A DNA stretch of 64,000 nt. Source: Octopus bimaculoides. Lineage: Eukaryota. Shown here piece after piece: positions 1 to 64,000 of this stretch. Numbering within the stretch: position 1 is the stretch's first letter; each line of letters opens with the position of its first letter. The stretch spans positions 18,230,698-18,294,697 of the forward strand of contig NC_068984.1 in assembly GCF_001194135.2 (NCBI RefSeq), given 5' to 3'. The position numbers and the translations under genes were made by a program. Below the pieces are notes generated by a model. That model did no database searches, was not told the origin of the DNA, and saw nothing but the letters and a program-made list of their open reading frames with translations.

Positions 1-351
1 CATACCATCTACCATTCCTACTCTTGCTCACATTCCTCTACACATCTTGGGTATTTGTCCTTGGTCTGTCCCCTGGCTCACATAGACTGCTGTTATTGTC
101 CTGTTGTCTTGAATATAGGTACCTATCTCAGAATAAGAACTACTCCTACTACTAATGCCTCTGTTACTCAGGTCTCTCACTCTGTAAAGAGGATGGAAAG
201 CAAACAGACATGGGATTGTACAGTCCCTTTAAAAATGCACCCCCTCAATATACCCTGTAAAGAAGGTTGTTGTGAATATTCTTTAGTCTTGTTGAGGACA
301 TGACACCTCTATTGTGTTGGTGTTACAAAAAAAAAATGACCAAAAAAAAAA

Positions 352-590
352 ACCACCCAGTACACTCTGTAAAGTGGTTAGTGTTAATAAGGGCACCCAG
401 CTGTAGAAACCATGCCAAAAAATGAAAGGCCTGCAAGATGGGGTCCCTCAAACTGTCTTTGTAAGCAGTACCCCAAAAATATATGTTGGCTCTGACTGTG
501 GTAACCAATGCCAACATGAAAACAGTTGTAAAATGAAGATGGTGGTACTGGTGATGACAATGATGATGATGGTGGTGGTGGTGGTGGTGG
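352..590 (+). mobile_element. SINE family B (ATG-repeat tail), degenerate
   Basis: aagggcacccagctgtagaaaccatgcc...gccaacatgaaaacag..taaaatga followed by (ATG/GTG)n. Confidence 0.55.
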
Positions 591-1344
591 TTAGTGTAAG
601 ATATCTATGGAAAAGGAAGCACAAATATTTACTATAAAGACAATCAAAGGGTTGTGTAGCTTTTGAATTTATATCAACTGCTACATGGTTTGCTTTTGTT
701 TTTGATTTCTGCGTATGCCCTTTAACTTTTTGTGCAAAAATATTGTTTTTATACAAGGTGCAGTCTCGCGCTTGGAAAATTAATCAATAATTTTGTGTTA
801 ACCTTTGCAGTCTCAATATTAGTGATGGAGGTTATTATAGTCTGAATGTATAGTTTTATAGAAAGCACTAGGAAAGAAAATTTTCACACTATTTCTACCA
901 TTTGATAATTCACAATGTTTTGGTGTTGGTTTTTCCTAGTTCTATATTTACCATGATGTTAAATATATGAATATATTGATGTATATGTTTATTAGAAAGA
1001 TGTTAATAAAATCTGTCATTTATATAATATTCATTTTAGCAATGTGTCAACCTTTGTTAGTAAATTAGCCTTTGGAAAATACTTTTCTCTATCATTATTC
1101 AATATTTATGTTTTTTTCTTTCTTTCTTCTGTTATTGGTCAGGAAATCTATATCTTAGGATATCAATTAACATCTAGAATGATCTGTGCATAGGCTTCTG
1201 TTAGATATTCTGGTTATTCTTTGATAATCTGATCAAGCAATGTATGGTTAGAAAACTACACAATTTAATCAGCGTCAACATTTTTTTTTTCTTTTTTTTT
1301 TGCTTTGATTTACATCTAGATTATTAATAAGCTTTTAGCTTGAT

Positions 1345-1596
1345 AGGACTAAGTGGCTGTTGTGCAATCCCAGATCAGATCTGATTAAGCAGATTCTGTG
1401 ATTAGACATTTCTGTTGTGATTATCTTGTCTTTTTGTTTTAAGCATGGTTAATCCAGGACAACAGCTTTGAAAGTGTCCTTGCTTACATTAGCCATTGTC
1501 GTTCTTCTCCTAAAATGGTAGCATGTGGTTTGAGGGAATTTGACTGCTATTTCTTACAAGTTGTGCAGCCATGTGAGGATTCGCTGTTGGCTCATA
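1345..1596 (+). mobile_element. Interspersed repeat family F (tgagggagatttggctgctatttctagcagg core)
   Basis: Core recurs at about 4560, 13650, 29460 and 62200 (+), and at 13725, 15380 and 17610 (-). Confidence 0.55.
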
Positions 1597-1633
1597 ATAA
1601 GCAGTTTAATCAACTACCCACATCAAATATAGT

Positions 1634-1804
1634 ATAGGCACAGGCATAGCTGTGTGGTAAGAAACTTGCTTCACAAACACATGATTCCAGGTTCAGTCCC
1701 ACTACATGTCACCTTGGGCAATTGTTTTCTACTACAGCCTTGGGCCAGTGAGAGCCTTCTGAGAGGATTTGGTAGACAGAAGACAGAAACTGAAAGAAGT
1801 CTGC

Positions 1805-1835
<31 letters not shown>

Positions 1836-2023
1836 TGACAACTGACAACTGGTGTTGGTGGATTTATGTCCCCATAACTTAGCAGTTCAGCAAAAGGGAC
1901 CAATAAAATAAGCAAGTACCAGGCTTAAAAAGTACTGGGGTTGATTCATTCAACTAAAATTCTTCAAGGCAGTGCCCCAGCATGGCCACAGTCTGGTGAC
2001 TGGAACCAGTAAAAGACAAAAGA
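1634..2023 (+). mobile_element. tRNA-derived SINE, family A (my label), near full length
   Basis: A-box-like tagctgtgtggtaag, B-box-like ggttcagtccc, internal (GT)n, and tail gtgccccagcatggccacagtc..tgact.gaa..agtaaaaga. Aligns by eye with 43788-44175 and 59884-60265. Confidence 0.8.
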
Positions 2024-2831
2024 TCTGTACTGTATGACCCTACAACCTTTCTCAAGCATTATTAATCAAATCCATAATCAATGAGTTTCTTATCTGAATT
2101 TTGCAGTGATCTGAATATATTCAACAATCTAAATTTGGTCTTCCTGTTATTGCTTCTTTTAATATATTACTATTATTTACTTGATCAAGTATGGAAGATC
2201 ATAATGACTGAGATTGCATTTCAAATCAAAATTAGAACCTGGAGAACAATGCTGAAAACAATACAAAGACTTTATCACTGAGTTGTAATTACATCTTCCA
2301 TCTAACATGTTCGGCTTAATGGCTCTTGATAATTGGGTTAATTTTCTAGTTAGTTTTGGTCATCTCATCTGTGCTGGTTTGTTATTTTAACAATTAAGAT
2401 TTGAGACATGTAATCTCTGCTCTTATGACAGTCAAGATTTGTTTGTGGAAAAGCTCAATTGCTGTCAAGTGTTTTACACAAGAGCTCCAGTATTTATGTA
2501 ATTCATTGGTATGTGCAAAAATTAATGAGGAGATTAATTTCTAATAAATGACAGCCAAATGGTTGTAGAAGGAGTTTCAGTCTGGCTTAGACAATATGAA
2601 GTTTTTTGACTGTATGGTTTGCCCTGGCAGCTGATTTATTTGTAAGGGTGATAATCATTTCCAAAATCAATCATAATAAGATTAAAAGTTGGAATTTTAA
2701 ATTGAAGTGCAACGAAAGAGATGCATACAACATACATATTTTTTCTCACTCATTATAAAGGCCTAAAAATTTCTAATCATAAGTAATAGATAATCATGTG
2801 TTATAATTCTTTAAATAATTTATATATCTAT

Positions 2832-2989
2832 AGACACAGGAGTGGGTATGTGGAAACAAGCCTGCTTCCCAACCACATGGTTCCAGGTTCAGTCCCACTG
2901 CATAACACCTCGGGCAAGTGTCTTCTACTATTGTCTCAGGCCAACCAAAGCCTTGTGAGTGGATTTAGTAGATGGAAACTGAAAGAAGC

Positions 2990-2994
<5 letters not shown>
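2832..2994 (+). mobile_element. SINE family A, 5' half
   Basis: ccaaccacatggttccaggttcagtcccactgc...gaaactgaaagaagccc, then (TA)n. Confidence 0.75.
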
Positions 2995-3037
<43 letters not shown>

Positions 3038-3184
3038 AAGTGAATATATATGCTGATTCTATTAAAAGGTGGCAGTGTGCTAAGAGTTTTACCCTGGACC
3101 AGACTGTTCATGACTGTTGTAAACAGCCCAACCTCGAGTGAAACTACTCTGAGTAGTGTGTCAACTTTTAAAATAATGAATATA

Positions 3185-3263
3185 AGCATAGCTGTGTGGT
3201 GTGCGGTTTCCTTCCAGGTTCAGTCCCACTACATGGCACCTTAGGCAAGTAAAAGATAAAAGA
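3185..3263 (+). mobile_element. SINE family A, internally collapsed copy (head fused to tail)
   Basis: Head ...cacatggcaccttaggCAAGT joins directly to tail aaaagataaaaga. Confidence 0.6.
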
Positions 3264-3299
3264 TGATTATATATGCCAAACTTTCACACAGTTTCCCTC

Positions 3300-3432
3300 T
3301 GCCAAGCTTCATTCACAAGGAATCAGCTGTAACTGTGATAGAAAACACTTACCCTGAGCGTTGTACAGTGGAATCAAACCCAGAACCTTGTGATTGCAAG
3401 GTTAGATGCTTAACCCCATAGCCACACCTGTG
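3300..3432 (-). mobile_element. SINE family A head, reverse orientation
   Basis: Reverse complement contains caggtgtggctatggggttaagcatct...ctgggtttgattccactgtaca...gtaagtgttttct. Confidence 0.6.
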
Positions 3433-4231
3433 TTCATTAAACACTATTATACTGTATATATTGTATTTGTTCAAGAATATTTTTGAAATGCTTCATCACT
3501 CTTCCCATTTCCCAAATTATTTTTGAATCTTTCTTACTCTCAAAAATAGAAAATTTCATTTAGGAAAACAATTTAAATTAACATGTTTTTAATTAGTCGA
3601 GTTTATTAATTTGATTCAATGCCAATTCAAAATTGGAGCTTTTCCTATGATAGTTACTTTGAAATTGATTTAATTAATATCAGTAATCAAACTCATCAGG
3701 AACGAATAAGGGAACACTTATGTTTGAAAATTAATTGTCAACCTATGGCTATCCCTTGTTATTCCTGATTGCTAAATTGCTACAATTTTACAAGACATTT
3801 TTCTTTGTTGATGAGCAGGGAAAGTAGGAATGTTGCTGATGTTTGTTCAAAAGACATCACTGACTGAGTATACCTCAGACTAAATGTATTCCAACCGTGG
3901 CTTTCCTGTCTTTCTCCATTTTTACCCTTCTGTAAAGTATTTAAGCAGCTAACTGGAAGGGTCGTTAGCATGTCAAATAAAAGGCTTAGAGGTTATTCTT
4001 CCAGATTTTTATAACAGGTTAATTCAAAATAAATGATACAAAATGAAAACACACCTGTGAGTGCTTTAATGAGTATATTGCAACAATACAGATGTAACAT
4101 AAAAGGTTAACTTTCCAGGTTTTGTATGGCAACACTGATAATTTAGTCGTTTCTGAAATGCTCACCAGAGGTGTTGTTATTCAAAATGGCAGCATCAGTG
4201 AGAAAGGTGTATTGTTTGCTGGAATATGCAC

Positions 4232-4375
4232 AAACTCCATCATATTCTGAGTTCAAATTCTGCTATGGTCAGCTTTGTCCTTCATCCCTTTGGGGATTGA
4301 GAAAATAAAGTCTCAGCCAAGTACTACGGATGGTTTAATTGACTCTCCTTTCCCCTCAAAATTATTGGTTGTGAA
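4232..4375 (+). mobile_element. SINE family C, degenerate
   Basis: ttctgagttcaaattctgc..ggtcagctttgtccttcatccctttgggg. Confidence 0.55.
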
Positions 4376-5479
4376 CCCTATAATGGACAGCGTCCTGTTC
4401 AAGGGAACATTTTGATCTTGGTCACTTATACACCATGAAAACTGAGCAACTGGCCTCTTAGGGCCCTAGAAAAAAAAAAGAATATATAAATAAAATATTT
4501 AAAACAAGATTATCCAATATATTTTTCACTCGTGTTTGTTTATTTAAGATGTTTGGGTGTGATTTGAGGGTGAGTTGGCTGCCATTTCTAACAGGTCATC
4601 TATCACACTGATGCTTTGTCATCAGCTCAAGTAAAAATATCATTATTCAATGAAGCTGTTGCTTCTGTTGACTATAAAATTCAAGAATATATACATAAAT
4701 ACAATCTGTAAAGGCCTGCTTAAATGCTGGAAAGGGAAGGAAACTGAAGTCTTTTGGTGGAGTCCTATGGATATTTACAGCTTAAAATCACTTTGTGATT
4801 TGGCAGACAACTCTATTACAGCATATGGTATGCCTTAGTTCTTGTGGCACATGCTACAAATTCTTTGCTCAGGCAGCTACTTACTGACTTGTACTTTTGT
4901 CGGTATTCAACTGAGATTAGTTCCACTGGGTCCAACACAATGAATCTGCATCATCATGAATAGAAGGCAGCCATGCTTAACAATCAGTTATCTGTTGAGA
5001 TTATCCAGGTAAAGGTGGCGTTTCTTGTTTTCAGTTCCTCAGTTACCAAATCTCTAAGTTTCCCTGGGAGAAATAACGATTATTTGCAGCTTACACGTCT
5101 CTCTCTCTCTCCTGTATCTCTTTCCCCTCCCATATCTCTCTCTTCCCCATCTCCCCTGTATCTCTCTCTCCCTTTCTCTTCTCTTTCTCTACCCCCATCT
5201 CTCTCTTCTCCCCTTCTCTGCTTGGGTCATTGTTTTTTCCTTTCTTTCCTTTTGTAGCATATAGTCCAGTCTTTTATTGGGTGTGTGTGTATATTCTCTT
5301 ATTCCTAGATTGATGTCAGTCACTGGATTAGCCATGCTGGTGCACTCCTTTCTGGAATTTACCCAGCTTCAGAAGGATAAAAGCTAAAGTGGCCATGTGC
5401 ACAGGAATTGGAATTAGAAGATCAAAACATAAACAAATTATGTTATGTATGGGGCTCTACCCATCCTGCTTTCCTCCTG

Positions 5480-5481
<2 letters not shown>

Positions 5482-5544
<63 letters not shown>
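5482..5544. repeat. (CA)n microsatellite abutting a gap
   Basis: Direct reading. Confidence 0.95.
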
Positions 5545-6444
5545 NNNNNNNNNNNNNNNNNNNNNNNNNNNNNNNNNNNNNNNNNNNNNNNNNNNNNNNN
5601 NNNNNNNNNNNNNNNNNNNNNNNNNNNNNNNNNNNNNNNNNNNNNNNNNNNNNNNNNNNNNNNNNNNNNNNNNNNNNNNNNNNNNNNNNNNNNNNNNNNN
5701 NNNNNNNNNNNNNNNNNNNNNNNNNNNNNNNNNNNNNNNNNNNNNNNNNNNNNNNNNNNNNNNNNNNNNNNNNNNNNNNNNNNNNNNNNNNNNNNNNNNN
5801 NNNNNNNNNNNNNNNNNNNNNNNNNNNNNNNNNNNNNNNNNNNNNNNNNNNNNNNNNNNNNNNNNNNNNNNNNNNNNNNNNNNNNNNNNNNNNNNNNNNN
5901 NNNNNNNNNNNNNNNNNNNNNNNNNNNNNNNNNNNNNNNNNNNNNNNNNNNNNNNNNNNNNNNNNNNNNNNNNNNNNNNNNNNNNNNNNNNNNNNNNNNN
6001 NNNNNNNNNNNNNNNNNNNNNNNNNNNNNNNNNNNNNNNNNNNNNNNNNNNNNNNNNNNNNNNNNNNNNNNNNNNNNNNNNNNNNNNNNNNNNNNNNNNN
6101 NNNNNNNNNNNNNNNNNNNNNNNNNNNNNNNNNNNNNNNNNNNNNNNNNNNNNNNNNNNNNNNNNNNNNNNNNNNNNNNNNNNNNNNNNNNNNNNNNNNN
6201 NNNNNNNNNNNNNNNNNNNNNNNNNNNNNNNNNNNNNNNNNNNNNNNNNNNNNNNNNNNNNNNNNNNNNNNNNNNNNNNNNNNNNNNNNNNNNNNNNNNN
6301 NNNNNNNNNNNNNNNNNNNNNNNNNNNNNNNNNNNNNNNNNNNNNNNNNNNNNNNNNNNNNNNNNNNNNNNNNNNNNNNNNNNNNNNNNNNNNNNNNNNN
6401 NNNNNNNNNNNNNNNNNNNNNNNNNNNNNNNNNNNNNNNNNNNN
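5545..6444. other. Assembly gap (900 N)
   Basis: N run. Other gaps: 26874-26883, 42608-42836, 47869-48004, 52766-52775. Confidence 1.
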
Positions 6445-7211
6445 TATATATATATATATATATATATTGCCTTAACTCTTCGAAACGCCAGTGTTGAATG
6501 GTGGCAGCTGATGAAGGAAATGTTCTCTATGTAGCCTGTGTGTTTTCTGTACTTGTTTATCATTTTGTCTACGTTTTGTTTGCAATGTCCTGTGCCCAGA
6601 AATGCATCTATATATATACAGGTAGATGTAAGTACGTACATACATGTACGTATATATGCATATACTCATTTATTATTTGTATTATATAAATGTATATATA
6701 CATACAGAGAGAGAGGGAGAAACAGGGAAACTGAGACGTGTGTGTGTGTTTGGTACATGGCTCTCTCTCTCTCTCTGAGCTGGCCAAAGTCTTGTGAATG
6801 GACTTGGTAGACTGAAACCGATAAAAGCCAGACGTATATATGTGTGTGTATATGTATGAATGTGTGTTTGTATGCCTGTGTGTATGTTTGTATGTATGTA
6901 TAAGTATACATCCCCACTTTTCATCACCATTGCTTCGTTTTCTTGTCTTTTCTCTTGAAGTTGTTCTTATTTTCATTGTTTTGGATTTCTTTGGTTTTTC
7001 TTTCATCTCCCTACGGAATTCTTTAACAAGCTTTCATCATTTACTTTTTTGGTTTCTTTTAAATTTATTTACAGTTCACCCTTGTATTTTTTCCCACGTC
7101 TGACTTGAAATTTTCAGTTAACATCTTAACCAAAGTAAATAGATGGCTCATCTATGTAGTTTGATCTTAACATGGGGCTTCTGTGGTTGCAGGGGCTTAG
7201 CGACGGCCCTG

Positions 7212-7372
7212 GGTGTGTTTACGTCCCTGTAACATAGCGGTTCGGCAAAAGAGACCGATAGAATAAGTACTAGGCTTACAAAGAGTAAGTCCAGGCTGAT
7301 TTCTTCAACTAAAACCCTTTAAGGTGGTGCTCCAGCATGGCCGCAGTCATATGACTGAAACAAGTAAAAGAA
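7212..7372 (+). mobile_element. SINE family A, 3' half
   Basis: cggttcggcaaaagagaccgatagaataagtactaggcttacaaag...ggtgctccagcatggccgcagtcatatgactgaaacaagtaaaaga. Confidence 0.8.
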
Positions 7373-8345
7373 TGTGTGTGTGTGTGTGTGTATTTGCTGT
7401 ATTTGATGGCCTAAAAGAAGCATTGCAGCAATGCGTATTCAGGAAATGGCATTTTTAGTGCACTGAAGCATGTAACATAGGCTCAACTCCACATGCAGGA
7501 CCCAGAGTGACTTATTGAGACTTCCTTTGCAGGGTGAGGTCTTACATAACTATCCAATGCAGTGTGTGCGTGTGTGTATATAATGTAGAGAGAGTCAACT
7601 GGACATCTCCCACTTAAATTACTTTCAATATAGCCAGGACCTCCTCCATCTTGGCATATTTTCATTTTATCTGTTGTCAAACCAAAAACTAATAAAAATA
7701 AAATCAGTTGTGTCAATGAAATAAGTTTCCCATGGAAGATTATTAGAAACAGTGGAACGGTCCTCTTCAATACATGCTGCATGGATAGACGGGTAGATGT
7801 TGGTGGATATTTGAGTGGTGATGGATATTAAGCAGAGTTTTTCTCTTGGGGGTTTAGTAACATAAAAGAAACTAACTTTTAAGAGCCGAAATTTTTTTTG
7901 TTGTTTTTTTTTCTTTCTATTTCCCATTTTTAACATTTATTAATTTTGATTTTTAAACACACATTCTGTTTTGACTTCCATTCTTGTTTTCTGTAAAGAA
8001 TAGACGATGTGAATAGAAAATGTCATATAATAGTGAAAACAAAAGAGATAAAATTAATATTCAGATATTTGATTTCTTGTTTCTGTTTGATCTTTGACTA
8101 GAAAGAGTTTAACTATTGTGAATGGTTCTTTCATTTAAATGTGGCATCTTCCATCAATTTGGCTATTTTCAAAAGTTTTGTAACCTTGCTAAATTCATTT
8201 ATTTTCAGTTTAGTCTACATCTCTACATTATATTGCATTAAATATTTCAAAGTCTATACAATTATCTTGATATCTTAAACAGATTTTCGAAAATTCTGTT
8301 TGTTCTGCTAATATAATGTATGCTTATGGATGCATACTCATAAAC

Positions 8346-8402
<57 letters not shown>

Positions 8403-8668
8403 TTTTCTTTGAATAAGATATATTTTTAATTCTTTAGGCTACAGTTTCTTTAAAGCCCTTCAATACAAATAAACAAACATTACATATACAAGCACATACA
8501 AAATTTTAATTTCATGTTCATAAATATATTTTTGTGTATGTGTGTATATATACAGACACACTCACATACACAAATACATACACACATGCACAGGCATACA
8601 TGGAACTAGTAGACATGTTCCATATGAAGTTTTCTTTCTAATAGCTTCTTCAGTTTGCTTATCTTCAA

Positions 8669-8669
<1 letters not shown>

Positions 8670-8758
<89 letters not shown>
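8670..8758. repeat. (CT)n microsatellite
   Basis: Direct reading. Confidence 0.95.
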
Positions 8759-8760
<2 letters not shown>

Positions 8761-9629
8761 TTATATTTATGTATCTGAATGAAGTAATGACAAGAGCATT
8801 ATTATTACAGTCTGTTTTTTTTCTCTTTTTTTTCTTTTTTTCATTTGGTAGTTTCTCCCCCCCCCCTCCCTCTCTTTGCAATACAAGATTTATATTTTAC
8901 TAAACATGAGGTAAAAATTTCCACCTATTAAATCTGTATTCTCTTCGTATCTTTTTTCGCAATCCTTTACAACTGGTGTTCTTATTTCTTTTACTTAGAC
9001 TTCCAATAGAGTTGGTATCTAATCTCATTTTTGCAAATGTTATTTAGCTTTTGAATACAGCCTTACTTTTTAAATATAACCCATCTATATAAATGTAATT
9101 TAAATCTAAATGTTACACTACAGAAATTTCTGAGCAAAATAATGTACATATCCTATGGGGGAACCCAACAATAGATGAAGCACAATTCCCTTTGCTCTGC
9201 CCATTATTATGAATTATAAGACTATTCTTGATAAGCGCTGGTGTGACTCTGGTAATGGGTTTGCTTCTCAAACACATGGTTTCATGTTCATTCTCATTGT
9301 GTGGTACCTAGGCTAAGTGTCTTTTACTACAGCTCACTGACTAAAGCTTTTAAAAAAGGTTAAAAATATATAATAGAAGCATTGGAAGCAGTGATCCAGC
9401 ATGGCCACAAACCTGTAGCTAAAACCAATAAAAGAATAGAAAATCTTTTTTAAATGATATTTTCTTGCCAAATATTTTGTCCTATTCATGCAAGTGAATA
9501 AAAAAGTGGATGTTCAAATAATGATAAGGATGGAGATCTTCTTTTAACCTACTTGTGGCCAACTTAGTAAGGAAAATGAAATTTTAAAAAAAGGTATAAA
9601 AAAAAAAAAAAAAGCTAGTACAGGGTAGG

Positions 9630-9965
9630 TAAAGTTATGTGGTTAATAAGTTCAGTTTTTGATCATCTTATTCTACATCCAATTTTACTGCGCAGCACCC
9701 TGAGCAAATACCTGCTATTAGGTCCTTAGGTTGACCCACGCCTTGTGAATGGAATTTGTTGGTGAAACTGTGAGAAGTTTATCATGTGTATTTATATTTA
9801 TGCTGTGTCCCTTTATATCTTGTAAACTAACATCTCAGCAAAAGGAGATCAATGTAATATGTACCAAGTTAAAGTAAGTACTAAGTCCATACGATTTATT
9901 GAACCATTGGAAGCAATGATCCCGCATGGCCACAAAACTGTAGCTAAAACCAATAAAAGAATAGA
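9630..9965 (+). mobile_element. SINE family A, old degenerate copy
   Basis: Degenerate matches gccttgtgaatggaatttg, cagcaaaaggagatcaat and gcatggccaca. Confidence 0.5.
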
Positions 9966-11507
9966 AAATCTCTTTTAAATAGTATTTTCATGGTTTTTAT
10001 TTTAGCTTTAGTATCAGAATATGGAGGACATAGAAAGTGCTTACATACCAAGCAGAATGTCTTTGATGAGGAAGATTTTTCAGTATTGTAATTTCTAATT
10101 AGATTTTTTTTTTTTTTTACTGTTAAATTAAATATGGATTCTCTTCAGCTGCTGATTATTGGTGTTAGTTTCTAGTGAAATTATGGTGTGATCTGGGATT
10201 TAAACAGGCACCTCTGCTGCTATTTAAGTATTCAAAAACTGCAAAATCCACTGTCACTGAGAGACATTAATTATCTTAATGTTTCTTTTTTGACAATCTT
10301 TGTGTATAAACTGAGATCAAGTTTGGTGAAATAACATTTCTCTAAATCAATCTTTTATGAAGTTCTCTAAATTCATAGCAAAAGCAATAAATTTAAAAGA
10401 TATGATTACATGATATAATAGGAATATTTAGTTCTTGTAATATGAAATGTTGTTGTTGAAGAAACTGTTCCATTTTGCGACGGTAGTACTATCTTGTATA
10501 ATTGTCATGAATCATTTCTGTCTTTTCTGAAGAAGATTAAATGCTAATAAAACAGTTTTCCCTTTCAAGTATATCAATCAAATTATTTTGGTAGATTTTC
10601 TCAACTCAGTCTTTGAAACAACTATTGACCTTTTCGAAGAGACTTGATCTAACCGTATTTATTTTCTGGTGTGGTTTATAGAGTCATTCATTACTTTACA
10701 ATACATTTTACATGAAAGAAATGTCATAGGGTGATTTTGTGTATATGTCTAAGTGTGGAGGGTATTTAAGGGATTAAGAAATTTCTGTGATTTGCATAGG
10801 AACTGTAAAACAGGATATGATCGAAGTGGTGAGGTGGAAACCACTTAAGTCACATAATTTTTCCATTCAGTGTCCAAGACAATTGGTTTCAATTTTGTTT
10901 GTAAATAGCAGGCAGGGGAAGTGGGGATTAAGACACAAAGGATTTGTTGGAAGGTTTATCCTGATAAATATTTACATTTAACAGGATACACATTCCTGAC
11001 AAATCTTGATGATAAGCACCTTGTTTATAAACAATACAAGTTGTTTGCTAGAGACATAAATGTAAAATCTTCAAAGGACAGCAACAAAATTAGGCATAAC
11101 AATCATCCAGGAAGTTATATGATATCTTTGTATTAAAAACACAACTCATAATCTATCACCCCTCACCCCCCTCTATGTATATCTGCATGTTCCAGGTTGA
11201 TGTCAAAGGCTTTACAAAATCATCTCACCCCAAGAAATGTCCTTCTGAATATTTTAGAAATTTTGTATTATTTTTTTCTAAATTTCTGAATTATACCAAC
11301 ACAAAAGAAAGCTGCTCAACCACTGCATTTACAACTTCCATAAACAGTTTTGCATATTGTTGAAGATATTTCAACTTGCCAACTCAGACAACTAAAGAGA
11401 AAAATCTTGGATATGCATTTGCTTCTCTTTATATGTGCAAGTTTTGTAAAATCCCTTTCTCTAGCTCATTCTTCTATGAATGGCCCTAAATTCACAGTAG
11501 ATAGAAT

Positions 11508-11546
<39 letters not shown>

Positions 11547-11879
11547 CATTTTCTGTCTCCCAAATTGCACAATCCATTTGCAACTTCTGTTTATGAAGGC
11601 TGTAGGTTGCTGATGTTTGCTATTGAGGTTATATGTGAATAATGTGTGGAAGGTGATGAAGAGTTTAAATAGCTAAGTGATGAGTGAGAGCTGAGAGGGA
11701 ATAAGTAACACACATCCATCATGGATACCCCATGACAGTCATCTACTGTCCTTATAAAATAAACTCTGAAAACTTTTAGTGATGGAAAATCACACTGTCA
11801 AGCAGATGGCCTTACACTACAGACCCTTGTGTATGAATAACCACAACTAAAGGCCTCACAGTCTCTACAAATGATGGGC

Positions 11880-12380
11880 ATCAAACTCTGACAATATTTC
11901 ATGGTGACTTCACATCAGTGACTTTACATCTATCATTGCCAAAATTGCATCTGAAAAACTAGTTAGGATTCATCTTCATGGCTAGGAAAATAACTCATCC
12001 CTGATCAGCTGATGACTCTTATAAAGCTCTAGTGTGATCCACACTATACCTCATGTATTTCGTATGATACACCTATACATTAGTGTACACACACACACAC
12101 ACTGCCACATTTTTAAAAAATACCAATCTAGCTGAATATCAACATCATGCACCAAGCCGCTCCAATGTCTAACAGACTTATTGCTTTTTCTCTGCAACCG
12201 TTCTACTACTAAGAATAATATCTGCTCCTTTTAAAACCCCCATCCAAGCCCATTTGTTGCACCCAGTTCTCTTTCTCTTGTCTTCTCTACTAAGATCTTT
12301 CTTTAATTAATTTGTCCAATCATATTTTTAAAACAGTAATATCCTCTAATTCCTTCTCTCTCTACATTTTCCTTCAAGAT
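11880..12380 (+). mobile_element. Highly decayed CR1/L2-type LINE 3' fragment
   Basis: Across frameshifts: TSIIAKIASEKL / GFIFMARK / PDQLMTL / YKALV*STL, resembling the LGFL..ARK...LY.ALVR..LEY region after the RT domain. Confidence 0.4.
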
Positions 12381-12744
12381 GTTAGTCAGCCTGTAGAAAT
12401 TTTAAAAAATCAAACATCAGTTATTCTGATCTCACCTGAGTTTACAAATGTCATAGATGCTGCCCTCTAACAAAAAAGGATTAGGATTAAAGACATGTGG
12501 GAACTTCTTAGTGTAAAACCTTTCCATAATATCTTCATTCCAAAGGTGCCTTAGTCTTTGGTTTCAGTTACATTTTATTGAAGTTTTCAATAACATCCTG
12601 TGACTGGTCACCTTCCCCTACATCAGAAAAATGGTTCTTCCTTCTTTATGCATATTTTCTTGTTGCATTTATTTCCTTTTCAAAATTGGTATTTAGCTCT
12701 AGAACATGCAAGTGGCCAAGTATTCCACAGACACACAGACAATA

Positions 12745-13013
12745 AGGTCATGAATTCAATTCCTAGGGGTGCAATGTGTCCTTGAACAAGGCACTTCATG
12801 TTGCTCCAGTTCACTCAGCTGACAGGAATGAGTAGTACCTATATTTCAAAGGACCAGTCTTGTGTTACATTCTGTGTCATACTGAATCTGCCTGAGAACT
12901 ATGTTAAGGGTACACATATCTCTGGAGTGCTCAGCTACCTGCATGTTATTTTCACAAGCTGGCTGTTCTGTTAATCAGATCTTCTGGAACCCTCATTGGC
13001 ATTACCGACAGAT
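12745..13013 (+). mobile_element. SINE family D
   Basis: gttgctccagttcactcagctg...tatttcaaagg.ccag..ctgaatct.cctgagaacta.gttaagggtaca shared with 26204-26584 and 51121-51443. Confidence 0.7.
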
Positions 13014-13153
13014 GTTAGTTATTATTATTCAAATTTACAGTAATCAAAAGATAAAGACAGGTGTAGGAACAGCAAGCAGGTGTATTTGCTACTTATTTTA
13101 GCTCTACAAAATGTACGAACATTTGAAATTGTTAAAAAAAAAAAAACAACTTT

Positions 13154-13406
13154 TTAATCCTTTTGTGATGATATTTCTAATGAAATTCATTACCTCTGTT
13201 TTAAATTAATGTATAATATTTTCAATTAATATTTAAATAATAAAAAATTTGGAGTTAATTAGTAAACTAACTTCTTCATTTGTAAGTTTATGTTTGGAAC
13301 ATGATAAAAGATTCTTACATAAAATTCTAAGGATTTGTTTTAATTTTCATATAAACACTTCAAAATGGAAACTTAGTCTCAAACATGTTGGTATCATAAA
13401 GGTTAA
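13154..13406. mobile_element. TTAA-flanked (piggyBac-like) MITE, degenerate
   Basis: TTAA at both ends (13154, 13403) with imperfect inverted termini (ttaatcctttt / aaaggttaa). Internal similarity in opposite orientation to 31553-31767. Confidence 0.45.
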
Positions 13407-14392
13407 TTAACCAGAGTTGTATACCAGTAGAAGGAAATAAAACGTATTTATGACTTCATCATGCATTGATCAAATTATATGTAATTTATTTGATGACAAC
13501 TGAGAATTGCATTATTCTTCCACCAATCATCATCATCATTTAACGTCCGTTTTCCATGCTGTAATGATAATAAAAATAATGAGCCGTTACTTTAATCAAG
13601 GCAGCAATGTTGTATAGCGCCAAATAACAGTTACTATTTTCTGTACCAGGAGAAATTTAGCTGCTATCTTTAGCAGGTTGAACAATCACACAGGAGCTCT
13701 ACATGATCACACAATTTGTGACAAATAGCTGCTAAATTTTCCTCCAATCAAATGCCACCATGTTAAAACGATGAAGAGTATATGTTATATAATGTAATAG
13801 TATATGTCTTTCAAAAGATGGGATGGTCATGACTGGAATGCCTTTAATCAAGGCCGATCTAGAGAAACAAGATTTGAACTTAGGATCTAGAGAAACAAAA
13901 TTAAATGCAACAACTACAATACTTCATTTTCTCTTATTTTGTTTCATTTTATTTTCCAATTTGACATAAGCTATAAGATATATATATATTTCATATACAT
14001 TGAAGACAAGGTATATATTTCAAAATATTTTGAAGATAGGATATATATGCTTCAGAATTTTTAAATAGTAAACATATTGAAAACTGCTTTTCTTTTTTTT
14101 TTCCTGTCTCCATAAAATGTAATATTGTAAGAATTCTAATTATTGTGCATGAACTTTATTGAAAATGTGAACTATAAAAGTGCAATGGCATAAATAAAAT
14201 GGCTTCTTTATTATTAGAGATTATAGACAAAAAAGAAATTACATTTTCTATCTTACATCTATTAGCTTTCAGTTGCTTTTGATTTTTCTTTCAGAGATTT
14301 TTGTTTTGTTTTTATATATCTATGTGTGTATATGTGTTTGAAATACTTAGTTTTTTGTTCATCATTTTTTTTTGTTTTTTATCTGTCACTAG

Positions 14393-14573
14393 GTTCTGGC
14401 AAATCATATACTATGATGGGAACAGCAGACGAGAAAGGAATAATACCTCGTTTGTGTGATGCCCTTTTTGAGAAAATAGCCACAAATGATGACCCTGATT
14501 TGACCTACAAAGTGGAAGTATCATATATGGAAATATATAATGAGAAAGTTCATGATCTTCTGGATCCAAAAGG
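14393..14573 (+). CDS. KIF13: Kinesin-3 (KIF13A/B, Khc-73-like) motor domain, internal exon (P-loop end to loop 8)
   Basis: Translates (G)SGKSYTMMGTADEKGIIPRLCDALFEKIATNDDPDLTYKVEVSYMEIYNEKVHDLLDPKG, containing the Walker A GSGKS and the VSYMEIYNE kinesin motif. Pyrimidine tract plus AG at 14391-14392; donor GTAAGT at 14574; 181 nt, phase 1 to phase 2. Confidence 0.95.
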
Positions 14574-15374
14574 GTAAGTAAACAAAATGGAGGCTTATTT
14601 AATCAATTACTTTCCAATCCAGCATCAACTTAATCTGAAAGGGATTGTCTCCCCTACAATAGCTGCTGACCACTAGGGGGCAAACCATGTATATATTCTC
14701 TATTTGTTCTTCTATTATTATCATGTTTGATTTTAAAGGGTGGAGTCCTGCTTCTGTTTCATTGTTATGTTGTTGTGAACAAAAGCATAAGATTATTGAT
14801 AATAATAGAAACGTTAATAACATACAATCAATGGCAGGATAGGTAAATAGATGCTAAGTGAAATAAAGAAGAGGAGGAAAAATACATAACATAGAAACAA
14901 TTTCAAAAAATGTAACATTAAAGGTGTTTGTGGGCGTTTAGATTCTCACAGCATGTAAATGTATGGTGTTATATTTGTATAAGCAGCATGTTTGGCTTTG
15001 GGTTTGATATGAGAATCAGCGTACATGAAAGATTATTGCTAAATCCCTTGTTCTTCGTGTTTGTCATGGAAACATTGACATGGGAGTTCAGGCATGAGAG
15101 CTCGTCTATGTTAATGCCACTGCAATAATTAGATGAATCCATTAAGCCCAAAGATTGTATACAAGTTTGATCTCAAATCAAAGAGCCTTCACATCCCAAA
15201 TTTTCCTGCAGTAAATATGACACTATGCTCCAAAGCACAGTGTCCAGTAAATGGCCTGTGTGCTGTTTTTGTGAGCGGTAGCAGTGGCGGTGATGGAAAC
15301 TGTGCAATAACTGTCTTCTGACATTACTGCTGACATTGGTGGTAGAACTGCGGCTCAGTGAAGAAGACTGTACA

Positions 15375-15545
15375 GTAATTTGACTAGCTAGAAATAACAG
15401 TCAAATCTCTTTCAAACTACATCCTACTGTTGAAAAAAGAAAAATGAAGACAATGGATAATGCTGTCCTTGTTATATTGGATGGTCGTGGTTAGAATTCC
15501 TTTGATTATAGGTCTTATTAATCTAGGCTAATTTAAGGCTAAACA
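15375..15545 (-). mobile_element. Interspersed repeat family F, reverse
   Basis: ctagaaataacagtcaaatctctttcaaactacatcc...gatggtcgtggttagaattcctttgatt. Confidence 0.5.
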
Positions 15546-17609
15546 ACAATCATCAAGTTAACAAATATTTTATTTAATGGCATACAAGACACCCTTTTTT
15601 TCCTCCAAATAAAATCTCAAAAAATCCATGCAGCTGGACCCCCCCCAAATTTTTTCTTGAATAATCCCTTCTGAAATTTGGTGCATCTAATATGCTTGTG
15701 CATCTTTTATGCCATCAAACCCAGAAATAAATCTGATGTGAAGAGTAAACTGAAACCCAAGTTTGAGTTCAAATGCAAAGCATATTCTAGAAACCTCTTA
15801 CTATGTTGGTTGTTTACTATCTCAAATTGTATTGTAAATTGCATTGTAGTAATAGTAGCAGCAGATTAAACAGAAACCAGAATCACTTTACTGGAAACAT
15901 TAACTCTTTGAAAGAGATATATAAACATTGTAAGAGTAAACATGATACAAGAACATTTACAGAAATAGATAAATATTCTATAAAGATATTAGTCAAACCT
16001 GTTGATAATGGGAAGACAGTTTTAGCATATATGTGTGTAATGTGTGTATGTTTACAAAGAAGTGGTTGACAGTGACTTTGAAGTGTCACTGAGGGTTAGC
16101 TTTATCAGATTGTCTGCTGAATCCAGCCCACAGTAAACTTTGAAGTCACTATCAACTTTTTCCCTGTTAAAAATATACTTAAATGTATTAAGTGATCAGT
16201 CAGTTAATATTTGGTTGGTTTTTATGTGTGAATACATAAAAATAATGCACATTATTTGGCTGTGTGAGTATCTTGTGTGTAATACTCACACACACACACA
16301 CACACATGTAAAGGCAGAATGTAGAACAATGTTGGTGACTTGATCATTATAAGTATTTATAAATCACTTTCAAAAGAAACTTGACAATCTATTGAAAATA
16401 TAAACACTGGTTAGTTGTTTATTGCTAAAACAAAGAACCATAAGCTGGTCACTTGCTTGTTGGCAACATATAAAACAGTGCAGACATCTATATATTATGT
16501 TCCTAGAAGATAAATAGCTCGATGCTTAATCTATTTATGTTGATGCAAATATATTCATATTAGTGAACAAAAGTATATTGAACATCAGAAGAAGATTGTC
16601 TCAAAACCCAACAGGGTGTATGTAGATAGACTATAAGGAAGGTGCTTCACACTATTGAATATTGAAAAGCCTTCTGTACAAATAAGGCAGCTCCACTAAC
16701 ATCAACAGTGAATCATAGGAAGTTGGTAGTGACAAAATAAAATAGTAGAACTATTACAGCCATCATTATCTTTTCATGTCTACTCTCCATACTGCTGTTA
16801 TGGGTAGGATGGCTCCTCCTGGTCTGAGATAGTACTTACACAGTATACTGCCCAGTCAGGTGGGTTAGGGACCACATCTCACTTATATATGAGCATGGAG
16901 CTTTAATACTCTGATTATGCTATCTTTTAGGGAAATGGATTTAGGGAGGAAGAAAAAGAAGCTTCTATATTTAGAAATCAATGATTTAAGAAAAAAATAA
17001 AGGACAAACACATTAATTGCTGTTACAATGAATCTGCTATATAAGGAAGTAAAATAAGTTGAAGCAGGATGCAAGCGGTGATGTAGATTCACTCTGACTT
17101 TTAAGATATGATGTCAAGAAGAAATAATATAATAATATCTCATATATAATCATATTAGATGTTTCACATTTCTATTGTCATAAATTGGAAAATAAGGGAA
17201 CTAAAAGACATATGAAGGAAAGCAAGTAAAATTATGGCAGATTGAATTTATAATTCATCACCTAAAATCTATTAACATTTGAAATACATATTTGTGATGC
17301 ATTCCTGAAGAGAAAACTACAGTAATAAGATTTATGAAAATATCTTTTAAAATAGAAATATTTCAGACGAAGTTAAAATATTTTATCAGACATAAATTTA
17401 GTTAGATGTGAGTCTACAAGGGAAAGTGTATGCGGTCACTTGTTTTGTTTTATCTGTCTATACGGTGTCTAAACCTTTTACAGTGCTTACTGAGACTGGT
17501 GAAAGGGATGCAGGAAGATATCAACAGACTAGAGGTCTGACTCAAGTGCATACAACAGAGTGGAGTCTACTAAAGACCTCCTAAGGTGCCAGACAAAAAG
17601 CATATGACC

Positions 17610-17790
17610 AGTAGAAATAGCCAAGTCACTCTCAAATCACACTCATTTGTCTTAGGAAAAGAAAAGACACTTTGGATAATGTTATTGCATGTATCTCTAA
17701 AATGATAGGATTGTAATGTTTGAATGCCTTTAACCATAGGTCTGTTGGATCAGGATTCACTTGGAGATAAATAACAACCACATAATCATT
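17610..17790 (-). mobile_element. Interspersed repeat family F, reverse
   Basis: gtagaaatagccaagtcactctcaaatcacac...gaatgcctttaaccataggtctg. Confidence 0.5.
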
Positions 17791-18425
17791 AATGATTACT
17801 GAGTGTTGGGCAAACAGAAAAATCTGAAAAGAAAAAGTAAATGATATTGATAGTCTGGTATTCACATATCAGTCCTCCGAATGTGTGTTATCAAAATTGA
17901 GAAACCATGAATAATTTCGAAGTGGAGGGAAGGAAAGTATTTGTAAAGAATGGAATTTCAAACCATCCTTAGAATATTAACATTAGGAATGATAAAGTTG
18001 AAGTTCCTATAAAACTCTAATTCCTGATAATTTTACAGACGAAGGATTTCTTGGTTAAGAGAGCCAAGTCTGGCTTCCCATCCTTTCTGTTGCCCTTAAT
18101 CTCATTGGCATTACGCTTATCTATTAGACAGTTTTCCTGTAACTTACAGCAAAGACTTTTATCTCCTTATGGAACTTATTTATGGAACATGTTTAGAGAT
18201 ATAACACAGTGCAGGTGGTGCTCCCAATAATCTGAAGACTAATTAAGATACAGTTACCACCTACAACTTAAAGAATTACTGATTAAAATGATGTGAAAAT
18301 AAAAATTTAAAACAGAAAAAGGAAAAGAATTCACTTGGAACTCCCTTGGTTTGTGTGACATGGAGACACCTAAACTTGACAAAGTACTTCATGTATATAC
18401 TAAATTCTCTGGGATTAACCTGACT

Positions 18426-18687
18426 CAGCAGTTCTCAACCAATTTTCGACTATGGACCTCTTTGATTCTTGTTTTATTTACTGGACACTTATCCATTCAA
18501 TGTATACAAATCAAAAAAAAAAAATCCTATTATATTTTTGTAATTACATGTTATTAAGAATTGTATAAAAAAAATTAAAATATGCTGTGTATTGGAGAAG
18601 TATAAGCATTTTATTGCACATAAATTTTAACAAGAAAATCTTATATGGACTCCCAAGGGCCATATGGGCCCAGGTTGAAAACCACTG
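18426..18687. mobile_element. hAT (Charlie-like) MITE
   Basis: Ends cagcagttctcaacc and ggttgaaaaccactg are 12/15 inverted and match the CAGTGGTTCTCAACC-type hAT TIR. The 8-bp TSD is degraded. Confidence 0.6.
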
Positions 18688-19462
18688 GACTAACCCAAAG
18701 ACTGTGCATTCAATAAAGACTTGGACACAAAATACCTCTTTTTTTTACTTGGGTATTTTCAGTAGATTACTGTGTATACACTATATTTCATGCTTGAGCT
18801 TCTCCCTTTGTTTGTTTCTGTGAAGAGACATTGATACAGAAACCGAAAAAAGAAAAGAAAAAAAGTAAATAAGAAGTTACTACAATTAAAACAAAATTCC
18901 TTAATGCAAATGAACTTGTGTATAAAACAAAACTGAAAAAAAAATATTCAAGTATTTAATAACTCATTAAGGCTATTTTAAGACTCATGACTGACATAAT
19001 ATTTTAATACAATGGAAGCTTGCATCATACGGTGATGAACATTTTTCATGTGACAGCTTGTTTGTTTGTGTGAGTGGGTGTTTGGGTTTGTGTGTGTGTG
19101 TTTTAGTACATGTCTGTGTATGTTGCAGAGTTAGAACTTGGAGCTTTTTCATTCAATACGACAGGCACAATACCTTTTTGTACGTCCCCTCGAATCTACA
19201 CTGAACACTTGTAAACAAATCAACTCCACGCATCATCATCATTGTTATTTGTGCATCCATTTTCTCCTTGATGGTCAGGGTAGGACAGGCAATCTTCTAT
19301 GACTCAGGCCTATCCTCACAGCAATTCTTTTACAACATGCAAGGCTGTGCTTATTCTAAACACTTGGACTTGCATAGCTGTGCATGTGTGTAGATATACA
19401 CATATGCACATGCATACTCATATGGCTGTGTGTATTTATACATACATGTATGTATGTATATG

Positions 19463-19870
19463 TGAAGGCATGTGGATTAATAGTTAGGGTGTTGCTCTTT
19501 CAGTTTCATGATTGTGGTTTCCATCCAGGACTGGGTGGCAATTCTAGATGGGGCAGCAATCCTGGACCAGACAGCGATTCTAGACTGGGATGTGTGTAAT
19601 TTCCATGAGCAAAACACTTCACTTCATGTTACTTAAGTCCACTCAGCTGCAAAATGATCGCCAGTAAGCTAAGCCAAGCCTGATATGCTGAATTTGGTCT
19701 TCATTCACTTCAACACCTGACTTGTGGCACACCATGCACCTGTACAGGTAATGGCACTTTAAAGGAGGGTGTGAGCTAATGTGCAGCACAAGCATTTAAT
19801 AACCATAATTCATCTGTGCAGGTTGTTCAGCAGGAGCTTGCTGAACCTTTACCTGTCATTTACAACAGTG
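19463..19870 (+). mobile_element. tRNA-headed SINE with a D-like head and different body (family E)
   Basis: gaaggcatgtggattaatagttaggg...gagcaaaacacttcacttcatgtt..agtccactcagctgcaaaatga, then a distinct body. Confidence 0.5.
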
Positions 19871-20014
19871 AAACCAATAACAACTGGCATGAAAAAAAAA
19901 GAAACCAATGCACCAGTGTATTGCACAAAGGGTGAAATTGTTATATTTATTGCACCCATGTTTCCCAAACATTTGTTTGTCACTGTCTGTACGTGAAGTA
20001 CAGCAAACCAGATT

Positions 20015-20376
20015 CTGATCCATTAGATGAAAGGCAAAGTCAATGCCAACAGAATTTGAACTCAGGATGTAAAGGTGGGCAAAATGCTGCTAAGCACTTT
20101 GCTTGGTGTGCTAACAGTTCTGAAGGCTCAACACCTTAATAATAAAAGAAATAATAATAATAATAATCCTTTCTACTGGAGGCACAAGGCCTCAGATTTG
20201 GTTAGGAAGGGTACCATTCAATTACAATGACCCTAGTGTTTAACTGGTACTTAATTCATCAACCCCCGAAAGGTTGAAAGGCAAAGTCGACCTCGGCAGA
20301 ATTTGAACTCAGAACGTAGCAGCAGATGAAATACCACTAAGCATTTTGCCCAGTGTGCTAACAATTCTGCCAGCGC
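20015..20376 (-). mobile_element. SINE family C, two tandem copies (20015-20138 truncated; 20165-20376)
   Basis: aaggcaaagtcgacctcggcagaatttgaactcagaacgta...gtgctaacaattctgccagc. The reverse complement has a tRNA-like ctgagttcaaattc B box. Confidence 0.8.
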
Positions 20377-21082
20377 AAATATATTGTGCATGTGTTTATA
20401 TAGCAACCAAAAAAAAAAATCATCTCGAAATACAACAATAATAGAATAATAATCATCTTTTTAATGACATTAATTACTTGTCCCATCCTTGTTTCAAAGA
20501 TTGTGGAGGCAATTCTAATAAGTCTCCATTGCTATATTGAATCACTTCTCCTTCTTGAAATAGATAAAATAATAATATTTTCTCTCAGTGGCTGAGCCAA
20601 TGTGCAGCTGTTTTGGCCATATAGTTTTATAGTTACGAGTTTGATATGTAGCATTGCACCCACTGTGTTGTTGCTTTGTGAAACAAAGGTATGGAATATT
20701 TCGGATCTCAGGTAGCATAGAAAGTTCCACTCAGAAAGTCCACCATGAAAACCATAATTAAAAGATGCTTACAGTTTGAAATGCTTCCAACTTTTGAAAC
20801 AGGTTCTCCAACAAAAATAATGTTGAAATTTTCAAAAAAGAAACAAAAGTTTCTCTTTTTTTCTTTTTAACATGGAAACTAGTTGTCAAACATTGACTAA
20901 ACTAAAATTTTAGACAATAAAAAAAATGTTACAACATAACACATTACAATGAGTTATTGTTAGATTCCTATTGGTATTCCAAAATGTTTCTTTTTTCTTT
21001 TATGTGTCACTATTTATAGTCAGTCTAGACTTTTTTGTGTACATTCTGCCTAGACCTGTTCTGACGGCACATATTTGCATAT

Positions 21083-21443
21083 TATCATCATCATCATCAT
21101 CATCGTTCAACGTCCGTTTTCCATGCTCGCATGGGTTTGACTGTGGACTGGCAAGCCAGTAGGCTGCATCAGGCTCCAATCTGATCTGGTAATGTTTCTA
21201 CAGCTGGATGTCCTTCCAAATGCCAACCACTCCAAGAGTGTAGTGGATGCTTTTTATGTGCCACTAGCACAGGAGCCAGTCAGGGGGCACTGGCATCGGC
21301 CACATTTGGATGGTGCTTTTTATGTGCCACTGGCACAGGAGCCAGTCAGAAGGCACTGGCATCGGTCACGTTCGGATGATGCTTTTTACATGTCACTGGC
21401 ACAGGAGCCAGTCAGGCGGACCTGGCATTGACCACATTTGGAT
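21083..21443 (-). mobile_element. SINE family B with internal 3 x 66-bp tandem repeat
   Basis: (CAT)n cgttcaacgtccgttttccatgc...ctacagctggatg..cc..cca; repeat units start at 21248, 21314 and 21380. Confidence 0.8.
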
Positions 21444-23450
21444 ATACGTTTGTATAAACATGTGTTTGTATGTGTGTTTATATATATTTATGCATATATA
21501 AATGTGCTCATCTGTGTATATGTATAAAGTCGGGAAGACATGTGACTTAGTGGTAAGGGTATTCTTGATCTCTGAGCTTCCGAATAAATCAAATTAAGCA
21601 AGTTCAGTGTTCATCAATGCCTTGAACTAAAGGGAGCACACATATTGATTGTGAGATTGTAACATTCCATGAAATATTTTGCAATTAGTCTTTTTCCTCT
21701 CTATACTGCCATGTAATATGTAACTGAGGTTCAATATACCACACCTTGTGAGGAGTGAAACCCCTGAGCAGACAAGCAAATGGATTGGTTTTGAGATCCT
21801 CAATTAGGTTTTGGGAGGGGATGTGTAGATTACTGTTTTCTTGTCATATTATTTAAACTTAGAAGTGATGTTGTCTAGGCAAGAATAACTAGTATTGACA
21901 TTCTGAGCCTTAAAAAAGCTTGTGGTATTTGTGTTCACGAAGACATGTAACTTAAGTACTAAGCCAAGTTACTTTCCTCTTCTTAACACAATTCAATACA
22001 CAATGTATTGAGTGCTCTTTTCTTTTGATGTATAAAAGTGAATGTATTACATGAAGCAGGCTACATATATCAAAGTGAAGCACACTCAACATAAATGGTT
22101 AGCGACTTGCATTAATCAGAACTTGTCAGTTCATCTGTTTCTTCAAGTCTTATGGAATCCTTCCTTAAAACTTAGTATTAATCATCAGACACCTGTACAA
22201 TTTCAACTAGTGATATGCTGTTGAAGTCAGAGAGGAAATTCTTTTCACTTTTATTTAGAGCTCTTAAAATTACTCTGTGAAAAATTTAGTTAGAACACAA
22301 CTTATGGTCAAAGGGAGGTAACTAATTAAACCCTAATATTGCTGATGCAGAATGGATGTTTTAATTCCTAAATGAAAGAAATGTTTGATTGTAATTAAGC
22401 CTTTGAACTATAATAGCCATTTCTTCATTCAGATAAAATTCCACACAGCTCTTAAATTGTTAGTGGTTTTTGATAGAAAATGTTTCAGACTATATTAAAT
22501 GGAAAATTGTTTAAAGATAAAGGCCTCACAAGAATGGCAATGACAGATGTGACCTATGCACATTATAAAAAAAAAAAAAAATTTTCAATAAAGAAAATTA
22601 AAAAAAAAAGAAACCGATCCTAATAAAAATTCACTGTAACCAGAGAAATACTTAGCTGAAGTGTTCACAGTATGTGTTCAGAGTATGTGAAGTGTTCACA
22701 GTATGTAAAACATGCAGATACATTTATGTCCTGCGACTGGACACAACTGCACTGAACAAAATATTGTATTTATGCATGTGGGTGAGGCACTGCGTGAATA
22801 CATGCACATTTTAGCTTTGCATATTTTCTTACACTACACCAACAAAATCTATACAGCTTCTTTTGTTTTTCTTTTTCCTATTTTCCTACCAAGCTAATCT
22901 TTATTACCTTAGTCTTCATTTTGTTTCGTTTGGAATTGAGTATGGTCATTTTCCATAAGGGACATAACATCTTTGAATTACCAGTTACCTCCCTTCAGTC
23001 ATAAATTGGGGAACATGACTGATTAACTAAATTTTCGTGAGAGTGATTTGAATGCCCTAAACAGATGTGAATTGAACTTTGTCTCTAAGCTCACCATCAT
23101 ATCACTGGTTTGATATTGTTTAGGTGTCTACACATTATCAAGTTGAAATGATGTGTAGATTTCATGAAGAAATAACTAGTACTTCCCTATTAAATAGGTA
23201 CTTCCCTATTATCAACACCCAATTTTTTTATTTACTAAAGGATTAGTAAATGAACTATTACTTGCATTATAGGGTTGTAATAGAAGACCTGTGCCCTTTT
23301 GGAATAAGTGTCAATGGGCAAGGAATTGAGTGATTGTTTCTTACTCAGATAGAATTTTTAGTCTAAAACAATTAGTTTTATATATTTTTGCCCTCCAATT
23401 CCATCAGTAAACAAACAATTGGCTGTCAATAATAGGAGAGTACCACATAT

Positions 23451-23662
23451 ATCATCATCATCATCATCATCATCGTTTAACGTCCGCTTTCCATGCTAGC
23501 ATGGGTTGGACGATTTGACTGAGGACTGGTGAAACCGGATGGCAACACCAGGCTCCAGTCTGATTTGGCAGAGTTTCTACAGCTGGATGCCCTTCCTAAC
23601 GCCAACCACTCAGAGAGTGTAGTGGGTGCTTTTACGTGTCACCCGCACGAAAACGGCCACGC
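23451..23662 (-). mobile_element. SINE family B, young copy truncated by an assembly gap
   Basis: Near-identical to 26592-26873 (gtttaacgtccgctttccatgctagcatg...gagtttctacagctggatgcccttcctaacgccaaccactc). Confidence 0.85.
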
Positions 23663-24382
23663 NNNNNNNNNNNNNNNNNNNNNNNNNNNNNNNNNNNNNN
23701 NNNNNNNNNNNNNNNNNNNNNNNNNNNNNNNNNNNNNNNNNNNNNNNNNNNNNNNNNNNNNNNNNNNNNNNNNNNNNNNNNNNNNNNNNNNNNNNNNNNN
23801 NNNNNNNNNNNNNNNNNNNNNNNNNNNNNNNNNNNNNNNNNNNNNNNNNNNNNNNNNNNNNNNNNNNNNNNNNNNNNNNNNNNNNNNNNNNNNNNNNNNN
23901 NNNNNNNNNNNNNNNNNNNNNNNNNNNNNNNNNNNNNNNNNNNNNNNNNNNNNNNNNNNNNNNNNNNNNNNNNNNNNNNNNNNNNNNNNNNNNNNNNNNN
24001 NNNNNNNNNNNNNNNNNNNNNNNNNNNNNNNNNNNNNNNNNNNNNNNNNNNNNNNNNNNNNNNNNNNNNNNNNNNNNNNNNNNNNNNNNNNNNNNNNNNN
24101 NNNNNNNNNNNNNNNNNNNNNNNNNNNNNNNNNNNNNNNNNNNNNNNNNNNNNNNNNNNNNNNNNNNNNNNNNNNNNNNNNNNNNNNNNNNNNNNNNNNN
24201 NNNNNNNNNNNNNNNNNNNNNNNNNNNNNNNNNNNNNNNNNNNNNNNNNNNNNNNNNNNNNNNNNNNNNNNNNNNNNNNNNNNNNNNNNNNNNNNNNNNN
24301 NNNNNNNNNNNNNNNNNNNNNNNNNNNNNNNNNNNNNNNNNNNNNNNNNNNNNNNNNNNNNNNNNNNNNNNNNNNNNNNNNN
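23663..24382. other. Assembly gap (720 N)
   Basis: N run. Confidence 1.
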
Positions 24383-24721
24383 ATATATATATAGACTTTC
24401 TCACTTCCCGAGCATTAAACTAATACATCTGTTTGTTGTTTACACACACACACACACATTCATTTTTATATCTTTCTCTGTGTTATCTTAAATTTGACAG
24501 ATATATTATTGAGGTATTACCTTTTAGTCAGATACACGTGTCACTAATTCTTTCCTGTATTTTCTTTGGGTGGCTAGAGGGGTGGGGTTCTTTCAAGTAA
24601 AAAGCTTTGTACTCCACAAGTCTTTGAAGGTACCTATGTTTCAGTGATTTTTCAGAGAAGTGCAAATGTAAACACACACACTCACTTCTTATTTCAATTG
24701 CTGCCTACCAAAACTACTTAT

Positions 24722-24843
24722 AAGGTTTTGGTCAGCTCAGGGCTACAGTAGAAGACACCTGCCACATATGTTGCACAGTGGGACTGAACCTGAAACCATG
24801 TGGTGTGTAAACAAAGTTCTTAACCCCACAGTCATGCTTGTGT
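24722..24843 (-). mobile_element. SINE family A head, reverse orientation
   Basis: gtagaagacacctgcc..cagtgggactgaacctgaaaccatgtgg is the reverse complement of the family A head. Confidence 0.7.
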
Positions 24844-24936
24844 CTGTGGGTGGACTGATTCACTGAAACATATCCACACACCATATTTGACTAGGATTGA
24901 ATTATGAATTTTTATTTGTTTTATATCTATATATAG

Positions 24937-24983
<47 letters not shown>

Positions 24984-26144
24984 GCTGGAAAACTTGGAGG
25001 GTGGTTAAATGACTTTCTGAAAGATAGAAGCCAGGCAGTAGTGGCCGATGGAGCCACCTCAATGAAAACACAAATAGTGAGCGGTGTTCCACAGGGCACT
25101 GTCTTGGGACCACTGCTTTTCATAGTGGCCCTCTCAGATATGCCCTCAACTGCCCGGATAGCCACCCTTGCTAGCTACGCAGACGATATGAAAGTCTTGC
25201 AGAAAATACAGAACCCCAGCAATGTTGCACATCGACAGCAGGAGTTGGACTCAATTTACAGATGGGCTGAGAATAATGATATGAAGTTTAATGCTGAAAA
25301 ATTCCAAGCCCTGTGCTACCAGCGTCCAAAACTGAATATGAAACTTACAGTGTACACTGGTTCACAGGGAATTACAATCCCAGAGCCTGAATTAGTGAGG
25401 GACCTGGGTATCGACATGTGTGATGATATCTCTTTCCAAGGATGGTGATAAAGTGCAGACGACTGACTGGATAGATCCTCAGAACATTCACAACCAGAGA
25501 TAAGGAAACCATGATGGTCCTCTGGAGGACATTCATCCTCAGCCACCTGAAATACTGTTCCCAACTATGATCACCCAACAGTGTAAAAATTAACAGCAGA
25601 CCTTGAAGCAATCCAGCAAAGCTTTGCAAAGAAGATCGTCTCTTTGCAACAGCTGAGCTACTGGGGAAGGCTGAAACAGCTAAGACTCTACTCCCTGGAG
25701 TCAAGGTGGAAGAGGTATGCAGTAATATATAACTGGAAGATCCTGGAAAGAATTGTACCAAATTTTAACATTGAAAGCTACACCAATGCCAGAACGGGTC
25801 GACACTGCACAGTGCAAAAGATCCCAGCAATGCCATCGCACTTCAGAACCAATTACTGCAACAGCCTGGGTTTCAGGGGCCCACAGCTTTTTAATATTCT
25901 CCCAAAAAGCCGAGGAACCTACACAAAGTAGATGTAGACGTTTCTAAATCAAAGCTGGACCTCTTCCTGTCGAGAGTCCCAGACGAACCCACCTCACGAC
26001 AAGAGGTGCAAATGAGGGTAGCTTCATCAAACTCCATTCTACACCAAGTGCCACATATTAGAGGAGGATCTCAGTAATAACAGTGTAGCAACATGGTAGT
26101 GCTCCATCTTGGCCACAGCTCTGAGCTGAAACTACAAAAGAAAA
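24984..26144 (+). mobile_element. 5'-truncated CR1-group non-LTR retrotransposon (RT C-terminal half plus 3' UTR), inactivated
   Basis: Contains SGVPQGTVLGPLLF, YADD, MKFNAEKFQ, VRDLGI, ILRTF..RD and LRLYSLE motifs. Frameshifts near 25440 and 25910; premature TAG/TGA at Trp positions; ends in an A-rich tail at about 26144. Confidence 0.9.
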
Positions 26145-26203
26145 TATATAAACATATAATGCTGATCCCTATATGTTTATAATTATATATATATATATAT
26201 ATG

Positions 26204-26584
26204 TAGAAGCGCAATGGCCCAGTGGTTAGGGCAGCGGACTCACCGTCATAGGATCGCGATTTTGATTCCCAGACTGGGCGTTGTGAGTGTTTATTGAGCG
26301 AAAACACCTAAAGCGCTACGAGGCTCCGGCAGGGGGTGGTGGCGAACCCTGCTGTACTCTTTCACCACAACTTTCTCTCATTCTTTCTTCCTGTTTCTGT
26401 TGTACCTGTATTTCAAAGGGCCAGCCTTGTCACACTGTGTCACACTGAATATCCCCGAGAACTACGTTAAGGGTACATGTGTCTGTGGAGTACTCAGCCA
26501 CTTGCACGTTAATTTCACGAGCAGGCTATTCCGTTGATCTGGTCAATTGGAAGCCTTGACGTCGTAAGCGACAGAGTGCCAACA
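26204..26584 (+). mobile_element. SINE family D, full-length, CpG-rich (young)
   Basis: tRNA-like head tggcccagtggttaggg...gattccc; conserved core gtatttcaaagggccagccttgtcacac...aatttcacgagcaggct.ttccgttgatc. Confidence 0.85.
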
Positions 26585-26591
26585 TAAGTAA

Positions 26592-26873
26592 CATCATCAT
26601 CATCATCATCGTTTAACGTCCGCTTTCCATGCTAGCATGCGTTGGACGATTTGACTCAGGGCTGGTGAAACCATATGGCTACACCAGGCTCCAATCTGAT
26701 TTGGCAGAGTTTCTACAGCTGGATGCCCTTCCTAACGCCAACCACTCTGAGAGTGTAGTCGATGCTTTTACGTGTCACCCACACAAAGGCCAGTCAGGCG
26801 GTACTGGCAACGGCCACACTCAAAATGGTGCATTCCATGTGCCACCCGCACAAGAGCCAGTCCAGGGGCACTG
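26592..26873 (-). mobile_element. SINE family B, young copy with about 2 internal repeat units
   Basis: Same sequence as 23451-23662; abuts a family D tail. Confidence 0.85.
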
Positions 26874-26883
26874 NNNNNNNNNN

Positions 26884-26938
<55 letters not shown>

Positions 26939-27333
26939 CATATATATATATAGATACATATATGTATATACACATATACATATATATATATATATACATA
27001 TATATAGATATATGTATGTATATATACATATATATATATACATATATATAGATATATGTATGTATATACACCTATACATTTATATATATATATATACATA
27101 TATATACATTTATATATATATATATACATATATAGACATATATTTAGATACATATGTATATACTCATATATATATATGTATGTATGTATTTACACATTTA
27201 TATATATATATATGTATATACACACACATATATATATATATATATATGCATATATATATATATATAGATATATATATATGCATATATATATATATATATA
27301 TATATAGATATATATGTATATATACATACATAC

Positions 27334-27371
<38 letters not shown>

Positions 27372-27400
27372 ATACACATACACATTTATATATATATATG
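26884..27400. repeat. Compound (TA)n/(TATACA)n/(TG)n microsatellite, about 0.5 kb
   Basis: Direct reading. Confidence 0.95.
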
Positions 27401-28989
27401 CATGTCTGCTCTGATTTATTATCAGCTTCCTTCCTCCGCCGGTCTTTGCCCAGAAGACAAGCTTTATCCAATACTGACATAGGTATTTGTTCTTTTAATT
27501 TGAATCTTTTATTTTTCCTCATTTTTTATACAAAAACACCTCTGGATTTCTAATTTATTTTAAATTGCCAACCCAGTGGGAAATTCTGTTTCAGTAATTT
27601 AGATATGCTGCATCTAAAGATGTACTATTCCAAAGGTTATCGAGCTCGGCCACTCATTTTTACTTTTTATCAAATGTCATTGTGTCATGGAAACATATTC
27701 TCTTGAAGTATTTTCTTTTTCTTATTGATTTATCTGATTGTGGTATTCGCTTATGAATCCTTCTGATCTAAGTATTTCTGGGGGTTTTTTCCATTCATTT
27801 TTTGTTATGGATTCTAACAAATGAAATTCCAGTACACTGTTTCTTAAAAGAAAATATATAGTTTTTTTCTGGGGGTTTTTTTTTTTCTTCCTCCTTTCTA
27901 AATTTTTTTTATACCAAGCAAAAATACTTTTTCCTCAGATGTCCACTATGAAGTAAAAGCAAACATAAAAAAAGTTTTGTTCAGACTCTATTATAAGCTT
28001 GGATGTTCTTTGTGATATTCAAAGTTTAGATACAGTAGTTCATGCTTTTTAATCTAAGTTAGAAAGGACCACATTGTCGCAACAGTATAATGATTGGATT
28101 TCCATCAATGCAGCTTTATAAACATTGATCTTGGGGTTGAGATTCTGAATTAGGAATAATGATTTAGATCTATAAAGGAAAAGACATGAGAATCTTTGCC
28201 ATTCATGGTTTTTCCAAAGAGCCTTAGTTGTAACAACACAAATGAATTAAATGAGTTTTAACTGGGCTTCAAAAGTAGGTCATAGATTCGATTTGATGAG
28301 ACCTTTCTGTCGCACAGCAATTTCACTTGACTCTCTTGAAAGATGGAATGAATGTTGCAAATACTTTGTTTTGCCTTACTAGATATGCATGCACTTATAC
28401 ACCACACACACACAATCAACATCATCATAATTCTTATATTTATATAACATTATCCTTTCCAGTATGGAGTGCAAGAGTCTACAGTATGTTTTATATCTAT
28501 ATATATGTAGATATGTAGATATAAGAATAATGTAACACGAGGATGGAAGATACCAGGCTTTAATAGCAAATCACAACATTTGTGACTGCACTGGGTACCA
28601 GCTTTAAATTGCTGAGTTTACATTTATAAACCACTGTATAAGGTTATTCTTTAGAATTACTATATAATTGAATATTTTTTAAGTAACAACTGTGTGAATG
28701 CATCATTGGGTGGAATGCAATCAAACACTGTGTGTGTGTGTGTGTGTTGAAGGGGTTGAATACACCTAGGGTAACAATAGGTGGAAAGGTAAATGAGTTG
28801 GGAGTGCCTAAGTGGAGGAGGTATGAGATTAGTTGGTTCTGAGTAGCAGAAGACAGCATGCTTGTGGCTCAGAGGCTGGAGCCTGTCCGTAAGTGATTGA
28901 ATTCTAGTCAGTTGAGCAGCATTTTTATGGAAGCAGCCTGGAGTGTCTCTGCATAGCCCGGCACTGTCCCTGTTGTGGGGAATTGTAAG

Positions 28990-29150
28990 TCTTTAGAAAA
29001 TTGCAATGGATATGATTGGCATTAGGAAGGGCATCCAGCCTTAGAAAGCATGCTTAAACAGATGACTAGGGCCTCATGCAGCCAGCTCCTGTCAAACCAT
29101 CCAACCCATGCCAGCATAGAAAACAGACATTAAATGATGTTGATGATGAT
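28990..29150 (+). mobile_element. SINE family B 3' part
   Basis: ggcattaggaagggcatccagc...ccaacccatgccagcat.gaaaacagacattaaatgatg(ATG)n. Confidence 0.7.
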
Positions 29151-30738
29151 CACACACACACTTGAGAAAGAGAAGGGAAAAGAGAGGAAATATATTTATT
29201 TGTTCGTGTTTAAACCCCAGATGGTCCCTGATCAAAAGTGTTCAAGCTGTAACTGTCCTTTCTTCCCTATGTACATCATGACTCATACACTGTTCACTTT
29301 CCTGACTTTTGCACATAATTCTACATACTGTTCATGCACCTTTGATGAGGTGTAGTGCACCTGAGCAGCACCATACACAATAATTTCATTATTATTATCT
29401 TAAGTATCTATACTTATATTATGCTATGTTGTTTCTTTTTCTAAGGCAGTGGAGTGGGATTTTAGGAAGATTTGACTACTATTTCTAGCAAATTGGGTTA
29501 CCATGTAGTCTCTTGTTGGTTCATTTTATGTGATGATGTTTTATCAGGTGTACTCAATATCAGGCTGATTAATTCTGAAGTGCTAACAAAAAATATAGTC
29601 ACTTAGCTACTTTAAGTATATTATTTTCTTCGATTTTTACTGGCAGAAATGGTAATGCACTTGGAGAATTGTCTTAAACTCCTCTTTATGTCTAGACTTA
29701 TAAGTGTTGGTTCAACTAGCTGTATAGATTGACAGAAATAATTTGATGTATTACTGAAAGAAAAAGGGAAAAAATAAAAAAGATCCAGAATTTACAGGAA
29801 TTTTACACTTAGATTCAAACTATGCTGAAGTGCAAGAGAACTAAATAATTTGCTAAGTACTAAAATTATTTCGCTGATTAGCCAATTTGAACTTAATGGT
29901 CATCTTAGTAATACCACACTAATCTTTTTAATTAGCAGTGATTCTTCTTTCTAACAACACTTTTTGTTTCTCAATTAAACTTTGAAAGAATGAACTAAGC
30001 AGCATATTCTGAATAAAGGCAATGGAATCTTCGCAATCTTGTATTTTTTGTTATTCTAAATTATCTTTCGTTCCCTTTCTCTCCCTAAACTTTGTCCTGT
30101 GATAATCACTCCAAGAAATATTTGAATGAAATTTCAAAATATTAAGTGTGTAATGTATTTCGTGTGTGATATATTCTAAGATTTTTATACAAATATTCAG
30201 AACTTCTAAGTCCGCAAAAAAATTTAAATTCATTAAAAGTACTTGTCAATTTATGTTATTCTGTAACTTAGACAAACTAATTATTTTCACAAATTTGCAT
30301 ATATTAACTCCTTTGTGATTAGAAATTGTTCTCTTAAGTTTCAATATAATCAAAAGTTTTGAGATGTTTAGTAAAACTTTAACTTTATATATTGGTGTAT
30401 AACATGACCTGTTTGGTTTTGTTGGTAGTCTCTTGAGTCTAAGAAAGACGGTTCCATAATTTCTTGCTGAATAGCCTACACAGATGATGTGTTTATTGTA
30501 GTCAAATCTTTGTTCCGTACGTAAGCTCATTCTCTCCATCAAATTGACGTTGCCTGCACAGTTTCAGAGTGTGCTACATGTCTGATGTCAAAGTGATGGT
30601 AGAGCAACATGAAATGAAGTGCTTTGCTCAAGAATACAACACACTGCCTTGTCCTGGAATTGCAACCATGATCTTGTGATTATGAGTGCAACACCCTTAC
30701 CACTTGGTCACACACCCTCACTGATCAATTAATTATAT

Positions 30739-30970
30739 TATTGGATTGTCCAGAAAGTTCATGCCGATTTTTAAAGGAAAGAAAAAGGTCAATAAATAAT
30801 TGCCATTACATTTTTAATCAACCAAATATGAACCATTTTGTTGCACAATGCGTCTCCATCTTTCCTTTAACTTGAAAATACCCTCTTCCCAGAATTGAGG
30901 TGGTTTCATGGCAAATAAGTCGAAAGGTAAGTTACTATAAATCGGCACGAACTTTCCAGACAATCCAATA
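30739..30970 (-). mobile_element. Tc1/mariner internally deleted element (MITE) with intact ends
   Basis: 30-bp TIRs at 30741-30770 and 30939-30968 match at 27/30, with TA on both flanks. The minus strand retains a transposase C-terminus (KPPQFWEEGIFKLKERWRRIVQQNGSY). Confidence 0.9.
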
Positions 30971-31251
30971 TAAATGCCAGTCAAATGATATTGTAATGAG
31001 ATTTTGATTGACACTTTAGATTAAATATGAATATTTCCCTACTGGCATTCTCAGCAGAGTTGGTACTAAAAGACTTAAATGCATGTCCTTGAGTGTCTAT
31101 CATATATTTTGTCTTGAATTATTGTTTCTATTTTGGTGTTCATTTCCTTATATATATTTTGGTGTTTATTTCCTTATATATATGAAATATTACTGATATC
31201 AATAAATGATTTGCTAGTAATTTTTATTCTCTTCTGATTTTCATTTTTTAG

Positions 31252-31339
31252 TGGCAAACAAAACCTACGGGTTCGAGAACACAACATCCTTGGCCCCTAC
31301 GTCGATGGACTTTCAACACTAGTTGTATCATCATTTGAG
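31252..31339 (+). CDS. KIF13: Kinesin-3 (KIF13) motor domain, internal exon
   Basis: Acceptor tttttttag-type tract with AG at 31250-31251. Completes the phase-2 Gly codon, then GKQNLRVREHNILGPYVDGLSTLVVSSFE (kinesin-3 L.VREH..LGPYV.GLS motif). Donor GTAAAT at 31340; 88 nt. Not in the ORF track because it is short. Confidence 0.93.
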
Positions 31340-31552
31340 GTAAATACCTTCTATTTTAAACTGTTGCCTGCTTCCCCCCCCCCCATGTCTTTTATTCTTC
31401 AATGGAAGAATTTTTCATTATTATTATTATTAAAGGAATAACTTATATTTTATTCTCCCATGCAATACCATAATTTCAAAAACCTGGCACTCTGTCAGTT
31501 ACAACTATTTGTGTTCCAGTTGATCCAGTCAACAAAACAGCCTGCTCATGAA

Positions 31553-31767
31553 AAACCCTTCTGATACCAAACCACCTCTGGCTCTGTAGTACAAATGTCT
31601 TATTTTCAAAAGTTCTGAATTAAAATCTTCCACCAAACCTCAGTCACAATTTATGTTCCTAATGCTACCTTAGAGATAACTAAGATATTTTACTAAATTC
31701 TTTGTTATATTTAAAATTAATTGAAAGAAACACAGAGCATCTCAACAGAAATATAACAAAAGGATCA
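31553..31767. mobile_element. Related piggyBac-like MITE, degenerate ends
   Basis: Starts aaccctt..gataccaa and ends cagaaata..aaagg. Shares internal blocks with the reverse complement of 13154-13406. Confidence 0.4.
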
Positions 31768-31947
31768 GCATGCACAGTGGCTGAGTACTCCACAGACACG
31801 CATACTCTTAATTCTCAGAGGTTCAGCATGCCATGCCGAATGTGTGAAGGCTAGCTCCACTGAACTACAGATATAACTCATTTGTACCAGCTGAATGGAC
31901 AGGTGCAATATGAAATACCCCTAACCTCTAAACCATGTGCCCTCACC
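31765..31947 (-). mobile_element. SINE family D, reverse orientation, degenerate
   Basis: gtggctgagtactccacagacac is the reverse complement of gtgtctgtggagtactcagccac at about 26480. Confidence 0.65.
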
Positions 31948-32651
31948 TATATATTTATACATAATCCCAATAATCCTTTCAAACACATCAACATTTAAGT
32001 GATGACAAACGCAACCTTGTTGTCATACATTGAACGCTGAAGTAAAGTTATATCAAGTCTGATGTAACTCAGAGTTAATATATTATTTGTATTGAATTTA
32101 TAATTTCAACTACTAAATACATTCAAATAATAATATAATCATACAAAAGGGATATTTATGGAGACACTTATTGAAAGTAATCAGTAATACATTACTTTCC
32201 TTATGTATTAATTCAACGTTTATCATTTAGATTAGACTTATATCATATTAAGTCCTTCTTCTTGTCATGAATTCAGTTTTTCAAACGATTGCTGACAGCA
32301 ACATCTCATGCACAGCTCAAATCGCCACACATATGTTATATGATTTAACTATATATTACACTTTTTGTATATACTCGAAAAGGCTGGATGATCATGGCTG
32401 GAATAACTTCAACAATAAATCTACTTGATTGAGTAAAACTAAGGTTAAAGAACGACAAAGCAACAACTTTATCAGGCATATGTATCTGATTACACATATT
32501 CTCCATGTACAAACGTTAGCTTCACGCTTTGTTTTAGGAAGGGAGATAACTTTCAGAACTGCAATTTATTATCTTTCTTTTAACATGACAAGCTTTTAGA
32601 GCAGTTCAAAGAAATTCTTGTCGAACCGTATGTAGCGTGCGCCTACACGCA

Positions 32652-32693
<42 letters not shown>

Positions 32694-34366
32694 CTTTTGT
32701 CATAATTTCTCAATAGTAATGATTTTAGAGCAAATAAGGTGAGATTAATGTTCAATGGCATGACTTGGCACAAATTTAGCTATCATTATAAAAAATGCAT
32801 TCATATCACATGTAGTGTTCAGCCAGAAAAATGCCATTTTTTATATTTTGAGATTTAGTGAGAAAAATAAGTTAATTTGAAATTACTTTCAGCTGTGTAT
32901 TTTTTTCCTTAGTTTTTTTTTTTCTGTTTTACATAACTGCATTTGTAAAATGCCTTTGGAGTAGCATTTCACGACTTTTTGTTGCGTCTGACATTGTATT
33001 TAAATTACTATTGCCTAAGTCACAGGTATTAGGATCAATCCTTTGTTATATTAATATTTATTATGGATCCTGTATTGTGATACGCTACTATTAATGCCCT
33101 CTTCACAGGTGATGTTGGCATAATTCAATATTGCAGCTTCTTCTTATTAATCTCTATTACAGCCACACTGCTAGAATTACTACTGTACAAACTATCTGTG
33201 CCAGGACGGAGTGGCTGGGAAAAGAATGATTGCTTGACAGTCTTTGCTTAGAAATGTGTTTAAACAAAGTCTATGAAATTACTGGAGAATCATTAGAGAA
33301 ATACCTACTGTATTGATTAGACCAACTCTGATTTTCTCTCATCACACATACACACACTATTTTGATTGCTATAGTCTGAGATAATTTTTAGATGCAATAT
33401 TTCTACATATGTAAACTTCCTGCCACTACATTTGAAAGAACGTTATTAATTGGGGACTGAATTCATAAGACACAGTAAAAGACAGTTTCCAGTGGTATAG
33501 TTGACCTTAATGTTGCCTGGAACCCAAATTTTAACTTAAGCGTTTATTCTTTCCAGATAGAATTTTAACTTAAACTCCATTGGGATCATTTTGTCTTTCA
33601 GCTGTTTGTTATTGTAGTAGTAGTAGTAGTTGTTGTTGTTGTAATGCTGAGGAATTGTCTCGGTGAACAGATTGCAGATAGTGCGACAAAAATTTTGACA
33701 CCAAATAATATATGATTGAGTTAACAGTTTTCGTATGTTTTTAACCGGCTAATATTGTCTTCCGCACAGTAATTGCTTTAGTTTCAGCGTATGGTCTCAG
33801 ATCAAATCAGTTGCCAGACAAGCACATCTCCAAAATAATAATGATCATAATAATGATAATAACTATAATAACTAACTTTAATTCTCAGGTAGAGATCTGG
33901 CCAGTAACTAAAATTCCCCCCAAAGTAAAGCTAAAATATAAAATATAATATTTTTTCTACTCTAGGCGCAAGGCCCGAAATTTTTTTTTTGGTGGGGGAG
34001 GCAGTCAATTAGATTGACCCAGTATGTAACAGGTACTTAATTTATCATAAAACATAATAATGATGATAAAGGTGTGTGATAAAGAAGAAAAAAGTTGCTA
34101 AATATGGCAGGTTAGCTTGGGAGGTTAAACAGTTGTGGCCACTGAAAAAGGAGGTTATAAGACTAATATTTGTTGGAGTCTGAGGAACAATAAGTAAAGA
34201 TCTTGAGAAGTCTATTGAATGAATATGAGTTGTAATACAAATGGAGCACTTACAGAAAACAGCACTGCTTGAATACTCCAGAAAATAAAGGGTCTTTCCT
34301 TGTTCACAGGCAGTAAAATCTGACACTGCAATACATCTCCAGTATTAGAAGCTGATCAAAGAAAAC

Positions 34367-34408
<42 letters not shown>
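34367..34408. repeat. (AAT)n microsatellite
   Basis: Direct reading. Confidence 0.9.
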
Positions 34409-37400
34409 CAGGCATGTATCAAGATAATTTCAGTAAATGTACCTCACCTCAAACATGTGAGAAAGATGCAGAGAATATTTGTCTTATTTGTTAAAATCTG
34501 TTTTCTCGTCTCTGGTTGTCACTATTTTCAAAGGTTCCTCTCCCTGACATGATGATCAGCTTTGTTGAAACACATATTTTCATTTCCCTGAATATGTTAG
34601 AATATATTGTGGAAAGGTCAACTCTAACATTTTTACATGAATGGAATCTCCGCTGAAACAAGCTTTTCTAACCTCTTTGTAATTCCATCAATAGAATAAC
34701 CATTTGCAGGTGCATTTTCAATTGTTATTTTATAAGAAGATCAGAAGAAAATGGAAAAAAAATATCACTTCATGAAACAAATTTGTGTTTTAGTTAGAAA
34801 ATGTTTGTTTCATTTCATCCTACTAGCTTTTGTCTTTGATACAAGAAGCTTATTACTTTTTCACCTAATGTCTTAAGTTCCAAATATTTTTGTCGTGTTA
34901 TGGGTTCCTCAACAGAAGTTCAATGTTGCAATTAAAATAACTGAATGGCTTCAATGCAAATGGATGTAAGATTTTATATTCTGGGGAGAATTTAGCCAAG
35001 AGATTTACACCTCAAGTTTGGCACAGCCAGGACTGTGTGGGAAGTTTAGTACAGCAGTTTGCATTCCAGGCAAACTATGGTTCCACATTGAAAAACACAA
35101 CTCCGATTGGAACTAGTTCCAAATATTTAAATCATTTATTGGAAAAATTATGTCTTGAATATTTTAACTCTTCTGTCTATTTGTAATAAAAACTAAATAT
35201 TCTTCTATCACAATCAGTTATGAATTGGCAATGATAACAATAGTGTTGACATTGTTTGTTGCTGTCTTTGTCATCGACATCATCATCATAATAATCGCCT
35301 TTCTCGTCATCATTGTTCACATTGTTAATCGATGTCATTATCATGGTTGGTCATGATTTATGAAATTTTAGCTCTTATCATGAATAAATTTTATACGTTT
35401 CAAAACTGATATTGAATTCGGTACATTTACAAATGTTTTTGTAAGCAATTATCTCGCCGAACTGAAGATATTGTTCAGAATAATATAGAAGATATTTCAA
35501 CCTATCAGAAACTAAAGAGGAAATAATTATTATTTTCCAACATTCGCAAGTTAATTGATAAGAACTTCATTCTAGCTGCAAGGAAGCTAAACGACTTTGT
35601 TGCTTTAACGCCTCATTGATTGTAGCTGCCAAAGTATTATTCCAAAGATTTAGATATGTTCTACAGGAAATCTGGAAATTCTGTTCTCCAATAAACAACA
35701 TTTTATGGATATTCTGTTGTTTAAATGTAAATGCTAATCGATTTAGGACATGAGTGTGCCCTAAACACATTTTTCCAACGCTAATATATGAAAATGGTTG
35801 TTGAAATGTCAATAAAGATAATGACAATGATTATAACGAAAATTTATATTATATAAATGCAGGTATACAGAAAGAGAGAGACGCTCTACTACGCATTAAT
35901 GTAGCCTCCACTAACATAGTAAAACAGACATTAAAATAATAATGACTCTGGTGATTTTTTAAAATACACAAACTATTTTATGTGTAAGTTTAATGCATTT
36001 TCAGTCTATCAACACCATCATCACTGTCATCATTATCATCATCATCATCAACTAAAACTGCAACTCTGTTATTGGTGTAGCAGTATTTCACATTCCTAAT
36101 AATATGTATTTGCATTCCTCAGTTGAGATGTCACTCAATTAGGGCCAATTATTTCTGTGAAGATAGACTTTTACTGAAACTAGCAACCCTCGTGCATGTT
36201 AATTAATTTTCTTCTTAGCATCTACCTAATGAAATCAGTGGGGGGAAAATATAAATCCAGATGGGAAATAAGCTTCTGATTTTGTGACATTCACTATTGA
36301 TTCTTATTTGAATTTTCTTATAACTGATTTATTTCCCTCTCCATCTACCCATCCACTCCTACCTTCAGACTTCTTTTTCATTTATTGGATATTAATTAAC
36401 GAGTGGGAGTACTTTTCTATTCACATGTACTTCCCTTCTCAGTAATCCAATATCATCATCATCATCATCATAAACGTTTTTTTTTTTTTTTAATAAGCTC
36501 CAGATAAGTGAAGTGCTTCACTTAGAGGCAATTTCGATTTTCTGTATAGGTATAAAGTCACACACATATATATGTATGTATGTATGTATAGCAAAATGTA
36601 CCTAGAATGCATTGCTCTACATGGCTTTAGTCATGATGCTTAAAACAAACTAAAGAGCATATAGAAAGGGGAATAACAAGTTAGAAAAAAAATCAATAGT
36701 TTTCCCAAGGGCTGGAAACAGCCCCAAAATAAAATAAAATAAAAAGCAAATTCTAATCAAACTGGAAGCCTTTATCAATCCATTCTTATTTCATGTCCTT
36801 AATTTCCATAATTCTCTCTGACTACTGCCTCGTTACTTTGACAAAGTAAACCCCTCTGATCCACCCACAATACACATACAGTTTGTTTAAGTTGGCTGAT
36901 TACAAACCTATCTATACTGACTGTCATGCCTGTGATCATCCTTTCTTTTGTGTATCCCTCACATCTCCTGAACTGGCAAACTATTCTCTGCAGATATTTT
37001 TACAGAAAGAATATGAATTTGCTGTTCAAAGAAAGAATAGAACCTATCGTTTATGGGAAAATATTCCTACCTCTATTTATGCCAATCAACAATATCTTTT
37101 TCATTCAGTTGCAGCCTGTTTTGCTGACAGACCACGTTTACATATAGCTAACAAGTGCCCCTCCCCTCTCTCTCTTATTTTTTTTTAAACAGCATCTCCT
37201 TTATTCATCAACCCAAATGGCTTTGTCAGCAGATTTTTTGCTATAAAGGAAAACTAACTCATTTAGTTCTTTCCTTTCTAAGTATAAAGGGTCCTTTTCA
37301 GTACAATCTCCCTCCTTCCTTCTATTCAAAGAACTATCCTTGATTCTGTTGTTTCCAAGTTTGTGTATTCCTTTTCTCTTTACTTTCTCCACCCTTTTAG

Positions 37401-38320
37401 TCTCTCTCGTCCCCAAATATGACTCTTTCAAATTATCCTTAAATCTTCGACTTTCAATTAACTTCCACTGAAGGTACCCCGTTTGAAATATGTACTCAAC
37501 TGCACTAACCTCCAACCGGTTCCTTTCCTCTAAATATATCAAGGTGTCAGTTATATTTTGCAATATTGCTTGATTGGTGTGTTGCCAGTTTAACTGAAGC
37601 CTAATGTTATACCCTTATAATGTTTTGTCAACAGTTTTACATTGCACACAACTAAGTCAAGAATTACCATTGTCACTGAGCACTTTTAGAGAAGTTCCAT
37701 ATTTACACACCAAAGATTTGCAGTGAGTTCCACAAAAAGAATAGTACTTACTGGTTCTTTTGAATATCTGCAGACCTTAGGAAAATGTCCCCCCACCCTG
37801 CTGCTTTTTCAACACTTGCAACAAATAATATCTGTTGGCTGGACATTACATGGCCAGCTGATATTTTTTTTATTTTTAAGTAACTGAAATATCATTATAG
37901 GTATTGCACTCAAATAATTTGAAAATTTTCTAGAGGAATAGAGTTCACCCGGAGTTGCAGATAAAAAGTAATTAGTTCCATCGATTGTAGCTTTATACAA
38001 AGACAAGCAGCTAGTGCAGCAGGGTGCATGCACCGCAAGAACTGTGTGCATCACCAAGAAGTTTTCAGGTCAGGGTTCACATTTCTTGCTGACAGTTGTA
38101 ATTTTAGTAAATTGAATTTGAAACAAGAATAACTCAAGGTGAAAGTAAATTTAAATCAAGCTGTAATTTACTCAGTTCTACTTGCATTCTCTAATAGACT
38201 ACAGACAAGTTTAAAAAGGTATTTATCACAGCAGTGACAGCTATTAAATACAGCATCTTGTGGCAATTCAGCCATTTCTGTTCTTATTGCAATACATTAT
38301 TTACATTAAATTATTACAAT

Positions 38321-38504
38321 ATCATCATCATCATCGTACATCCGCTTTCCATCCTAGCATGGGTTGGACGATTTTACTGGGGACTGGCGAACCGGATGGC
38401 TACACCAGACTCCAATCTGATCTGGCAGAGTTTCTACAGCTGGATGCCTTTCGTAACGCTAACCACTCCTAGTGTAATGGGTGCTTTTTATGTGCCACCG
38501 GCAC
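38321..38504 (-). mobile_element. SINE family B 3' part
   Basis: (CAT)n..ccgctttccatcctagcatgggttggacg...ctacagctggatgcc. Confidence 0.8.
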
Positions 38505-41500
38505 CAACAGGTTAAAGCTACAATTAAGCTCCATGAATACATAAACATATAAAGCACTTCTTAAACCTGTTTAACCCTCACAGCACAAATATTTTCCAAG
38601 GGTATCTTCTCGTTCCTTCTTAGCAACTTTTCGATATGACTCTAGATTCCTAAAATGGTAATACTGCACTCCAGCTTTTGCGTATTTCCAATTACAATTC
38701 CTGATTGACCGGAACATTCTCCATCAATAAAGTCTTTGTAAAATTTAGTCATTTATAGAAACAACTACGTGAATTCTTACAATCTCTGTATATATGAAAG
38801 GTCTTTTGAGCTCCTATGTTTTTCTCGCAGATAAACCATTTTCCAGCATTGTTAGGATTACAACAAACGTTGCTTCCTTTTTAAATCAAAAAGTCTATAA
38901 TCCTTGATCAGTTATTGAGTCTTTGTAAGACTCACTTAGATGCCAGTCTAAAATATCAGTTATCGGATGTTGTACTTGGCTGCTATCAAAATCTAGCTAC
39001 TGGGTAAACCTTTAATCTCTACTTCAATAATGTCTTCTTTTTGGTTCTTCTTTCATGACTACAGATGTTGTTCTTCTTTTTTACCTTTATGGTTTCCTTA
39101 TCAAATGCGTCTTTCTTTTTCCCTAAGTCCAAACTTTCTTAGTTTCTTACTTTATGCAGTTTCTTTTGAATATAAGGCTTTGATAACTCTTACAGTGTAT
39201 TGGCTGTAAAAGTGTTCAATACCTGACTTCAAGATTATGAGTTCAAACGTTTCCATAGCCTTTATTATGTCCCTTGTGTACTTGCCTCTCTACTGTTAAG
39301 GTGAAGCTAAGTATTATTTCTACTTTATAATTGATTATTTAGTTTAAAATGGTACCAGTTGTGGATTTATGAAAATTTGGAAAGAAAATAGGGGGGAAAA
39401 TATTTCCACACGAGTTTTCTAAAGAAAAAGTTGAACTAAGTATTAACGGATATCAGCCAATTATTCCATCCTTCACAATCACTGAAAACCTTATGAGATT
39501 TGCACTAAAAATATATAACACCAACTAAAACGGTTCCATTAATAATACCAGGAAAAATAAAAAAGAAAATGGCATAGAAATACATATTTTGGGGATAATA
39601 AAACGAGTTTCATAGAGAAAAATTTTCCTAATACTTATGCAATTCAAATTCAGCACCATTTATTGAACTCCTTTGAAATCTGCCAATCTGTTCAACTCAT
39701 ATAAAATGTGATGTCCATCACATATTGAACTGCTCTAAATGGAGCCTGTCAAATGTTTGGCATAAAGGAAATATTTTCCTTTTATTTCTAGTTACAAAAG
39801 TTTTCCCTTGTTATAGAATGTTTGCCAAACACCAAACTGCTATTTATTAAGGGTACTTCATATCACAATGTATTGTAATATTCATTTTTTTTCTTTGTAT
39901 TTTTTTCCTGTCTCATTAACTTGCTATAGAATATGGCTCTTTATGTAAGAATTCCTATAGAGCTTTCTACCTTCAAGTGACACATGAAATAGAAGCTACT
40001 GTGTTTTAGAAAATTATGTCGCTGCAGTGTTTAAGCTAGATTTTGCCTAGTTTTCAACCATTTAACTGTTTATATTTTGACAATGACATTTAATCTTTCA
40101 TGGCTTAGAATATAAAAGGGGATGGAAATAAGCGATTGTCATGGGATTTCAAATCTAAAAGGTTATAGATTTCCAATGCCTGCTTACCCATTCTTATAGT
40201 ATAAGAAAGATTAAATTCAATTTTCTACTTTTGGATTTAACTTTGATTTTGAAGTCCATGTATCAAGACAGAGTTTTCTATACACCACGAAAAATTGCTC
40301 TGACACTAATATAATCGTTTTATATCTCTTTGTTATTGGTGAATTCACATTCAGCGAAGTGTCCATTAGTAACTAAGTACTACACAGCATCAGTACACTG
40401 TTGCTCTTTTATAGGAACAGCAACCTATAATTTTCTATCACTTTCTTTGTGCCTACTTTATGTACAGTAATAATGGAGACCTTTCTCAACTGATTCAAAG
40501 CATGTTTTATGGAAATTATTTTTATTGGTCAGTCTAGACAGGAGGATACGTTTATCTAGGCAACATTGATAGTTTAATGTTTACTTTAATTGAGGTTTAA
40601 GAGAAAATATGAGCCAGAAGAGAAAGTTGCATTGGCACGCAGTTCTATGTAGAAATAATTTAGCAAAATATTTTTATCTCTTGTGAGAAAATTAATTCTT
40701 CAAACAGAATGAATAAGTATGCCTAGTTTATGCGTGAAGCCTGTTCATCACCACAGTTTTCTGTTGTACCTGTATGCTCTATTAGTCATCTCCATCCAGT
40801 TCTTGATAACATTGCTCCAGTATTATCTTTATCATTCGGTTGCCTGTTTTCTGTCCATCCTGCGCCCCACCTCTAGGATATGGACACCGAAACGTTGGAC
40901 TTCTGATAGCATGGCTATCAATTTTTATTTGGCTTATATCACTTTCCAGGACTACAAACCACTAAACTAAGTTTTTAGATTGTTGATATAGCATTAATTT
41001 CACTTTCCTTCCTGCTTCTGTGAAACAGTAATGGATTAGGACCCCCAAGTCTCTTCATTCTAAGATTTTGATATTTGCTCTGCCAATACCACACTTCATA
41101 ATGATATATACAGAATGTTGAGTTTTCTAATCTAAAAGTGTGTAGTATGTGTCTCTTCAATGCCTTCAGCCATTCACCATATTTTCTTGTGTAAAAGTCA
41201 CACTCCCAATTTAATTTTAAATCTTGGTATAAAATCTCTCTTTGTAATTTAAACTTTGTTCCATGTATGTCCATATGTTTTTTCCAATTGAAATCAAGTA
41301 TAAAATAATTCAATCTATACATGAGTAAGTACATTGGCAGTGCTTTAGTTTGCAGTAAAATGATGGAGAAATATATTGCCTGAAGTCTAAAAGGCTATGC
41401 AACTCTCTCTCTTCCATTCAGTCTGAGGAAGTATGGCTAACAGTGTTAGCATTAGTGAGATTCTTGTATGTTAGCTGTCAGTTGGAAACAAGTTGTAATG

Positions 41501-42572
41501 CGATGATGAAATCTCAAGAGAGTTTAGTTCAGTAATAGGGACTGAAAAAAAATAATTCATATTGTCGTTCAGACACAGGTGAATCCCAGTGGAGCAAAGC
41601 TCTGATCAAAGGCATTCCAACCATGACCGTTGTATTGAATTTTGTTAACAGAAAATAATTTTAGACCACAGTACTCATTGTTTAATTAAAAAATTACGTT
41701 GGTGTTGCTAAACGAAAGTTTATGAATGACAGCTTACCTATTGTACTAATGAATTTTTAATAAGATAGACACAAATTATTAAAAAATATCTTTTTTAAAA
41801 CTTAAAATTCAGAAAATTGTTTTATGCAACAACCCTCTTTGATAACTGAAATAAAATTTTATTAAATGGAGGGGACAAAACTATTACAGAGTTACGTCCC
41901 TTATACCCAATTACTGTTCCTTTTTTTATTTATTTATTCTTCCTGAACGAGCATATTTGCATATTTGAACCACCAAATTAGTGCTGTCATTTTTGTTTGA
42001 CTAATGATTTATTTCATTAAAATAAGATTATAATCTTCCAGCATTTTTCATCTTACTGCAATTATCTTTGAAAAATTAATGCTTGTGATGACTTGTGTGC
42101 ATTGAGCACTTTTGATGTAGAATACCTCGCTATGATTAATTATGAAACACTCTATGGAATACTTCTGTGTCTTGTTACTAAGGGTGAGCGTGTGTTTCTC
42201 TGTGTGTCTGTATTTGTTTGTGTATTTACTCTACATAAGATATTGTCTGCTTTGTTTTTGTTTTATGTAAAAACAGTTAGAAATTCTTATAACACACGTA
42301 TGTGAGTGTATATGTGTATGAATGTGTGTGTATGTTTATATTTGTTTATATTACACACACACACACATACACCTACAATTCTTTTTACAGTGCACTTTCT
42401 CTTTGCGTTTTGCTGACACACAGTTACAGATTATTTGAAAACACCTGCCTCTCTCTCTCTCTCTGATTAGAAGCTTTGACTTCTAAGGAAATATGCGCAC
42501 TCTCTATATTGAGTACTTCAAACACCAACGTTTGTAAATACACACCTTCACATGTGTGTACATATGTATGTC

Positions 42573-42607
<35 letters not shown>

Positions 42608-42836
42608 NNNNNNNNNNNNNNNNNNNNNNNNNNNNNNNNNNNNNNNNNNNNNNNNNNNNNNNNNNNNNNNNNNNNNNNNNNNNNNNNNNNNNNNNNNNNN
42701 NNNNNNNNNNNNNNNNNNNNNNNNNNNNNNNNNNNNNNNNNNNNNNNNNNNNNNNNNNNNNNNNNNNNNNNNNNNNNNNNNNNNNNNNNNNNNNNNNNNN
42801 NNNNNNNNNNNNNNNNNNNNNNNNNNNNNNNNNNNN

Positions 42837-42892
<56 letters not shown>

Positions 42893-42895
42893 CTC

Positions 42896-42938
<43 letters not shown>

Positions 42939-43090
42939 ATTGCTCTACCATTTGTTGTTTTATGTAACAAACATTCCTGTATTTACATTTTCAAATACTA
43001 ACAAAAAAAAACACGCATGCACAAAATAAATAAAAACAAGACAAAAACAAACGAACACGTTTTATCTTCTTCTTCTTCTTCTTCTTGTAG

Positions 43091-43225
43091 GATATTGACA
43101 ACTTGATGAATGAAGGTAACAAATCCAGAACTGTAGCAGCAACTAACATGAATAGTGAGAGCAGCCGCTCTCATGCTGTCTTTAACATAATTGTCACTCA
43201 GACACTTGTTGACAGTGGGTCAATG
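43091..43225 (+). CDS. KIF13: Kinesin-3 (KIF13) motor domain, internal exon with switch I
   Basis: Acceptor (CTT)7 gtag ending at 43090. Encodes [45 protein letters not shown] (switch I SSRSH). Donor GTAAGT at 43226; 135 nt, phase 0 to 0, continuing the previous exon in frame. Confidence 0.95.
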
Positions 43226-43505
43226 GTAAGTGAATTCTCTCTTGTCAATTGTGTGCACCGCTGTGATTTGATGTCTGTATATAGCTCTATTGATGTCTAT
43301 CTTGTATCCAGTCATACATTGTATGACTGCAATCACATGGAAAGGTGGAGTTCTTGGTTCATTTCCTTTTTGTTTTTTTGTTTTTTTAACCAGTCACTCC
43401 CCTCCCATTTCTTCTAATCTGTCTTTCGGCATCAGACAGCAGGTGGGGCGTGCAGTATTTAGGTGAAAATATTGTATTGTGATAGTTTTGTATTTGTTTT
43501 ATTTT

Positions 43506-43539
<34 letters not shown>

Positions 43540-43787
43540 CCTAAGATTCAAGATAGCTGTCGGAGATTTTCCGCAAGGTTATCTAGAAAAATAGGATTAT
43601 GCACATCGATATTGGAGAAATATATGTAGTCTCGTTTCTCTTAAGTTTTCACCAATAATTAGTAATTTGGAGGCAGTGAAGAAATATAAAACTACCAGTG
43701 TCTTTATAAATGTTGTTGTTGCTTTTGTCATTGTCAGCATTGTTGTCCTGATTATCGTTATTATCGATATGATATTGTTGTTATCGC

Positions 43788-44175
43788 ATAGGCATAGACA
43801 TGGCTGTGCAGTGCAGAACTTCACTTTACAACCACATGGTTTTGGGTTCAGTCCCACTGTGCAGCACTTAGACAAGTGCAACGTGGCACTTTAGCCGAGC
43901 ATCTCCTACTATAGCCCCTGGCCAACCAATGCTTTGTGAGGGAATTTGCTAAATGGAAACTGTGTGTGTGTGTGTTGTTTGTCCGCACACCACTTGACAA
44001 CCGTTGTTGGTTTGTTTACATCTCTCTAACTTTGTGCTTTGGCAAAAGAGACCAATAGAATTAGTACTAAACTTTAAAAAAATAAGTTCTGTGTGTTAAT
44101 TTGTTTAATTGAAACCCTTCAAGGCAGTGCCGCAGCACGTTCCCACTCCAATGACTGAAAAAAGTAAAAGATAAA
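43788..44175 (+). mobile_element. SINE family A, near full length with small internal insertion
   Basis: Head, (GT)n and tail all align with 59884-60265. Confidence 0.75.
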
Positions 44176-45194
44176 ACATGACATTCTTATTATCATCACA
44201 TCTATCTGGTGATGTTGCGGCTCACACCACTGTCTTTTTCATCATTCTTGTTGTCACCATCATCATTGTACTTCCAGCTTTGCCAACTCAAGTTGAATAT
44301 ATCTGTAAGAACATGAAACAGGTGAACTAAAAGCTCATTGCTGTGCATTTTACCCAACTTGTCTCAGTTCTTCATGTCAACTCTCTCTTTCTTTCTCTCT
44401 CTCTCTCTCCTCTCACTCCCTTTCACTCTCTCCTTCACATACAGCCTCTCTCTCATGCTCTTCCCTCCCTCATGCTCCCTCACACTCTCTTGCCCTCATC
44501 ATCTCACCCTCTCCCTCTCACCCTTGCCTTCACACCGGCTCCCTCTCCCTCACACACACACAACCAATGAATAATCACCTTTGTAAAACTCACTGGACTG
44601 AAGTGGACTCCACTGCAAACTTTCTCTTGTGTGATAAGACTGACTGACCAAGGCATCCTAACAAGACCCTTCATTTTTAAAGGAATTCAATTCACTATCA
44701 CATGTTTCCCAAAAGCTCTCAGCGACAAGTATTGCTACCTTTTAATGATCACATGATCTTTCTACTCACTCAAGTGAAGTGGAACACATTGCAGTGACTA
44801 TAACAGAACTTGAACTTCTAATCTATTCTCCTGCTTGTCTTTCTGAACTGTGCAGTGGCATCTCGGCTTAGTTTTTTCTGCCTTTAGTATTGCCTTACAT
44901 GATAAATCTTGCTGAGAAATATTGACAATTTCTGTTTTGATTGTCTCATTATAACATACATTTGAAATATAAAACTTTCAGTTCAGTGACGTAAACTGAA
45001 TAAGCATTTTTTTTTTCATTCAGTTTAACAACAACCTGTTTGTTATCCGAGGCAAATAAAATCAATAGAGACTCAAGTGTCATTGCAGTCGCAGAAAGTG
45101 ATTAATCAGCTTTAATATAGATATTCATACTGCTGATAGCAATGGTGGTAATAATAATAATAATAATAATAATCAATAATAAATAATGATGATA

Positions 45195-45390
45195 ATAATC
45201 CTTTCTACTATAGGCACAAGGCCTGAAATATTTTGGGGTGGGGTTAAGTCAATTACTTCAACCCCAGTACTCAACTGGTACTTTATTTATCGGCCCTCAA
45301 AGGGATGAAAAGTACAGCCGACTTGAGCAGAAGTTGTACTCTGAACGTAAAGACAGATGAAATACCACCAAACATTTCACCCAGCATGCT
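45195..45390 (-). mobile_element. SINE family C
   Basis: aatcctttctactataggcacaaggcctgaaat...accccagtactcaactggtactttatttatcg matches 20165-20376. Confidence 0.7.
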
Positions 45391-46296
45391 TTTATGGGAA
45401 TATTTGAACCATATCTTGTCTAATTTATCACTGCATTCAGCATTAAACAAGGGAGGTCACTCTAAGAACTCTCGTCTTGTGAAATAGCATTGTTTAAGCA
45501 ATATTTTCAGAACATTTCGAGAAAACAGTTCAAAACCAACCTTTTCGTACTCCAAATTAGGTTGAAAATTATATATAATAAGGACATGAATCCCCCCTAG
45601 GGCTATGCCCCGTTAACTCCTCTATCACTCACTCCCTTTATTTATCTCACTGTATTATGCTGTCAGTATGACTAAGGATGATTGCAGCAGTTCTCTCTGC
45701 TGTTAGCCAGACATTGCTCCCTTTTGCCCTTGCCTGTGTTTCTTAACATCTGTTCACCATCCTCTGTTTGCTTTCCTTCACCCATACCCATTGCTTATCT
45801 CTCAATCAGCCCCCTTCGCTCCTTAATTCTCATCATACTATGCTCCTGTGGGACTGAAAATGGCAGTGGACCTCTTTTGTTCATCATACATTGCCTGTAG
45901 TTAGGACGTCACTTAACCTATTCTGACCCTTTCTCTGTTACTCCTCTGTGATACTTATTGGTACCAAACCAAACCAAACTACTTTCCATTTACCCTGCCA
46001 CTATGTACATCACTCAATCCCTCTGGTCCTTTTCATAACCTCTGTGTAGATAGCAGCATTAGACTACTTTGTGTCAGCAGTCATCCAGATTGGATTGAGT
46101 TGGCTCCAGCCAACAAGTTCACCACGTCCCTTACAAATGCTGACCACATCCGACAATCAGCTGTGGTTGAGGCTGTAATGGATACTCTCTTCCAGTTCCA
46201 CTGCCAAAGACCACAGATGCAGGGGCCCGATTGTGCTTCCACACCCACCCCTGACATGACCGGCCATGTCTTCAGTTGTCCTTCAACTCATTTGCA

Positions 46297-46418
46297 GTGA
46301 GATGGCAGAACCATTACTACACCAGGCAGAATGCTTGACAGCATTTCGTCTGTCTTTACATTTTGAGTTCCAGTTCCATCAAGGTCAGCTTTGCCTTACA
46401 TTCTTTCAGGGTTGATTA
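46297..46418 (+). mobile_element. SINE family C head
   Basis: gagatggcagaacc.ttac..accaggcagaatgctt...ttttgagttc..aaggtcagctttgcctt. Confidence 0.6.
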
Positions 46419-47167
46419 AAAAAAAAAAAAACTGTATTATACCACTTATACTCAATTCACTCTACCTTCATCCTTAACCTCTTATATTGCTTGTCTTAAC
46501 CTCGTGTCACTCTGCCAGTATACTCTTATACTTTTTCTCCTACACATTTTGGGCCTCTGTCTTCCCTTGCTCTATCGCTTGAGTTTCATGAACTACTGAC
46601 ACCACCTTACCATCTCAGGATGAGTTCATCCATGCTTCTGTCACTTATACATTGCACTCTGTAACGAGGCAGATGAGTGACCCCTGAAATTGTAAGTTTG
46701 TCCATTTAGTTATGACTAGGGTGTGGCTACCTCTCTAGTGTAGCATCAAGAAAAATGCACTCAGTACACTGTATGAAGTAGTTGGTGTTAGGAAAGGTGT
46801 CCAGCTAGAGAAAACTAACCAAACTAAAACTGAGGAAGATAAGGTCCCCTTATCTTCTTTCTATCATGGGGCTTCTTTGGGCTCTTTAGTCTTACAAGTA
46901 ACAAGGCTACTAGTGCTGGTGACATGAAAGAATTTCCTAAAATACTCTGTAATGTGGTTAGCATTAAGAAGTGCACCAAGCTGTAGAAACTATGCCACAA
47001 TGAAAATATTAAACTACTTGCATTGTTGATGTGCAGAGAAGAGCATTTACATATCCTGCAAGGATCTTAAGAAAGATTTTTTTTGAGATTAGAGGAGACT
47101 CTGCACCAAGTCTCAAGACAACACCTCTGCTGACTAATATAACAAGTTACAGTTTTAATGATAATTA

Positions 47168-47383
47168 TTATTTGAAATTTTGGCACTAAGCCTGTAATTT
47201 GGAGTGAGTAGCAGGTCTATTTCATCAACCCCAGTATTTGACGGGTATTTTATTTTATCAACCCGAAGTGGATGAAACGCAAAGTCAACCACAGTGACAT
47301 TTGAATATAGAACATGAAGCCAGATGAAATGCCACTAAGCATTTTGTCTGGCATGGTAATATTTCTGCTAACTGCTGCCTTAT
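47168..47383 (-). mobile_element. SINE family C
   Basis: gcaaagtcaacc..tttgaa..gaaatgccactaagcattttgtctggc matches other family C copies. Confidence 0.65.
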
Positions 47384-47384
47384 T

Positions 47385-47437
<53 letters not shown>

Positions 47438-47441
<4 letters not shown>

Positions 47442-47790
47442 CAGAGAGCACAAACCTCCACCAAGGCAATGTCCTCTCAACAATTAGCAAGAGATGATTT
47501 TTAAAATGAGAATAACTGAAATAAACTTGACTGCTCTCACAAACGGAATACTAAAAATGAACTCAGCCGCTCTCAAAAGTTAAGTAAAAAAACGACAGGA
47601 AAAATAATCCAGAATCCTTGTCCAGTACTGAATCGATCCCAAAATCTAATCAGTTCATGCCAGTCACGAGGCCAAACATCCCTGAAAGTTTCATCTGAAT
47701 CCATCCAGCGGTTCTTGAGATATCTTGTCCACGGACAAACAAACAAATATGACTAAAAACAATACCTCCACCTTCGCTAAGGTAGAGGCG
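47438..47790 (-). mobile_element. Helentron/HINE-like non-autonomous rolling-circle element
   Basis: Minus strand: 5' palindrome cctctacctt-agcg-aaggtggagg (47765-47788); 3' sub-terminal inverted repeat ccttggtggaggt; terminal stem-loop tgctc-tct-gagta. Embedded between (AAT)n and (ATG)n. Confidence 0.55.
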
Positions 47791-47811
47791 ATGATGATAA
47801 TAATAATAATA

Positions 47812-47868
<57 letters not shown>
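47790..47868. repeat. (ATG)n/(AAT)n microsatellite abutting a gap
   Basis: Direct reading. Confidence 0.9.
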
Positions 47869-48017
47869 NNNNNNNNNNNNNNNNNNNNNNNNNNNNNNNN
47901 NNNNNNNNNNNNNNNNNNNNNNNNNNNNNNNNNNNNNNNNNNNNNNNNNNNNNNNNNNNNNNNNNNNNNNNNNNNNNNNNNNNNNNNNNNNNNNNNNNNN
48001 NNNNGTGGTGGTGGTTT

Positions 48018-48232
48018 CAAAGTTTAGCACATGGCCGGTAATTTTGGGGGTAAAGGATGAGTTGCTTTCATTAACTCCAGTACTTCATAGGTACTTTATT
48101 TTAACAATCCTGAAAGGATTGAAGGCCAAGTTGACCTTAGCAGCATTTGAAATCAGAATGTAAAGAGCTGGAGGAAATACCGCCAAGCACTTTATCCAAC
48201 GCTCCAACAATTCTGCCAGTTCACCACCTTAA
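48018..48232 (-). mobile_element. SINE family C
   Basis: ggccaagttgaccttagcagcatttgaaatcagaatgtaaag...caattctgccagttcaccacctt. Confidence 0.65.
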
Positions 48233-48848
48233 GAATAATAATAATAAAAAGACGACGACGAGAAATTTGTTGTAGGTTGTATGTATCCTTCTCTATACCC
48301 GAAGTAAAGTTAACTTAGTAATAGCAGAATAATGATGCAAATTAACATATTGCATTTTAGCTGGGCTGTTTCTACTCTACAGTTTTATTCCTCGTTTGCA
48401 TGTTAGAAAAAACAAATGTAATTTTATAATTGGTAAATGAAATCATTAAAATCAATAAAACTGATAGAACTTTCAATCTCTTTTGAACTGTTTTCCGATA
48501 TAATTAGTTAAAGCCTTCCTTTGACACGTCTTCTTAAAGAGGAATATTTTAAAAAATTTATAGTGTTACAATAATGTCTCGAAATCCCTGAGTTTGTTCG
48601 TTTATTTGTTTTACTGTTGTTGCAGTAATTAAGCGTTGTTTTCTCGGTTTGTTCTTTTCTTTTCTGCCAATTCTATAAATTCTGGATTTTGTCTTGGGAA
48701 CAAAATTTTTATGCTCAATTTGTTATTGTATTGCTGTGAACTATCTGTGCATGTACATGGGGAGGTGTGTGTGTGTGTATGTGCATGCGTGGGTAGGTGG
48801 GTGTAAGTGCATGCGTGCGTATGTATGCATGTGTGTGTATGTATATAT

Positions 48849-48880
<32 letters not shown>

Positions 48881-49654
48881 ATGTATATATGTGTTTGTGT
48901 GTATGTATGTATGTATATGTGTGTGTGTGTATGTCTGTGTTTATATATATATATATATATTTGTATTTTCTCACCGTGTTTAAATTAGCTATGATGCAAA
49001 AACAAGAGCATTGTCCTAGCATTTACTGTTGATTGAGAATCAGTTGTTAAAAATATTTCAAGTGTGGTTTTTAGTTAAAAATAACTGAAATGTTACTGCA
49101 ACAGTCTTATCTTGTGAGCAAGGTTTTTACTAAATTAATGAAGAATGTGAAGCATTTCTTAATTCAACCAGAGTTAATTGAATATGGTTCATTACTAATC
49201 ATTTTCCTTTGCTTTAATGAGAAATTACGATAACTTTCGGTTATTTGAACATATTTGTAATGTTTGTTTATCGATGTTATGTTTGAATAGTTAATTAATC
49301 TGTTTAAATTAGGATGTTGTAGAAACGAGAAATAACTAGAATGTTACTAACATTTAACTAAATATAGAAAGTGCTATATAAAAATAATAATACAAAGTCG
49401 CAATTTTAATTAACAGATAAACAGAAATAAGTTGACCTCAAATGAACTTCACTTATTTATTTTTAGGGGGTGGGGGTTAAAGCTTGTTGTGTCCCTAGTT
49501 TAACATCCCCATATTACCATTGCGTTGATAAGTACCTACTCAGTTGCAAGCAGGGATCAGGCTTGTAGCTGGGAGTTTTCATGATCTTGGAACACACTAT
49601 GACCTTTGACATTTCACTAGATGTCTAAAACTAACTTCATTAGACACTTCACTC

Positions 49655-50435
49655 TTCACTTTCTTTTCTGGCATCTGTGGACTCTGAGCCAACGTTGATA
49701 CCACACATCACTTTTTACTAACATGCAAACCCCCACATCCTATTTATAACTGAAACACAAATCTCTGAGATCTATCCTTCACTCAGTTCTATCCATCACT
49801 CAGCTCTATCCATCACTCACCGCTGTCCATTGCTCAATTTTATCTGTCATTCAGTTCCATCCATCACTCAACTCTATTCATCGCCCAGTACTATCTGTCG
49901 CTCAGCTGTATCCATCACTCAGCTCTATCCATTACTCAGCTGTATTGCTCAGCTCTATCCATCCCTCAGTTCTATCCATCACTCAGCTCTCTCCATTGCT
50001 CAGTTCTTCCTGTCATTCAACTCTACTTGTCATTCAGCCCTATCTCTCACTCAGGTGTATTTGTCACTCAGCTCTATCCATCCATTGGTTCTATCCATCG
50101 CTCAGTTCTATCCATCACTCAGTACTAATCATTGCTCAGTTTTACCCACCATCAGCTCTATCCATCACTCAGCTCTGCTGTCCAGGCTACATTCTGAAAG
50201 ATAGTATGTGGTTCCATTCTCCCTGCCAATCCTCCCTTCCTCCTGGATATCAGCAACGAAGACTTGCAATTACTCAGCTTCAAAGTCTCCCCGTAATACA
50301 TCTGCTTCCTCTACCATTCTCCAAACTGCTCCAAATCGCCGACACCTCTTCAACCGTATCTTATCTTACATTTAGAACAGCTTTCTCTCTTCATCCCTCT
50401 CCAAAATTATTGCCATCAGTGATTGCAATGCTCAC
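49655..50435 (+). mobile_element. Decayed non-LTR retrotransposon AP-endonuclease fragment, interrupted by a minisatellite
   Basis: Across frameshifts it reads FTFFSGICGL*ANVD..HHFLLTCKP/HILFITETQISE, then PGY, YICFLYHSPN and IIAISDCNAH. These resemble the NIRGL, ETQ, YRSP and GDFN motifs of APE domains. Confidence 0.6.
49781..50180 (+). repeat. 17-bp minisatellite, about 23-24 diverged copies (consensus ACTCAGCTCTATCCATC)
   Basis: Direct reading of tandem units such as actcagttctatccatc, actcagctctatccatc and gctcagctgtatccatc. Confidence 0.9.
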
Positions 50436-50570
50436 ACTGGTGGTGTGGAGAGGGGAGGCCGGTATGCATGGACGACTGCTGGTCTTCCATAAACAACCTT
50501 GCTCGGACTTGTGCCTGGGAGGGTAACTGTCTAGGTGCAATCCCATGGTCAGTCATGACCGAAGGGGGTC
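50436..50570 (+). mobile_element. Probable SINE 3' body inserted after the LINE endonuclease relic
   Basis: GC-rich block ggagaggggaggccggtatgcatgg.cgactgctggtcttccataaacaacc that I recall as a common octopus interspersed repeat. Only one copy in the window. Confidence 0.4.
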
Positions 50571-51120
50571 TCAGCACATACACACCAAGTGTAGAAGCAC
50601 TTCCATTCACTTCAAACTAAAAAGGTTACCATACCTGACAATGTCCTTTCCATTACCTTCAAACAATGCAACCCAGAAATCACCCTTAAACGCACAAAAG
50701 TTTTAAACTCCTCCCCCTCTCTTTCTCTCTCTCCCTCTCCCCCTCTCTCTCTCCCTCTCCCCCTCTCTCTCTCACACACACACGTGTGTATTCTTAGGAA
50801 AACCTCTGTATTCCAATAAACCAAAGTTAATGGAGTTGGCCACCAGCACCCTATTGAATGTCTCTCATTCCTTAATGACCACAAGTACAGCTTCTGTATA
50901 CCAAGGTTTGCTGAGGACCATCTCTCCTATGCCATTACTTTGTGGTGTCTTGCCTTCAAGTTTAGTGTAACAGTGTTGTTGCTCTCAATATCACCTGTGC
51001 TTTCAGCTGTGTCATGTCTAAATCCACTGTGGAACCTACCCACCTGTTGACTCTGTCCTCCATTCATCTCTTGGGTCACCAGGGTTTTCCTGTCAGTTTG
51101 CCACTATTGTAGCATGTTGT

Positions 51121-51443
51121 GAAGGTGCATGGCTTAGTGGTTACAGTATTTGGCTCATGATTGTAAGGTTGTGGGTTCAATATCCAGCAACACATTGTGT
51201 CCTTGAGCAAAACGCTTAATTTCACTGAGCTCCAGTCCACTCAGCTGAAAAAAAATGAGTAGTACTTATATTTTTCGAAGGGCTAGCATTGTCACACTCT
51301 ATACCATGCTGAATCTCCCTGAGAACTACATTAAGGGTACGTGTGTCTGTAGAGTGCAGCCTCTTGCATGTTAATTTCTTGAGCAGGCTGTTCCGTTGAT
51401 CAGATCAACTGGAACTCTTGTCTTTGTAACTGACAGAGAGCCA
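51121..51443 (+). mobile_element. SINE family D, full length
   Basis: gaaggtgcatggcttagtggtt...gggttcaat...gagcaggctgttccgttgatcagatcaactggaac. Confidence 0.8.
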
Positions 51444-52154
51444 TTTTAAGACCCCATCCAGAGAAAGGCAACTCAGCTGGTTAGCTCCAAGTCTCCCACA
51501 GACATGTTGTCTCCCATCTCTGCTGTTTTTTCTAGCACTATTACAATACCCTCTGTTACTCTGGGTTGTTAGTCTCATGCCACCTCTGCTCAAGAACTCT
51601 CAACTCACCTATTACTTTTAATTTCATTACCTATATTGTGTTGAATTTAACAGGTCCCACTAACCTCTTCAGTTAGTGTTAGCCTGCTTCATTCACCCCC
51701 TCTCCCCCACTTCTCTGTCTTGCCTGCAGTTATCAACCAGCAAAAACTGAAACAGAACATCAACAGTATCTATTTCACCAGTTTCAGCATGTGTAGGGCC
51801 CCTCGTTCCAAAGTTCCAAATCAAACTGATAAATTTAACTTGTCTTATTGACTTTCTTGTGGGCATTTTTTTCCATAGAATAGTGAGTGGAGAGGTACTT
51901 TGAAGTCTGCTGTATAGGCTTGTGGTTAGGGGGCAGAGATGTAGAGGTAAACTCAGAGACCACCTTGGGCAACACACACCCTTGCTATGCCGATACATTT
52001 TTGTGTTCTAATACACTTGGTATTTTAATACAATATTCAGTTATTTTATTTATCACTTTCAATAAGATTGCTATAAATCGTGACTGAAATATTTATTACA
52101 TTATTACATATGCATATACATATGTATATATACATATATATATGTGTGTGTGTG

Positions 52155-52189
<35 letters not shown>

Positions 52190-52596
52190 CTTTTGAAACG
52201 CCTGATATATGAAACAAATGAAAGACCCATAACATAAAGGAAATCTTTTAACAATAAAATGTTTATTATTAAATATTACAAAAGAAAATAAATTATGAAA
52301 GTTTTAAACCTTGTTCTAATATTTGTCAGAGAATCTGCCATTCTGTTTCACTCTTTGCACCTCTCTCATCATTCACTCTAAACTTCTCTTCCATTTTCTC
52401 AACCGGAAAAATTCCCCTTTCAAAAAAAAAAAAAAAAAAATCAAAAAGTTTATAACACTTAAATAATCCTCTTCTACTTGATGACTGAATTAACGTCTAG
52501 TGTAACAATAATAATTTGTGCTTTCATGTATGCTTGTGTACACATGTGTCTGTCTATGTACGTATGTGCAAATAGAAGTTCTCTTCTTTTTTTTTG

Positions 52597-52630
<34 letters not shown>

Positions 52631-54210
52631 CATTAACGTTATTATTAATTCACATAATACTTAATTTTTTTTTCTCTCTGTGAGTACTTTAAGTGTACAA
52701 CACTTGTAAAGCCAGTTCATAATTACTTGCTAACATCGTTGTGTGTTTTTTTTTTTTTTTTTTTTNNNNNNNNNNTTTTTTTTTTTTTTGTTATTGTTAT
52801 TGTTTTTTTTTTGTTTGTTTTTTTCTTTTTCGTTTTTTCTTTTTTTTCTTTTTTTTTGAAAGATCAGTATGAGTATGGTATAAATATATGCAGGATCACA
52901 TCCTGGAATTTGTGGTCTTCCGGAAAAAAATAAAATAATAATCAATACGTTTTTGTGACATATTGAATTGCATGTATATTCAAATTTCTTTGTTGATTAG
53001 ATATTCATAGTAGTTAGAGTTGGTAGGTGTCTGTTACCAACTCTGCTAGAATTCTTGACTTCGCACTGCTTATCACCTTCAGTCTCACTACTGCTACTGT
53101 GTCTCTGTGATTAGCAACAATTTCATGTGGGAACAGTTGTGCTATGGAAGTAATTTGAACCTCTGTCATACAAATATAATTGTATTTCTCTTCTGTATTG
53201 GCACAACACATTTTTGGGGGGTTTTTGGGGTTATTTTTCTTTGTTTTTTTCATTTCATTTTTTGAACACAATTTCATAGAATTAAATGCCAGCATTGTGT
53301 GAGCTGTGTTGTATTGCTGTTGTTGTTGTGTATGTGTTTGGATATAGAGAGGTGTGTGTGTCTGTGAATACACACATCAGGTAAAGCAGTGTGTAAATGT
53401 ACATATGTATATTTGTACACATAAGAGATATGTGTGTTAGTATATACTGTATTTTATACACAGTGCAGATATCACTAGTGTGTGTAGACCATTTTATACA
53501 CACACAGGTAGTACAGGAATGTGTGTACACTTGGATTTTTTTTTATATAAACACAGGTGTGTGTGTATGTGTGTGCGCATAACAATATTTGACTATAACA
53601 CAGTAGATGTAAGTATATGTATGTAGATAAAATAAATATGTTTGGAATTAAAACAAACATTTTTTTTTAACATACAGGCTAAACCTTACTGACTCTTTTT
53701 CTTTTTGTTTTATTTATTTTTAATGTTACATAATTTTAACTGTCATTCTCAGAGAGAGTGAGTTCAAATGGAAGAACTTCCAAGTAATTCTCTTCTTCTC
53801 CAACAATTGCATACAGTTTCTTGATGTCTTTGTTCTCTTCCATTTAGATTCATTCTCTGTGCTCTATAAGTGTTCTTTATTGGTATATATACCTGCTGCT
53901 TAGAATGATTAAAACTAAACCCATTTTTGCAACTGTTTTCAGATTTTCCCCGATTCTTGATGAAATTCTTAGAAATCTTAGAAATTCTTATACTTGTTGT
54001 TTTCCTATCTGTTATTGGTTTCTTTGAAACAAAATTTATTCTTCATATCAGTTGTTTGTCTCCTCCTGTGTATATTATTTTTGAATAATCATTTATTTGT
54101 CTGCAGTCTACAAACAACTATGATTGATTTTTCCCATGAAAAAAAAAGAAGAGAAAGAAAATAAAGATTGGAGATTAGGGGGTGGGGGTATTTTCTTTGC
54201 TGGTAGATAT

Positions 54211-54216
54211 TTTATT
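54211..54216 (-). terminator. Candidate proximal polyadenylation signal (AATAAA) of the nested gene
   Basis: AATAAA on the minus strand about 15 nt after the stop. Further AATAAA hexamers lie downstream (e.g. 54092-54097), so the site actually used is uncertain. Confidence 0.35.
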
Positions 54217-54230
54217 AATATTTTTTTTGT

Positions 54231-56405
54231 TCAGACACTAACTGTTGGTACATATTTAAGCTTATCTTTCTTTTCATCTTCACTATCATCATCATCATCA
54301 TAATCATCATCATCTTCATCATCACTATCCAACCATTTCTTAGAACTATATGACAAAGCAGATGTGTATGTGGGAGATGTTAAATATTGGTTTGTTGTTT
54401 GTGTTGAAGAATCTGCATTTGAAAGGCTAACTAACTCTAACTTGTCTCTAGCAAGCCACAAATATTCGTTTTCCCTATTGGTTTTCATCTTTGAAAATTG
54501 TTTGTTCAGCTCATCCATGACAAGAGCTTCAGCAATACTGTTCTCTTGCATTGGTGAGACTGATTGATATTTCTTATCCATCTCTTCTTCTTTCTTTGCT
54601 TTGTCTTTTATGTGACAGATAAGACACACCACTGGGCCGACAATAAGCCAGATGGCAATTAAGCAGCCCATTCCAATACCAAAACCAGCACTGAGTGTCA
54701 ACGTTTTGGAAGGGTTTTTTTGTGTTGACACATCAGTTTGGGGTGTAACATTGTCTGTTGGTTCTTTAGGGATGACTTGCTCTGTTGATTCAACTGAAAC
54801 CAACTCCTTATCTGAGCAGCATTTGCAGTTGGCATCATCAGAACAAGGTTTTGTGCACAGGTGTGTCATTTTAGAAGGGTCCAGAGTTGCAGTGGCACTT
54901 AGAATAAGATGCTTATTTTTTGTTGTTAAAGATAATGCTGCAGTTGCTGAAGTAGGAGTAGAAAGGACAGGTTTGAGAAATCCATGTTTAGTTGGTGTTG
55001 GGTGTGTGTGTTGGGAATTAGTTGGCACAATAAGTATATCTGGTATCATTTCTGAGGGCCTCAGAAATTCTGTTGTCACTGCAGCCAATATTTTCCCGTT
55101 TAAACCCTTTTTAGTAAAATCTTTGATTTTGTTTGTAACTAAGGGTTTATGGCTTTTGGTGGTTTCTGAATCTTCTGTTAGATGAAGCAGACCACTTCTT
55201 GAAGGCATCAGAGTAGGTTTTATTCCCTTTTGCTGATGATGGGAATTAACATCTAAGGATAATATATTCCTTGGTGGTCGTTGTGTACCATATTTTGGTG
55301 GGTTTGTATAGGGTAAGTTTTTACTATCATATTTTCTTCTCGATGACCCATACCGTGTATGGGTGCTTGGTGCTGGTTGTGCAAGTGGGGGTAAGTTTGG
55401 ATCAAAATCTTCTTCACTTGTTGACAGGGGTCTTTCTTTACTTTGAGAACCTTTCGAACTGCTTTTGTCTTTTATATTTAAAAGGAATGGTGGCTGAGCT
55501 AAATATTCTGGGATGTCACTGGAATTTGCCTCTTTGAGAGGCATCTCCTCAGTTGTTGAATAGTTTTCAAACTGAGTTTCATTAATAAGCGTTGTCAAGG
55601 TACTAAGTACAGGTGTAGGTGTTAACAGAAGTATTACCCTATCAGGTTTATGTTGTGAACCTGTTCTCAACATACTTTCTGAAACTGTTTGTTGCAATGT
55701 TGATGATTGTATCGTATTATCAGCTATAGACATTTTGTTTGTTGTCGTAACTGAGTGTAAAGATGTTAGAACTGGATGCTTTCTTTTTACATTGAAATCA
55801 TCCTGACTAGTCACTGGGTTCTGTTGATCAAAAGACGAGCTCTTAAGTGGAGGTTGGCCTGAAACCATAACATTTTCAGGTGAAATCTTACTCAACTCTG
55901 GAGTTTTTACAGAACTAGAATGTATTCCAAGAGCACTTATCTGGCGCCACTTACTAGAAAATCTCGAATCTTGTTTAGTCTTCATGTCTCGAAGTGACAG
56001 ATTTAGATGTGGACTATAATTCTTCCGTTCTTTATGTTTACTATAAGCCCATTGATAGTTGTTGTTGTTGTGCTGGTGGTATTTTTTAGAATGTAAAGGT
56101 GTTTCTGTGCTTGCAGCTATCAAATTTGGGAGGTCATTAAGTGCCAGCTGTTTATCTTTAAGTGCTGGTAAATGATAACTTGCTGTTTCCATTACCCTGA
56201 AATGTTGAACATTCTTGATTCTATTTGGAAAGCCTTCTGTAGTAATTGGAATTTTATTATATTGCACTGACAACGATTTGGAGTTCATTGCTGTTGTCGT
56301 TTCTTGATAATGTACAGCTGAACATAGTGTATTATAACACAATAGTAAAATATTAATCCAACATGGAAAGTGTTTGGAAAATACTTTGTAATCCATTCTT
56401 AACAT
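54231..56405 (-). CDS. Uncharacterised 724-aa single-pass type I membrane protein (signal peptide, S/T/P-rich mucin-like ectodomain, Cys cluster, TM helix, acidic cytoplasmic tail), nested antisense in a KIF13 intron
   Basis: 2175-nt uninterrupted ORF in AT-rich DNA. True ATG at 56405 with in-frame upstream TAA (56430-56432); TGA at 54231. Hydrophobic N-terminus (CWINILLLCYNTLCSA); TM about aa 573-597 (AGFGIGMGCLIAIWLIVGPVVCLIC) followed by basic HIKDKAKK. No family recognised. Confidence 0.85.
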   Translation of the reverse strand: MLRMDYKVFSKHFPCWINILLLCYNTLCSAVHYQETTTAMNSKSLSVQYNKIPITTEGFPNRIKNVQHFRVMETASYHLPALKDKQLALNDLPNLIAASTETPLHSKKYHQHNNNNYQWAYSKHKERKNYSPHLNLSLRDMKTKQDSRFSSKWRQISALGIHSSSVKTPELSKISPENVMVSGQPPLKSSSFDQQNPVTSQDDFNVKRKHPVLTSLHSVTTTNKMSIADNTIQSSTLQQTVSESMLRTGSQHKPDRVILLLTPTPVLSTLTTLINETQFENYSTTEEMPLKEANSSDIPEYLAQPPFLLNIKDKSSSKGSQSKERPLSTSEEDFDPNLPPLAQPAPSTHTRYGSSRRKYDSKNLPYTNPPKYGTQRPPRNILSLDVNSHHQQKGIKPTLMPSRSGLLHLTEDSETTKSHKPLVTNKIKDFTKKGLNGKILAAVTTEFLRPSEMIPDILIVPTNSQHTHPTPTKHGFLKPVLSTPTSATAALSLTTKNKHLILSATATLDPSKMTHLCTKPCSDDANCKCCSDKELVSVESTEQVIPKEPTDNVTPQTDVSTQKNPSKTLTLSAGFGIGMGCLIAIWLIVGPVVCLICHIKDKAKKEEEMDKKYQSVSPMQENSIAEALVMDELNKQFSKMKTNRENEYLWLARDKLELVSLSNADSSTQTTNQYLTSPTYTSALSYSSKKWLDSDDEDDDDYDDDDDSEDEKKDKLKYVPTVSV

Positions 56406-56580
56406 TCTTTCGTTTTGTTTGTCAATTTTTTAAAAATTATTGTCTTTCTTTTATTTATTGAAGCACATTTTTTCTGAGGCACTATTATATTGTTTTTGTT
56501 TTCTTGGTCTTGTTTTTTCTTTTTCTTCATCTGTGCTTCCTCTATCGTTAAATGTCGATTCTGAAAGAGAAAAAGTAGAA
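56406..56580 (-). promoter_or_regulatory. Candidate 5'-UTR and splice acceptor of the nested gene
   Basis: Minus strand reads ttctactttttctctttcag|aatcg, with the AG at 56562-56561. This gives 155 nt of 5' UTR before the ATG at 56405. Confidence 0.6.
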
Positions 56581-58088
56581 GTTAGTGACTAGGGCTCAGA
56601 GTTACGTTCAAGTTAATGTTTTTTTTAAAAAAAAAAGTTTGTAGATAAAAGTACTGGTTTTGTTGTGTGATTTTGCTAACACTTTTTTATTTTTGATAGT
56701 AGCCTTTCTTCTTTATAAGCTAAATATCTACTGCTTTTTTTCTAATCTCTTCCTTTCTCTCTCTCATTCACACACGCACAGTGAGTGATAGATAGATAAG
56801 GTAACACTCATGAAATATATGCTAATTATTTTGACTTAATTAGAAATATATCTAGTGGGGAACACCAACTTAAAACTTTGAAAGAGAGATGGAGAGATTA
56901 TCTTTAATATGTCATTGATTTATCAATTTTAATTAATTGCACATCTTAATCATTGAGAATTTATCACTCATTAAAATCATTAGATCCTTGAGTACCATAC
57001 TTTTGCTACTAAAGAGAAATGCATGTTCTTTCTGAGAGAAGCCTGATTTACATAGCTATATTTTAGCAGGAAGAAAAGGAAGAAATTGAATTGCATTAGC
57101 ATATTCTTGGTAATTTAAGTGGAGGCAGCAGTGCTGGTGGTTTTCGTTGCCATCACCCCTCACCAATACTGACTTCAAAATTTCAACTACTTCGTCTAAA
57201 TTGAATAAGTTAAACAGTTTTAAAAAGTCTAGATATGATATATAATATTTTATATGAGAGAGAAAGCTAGAATACTTAAAGTATCTCTTCATCTCTGTTG
57301 TTCCTTACTGGGAAGAGGTACACAAAAGATAGAGAGCAGTACTAGTCAGGCTTTTAACAATTGAATATAAAAATTGTTTTGTTTCTTTCTTGTGTTTATT
57401 ATAATTTCTTTTATCATTTCTTTTCTAGATAAGACAATATTGAATTAAACTTCAAATAGAATATATGGCTTCCATTTGTGAAACGCATTTATTTTAATGT
57501 TGACCTGAAATTTCTTCTGTCTATATTAGCATATTTACTGAATTCCATGGAGATTTCTATTGTTGAGGAAAATGAAAACTGGAAAAAAAAAATAATAATA
57601 ATGATGATGAATAATAAAAATATTCGCAATGCTAAAACCAAATTTCATATTTTCTTTATTCTCATGTTCTGCTTTACCAACTAAATATCAGATAAGTCAA
57701 GTCTATCTTCGGTAGCTTTACTATTTTAACTATTAAATGGAAATCTACTGCAAATATACTTTCTAGCAGATGTGTAGCAATATCTAAATAAATAATGATT
57801 TTTCACATCAACAGTAACAAACCTAAGGAAAATGTTTTGAAAAAAATAGCGTATGCTCTTTTATTCTCAGTGGAGAAAGGTATTTGTTAAGCTTTGAAAT
57901 AGAATTCCCTTTGATAAAACCCTGCTTTTTATCTTGTACTTCATATAAGTAACCCGATAAACATTGAACTCTATTGAACGACATTTCTTTCTTTTTTTTC
58001 CTTTTATTTTTTATTTTTGCATACATATATATATAAATATATATATATATATTTATATATTGTACTTTTATTGAATAATTGCATGATT

Positions 58089-58260
58089 CTCACCGGCATC
58101 GATTTTTTTATCTATTTCATTTACTTAACCCATCTCGTTTAAGGATTACATGATGAAGAAGCGGGTGATGGGGGATGAGAGGGATGGATGTCATTCAAAT
58201 TTTGTAACCCTTTAACAGATCTCGTGTACAAATATCAAAAGAAATATCGAATGTCAAACA
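58089..58260 (-). promoter_or_regulatory. Candidate non-coding first exon and donor of the nested gene
   Basis: Minus strand CCG|GTGAGA donor (GT at 58093-58092). Six CpGs within 58081-58260 in otherwise CpG-poor DNA. The 5' boundary is arbitrary. Confidence 0.35.
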
Positions 58261-59883
58261 TGTATATATAGCTCTCTCTCTCACACACACAAACATATAT
58301 TTTAAATATCTGTATGACATTAGGTGTGGTTTTGTGTGTAGATAGATTTGTATGCATATATATTTATATATATATGCGTGTGTTTATTTACATATTTGTT
58401 TATTTTTCTATATATAAATAAACTTATAAATGTAAGAATGAGTGTAAAATTAAGTTTGCTTTGAAGCCATTTGGTTTTGGGTTCCAGCCTACTGTATGGC
58501 ACCTTTGGCAAAACTCTTCTGCTATATATATGGGCCTTACAAAGCCCTATGAGCCAAATGGTAACGATGTGCCTCTCTCATAAACAACAGACCCTGAAGC
58601 ATAATGGTTTTCAGTGTGCATAAAGGCCAGTGAAATAAAAAAAATACCTAACTTGAAAAGTAAGCAAGCATTGGTGGCAATGAGGCATGTGACCGAGAAA
58701 TACTTGTCCAACTTATATTAGCAGAGAAACACATGATTTGTGTGTGTGTGTGTGTGTGTGTATTCTAGATGTATGTTCCTAATATATTTATATATGTGTG
58801 TGTGTGGGGGTTTGCATGAGCAGTATGGGTGAATGGTTTAGACGTTTGCTTCATAACAAGGAAGTCTTGGGTTCAATCTCACTGCATGGCATCTTGGGGA
58901 AAGTGTCACTCAAAGTAATTCAAAGACACTACCTGATCAGACACACATTATATCATTAAGCAGGCAATTCAGTTGAGCAAACAACTGAGAACCATCTGTC
59001 TGAGACACATACATACATACATACATTGTTACACACACACACATATTTCTTATATGGATCATAATGTGCTTGTTGTTCCACAGTCACTCTTTGAACCTTT
59101 CAAATATTAAACTAGCTTTGCTCATCTTGCTATTTAATTTGCCTCTCAGCCTCTCATAACCACAAATCCTATTGCCCAGTTAGGTCAAGTGTCGAGCTTC
59201 CGCCAGCTTCTGCCCATCAATGGTATTGACTCCGGCTATGTCATTTGGTTTGTATTAGGGCTTGGCTGGAAGAGAACTTCATTCACACGTATGTGTATGT
59301 GTGTGTGTTTTGTTTTTCCCTGCTTTCACGGGTTAGACAAATGATACTGAGGTATTATTTTACAGCCAGATGCCTTCCTGTTGCTAACCCTTACCTGTTT
59401 TTCAAGTAAGAGGTCTCTTATTTCACACAGCTTTGGAGGCACAAAGCAAGCAATTGGTTTATTGACAAGAGAATCAACTGCTGTAACACACCATCTCTAC
59501 ACCACAACTTCTGTTTAAGCAAGCAAGGTGTAAATACACACAATCAGGTGAAAAAACTGTCAATGTTATTGGTCGATAGTGTATATAATTTAATGATCCA
59601 TGATGGATTATATTCTCACTAACAAGCATATGCATAACATGTGTACACATTCCTGCACATGGACACACTCAACACAATTATTTACTACAGATATGATCTC
59701 CCATGGATACACCTACACCTAAGTGCATATGTGGGTATATATAGTTGTGTGTGTGTGTGTGTGTGTGTAATAGTATCTGTGAGATTGTGAATTTAGTAAA
59801 TCATTTTGTATGAGTATGTATAATACATATGTGGAACTACATAGAATTATACATGCCTGAAAAGTCTTGTATGTGCTTATGTT

Positions 59884-60265
59884 GTGTGGCTGTGTGGTAA
59901 GTAGCTTGCTTGCGAACCTCATGGTTCCGGGTTCAGTCCCACTGCGTGGCACCTTGGGCAAGTGTTTTCTACTATAGCCTCGGGTTGACCAAAGCCTTGT
60001 GAGTGGATTTGGTAGACGGAAACTGAAAGAAGTCCATTGTATATATGTATATATATATGTGTGTGTTTGTGTGTCTGCGTTTGTCCCCCCACCATCGCTT
60101 GACAACTGATGCTGGTGTGTTTACATCCCTGTAACTTAGCGGTTTGGTAAAGAGACCGATAGAATAAGTACTAGGCTTACAAAGAATAAGTCCTGGGGTC
60201 GATTTGCTCGACTAAAGGCAGTGCTCCAGCATGGCCACAGTCAAATGACTGAAACAAGTAAAGGA
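59884..60265 (+). mobile_element. SINE family A, best-preserved copy
   Basis: A box tggctgtgtggtaag, B box gggttcagtccc, retained CpGs, tail ggcagtgctccagcatggccacagtcaaatgactgaaacaagtaaagg. Confidence 0.85.
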
Positions 60266-60595
60266 GTGTGTGTGCTTTACAGTGGGCATATAACTCCTAC
60301 CAGCATCAAATTATATAAACTATCTTCCAAGAATTTAGTTTATAGACAAACTCTCTCTCAAGAATGCTGTTGACTTGGAAGGTTATGGAGATCATGGCAA
60401 CATACGTCACTTCTCCATCTTAGAAGTAGGAAAACCTGACAGAAAAGCATTGTTACACAAGGTTTAAATGTAGCAGTAGTAGAAGTGGGTGTTTAGGTCA
60501 ACGACTTATTGTTTGACCTGCAGGAATTTCTGAGGTCATACTGCTATTGATAGAAGATCTTTGCTAAACATTATTAGACTTCGGGATGTTTCAAG

Positions 60596-60629
<34 letters not shown>

Positions 60630-60973
60630 GATTCAAAACTAGTGTTTTCATCTTCTATAACATTCTGAGACTAAGACTTGCATTTTGAGCTAAGCATAAT
60701 GGTTAATTATAACACTTGAAAGCAAATAGCTATATATAGCCACATACACACATATATACATGCGTACATGCATGTGTATATGTATACTTGTAATTTTTAT
60801 CAAATTGTCAGTTTGGTAAGTGCCATGTACAAAACCCTTGGCCTTTGAGTCACTTTTAGAACTTTCTGTTGGTAAAAATAATAAAAGAAATATATACTCA
60901 TGTACTGAGTTCTATTTCACCTGTTTGTTCTACCAAACTTATATATATATATATATATAGGTTTATATATATA

Positions 60974-61800
60974 NNNNNNNNNNNNNNNNNNNNNNNNNNN
61001 NNNNNNNNNNNNNNNNNNNNNNNNNNNNNNNNNNNNNNNNNNNNNNNNNNNNNNNNNNNNNNNNNNNNNNNNNNNNNNNNNNNNNNNNNNNNNNNNNNNN
61101 NNNNNNNNNNNNNNNNNNNNNNNNNNNNNNNNNNNNNNNNNNNNNNNNNNNNNNNNNNNNNNNNNNNNNNNNNNNNNNNNNNNNNNNNNNNNNNNNNNNN
61201 NNNNNNNNNNNNNNNNNNNNNNNNNNNNNNNNNNNNNNNNNNNNNNNNNNNNNNNNNNNNNNNNNNNNNNNNNNNNNNNNNNNNNNNNNNNNNNNNNNNN
61301 NNNNNNNNNNNNNNNNNNNNNNNNNNNNNNNNNNNNNNNNNNNNNNNNNNNNNNNNNNNNNNNNNNNNNNNNNNNNNNNNNNNNNNNNNNNNNNNNNNNN
61401 NNNNNNNNNNNNNNNNNNNNNNNNNNNNNNNNNNNNNNNNNNNNNNNNNNNNNNNNNNNNNNNNNNNNNNNNNNNNNNNNNNNNNNNNNNNNNNNNNNNN
61501 NNNNNNNNNNNNNNNNNNNNNNNNNNNNNNNNNNNNNNNNNNNNNNNNNNNNNNNNNNNNNNNNNNNNNNNNNNNNNNNNNNNNNNNNNNNNNNNNNNNN
61601 NNNNNNNNNNNNNNNNNNNNNNNNNNNNNNNNNNNNNNNNNNNNNNNNNNNNNNNNNNNNNNNNNNNNNNNNNNNNNNNNNNNNNNNNNNNNNNNNNNNN
61701 NNNNNNNNNNNNNNNNNNNNNNNNNNNNNNNNNNNNNNNNNNNNNNNNNNNNNNNNNNNNNNNNNNNNNNNNNNNNNNNNNNNNNNNNNNNNNNNNNNNN
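60974..61800. other. Assembly gap (827 N)
   Basis: N run; large enough to hide an exon. Confidence 1.
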
Positions 61801-62039
61801 TATATATATATATATATATATATATGTTTGTATTACATCATAGCCTTCCCTTAGATATGGACAACTTGTGTGTACGAGCAACAGTGAGAGTTTAAGGCAG
61901 GGCCAAATTCTAAATGGTTTAATTGCTTTGTGTTGAGTGCACCCAATCATATATATATGTATGTATGTTTATATAAATTTGTGTGTGTGTGTGTGTATAT
62001 ATAACTGATTAGTATTTGCTTTTTGAACTATTGGTCATA

Positions 62040-62260
62040 GCTGAAATGTCAGTGTTGTTCTTCTGACTCAGATTAGCCGTGATCAAGCAGAGCCTCAGAT
62101 CAAAGTTGTCCCAACCATGATAATCTCAACCTCTTCTACGTGTATCAAAGACTTCATAATCCAGTGCATCATTTATATTTAAGATGATGGCGCTTGATAC
62201 AAGGATGATTTTACTGCTATTTCTAGTATACCAAGCCATCATATCATTGGATATTCATCA
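62040..62260 (+). mobile_element. Interspersed repeat family F
   Basis: gatcaagcagagcctcagatcaaag..cca.ccatga...tttaagatgatggcg..tgatacaaggatgattttactgctatttctag. Confidence 0.5.
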
Positions 62261-62328
62261 TCATTCTTAATGTAAAATCTGGTTGAGCAGTGTTTATCAA
62301 CTTAGATAGAAAGCATCATCACATTTCA

Positions 62329-62368
<40 letters not shown>

Positions 62369-63795
62369 ATATGTATGTATATATTCGTGTGCCAGAAACT
62401 GCTGTTACTGTAGTAGTTTCTTTGTAACACATTTTAGCTTCAACTAGTTGTCAGTTTCTATAAATGGTTGTTTAATTTTCAATAGGTATCTCTTATTTAG
62501 TCATGTACACGTTCAGGAAACAAGGTGATTCTTATGGCGAACTTAGCACAAGAAAAGCAAGAACTCTTTCCTCATTCCTCTCCCCTACCCACTCCTCTCT
62601 CTATAGCTCTCTCTCTCTCCTCCCTTACCCACTCCTCTCTCTAACGCTCTCTCTCTTTCTCTCTCTCTCTCTCTCTTTCTTTCTCTCAATAATAGATTCA
62701 TACCTGATTTAAAAAAAAAAAAAAAATTGCATAACTGATGAAAATATTGATAATTTTTCAAAAAATTTACACACACACACAAAACATTGCATAAAATGCA
62801 TGCTTATCATCATCACCACTTTGTACATTGGTGTGAAAATACACACACACACACACACACATGCATACATCACACACACACAAATACATACATACACACA
62901 CACGTGCATACATATCACACACACTCGCACACAAATGTAAAAATATGAATATTTAAATGCCGAGACATATAATGTGCACATACATATGTACACATCATAT
63001 ACACACATACTTAGAAATAAAAAAAAAATGATATTATATATAAAAATAAAATGTGTATGTATGTACATAATCATAAATGCACATACGCCTTATTTAAAAC
63101 GTGTTTAGGGTCATGCGTGAGATTTAACAATTTCCATATTTCCTCTGCTTTGATTCTGCTTAAACGAGAATTTGTTCTTGCAAACGAAGTGATGTATGCT
63201 GCTGAAAATTTGATTCCAGTTTAAGTGGTCCCTGTTTCCAGGACTTAATGTAGGTCAGGTTCATGTTAATGACATAGGATCCAGTTGACAGCTAAAAGCC
63301 TTTCTCATGAACTTCAGGGGAAAAAAAATACACTGTTTCTCTATGTAGCTAATGAACTTTTATTTTATTTTCAAGATATTTTTTTCTTTGTAGTTTTTTT
63401 TTTTTTTAAGTCTTAAAAGAAAATATGGACATTCTTGTCCATCTTTACAAAACTCACAATCACACACACACACTCAGAAATACAAGATTAACTCATACCC
63501 TAAAGATACCACTTCTGGATCTCACTAAATCATGCATATATACTCTTGAATGCATACATGCATTCATGGTCTCTTATATACACATTAGAAGTATGCAGTT
63601 TCTCTCTCCATCTTCTCTCTCTTTCTCTCTCACACACACAACTTTGCACACTCTGACTTCTCATTCACACTCAAACTGTCCTCCCCTGGTTCAATTAACC
63701 TTACACTTCTGTGTACACATCATCTCACACTCATTGATTCTACGTTTTGTTTAACCACAAAACTGCCAACCCTGTTCATTCTTGCAGAAAACACT

Positions 63796-63863
<68 letters not shown>

Positions 63864-63955
63864 CTCACAGAAACATCCACTTATAAATACACTTACATGT
63901 TGATATGCATATACATGTACCTTTATATGCCTCTCTGTGTGTGTGTTTATAAATG

Positions 63956-63998
<43 letters not shown>

Positions 63999-64000
63999 GT

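Follow-up and report, generated by a model that had tools for sequence, protein, structure and literature searches.

A Nested Coleoid Gene in an Intron of an Octopus KIF13-Type Kinesin Gene and Its Putative Single-Pass Surface Protein

Introduction

Podoplanin and CD34/podocalyxin are vertebrate type I sialomucins in which a signal peptide, an unstructured ectodomain rich in Ser, Thr and Pro (S/T/P) and a single transmembrane (TM) helix of the GxxxG type are combined with a short charged tail for attachment to cortical scaffolds (ERM or PDZ proteins). MUC1-type mucins have a large S/T/P-rich extracellular region, a conserved membrane-proximal region, a TM segment with adjacent cysteines and a tail for signalling or sorting. 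The octopus protein described here resembles both groups in these features, its signal peptide being putative. As for genomic position, opposite-strand nesting takes in nearly 10% of Drosophila genes (PMC3814207), and nested opposite-strand genes are common, with functions mostly unrelated to those of their hosts (PMC3814207, PMC5174743). The present locus resembles such genes of other animals in that it is short, has its coding part in compact form and lies wholly in the long intron of a larger gene; two points are particular here, namely the splitting of a motor domain by the host intron and the age of the nested gene, which is shared with decapodiforms.

The Reading Frame and Its Transcript

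The window, that is, the whole stretch of 64,000 nucleotides that was analysed, comes from Octopus bimaculoides chromosome CM046604.1. The nested gene and its flanks are laid out as follows.

54231..56405, minus strand: complete coding sequence (CDS) with ATG start, 724 codons plus stop (TGA at 54231-54233)
56406..56560, minus strand: proximal 5′ UTR in the coding exon; candidate 3′ splice site at 56561/56560, where ttctactttttctctttcag is followed by AATCGAC
53713..54216, minus strand: 3′ flank with candidate polyadenylation signals, AATAAA at 14, 133, 190, 349 and 512 nt past the stop and ATTAAA at 506 nt

The 724-codon frame is a genuine protein-coding gene of coleoid cephalopods, kept by selection. 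From the base composition of the window one stop per ~13 codons is expected; the probability of a stop-free run of 724 codons is ~3e-25, and ~4e-20 such ORFs would be expected in the window. The frame is intact in four taxa, O. sinensis and the decapodiform orthologs among them, and thus the intact gene opposite KIF13 that had been read from the sequence alone is confirmed, the feared disruption in relatives not being found. The O. sinensis ortholog is 95% identical and carries the name "uncharacterized protein LOC115211118", while the second in-frame ATG of the octopus frame (M4, 'MDY') lines up with the start of the decapodiform ortholog. Between the two octopuses dN/dS is 0.235 (dS 0.094), and over codons 501-600 it is 0.02; the two decapodiform sequences give 0.27 (dS 0.51), and 0.08-0.09 over the TM helix and proximal tail. 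Between octopus and decapodiform dS is saturated and the frame is still intact. By these ratios the gene is under purifying selection.

The remaining long 'ORFs' of the window are artefacts of N-gaps or microsatellites, and a plus-strand ORF of 177 aa (54652-55185), which has no family match, is the antisense shadow of the CDS. There is no second copy in the window, because no other ORF there resembles the 724-aa ORF, and no long repeats were found to flank it. A P-element-type transposase ORF adjoins the cuttlefish ortholog. A transposon or viral origin was rejected on two grounds, namely the lack of flanking repeats and the absence of this transposase from the octopus loci.

An in-frame stop is located 27 nt 5′ of the ATG (~56432), so the octopus coding sequence consists of one exon. 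In cuttlefish, the ortholog yields an mRNA that is both spliced and polyadenylated. Logan contigs L003, L004, L006 and L007 carry the ortholog, whose cluster numbers 46 member sequences assembled in many runs; of these contigs, L004 comes from run SRR19578103, in which hatchlings of Sepia esculenta were sequenced by poly(A)-selected RNA-seq. When L003 is compared with the genomic contig L002, two collinear blocks 4.5 kb apart are obtained, with GTAAGT...TTTCAG boundaries on the ORF strand, which gives the cuttlefish transcript a separate exon in the 5′ UTR and a GT-AG intron of 4.5 kb. By analogy with the cuttlefish, the octopus mRNA very probably has an additional non-coding 5′ exon, and its 3′ splice site was placed in the same manner, from the decapodiform genomic acceptor 98 nt upstream of the ATG that is used in the cuttlefish mRNA. 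The gene described in the original prediction as single-exon therefore has one coding exon but is probably not a single-exon gene; the term is right for the CDS only. A search for the octopus 5′ exon by similarity to the cuttlefish/decapodiform one returned microsatellite-level matches only, and CpG content revealed no clear island.

The Host Gene and the Nesting

The plus strand of the window contains three exons of the host gene and the intron that follows them.

14380..14574, plus strand: kinesin P-loop exon (GSGKSYTMMG...), KIF13B residues ~102-166, 5′ boundary approximate
31256..31339, plus strand: exon matching KIF13B residues ~168-195
43091..43225, plus strand: switch I exon, AG acceptor before 43091, GTAAGT donor after 43225
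43226..64000, plus strand: intron of >20.7 kb extending past the window end, with the nested gene inside it

Together the exons cover KIF13B motor residues ~102-240, and they match KIF13B (2e-40) better than KIF1A (3e-31). The KIF13B query used in exon mapping served as a probe only; exon identities rest on the PDB sequence search and on Pfam architecture. In O. sinensis the host product of 2247 residues has Kinesin, FHA, KIF1B, DUF3694 and CAP_GLY domains. With this domain set complete in O. sinensis and the window exons closest to KIF13B, the host is of the KIF13/Khc-73 type. In other parts, the host gene contains retroelement debris.

On one side of the CDS is the host exon that ends at 43225, and on the other a next host exon beyond 64000. 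No later motor exon (DLAGSER onward) occurs in 43226-64000, and a called opposite-strand gene with a product of 2232 residues covers the entire 22-kb locus around the ORF. The nesting is read from the CDS, and the next host exon lies outside the window. Assembly gaps interrupt the host intron at 47869-48004, 52766-52775 and 60974-61800. The same nesting is found in O. sinensis, where 8.7 kb around the ORF are collinear with the O. bimaculoides assembly. As two independent chromosome-scale assemblies agree, a misassembly separating the ORF from KIF13, which had been named as a possible objection, does not apply. The gene is thus nested antisense in a KIF13 intron, as had been claimed; the intron splits the kinesin motor domain, and two octopus species show the arrangement. 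Of the decapodiform sequences, neither L002, with 10 kb of upstream and 2.3 kb of downstream sequence, nor the 6.9-kb cuttlefish contig L006 contains a kinesin exon. The nesting is best read as ordinary insertion into, or retention in, a long intron, and not as functional coupling.

Architecture of the Protein

From the N-terminus to the C-terminus, the following parts can be distinguished in the 724-aa product.

56316..56405, minus strand: signal-peptide-like N-terminus, aa 1-30, with basic n-region (R3, K7, K11), core FPCWINILLLCY and small residues (LCSA before V)
55296..56315, minus strand: fast-evolving S/T/P/K-enriched ectodomain, aa 31-370, predicted unstructured (pLDDT <35), 21-25% identity to decapodiforms
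54804..55295, minus strand: conserved membrane-proximal ectodomain, aa 371-534, 55-57% identity to decapodiforms
54687..54803, minus strand: stalk, aa 535-573, with the only positionally conserved sequon, N552-V-T (NAT in orthologs)
54606..54686, minus strand: TM helix and cytoplasmic end, aa 574-600, GFGIGMGCLIAIWLIVGPVVCLICHIK, 81-85% identity between octopus and decapodiform
54411..54545, minus strand: two predicted cytoplasmic helices, aa 621-665, IAEALVMDELNKQF and ENEYLWLARDKLELVSLS, the latter with Y648-x-x-L
54273..54329, minus strand: acidic run read from the sequence, aa 693-711, DSDDEDDDDYDDDDDSEDE
54234..54248, minus strand: C-terminal PTVSV, aa 720-724, candidate ligand of a PDZ domain, with hydrophobic residues at 0 and -2

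Conservation differs strongly along the chain. Octopus-decapodiform identity is highest in the TM helix, the best conserved part of the protein, and then amounts to 64-69% in the two tail helices, with the proximal and distal ectodomain at the values listed above; the last five residues are 100% identical.

The N-terminal core of the octopus protein is weak: its best 11-residue Kyte-Doolittle mean is 2.0 (at residue 13) and no 19-residue window exceeds 1.6, while the cores of the decapodiform orthologs are stronger (11-residue means 2.5-2.7). All four orthologs show the pattern of n-, h- and c-regions, with a short h-region in the octopus. A single strong hydrophobic segment follows at ~575-597, with a 19-residue peak of 2.63 (568-601), and directly after it HIKDKAKK puts positive residues on the cytoplasmic side. 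With a signal-like N-terminus, one TM peak towards the C-terminus and a positive flank, the type I topology proposed earlier is coherent.

The ectodomain contains 12.2% S, 11.0% T, 8.5% P and 8.8% K, in keeping with the enrichment first reported, and S+T+P reaches 31.7%. No tandem repeats occur inside 54231-56405. Six sequons are present (NYS129, NLS135, NET275, NYS281, NSS294 and NVT552), against a shuffled mean of 7.0 (sd 2.3); their number equals the shuffled level and is therefore no enrichment, so that the N-glycosylation sequons of the original prediction exist as listed, but without excess over shuffling and with positional conservation at N552 only. For the same reasons 'mucin-like' is a loose term: it fits the S+T+P enrichment, but not the modest share of these residues, the lack of tandem repeats or the chance-level sequons. 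The label 'receptor' is unsupported, no ligand-binding domain being detected in Pfam scans or AlphaFold models.

The membrane-proximal block (aa 371-534) contains the conserved stretches TQRPPRNILSLD, PSRSGLLHLTED, KPL.TNK, ILAAVTTEF..SEMIPD and LILSATATL.PS.MT, and ends with five invariant cysteines (C517, C521, C527, C529 and C530). AlphaFold predicts beta-strands at 457-461 and 486-507 (a hairpin at 486-507) with low confidence (pLDDT <35). On the whole AlphaFold2 was uninformative, the mean pLDDT being 31 for the full length (3 sequences) and 33 for residues 369-724 (4 sequences).

The TM helix is marked by G576xxxG580, W586, G590-P591, C594 and C597, and the tail comprises aa 598-724 (127 aa). 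Helices are predicted at 577-609 (TM), 621-639 and 645-662, again with low confidence. Since Y648-x-x-L lies inside a predicted helix, it would be ill suited to adaptor binding. The acidic run is present, and PTVSV identical, in 4/4 cephalopod orthologs. PTVSV fits the class II PDZ pattern (V-S-V); with Val instead of Ser/Thr at -2, it departs from the class I C-termini that occur in the distant relatives described below.

Distant Relatives and Known Surface Proteins

Full-length relatives were found in cephalopods only, which upholds the lineage restriction that had been proposed. Word-indexed homology searches returned three cephalopod clusters only, and a query with the module alignment added just two short fragments. 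In Pfam scans the ORF protein and nine relatives gave only sub-threshold noise (Podoplanin, PGA2 and MtrF), and among PDB sequences the module profile found nothing below E=0.4; membership in a well-described family, which would have removed the novelty, was thus not found.

Profile searching of 1.84 billion proteins produced 17 distant matches (E 2e-11 to 1e-3), all within profile positions ~545-669, that is, the TM helix and the juxtamembrane segment. All are uncharacterized, with no Pfam family and no described function, and the four with a species name are molluscan (scallop, abalone and Gigantopelta); they include XP_069106194.1 of Argopecten irradians, XP_041360776.1 of Gigantopelta aegis and XP_046559055.1 of Haliotis rubra, besides P0019-P0035. 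The TM pattern is [ST]-A-x-[FT]-G-I-x-x-[GA]-C-x4-W-x3-G-P-x2-C-x2-C-[RK]-x-[RK]-D, and ~20-35 residues past it a helix of the form [LI]-x-E-[AE]-[MLI]-[VI]-x-x-E-L follows; among the 20 family members G, P and C are invariant, and I, E and L nearly so. Alignment to P0019 with hhalign has a probability of 98.7% across the TM helix and both tail helices, and P0019 has the second helix as well (Y-x-x-L-A-K-D-[KR]-x-E-L). Class I PDZ-type C-termini (such as DTEV, DTAL, DTNL, DTNV or ITSF) are found in about half of the members. Judged by its sequence, the octopus protein belongs to a molluscan family that has not been described before and is defined here by the TM and juxtamembrane module. Its molluscan relatives share with it the module, the type I arrangement, the low-complexity ectodomain and in many cases a PDZ-type C-terminus, but in sequence and length (180-1116 aa) their ectodomains bear no relation to one another, and they lack the cephalopod ectodomain blocks and PTVSV.

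Among known families, Podoplanin (PF05808) comes closest, with a weak match over the stalk and TM helix in which the window protein scores 11.8 bits (E=0.31) and P0019 18.5 bits, both below the cutoff of 30; no significant sequence relationship exists, and the protein was not assigned to this family. CD34_antigen gave no match in the Pfam scans. The DT-x-[LV] ends of the octopus protein's relatives resemble the DTEL/DTHL ends of CD34 and podocalyxin. In contrast to podoplanin and CD34, the octopus protein has a much longer tail, with two conserved helices, an acidic run and the C-terminal PTVSV, as well as the five-cysteine membrane-proximal block and a TM helix far more conserved than the ectodomain. 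The analogy with MUC1-type mucins is weak because tandem repeats are lacking and S+T+P is only 32%; by a repeated PTS domain the protein is no mucin, and neither SEA (not even at E<=1) nor any other mucin-associated domain was found in the Pfam scan.

Proposed Role and Alternatives

Taken as a whole, the locus is a genuine coleoid gene, nested in the octopuses, and its product is probably a scaffold-anchored, sialomucin-like surface protein that would shape or mark a membrane domain. The product would enter the secretory pathway and span the membrane once, with the N-terminus outside. Its distal S/T/P-rich part would form an extended, glycosylated and largely unstructured stalk, and the membrane-proximal block of 160 residues with its five cysteines would be the sole candidate for a folded or interacting extracellular part. 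The TM helix, in which a GxxxG face is combined with a Gly-Pro kink and with two cytoplasmic-end cysteines at positions typical of palmitoylation, would be more than an anchor and probably packs against itself or a membrane partner. In the tail, the basic juxtamembrane cluster, two amphipathic helices, Yxx-Leu, the acidic run and PTVSV could connect the protein with cortical scaffolds or with sorting proteins, a PDZ domain being the likeliest contact. The working would then be similar to that of podoplanin/podocalyxin: the tail would position the protein, and the glycosylated ectodomain would provide bulk or anti-adhesion. We infer glycosylation, surface localisation, palmitoylation and PDZ binding from motifs that chance also produces.

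The conservation of the TM helix can be read in another way, possible though rather unlikely, in which the protein is an auxiliary subunit or co-receptor (cf. single-pass auxiliary subunits with a terminal PDZ ligand, such as Shisa/CKAMP proteins) whose TM and juxtamembrane segment binds a multi-pass channel, transporter or receptor in the bilayer, the ectodomain being minor. It is this segment that is best conserved and that scallop, abalone, Gigantopelta and unnamed proteins with unrelated ectodomains have in common; codons 501-600 give a dN/dS of 0.02 in the octopus pair, and PDZ-type C-termini in many members would also suit such a role. However, no partner is known, Pfam and PDB sequences reveal no similarity to described auxiliary-subunit families, and GxxxG together with juxtamembrane cysteines fits self-association and raft targeting equally well.

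More doubtful is a processed receptor or precursor, in which the membrane-proximal ectodomain would be the functional, ligand-binding or adhesive part, and R-P-P-R (376-379) a proprotein-convertase site freeing the variable N-terminal half. R-x-x-R is only a minimal furin motif, with Asn directly after it, although RPPR is as invariant as the five cysteines; and while aa 371-534 keep their identity to decapodiforms at saturated dS and contain predicted beta-strands, the block has neither relatives outside cephalopods nor a domain match, the confidence of the model is <35, and the cysteines, being odd in number, point to no particular fold.

A wider proposal must be considered improbable: that the octopus protein stands for the cephalopods in an undescribed, possibly mollusc-wide single-pass family whose mark is not the ectodomain but an ultra-conserved TM and juxtamembrane module (GxxxG, W, GP, CxxC and RxRD, with an ExxVxxEL helix), that this module is a dedicated in-membrane docking device with a conserved partner and is positioned by PDZ-type tails, and that a functional or regulatory link has kept the cephalopod gene in the KIF13 motor-domain intron since before the octopus-decapodiform split.

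Coupling to the host in the narrower sense, whereby KIF13 would either carry the protein as cargo (e.g., by way of a PDZ scaffold of the Dlg type) or be regulated by the nested antisense unit, which would account for the retained nesting, is very improbable. KIF13B binds the GUK domain of Dlg1, and the PDZ domains of Dlg1 bind C-termini of membrane proteins, a route with which the conserved PDZ-type C-terminus would be compatible, but Val at -2 does not suit Dlg PDZ domains, which prefer class I ligands. The nesting is common to two octopus species; as this pair is only ~5-9% diverged, the sharing says little, and the decapodiform contigs L002 and L006 show no kinesin exon. It also counts against coupling that nested opposite-strand genes are common and in most cases have no functional relation to the host (PMC3814207, PMC5174743). 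A functional link to KIF13, including the cargo-motor idea raised as speculation, is unsupported.

That the locus is no functional gene of the octopus at all, but an ORF that arose by chance or is decaying, an envelope-like gene of transposon or viral descent, or an artefact of assembly that puts it inside KIF13, is extremely improbable, for the assembly gaps, the retroelement debris and the transposase beside the cuttlefish ortholog are outweighed by purifying selection on a frame intact in four taxa, the spliced poly(A) mRNA of the cuttlefish, the lack of flanking long repeats and of a second ORF copy in the window, the absence of the transposase from octopus loci and the agreement of two assemblies.

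Significance

The apparent oddity of the locus is removed: the 'hidden' ORF proves to be a true gene, already catalogued though uncharacterized, and it lies in KIF13 in an ordinary nested arrangement. Nor does it remain orphan-looking, since it is conserved from octopus to decapodiform at saturated dS, is already in public protein sets and has its module in other molluscs. It is already in the databases as an "uncharacterized protein", a fairly ordinary lineage-restricted gene and no major surprise. What is mildly useful is the recognisable TM and juxtamembrane module across otherwise unrelated low-complexity surface proteins, with named members in cephalopods, a bivalve and gastropods. Should this module serve to dock a specific partner, it would open a way to a set of lophotrochozoan surface proteins that are now invisible to homology-based annotation, and also a marker gene whose expression could be checked directly in cephalopod cell atlases.

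Nested Gene and Its Host

An ORF scan of the window found a 724-codon frame on the minus strand (54231–56405) running from ATG to TGA, which confirmed the intact 2.2-kb coding sequence of the original prediction. The G+C content of the window is 33–37%, about one stop per ~13 codons is expected on the minus strand, the probability of 724 codons without a stop is ~3e-25, and ~4e-20 frames this long are expected per window. The remaining frames above ~260 aa are spurious, caused by N gaps or microsatellites, and a 177-aa ORF at 54652–55185 (+), opposite the nested coding sequence on the KIF13 sense strand, is an antisense shadow of it, with neither a family match nor kinesin similarity. Since an in-frame TAA is located 27 nt 5′ of the ATG, the whole coding sequence lies within one exon. 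The earlier description as single-exon holds for the coding sequence but probably not for the mRNA, to which a further exon is likely to belong, as the spliced mRNA of a cuttlefish suggests. AATAAA occurs at 14, 133, 190, 349 and 512 nt 3′ of the stop in the window.

The exact protein is encoded once, at ~18.27–18.30 Mb of O. bimaculoides CM046604.1 (GCA_001194135.2), and an opposite-strand gene with a 2232-residue product covers the entire 22-kb locus around the ORF. Three exons of this host were located in the window by alignment to the KIF13B motor:

~14380–14574 (+): host exon, GSGKSYTMMG...
31256–31339 (+): host exon
43091–43225 (+): host exon with AG acceptor and GTAAGT donor

Together they cover KIF13B motor residues ~102–240, and their best PDB matches are KIF13B structures (2e-40 vs 3e-31 for KIF1A). 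The remaining motor sequence, from DLAGSER on, has no exon in 43226–64000, which places the ORF within an intron longer than 20.7 kb that splits the motor domain. For motor residues 1–101, no exon was detected 5′ of the P-loop exon in 1–14379 (+), so the first host exons are located before the window start or inside the gap at 5545–6444. The O. sinensis ortholog (XP_036358353.1, "uncharacterized protein LOC115211118", 725 aa) is nested likewise in a gene whose 2247-residue product contains the Kinesin, Kinesin_assoc, FHA, KIF1B, DUF3694 and CAP_GLY domains, i.e., the KIF13/Khc-73 architecture. The proposed antisense position in a KIF13 intron was thus borne out by exon mapping and by the same nesting in O. 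sinensis. Misassembly separating the two genes, a possibility raised for checking, is unlikely because the two assemblies are collinear across 8.7 kb around the ORF, despite the gaps at 47869–48004, 52766–52775 and 60974–61800.

Repeats and gaps in the window are as follows:

5545–6444, 23663–24382, 26874–26883, 42608–42836, 47869–48004, 52766–52775, 60974–61800: assembly gaps (N runs)
24891–25445 (+): reverse-transcriptase fragment in a KIF13 intron (Pfam RVT_1, E=4.5e-12, YADD motif), a decayed non-LTR retroelement
~21141–21428, 23529–23660, 26629–26870, 38248–38469 (+): interspersed repeat copies, translation ...RLQSDLAEFLQLDALPNANHSESVV.AF..., a probable transposon family (SINE or other) dispersed across KIF13 introns
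49771–50176: 17-bp tandem array, ~24 copies, consensus TCTATCCATCACTCAGC, locally richer in G+C

The gaps are often bordered by TG/TA microsatellites, and three fall within the intron holding the nested gene; the apparent 446-nt "inverted repeat" at 60940–61832 is the N gap listed there (60974–61800). The stop-free 258-aa frame at 49750–50523, which has no family match, is a spurious product of the 17-bp array.

Selection and Transcription

Selection on the gene is evident between O. bimaculoides and O. sinensis, whose proteins are 95% identical (dN 0.022, dS 0.094, dN/dS 0.235), with nucleotide identity of 96.5% in the coding sequence vs 92.7–95.3% in the flanks. Two decapodiform orthologs were also obtained: P0002 (724 aa, from a 33-kb ENA genomic contig) and P0003 (729 aa, the representative of 46 clustered sequences whose assemblies come from many SRA runs). 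Between them dS is 0.51 and dN/dS 0.27, falling to 0.08–0.09 across the transmembrane helix (TM) and proximal tail; compared with the octopus protein, identity is ~40%, dS is saturated and the frame is still intact. Octopus and decapodiform lineages split roughly 270 million years ago, and the gene is therefore old within coleoids. There is hardly any doubt that the gene at 54231–56405 (−) is real.

Expression was observed in whole hatchlings of Sepia esculenta, in RNA-seq with poly(A) selection (SRR19578103). Alignment of the cuttlefish contig L003 to L002, a decapodiform genomic contig, gives two collinear blocks separated by 4.5 kb. At their boundaries the genome has GGAAAA/GTAAGT ... TTTCAG/AAATCATG and L003 reads GGAAAAAAATCATG, so L003 is a spliced mRNA on the ORF strand. 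Its non-coding first exon is at least 577 nt, with the acceptor 98 nt 5′ of the ATG. The candidate octopus counterpart of this acceptor is a polypyrimidine-AG, ttctactttttctctttcag/AATCGAC, 155 nt 5′ of the ATG; the octopus first exon was not found by similarity search. The longer cuttlefish contig L006 (SRR19578107) indicates that the A-run at the L003 end is genome-encoded and that transcription runs further. L006 also carries, at 4797–6932 (−), an open 711-aa P-element/THAP9-type transposase (E=1.6e-30) with TNP-like RNase H, GTP-binding insertion and HTH domains. Situated ~2 kb 3′ of the ortholog and on the other strand, the transposase is transcribed together with the 3′ region of the gene or was assembled into one contig with it; neither the octopus loci nor L002 contain it.

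Protein Anatomy and Relatives

The protein is very probably a type I membrane protein, and the topology predicted originally was supported by one strong TM segment, a signal-like N-terminus and positive residues after the TM. In the N-terminus, basic residues precede a hydrophobic core, which is short, and small residues (..LCSA/V) come next, so that its sequence looks like a signal peptide; the cores are stronger in decapodiform orthologs than in octopus. The region of aa 31–370, predicted to be unstructured, is enriched in S, T, P and K and is 21–25% identical to the decapodiform proteins. With S+T+P at 32% and no tandem repeats there, the protein, called mucin-like in the original prediction, is not a classical mucin. 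The ectodomain has six N-glycosylation sequons vs 7.0 ± 2.3 expected from composition, among which N552 (NVT/NAT) alone is conserved in position. At aa 371–534 identity rises to 55–57%, with the conserved blocks TQRPPRNILSLD, PSRSGLLHLTED, ILAAVTTEF..SEMIPD and LILSATATL.PS.MT, terminating in C-x3-C-x5-C-x-C-C. The TM segment (aa 574–600, GFGIGMGCLIAIWLIVGPVVCLIC) reaches 81–85%. The tail begins with a basic cluster and a variable linker, followed by two predicted helices, IAEALVMDELNKQF and ENEYLWLARDKLELVSLS (64–69%). After these come another variable part and the acidic run DSDDEDDDDYDDDDDSEDE, and the protein ends in PTVSV, which is invariant.

A Pfam scan assigned the protein to no family (Podoplanin E=0.31, 11.8 bits vs a cutoff of 30), and the label of receptor could not be demonstrated. 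When a profile of three cephalopod sequences was searched against 1.84 billion representative proteins, 17 further proteins were recovered (E 2e-11 to 1e-3), all confined to profile positions ~545–669, i.e., the TM helix and first cytoplasmic helix; their ectodomains are unrelated, low-complexity and of widely differing lengths. In the module alignment, G, P and C are invariant and I, E and L near-invariant; the TM pattern is G-I-x2-[GA]-C-x4-W-x3-G-P-x2-C-x2-C-[RK]-x-[RK]-D, followed after 20–35 residues by [LI]-x-E-[AE]-[MLI]-[VI]-x2-E-L. The second cytoplasmic helix is also common to the distant relative P0019 (hhalign probability 98.7%). Named distant members are "uncharacterized protein" entries of Argopecten irradians, Gigantopelta aegis and Haliotis rubra. 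Members contain no Pfam domains, the module profile has no match in PDB, and the C-terminus is of the class I PDZ type in about half of the members (e.g., DTEV, DTAL, DTNL, DTNV, ITSF). Three short members (P0020, P0029 and P0033; 311–352 aa) form a subgroup with Cys-Pro replacing Gly-Pro in the TM helix and with the C-terminus ...APLAS.E.LDTEV in common.

Possible Role

Tentatively, the most likely role is that of a scaffold-anchored, sialomucin-like surface protein. Judging from known motifs, the protein would enter the secretory pathway and take type I orientation, to which its signal-like N-terminus and the positive charges following the TM point, and the ectodomain would be extended and glycosylated. 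The TM helix may be more than an anchor, having a GxxxG packing face like that of glycophorin A and a Gly-Pro kink, while the cysteines at its cytoplasmic boundary are of the kind usually S-acylated. The tail may bind cortical or sorting machinery through its basic juxtamembrane cluster, amphipathic helices, Y-x-x-L and acidic cluster, with the hydrophobic-x-hydrophobic C-terminus as a candidate PDZ-type ligand. As the chief alternative, the protein would be an auxiliary subunit that docks through its TM on a multi-pass partner, a reading that would better account for the TM being conserved more strongly than any other part. The third option is a processed receptor or precursor, which would make use of the five-cysteine block and the invariant RPPR. 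A functional link with KIF13 finds no support, since the two octopus species are too closely related for their common nesting to mean much and nested genes on opposite strands are common (PMC3814207, PMC5174743).

In summary, the gene is lineage-restricted as proposed but not an orphan, and databases already list it as uncharacterized; what is new is solely that a common TM/juxtamembrane module was recognised in molluscan surface proteins.
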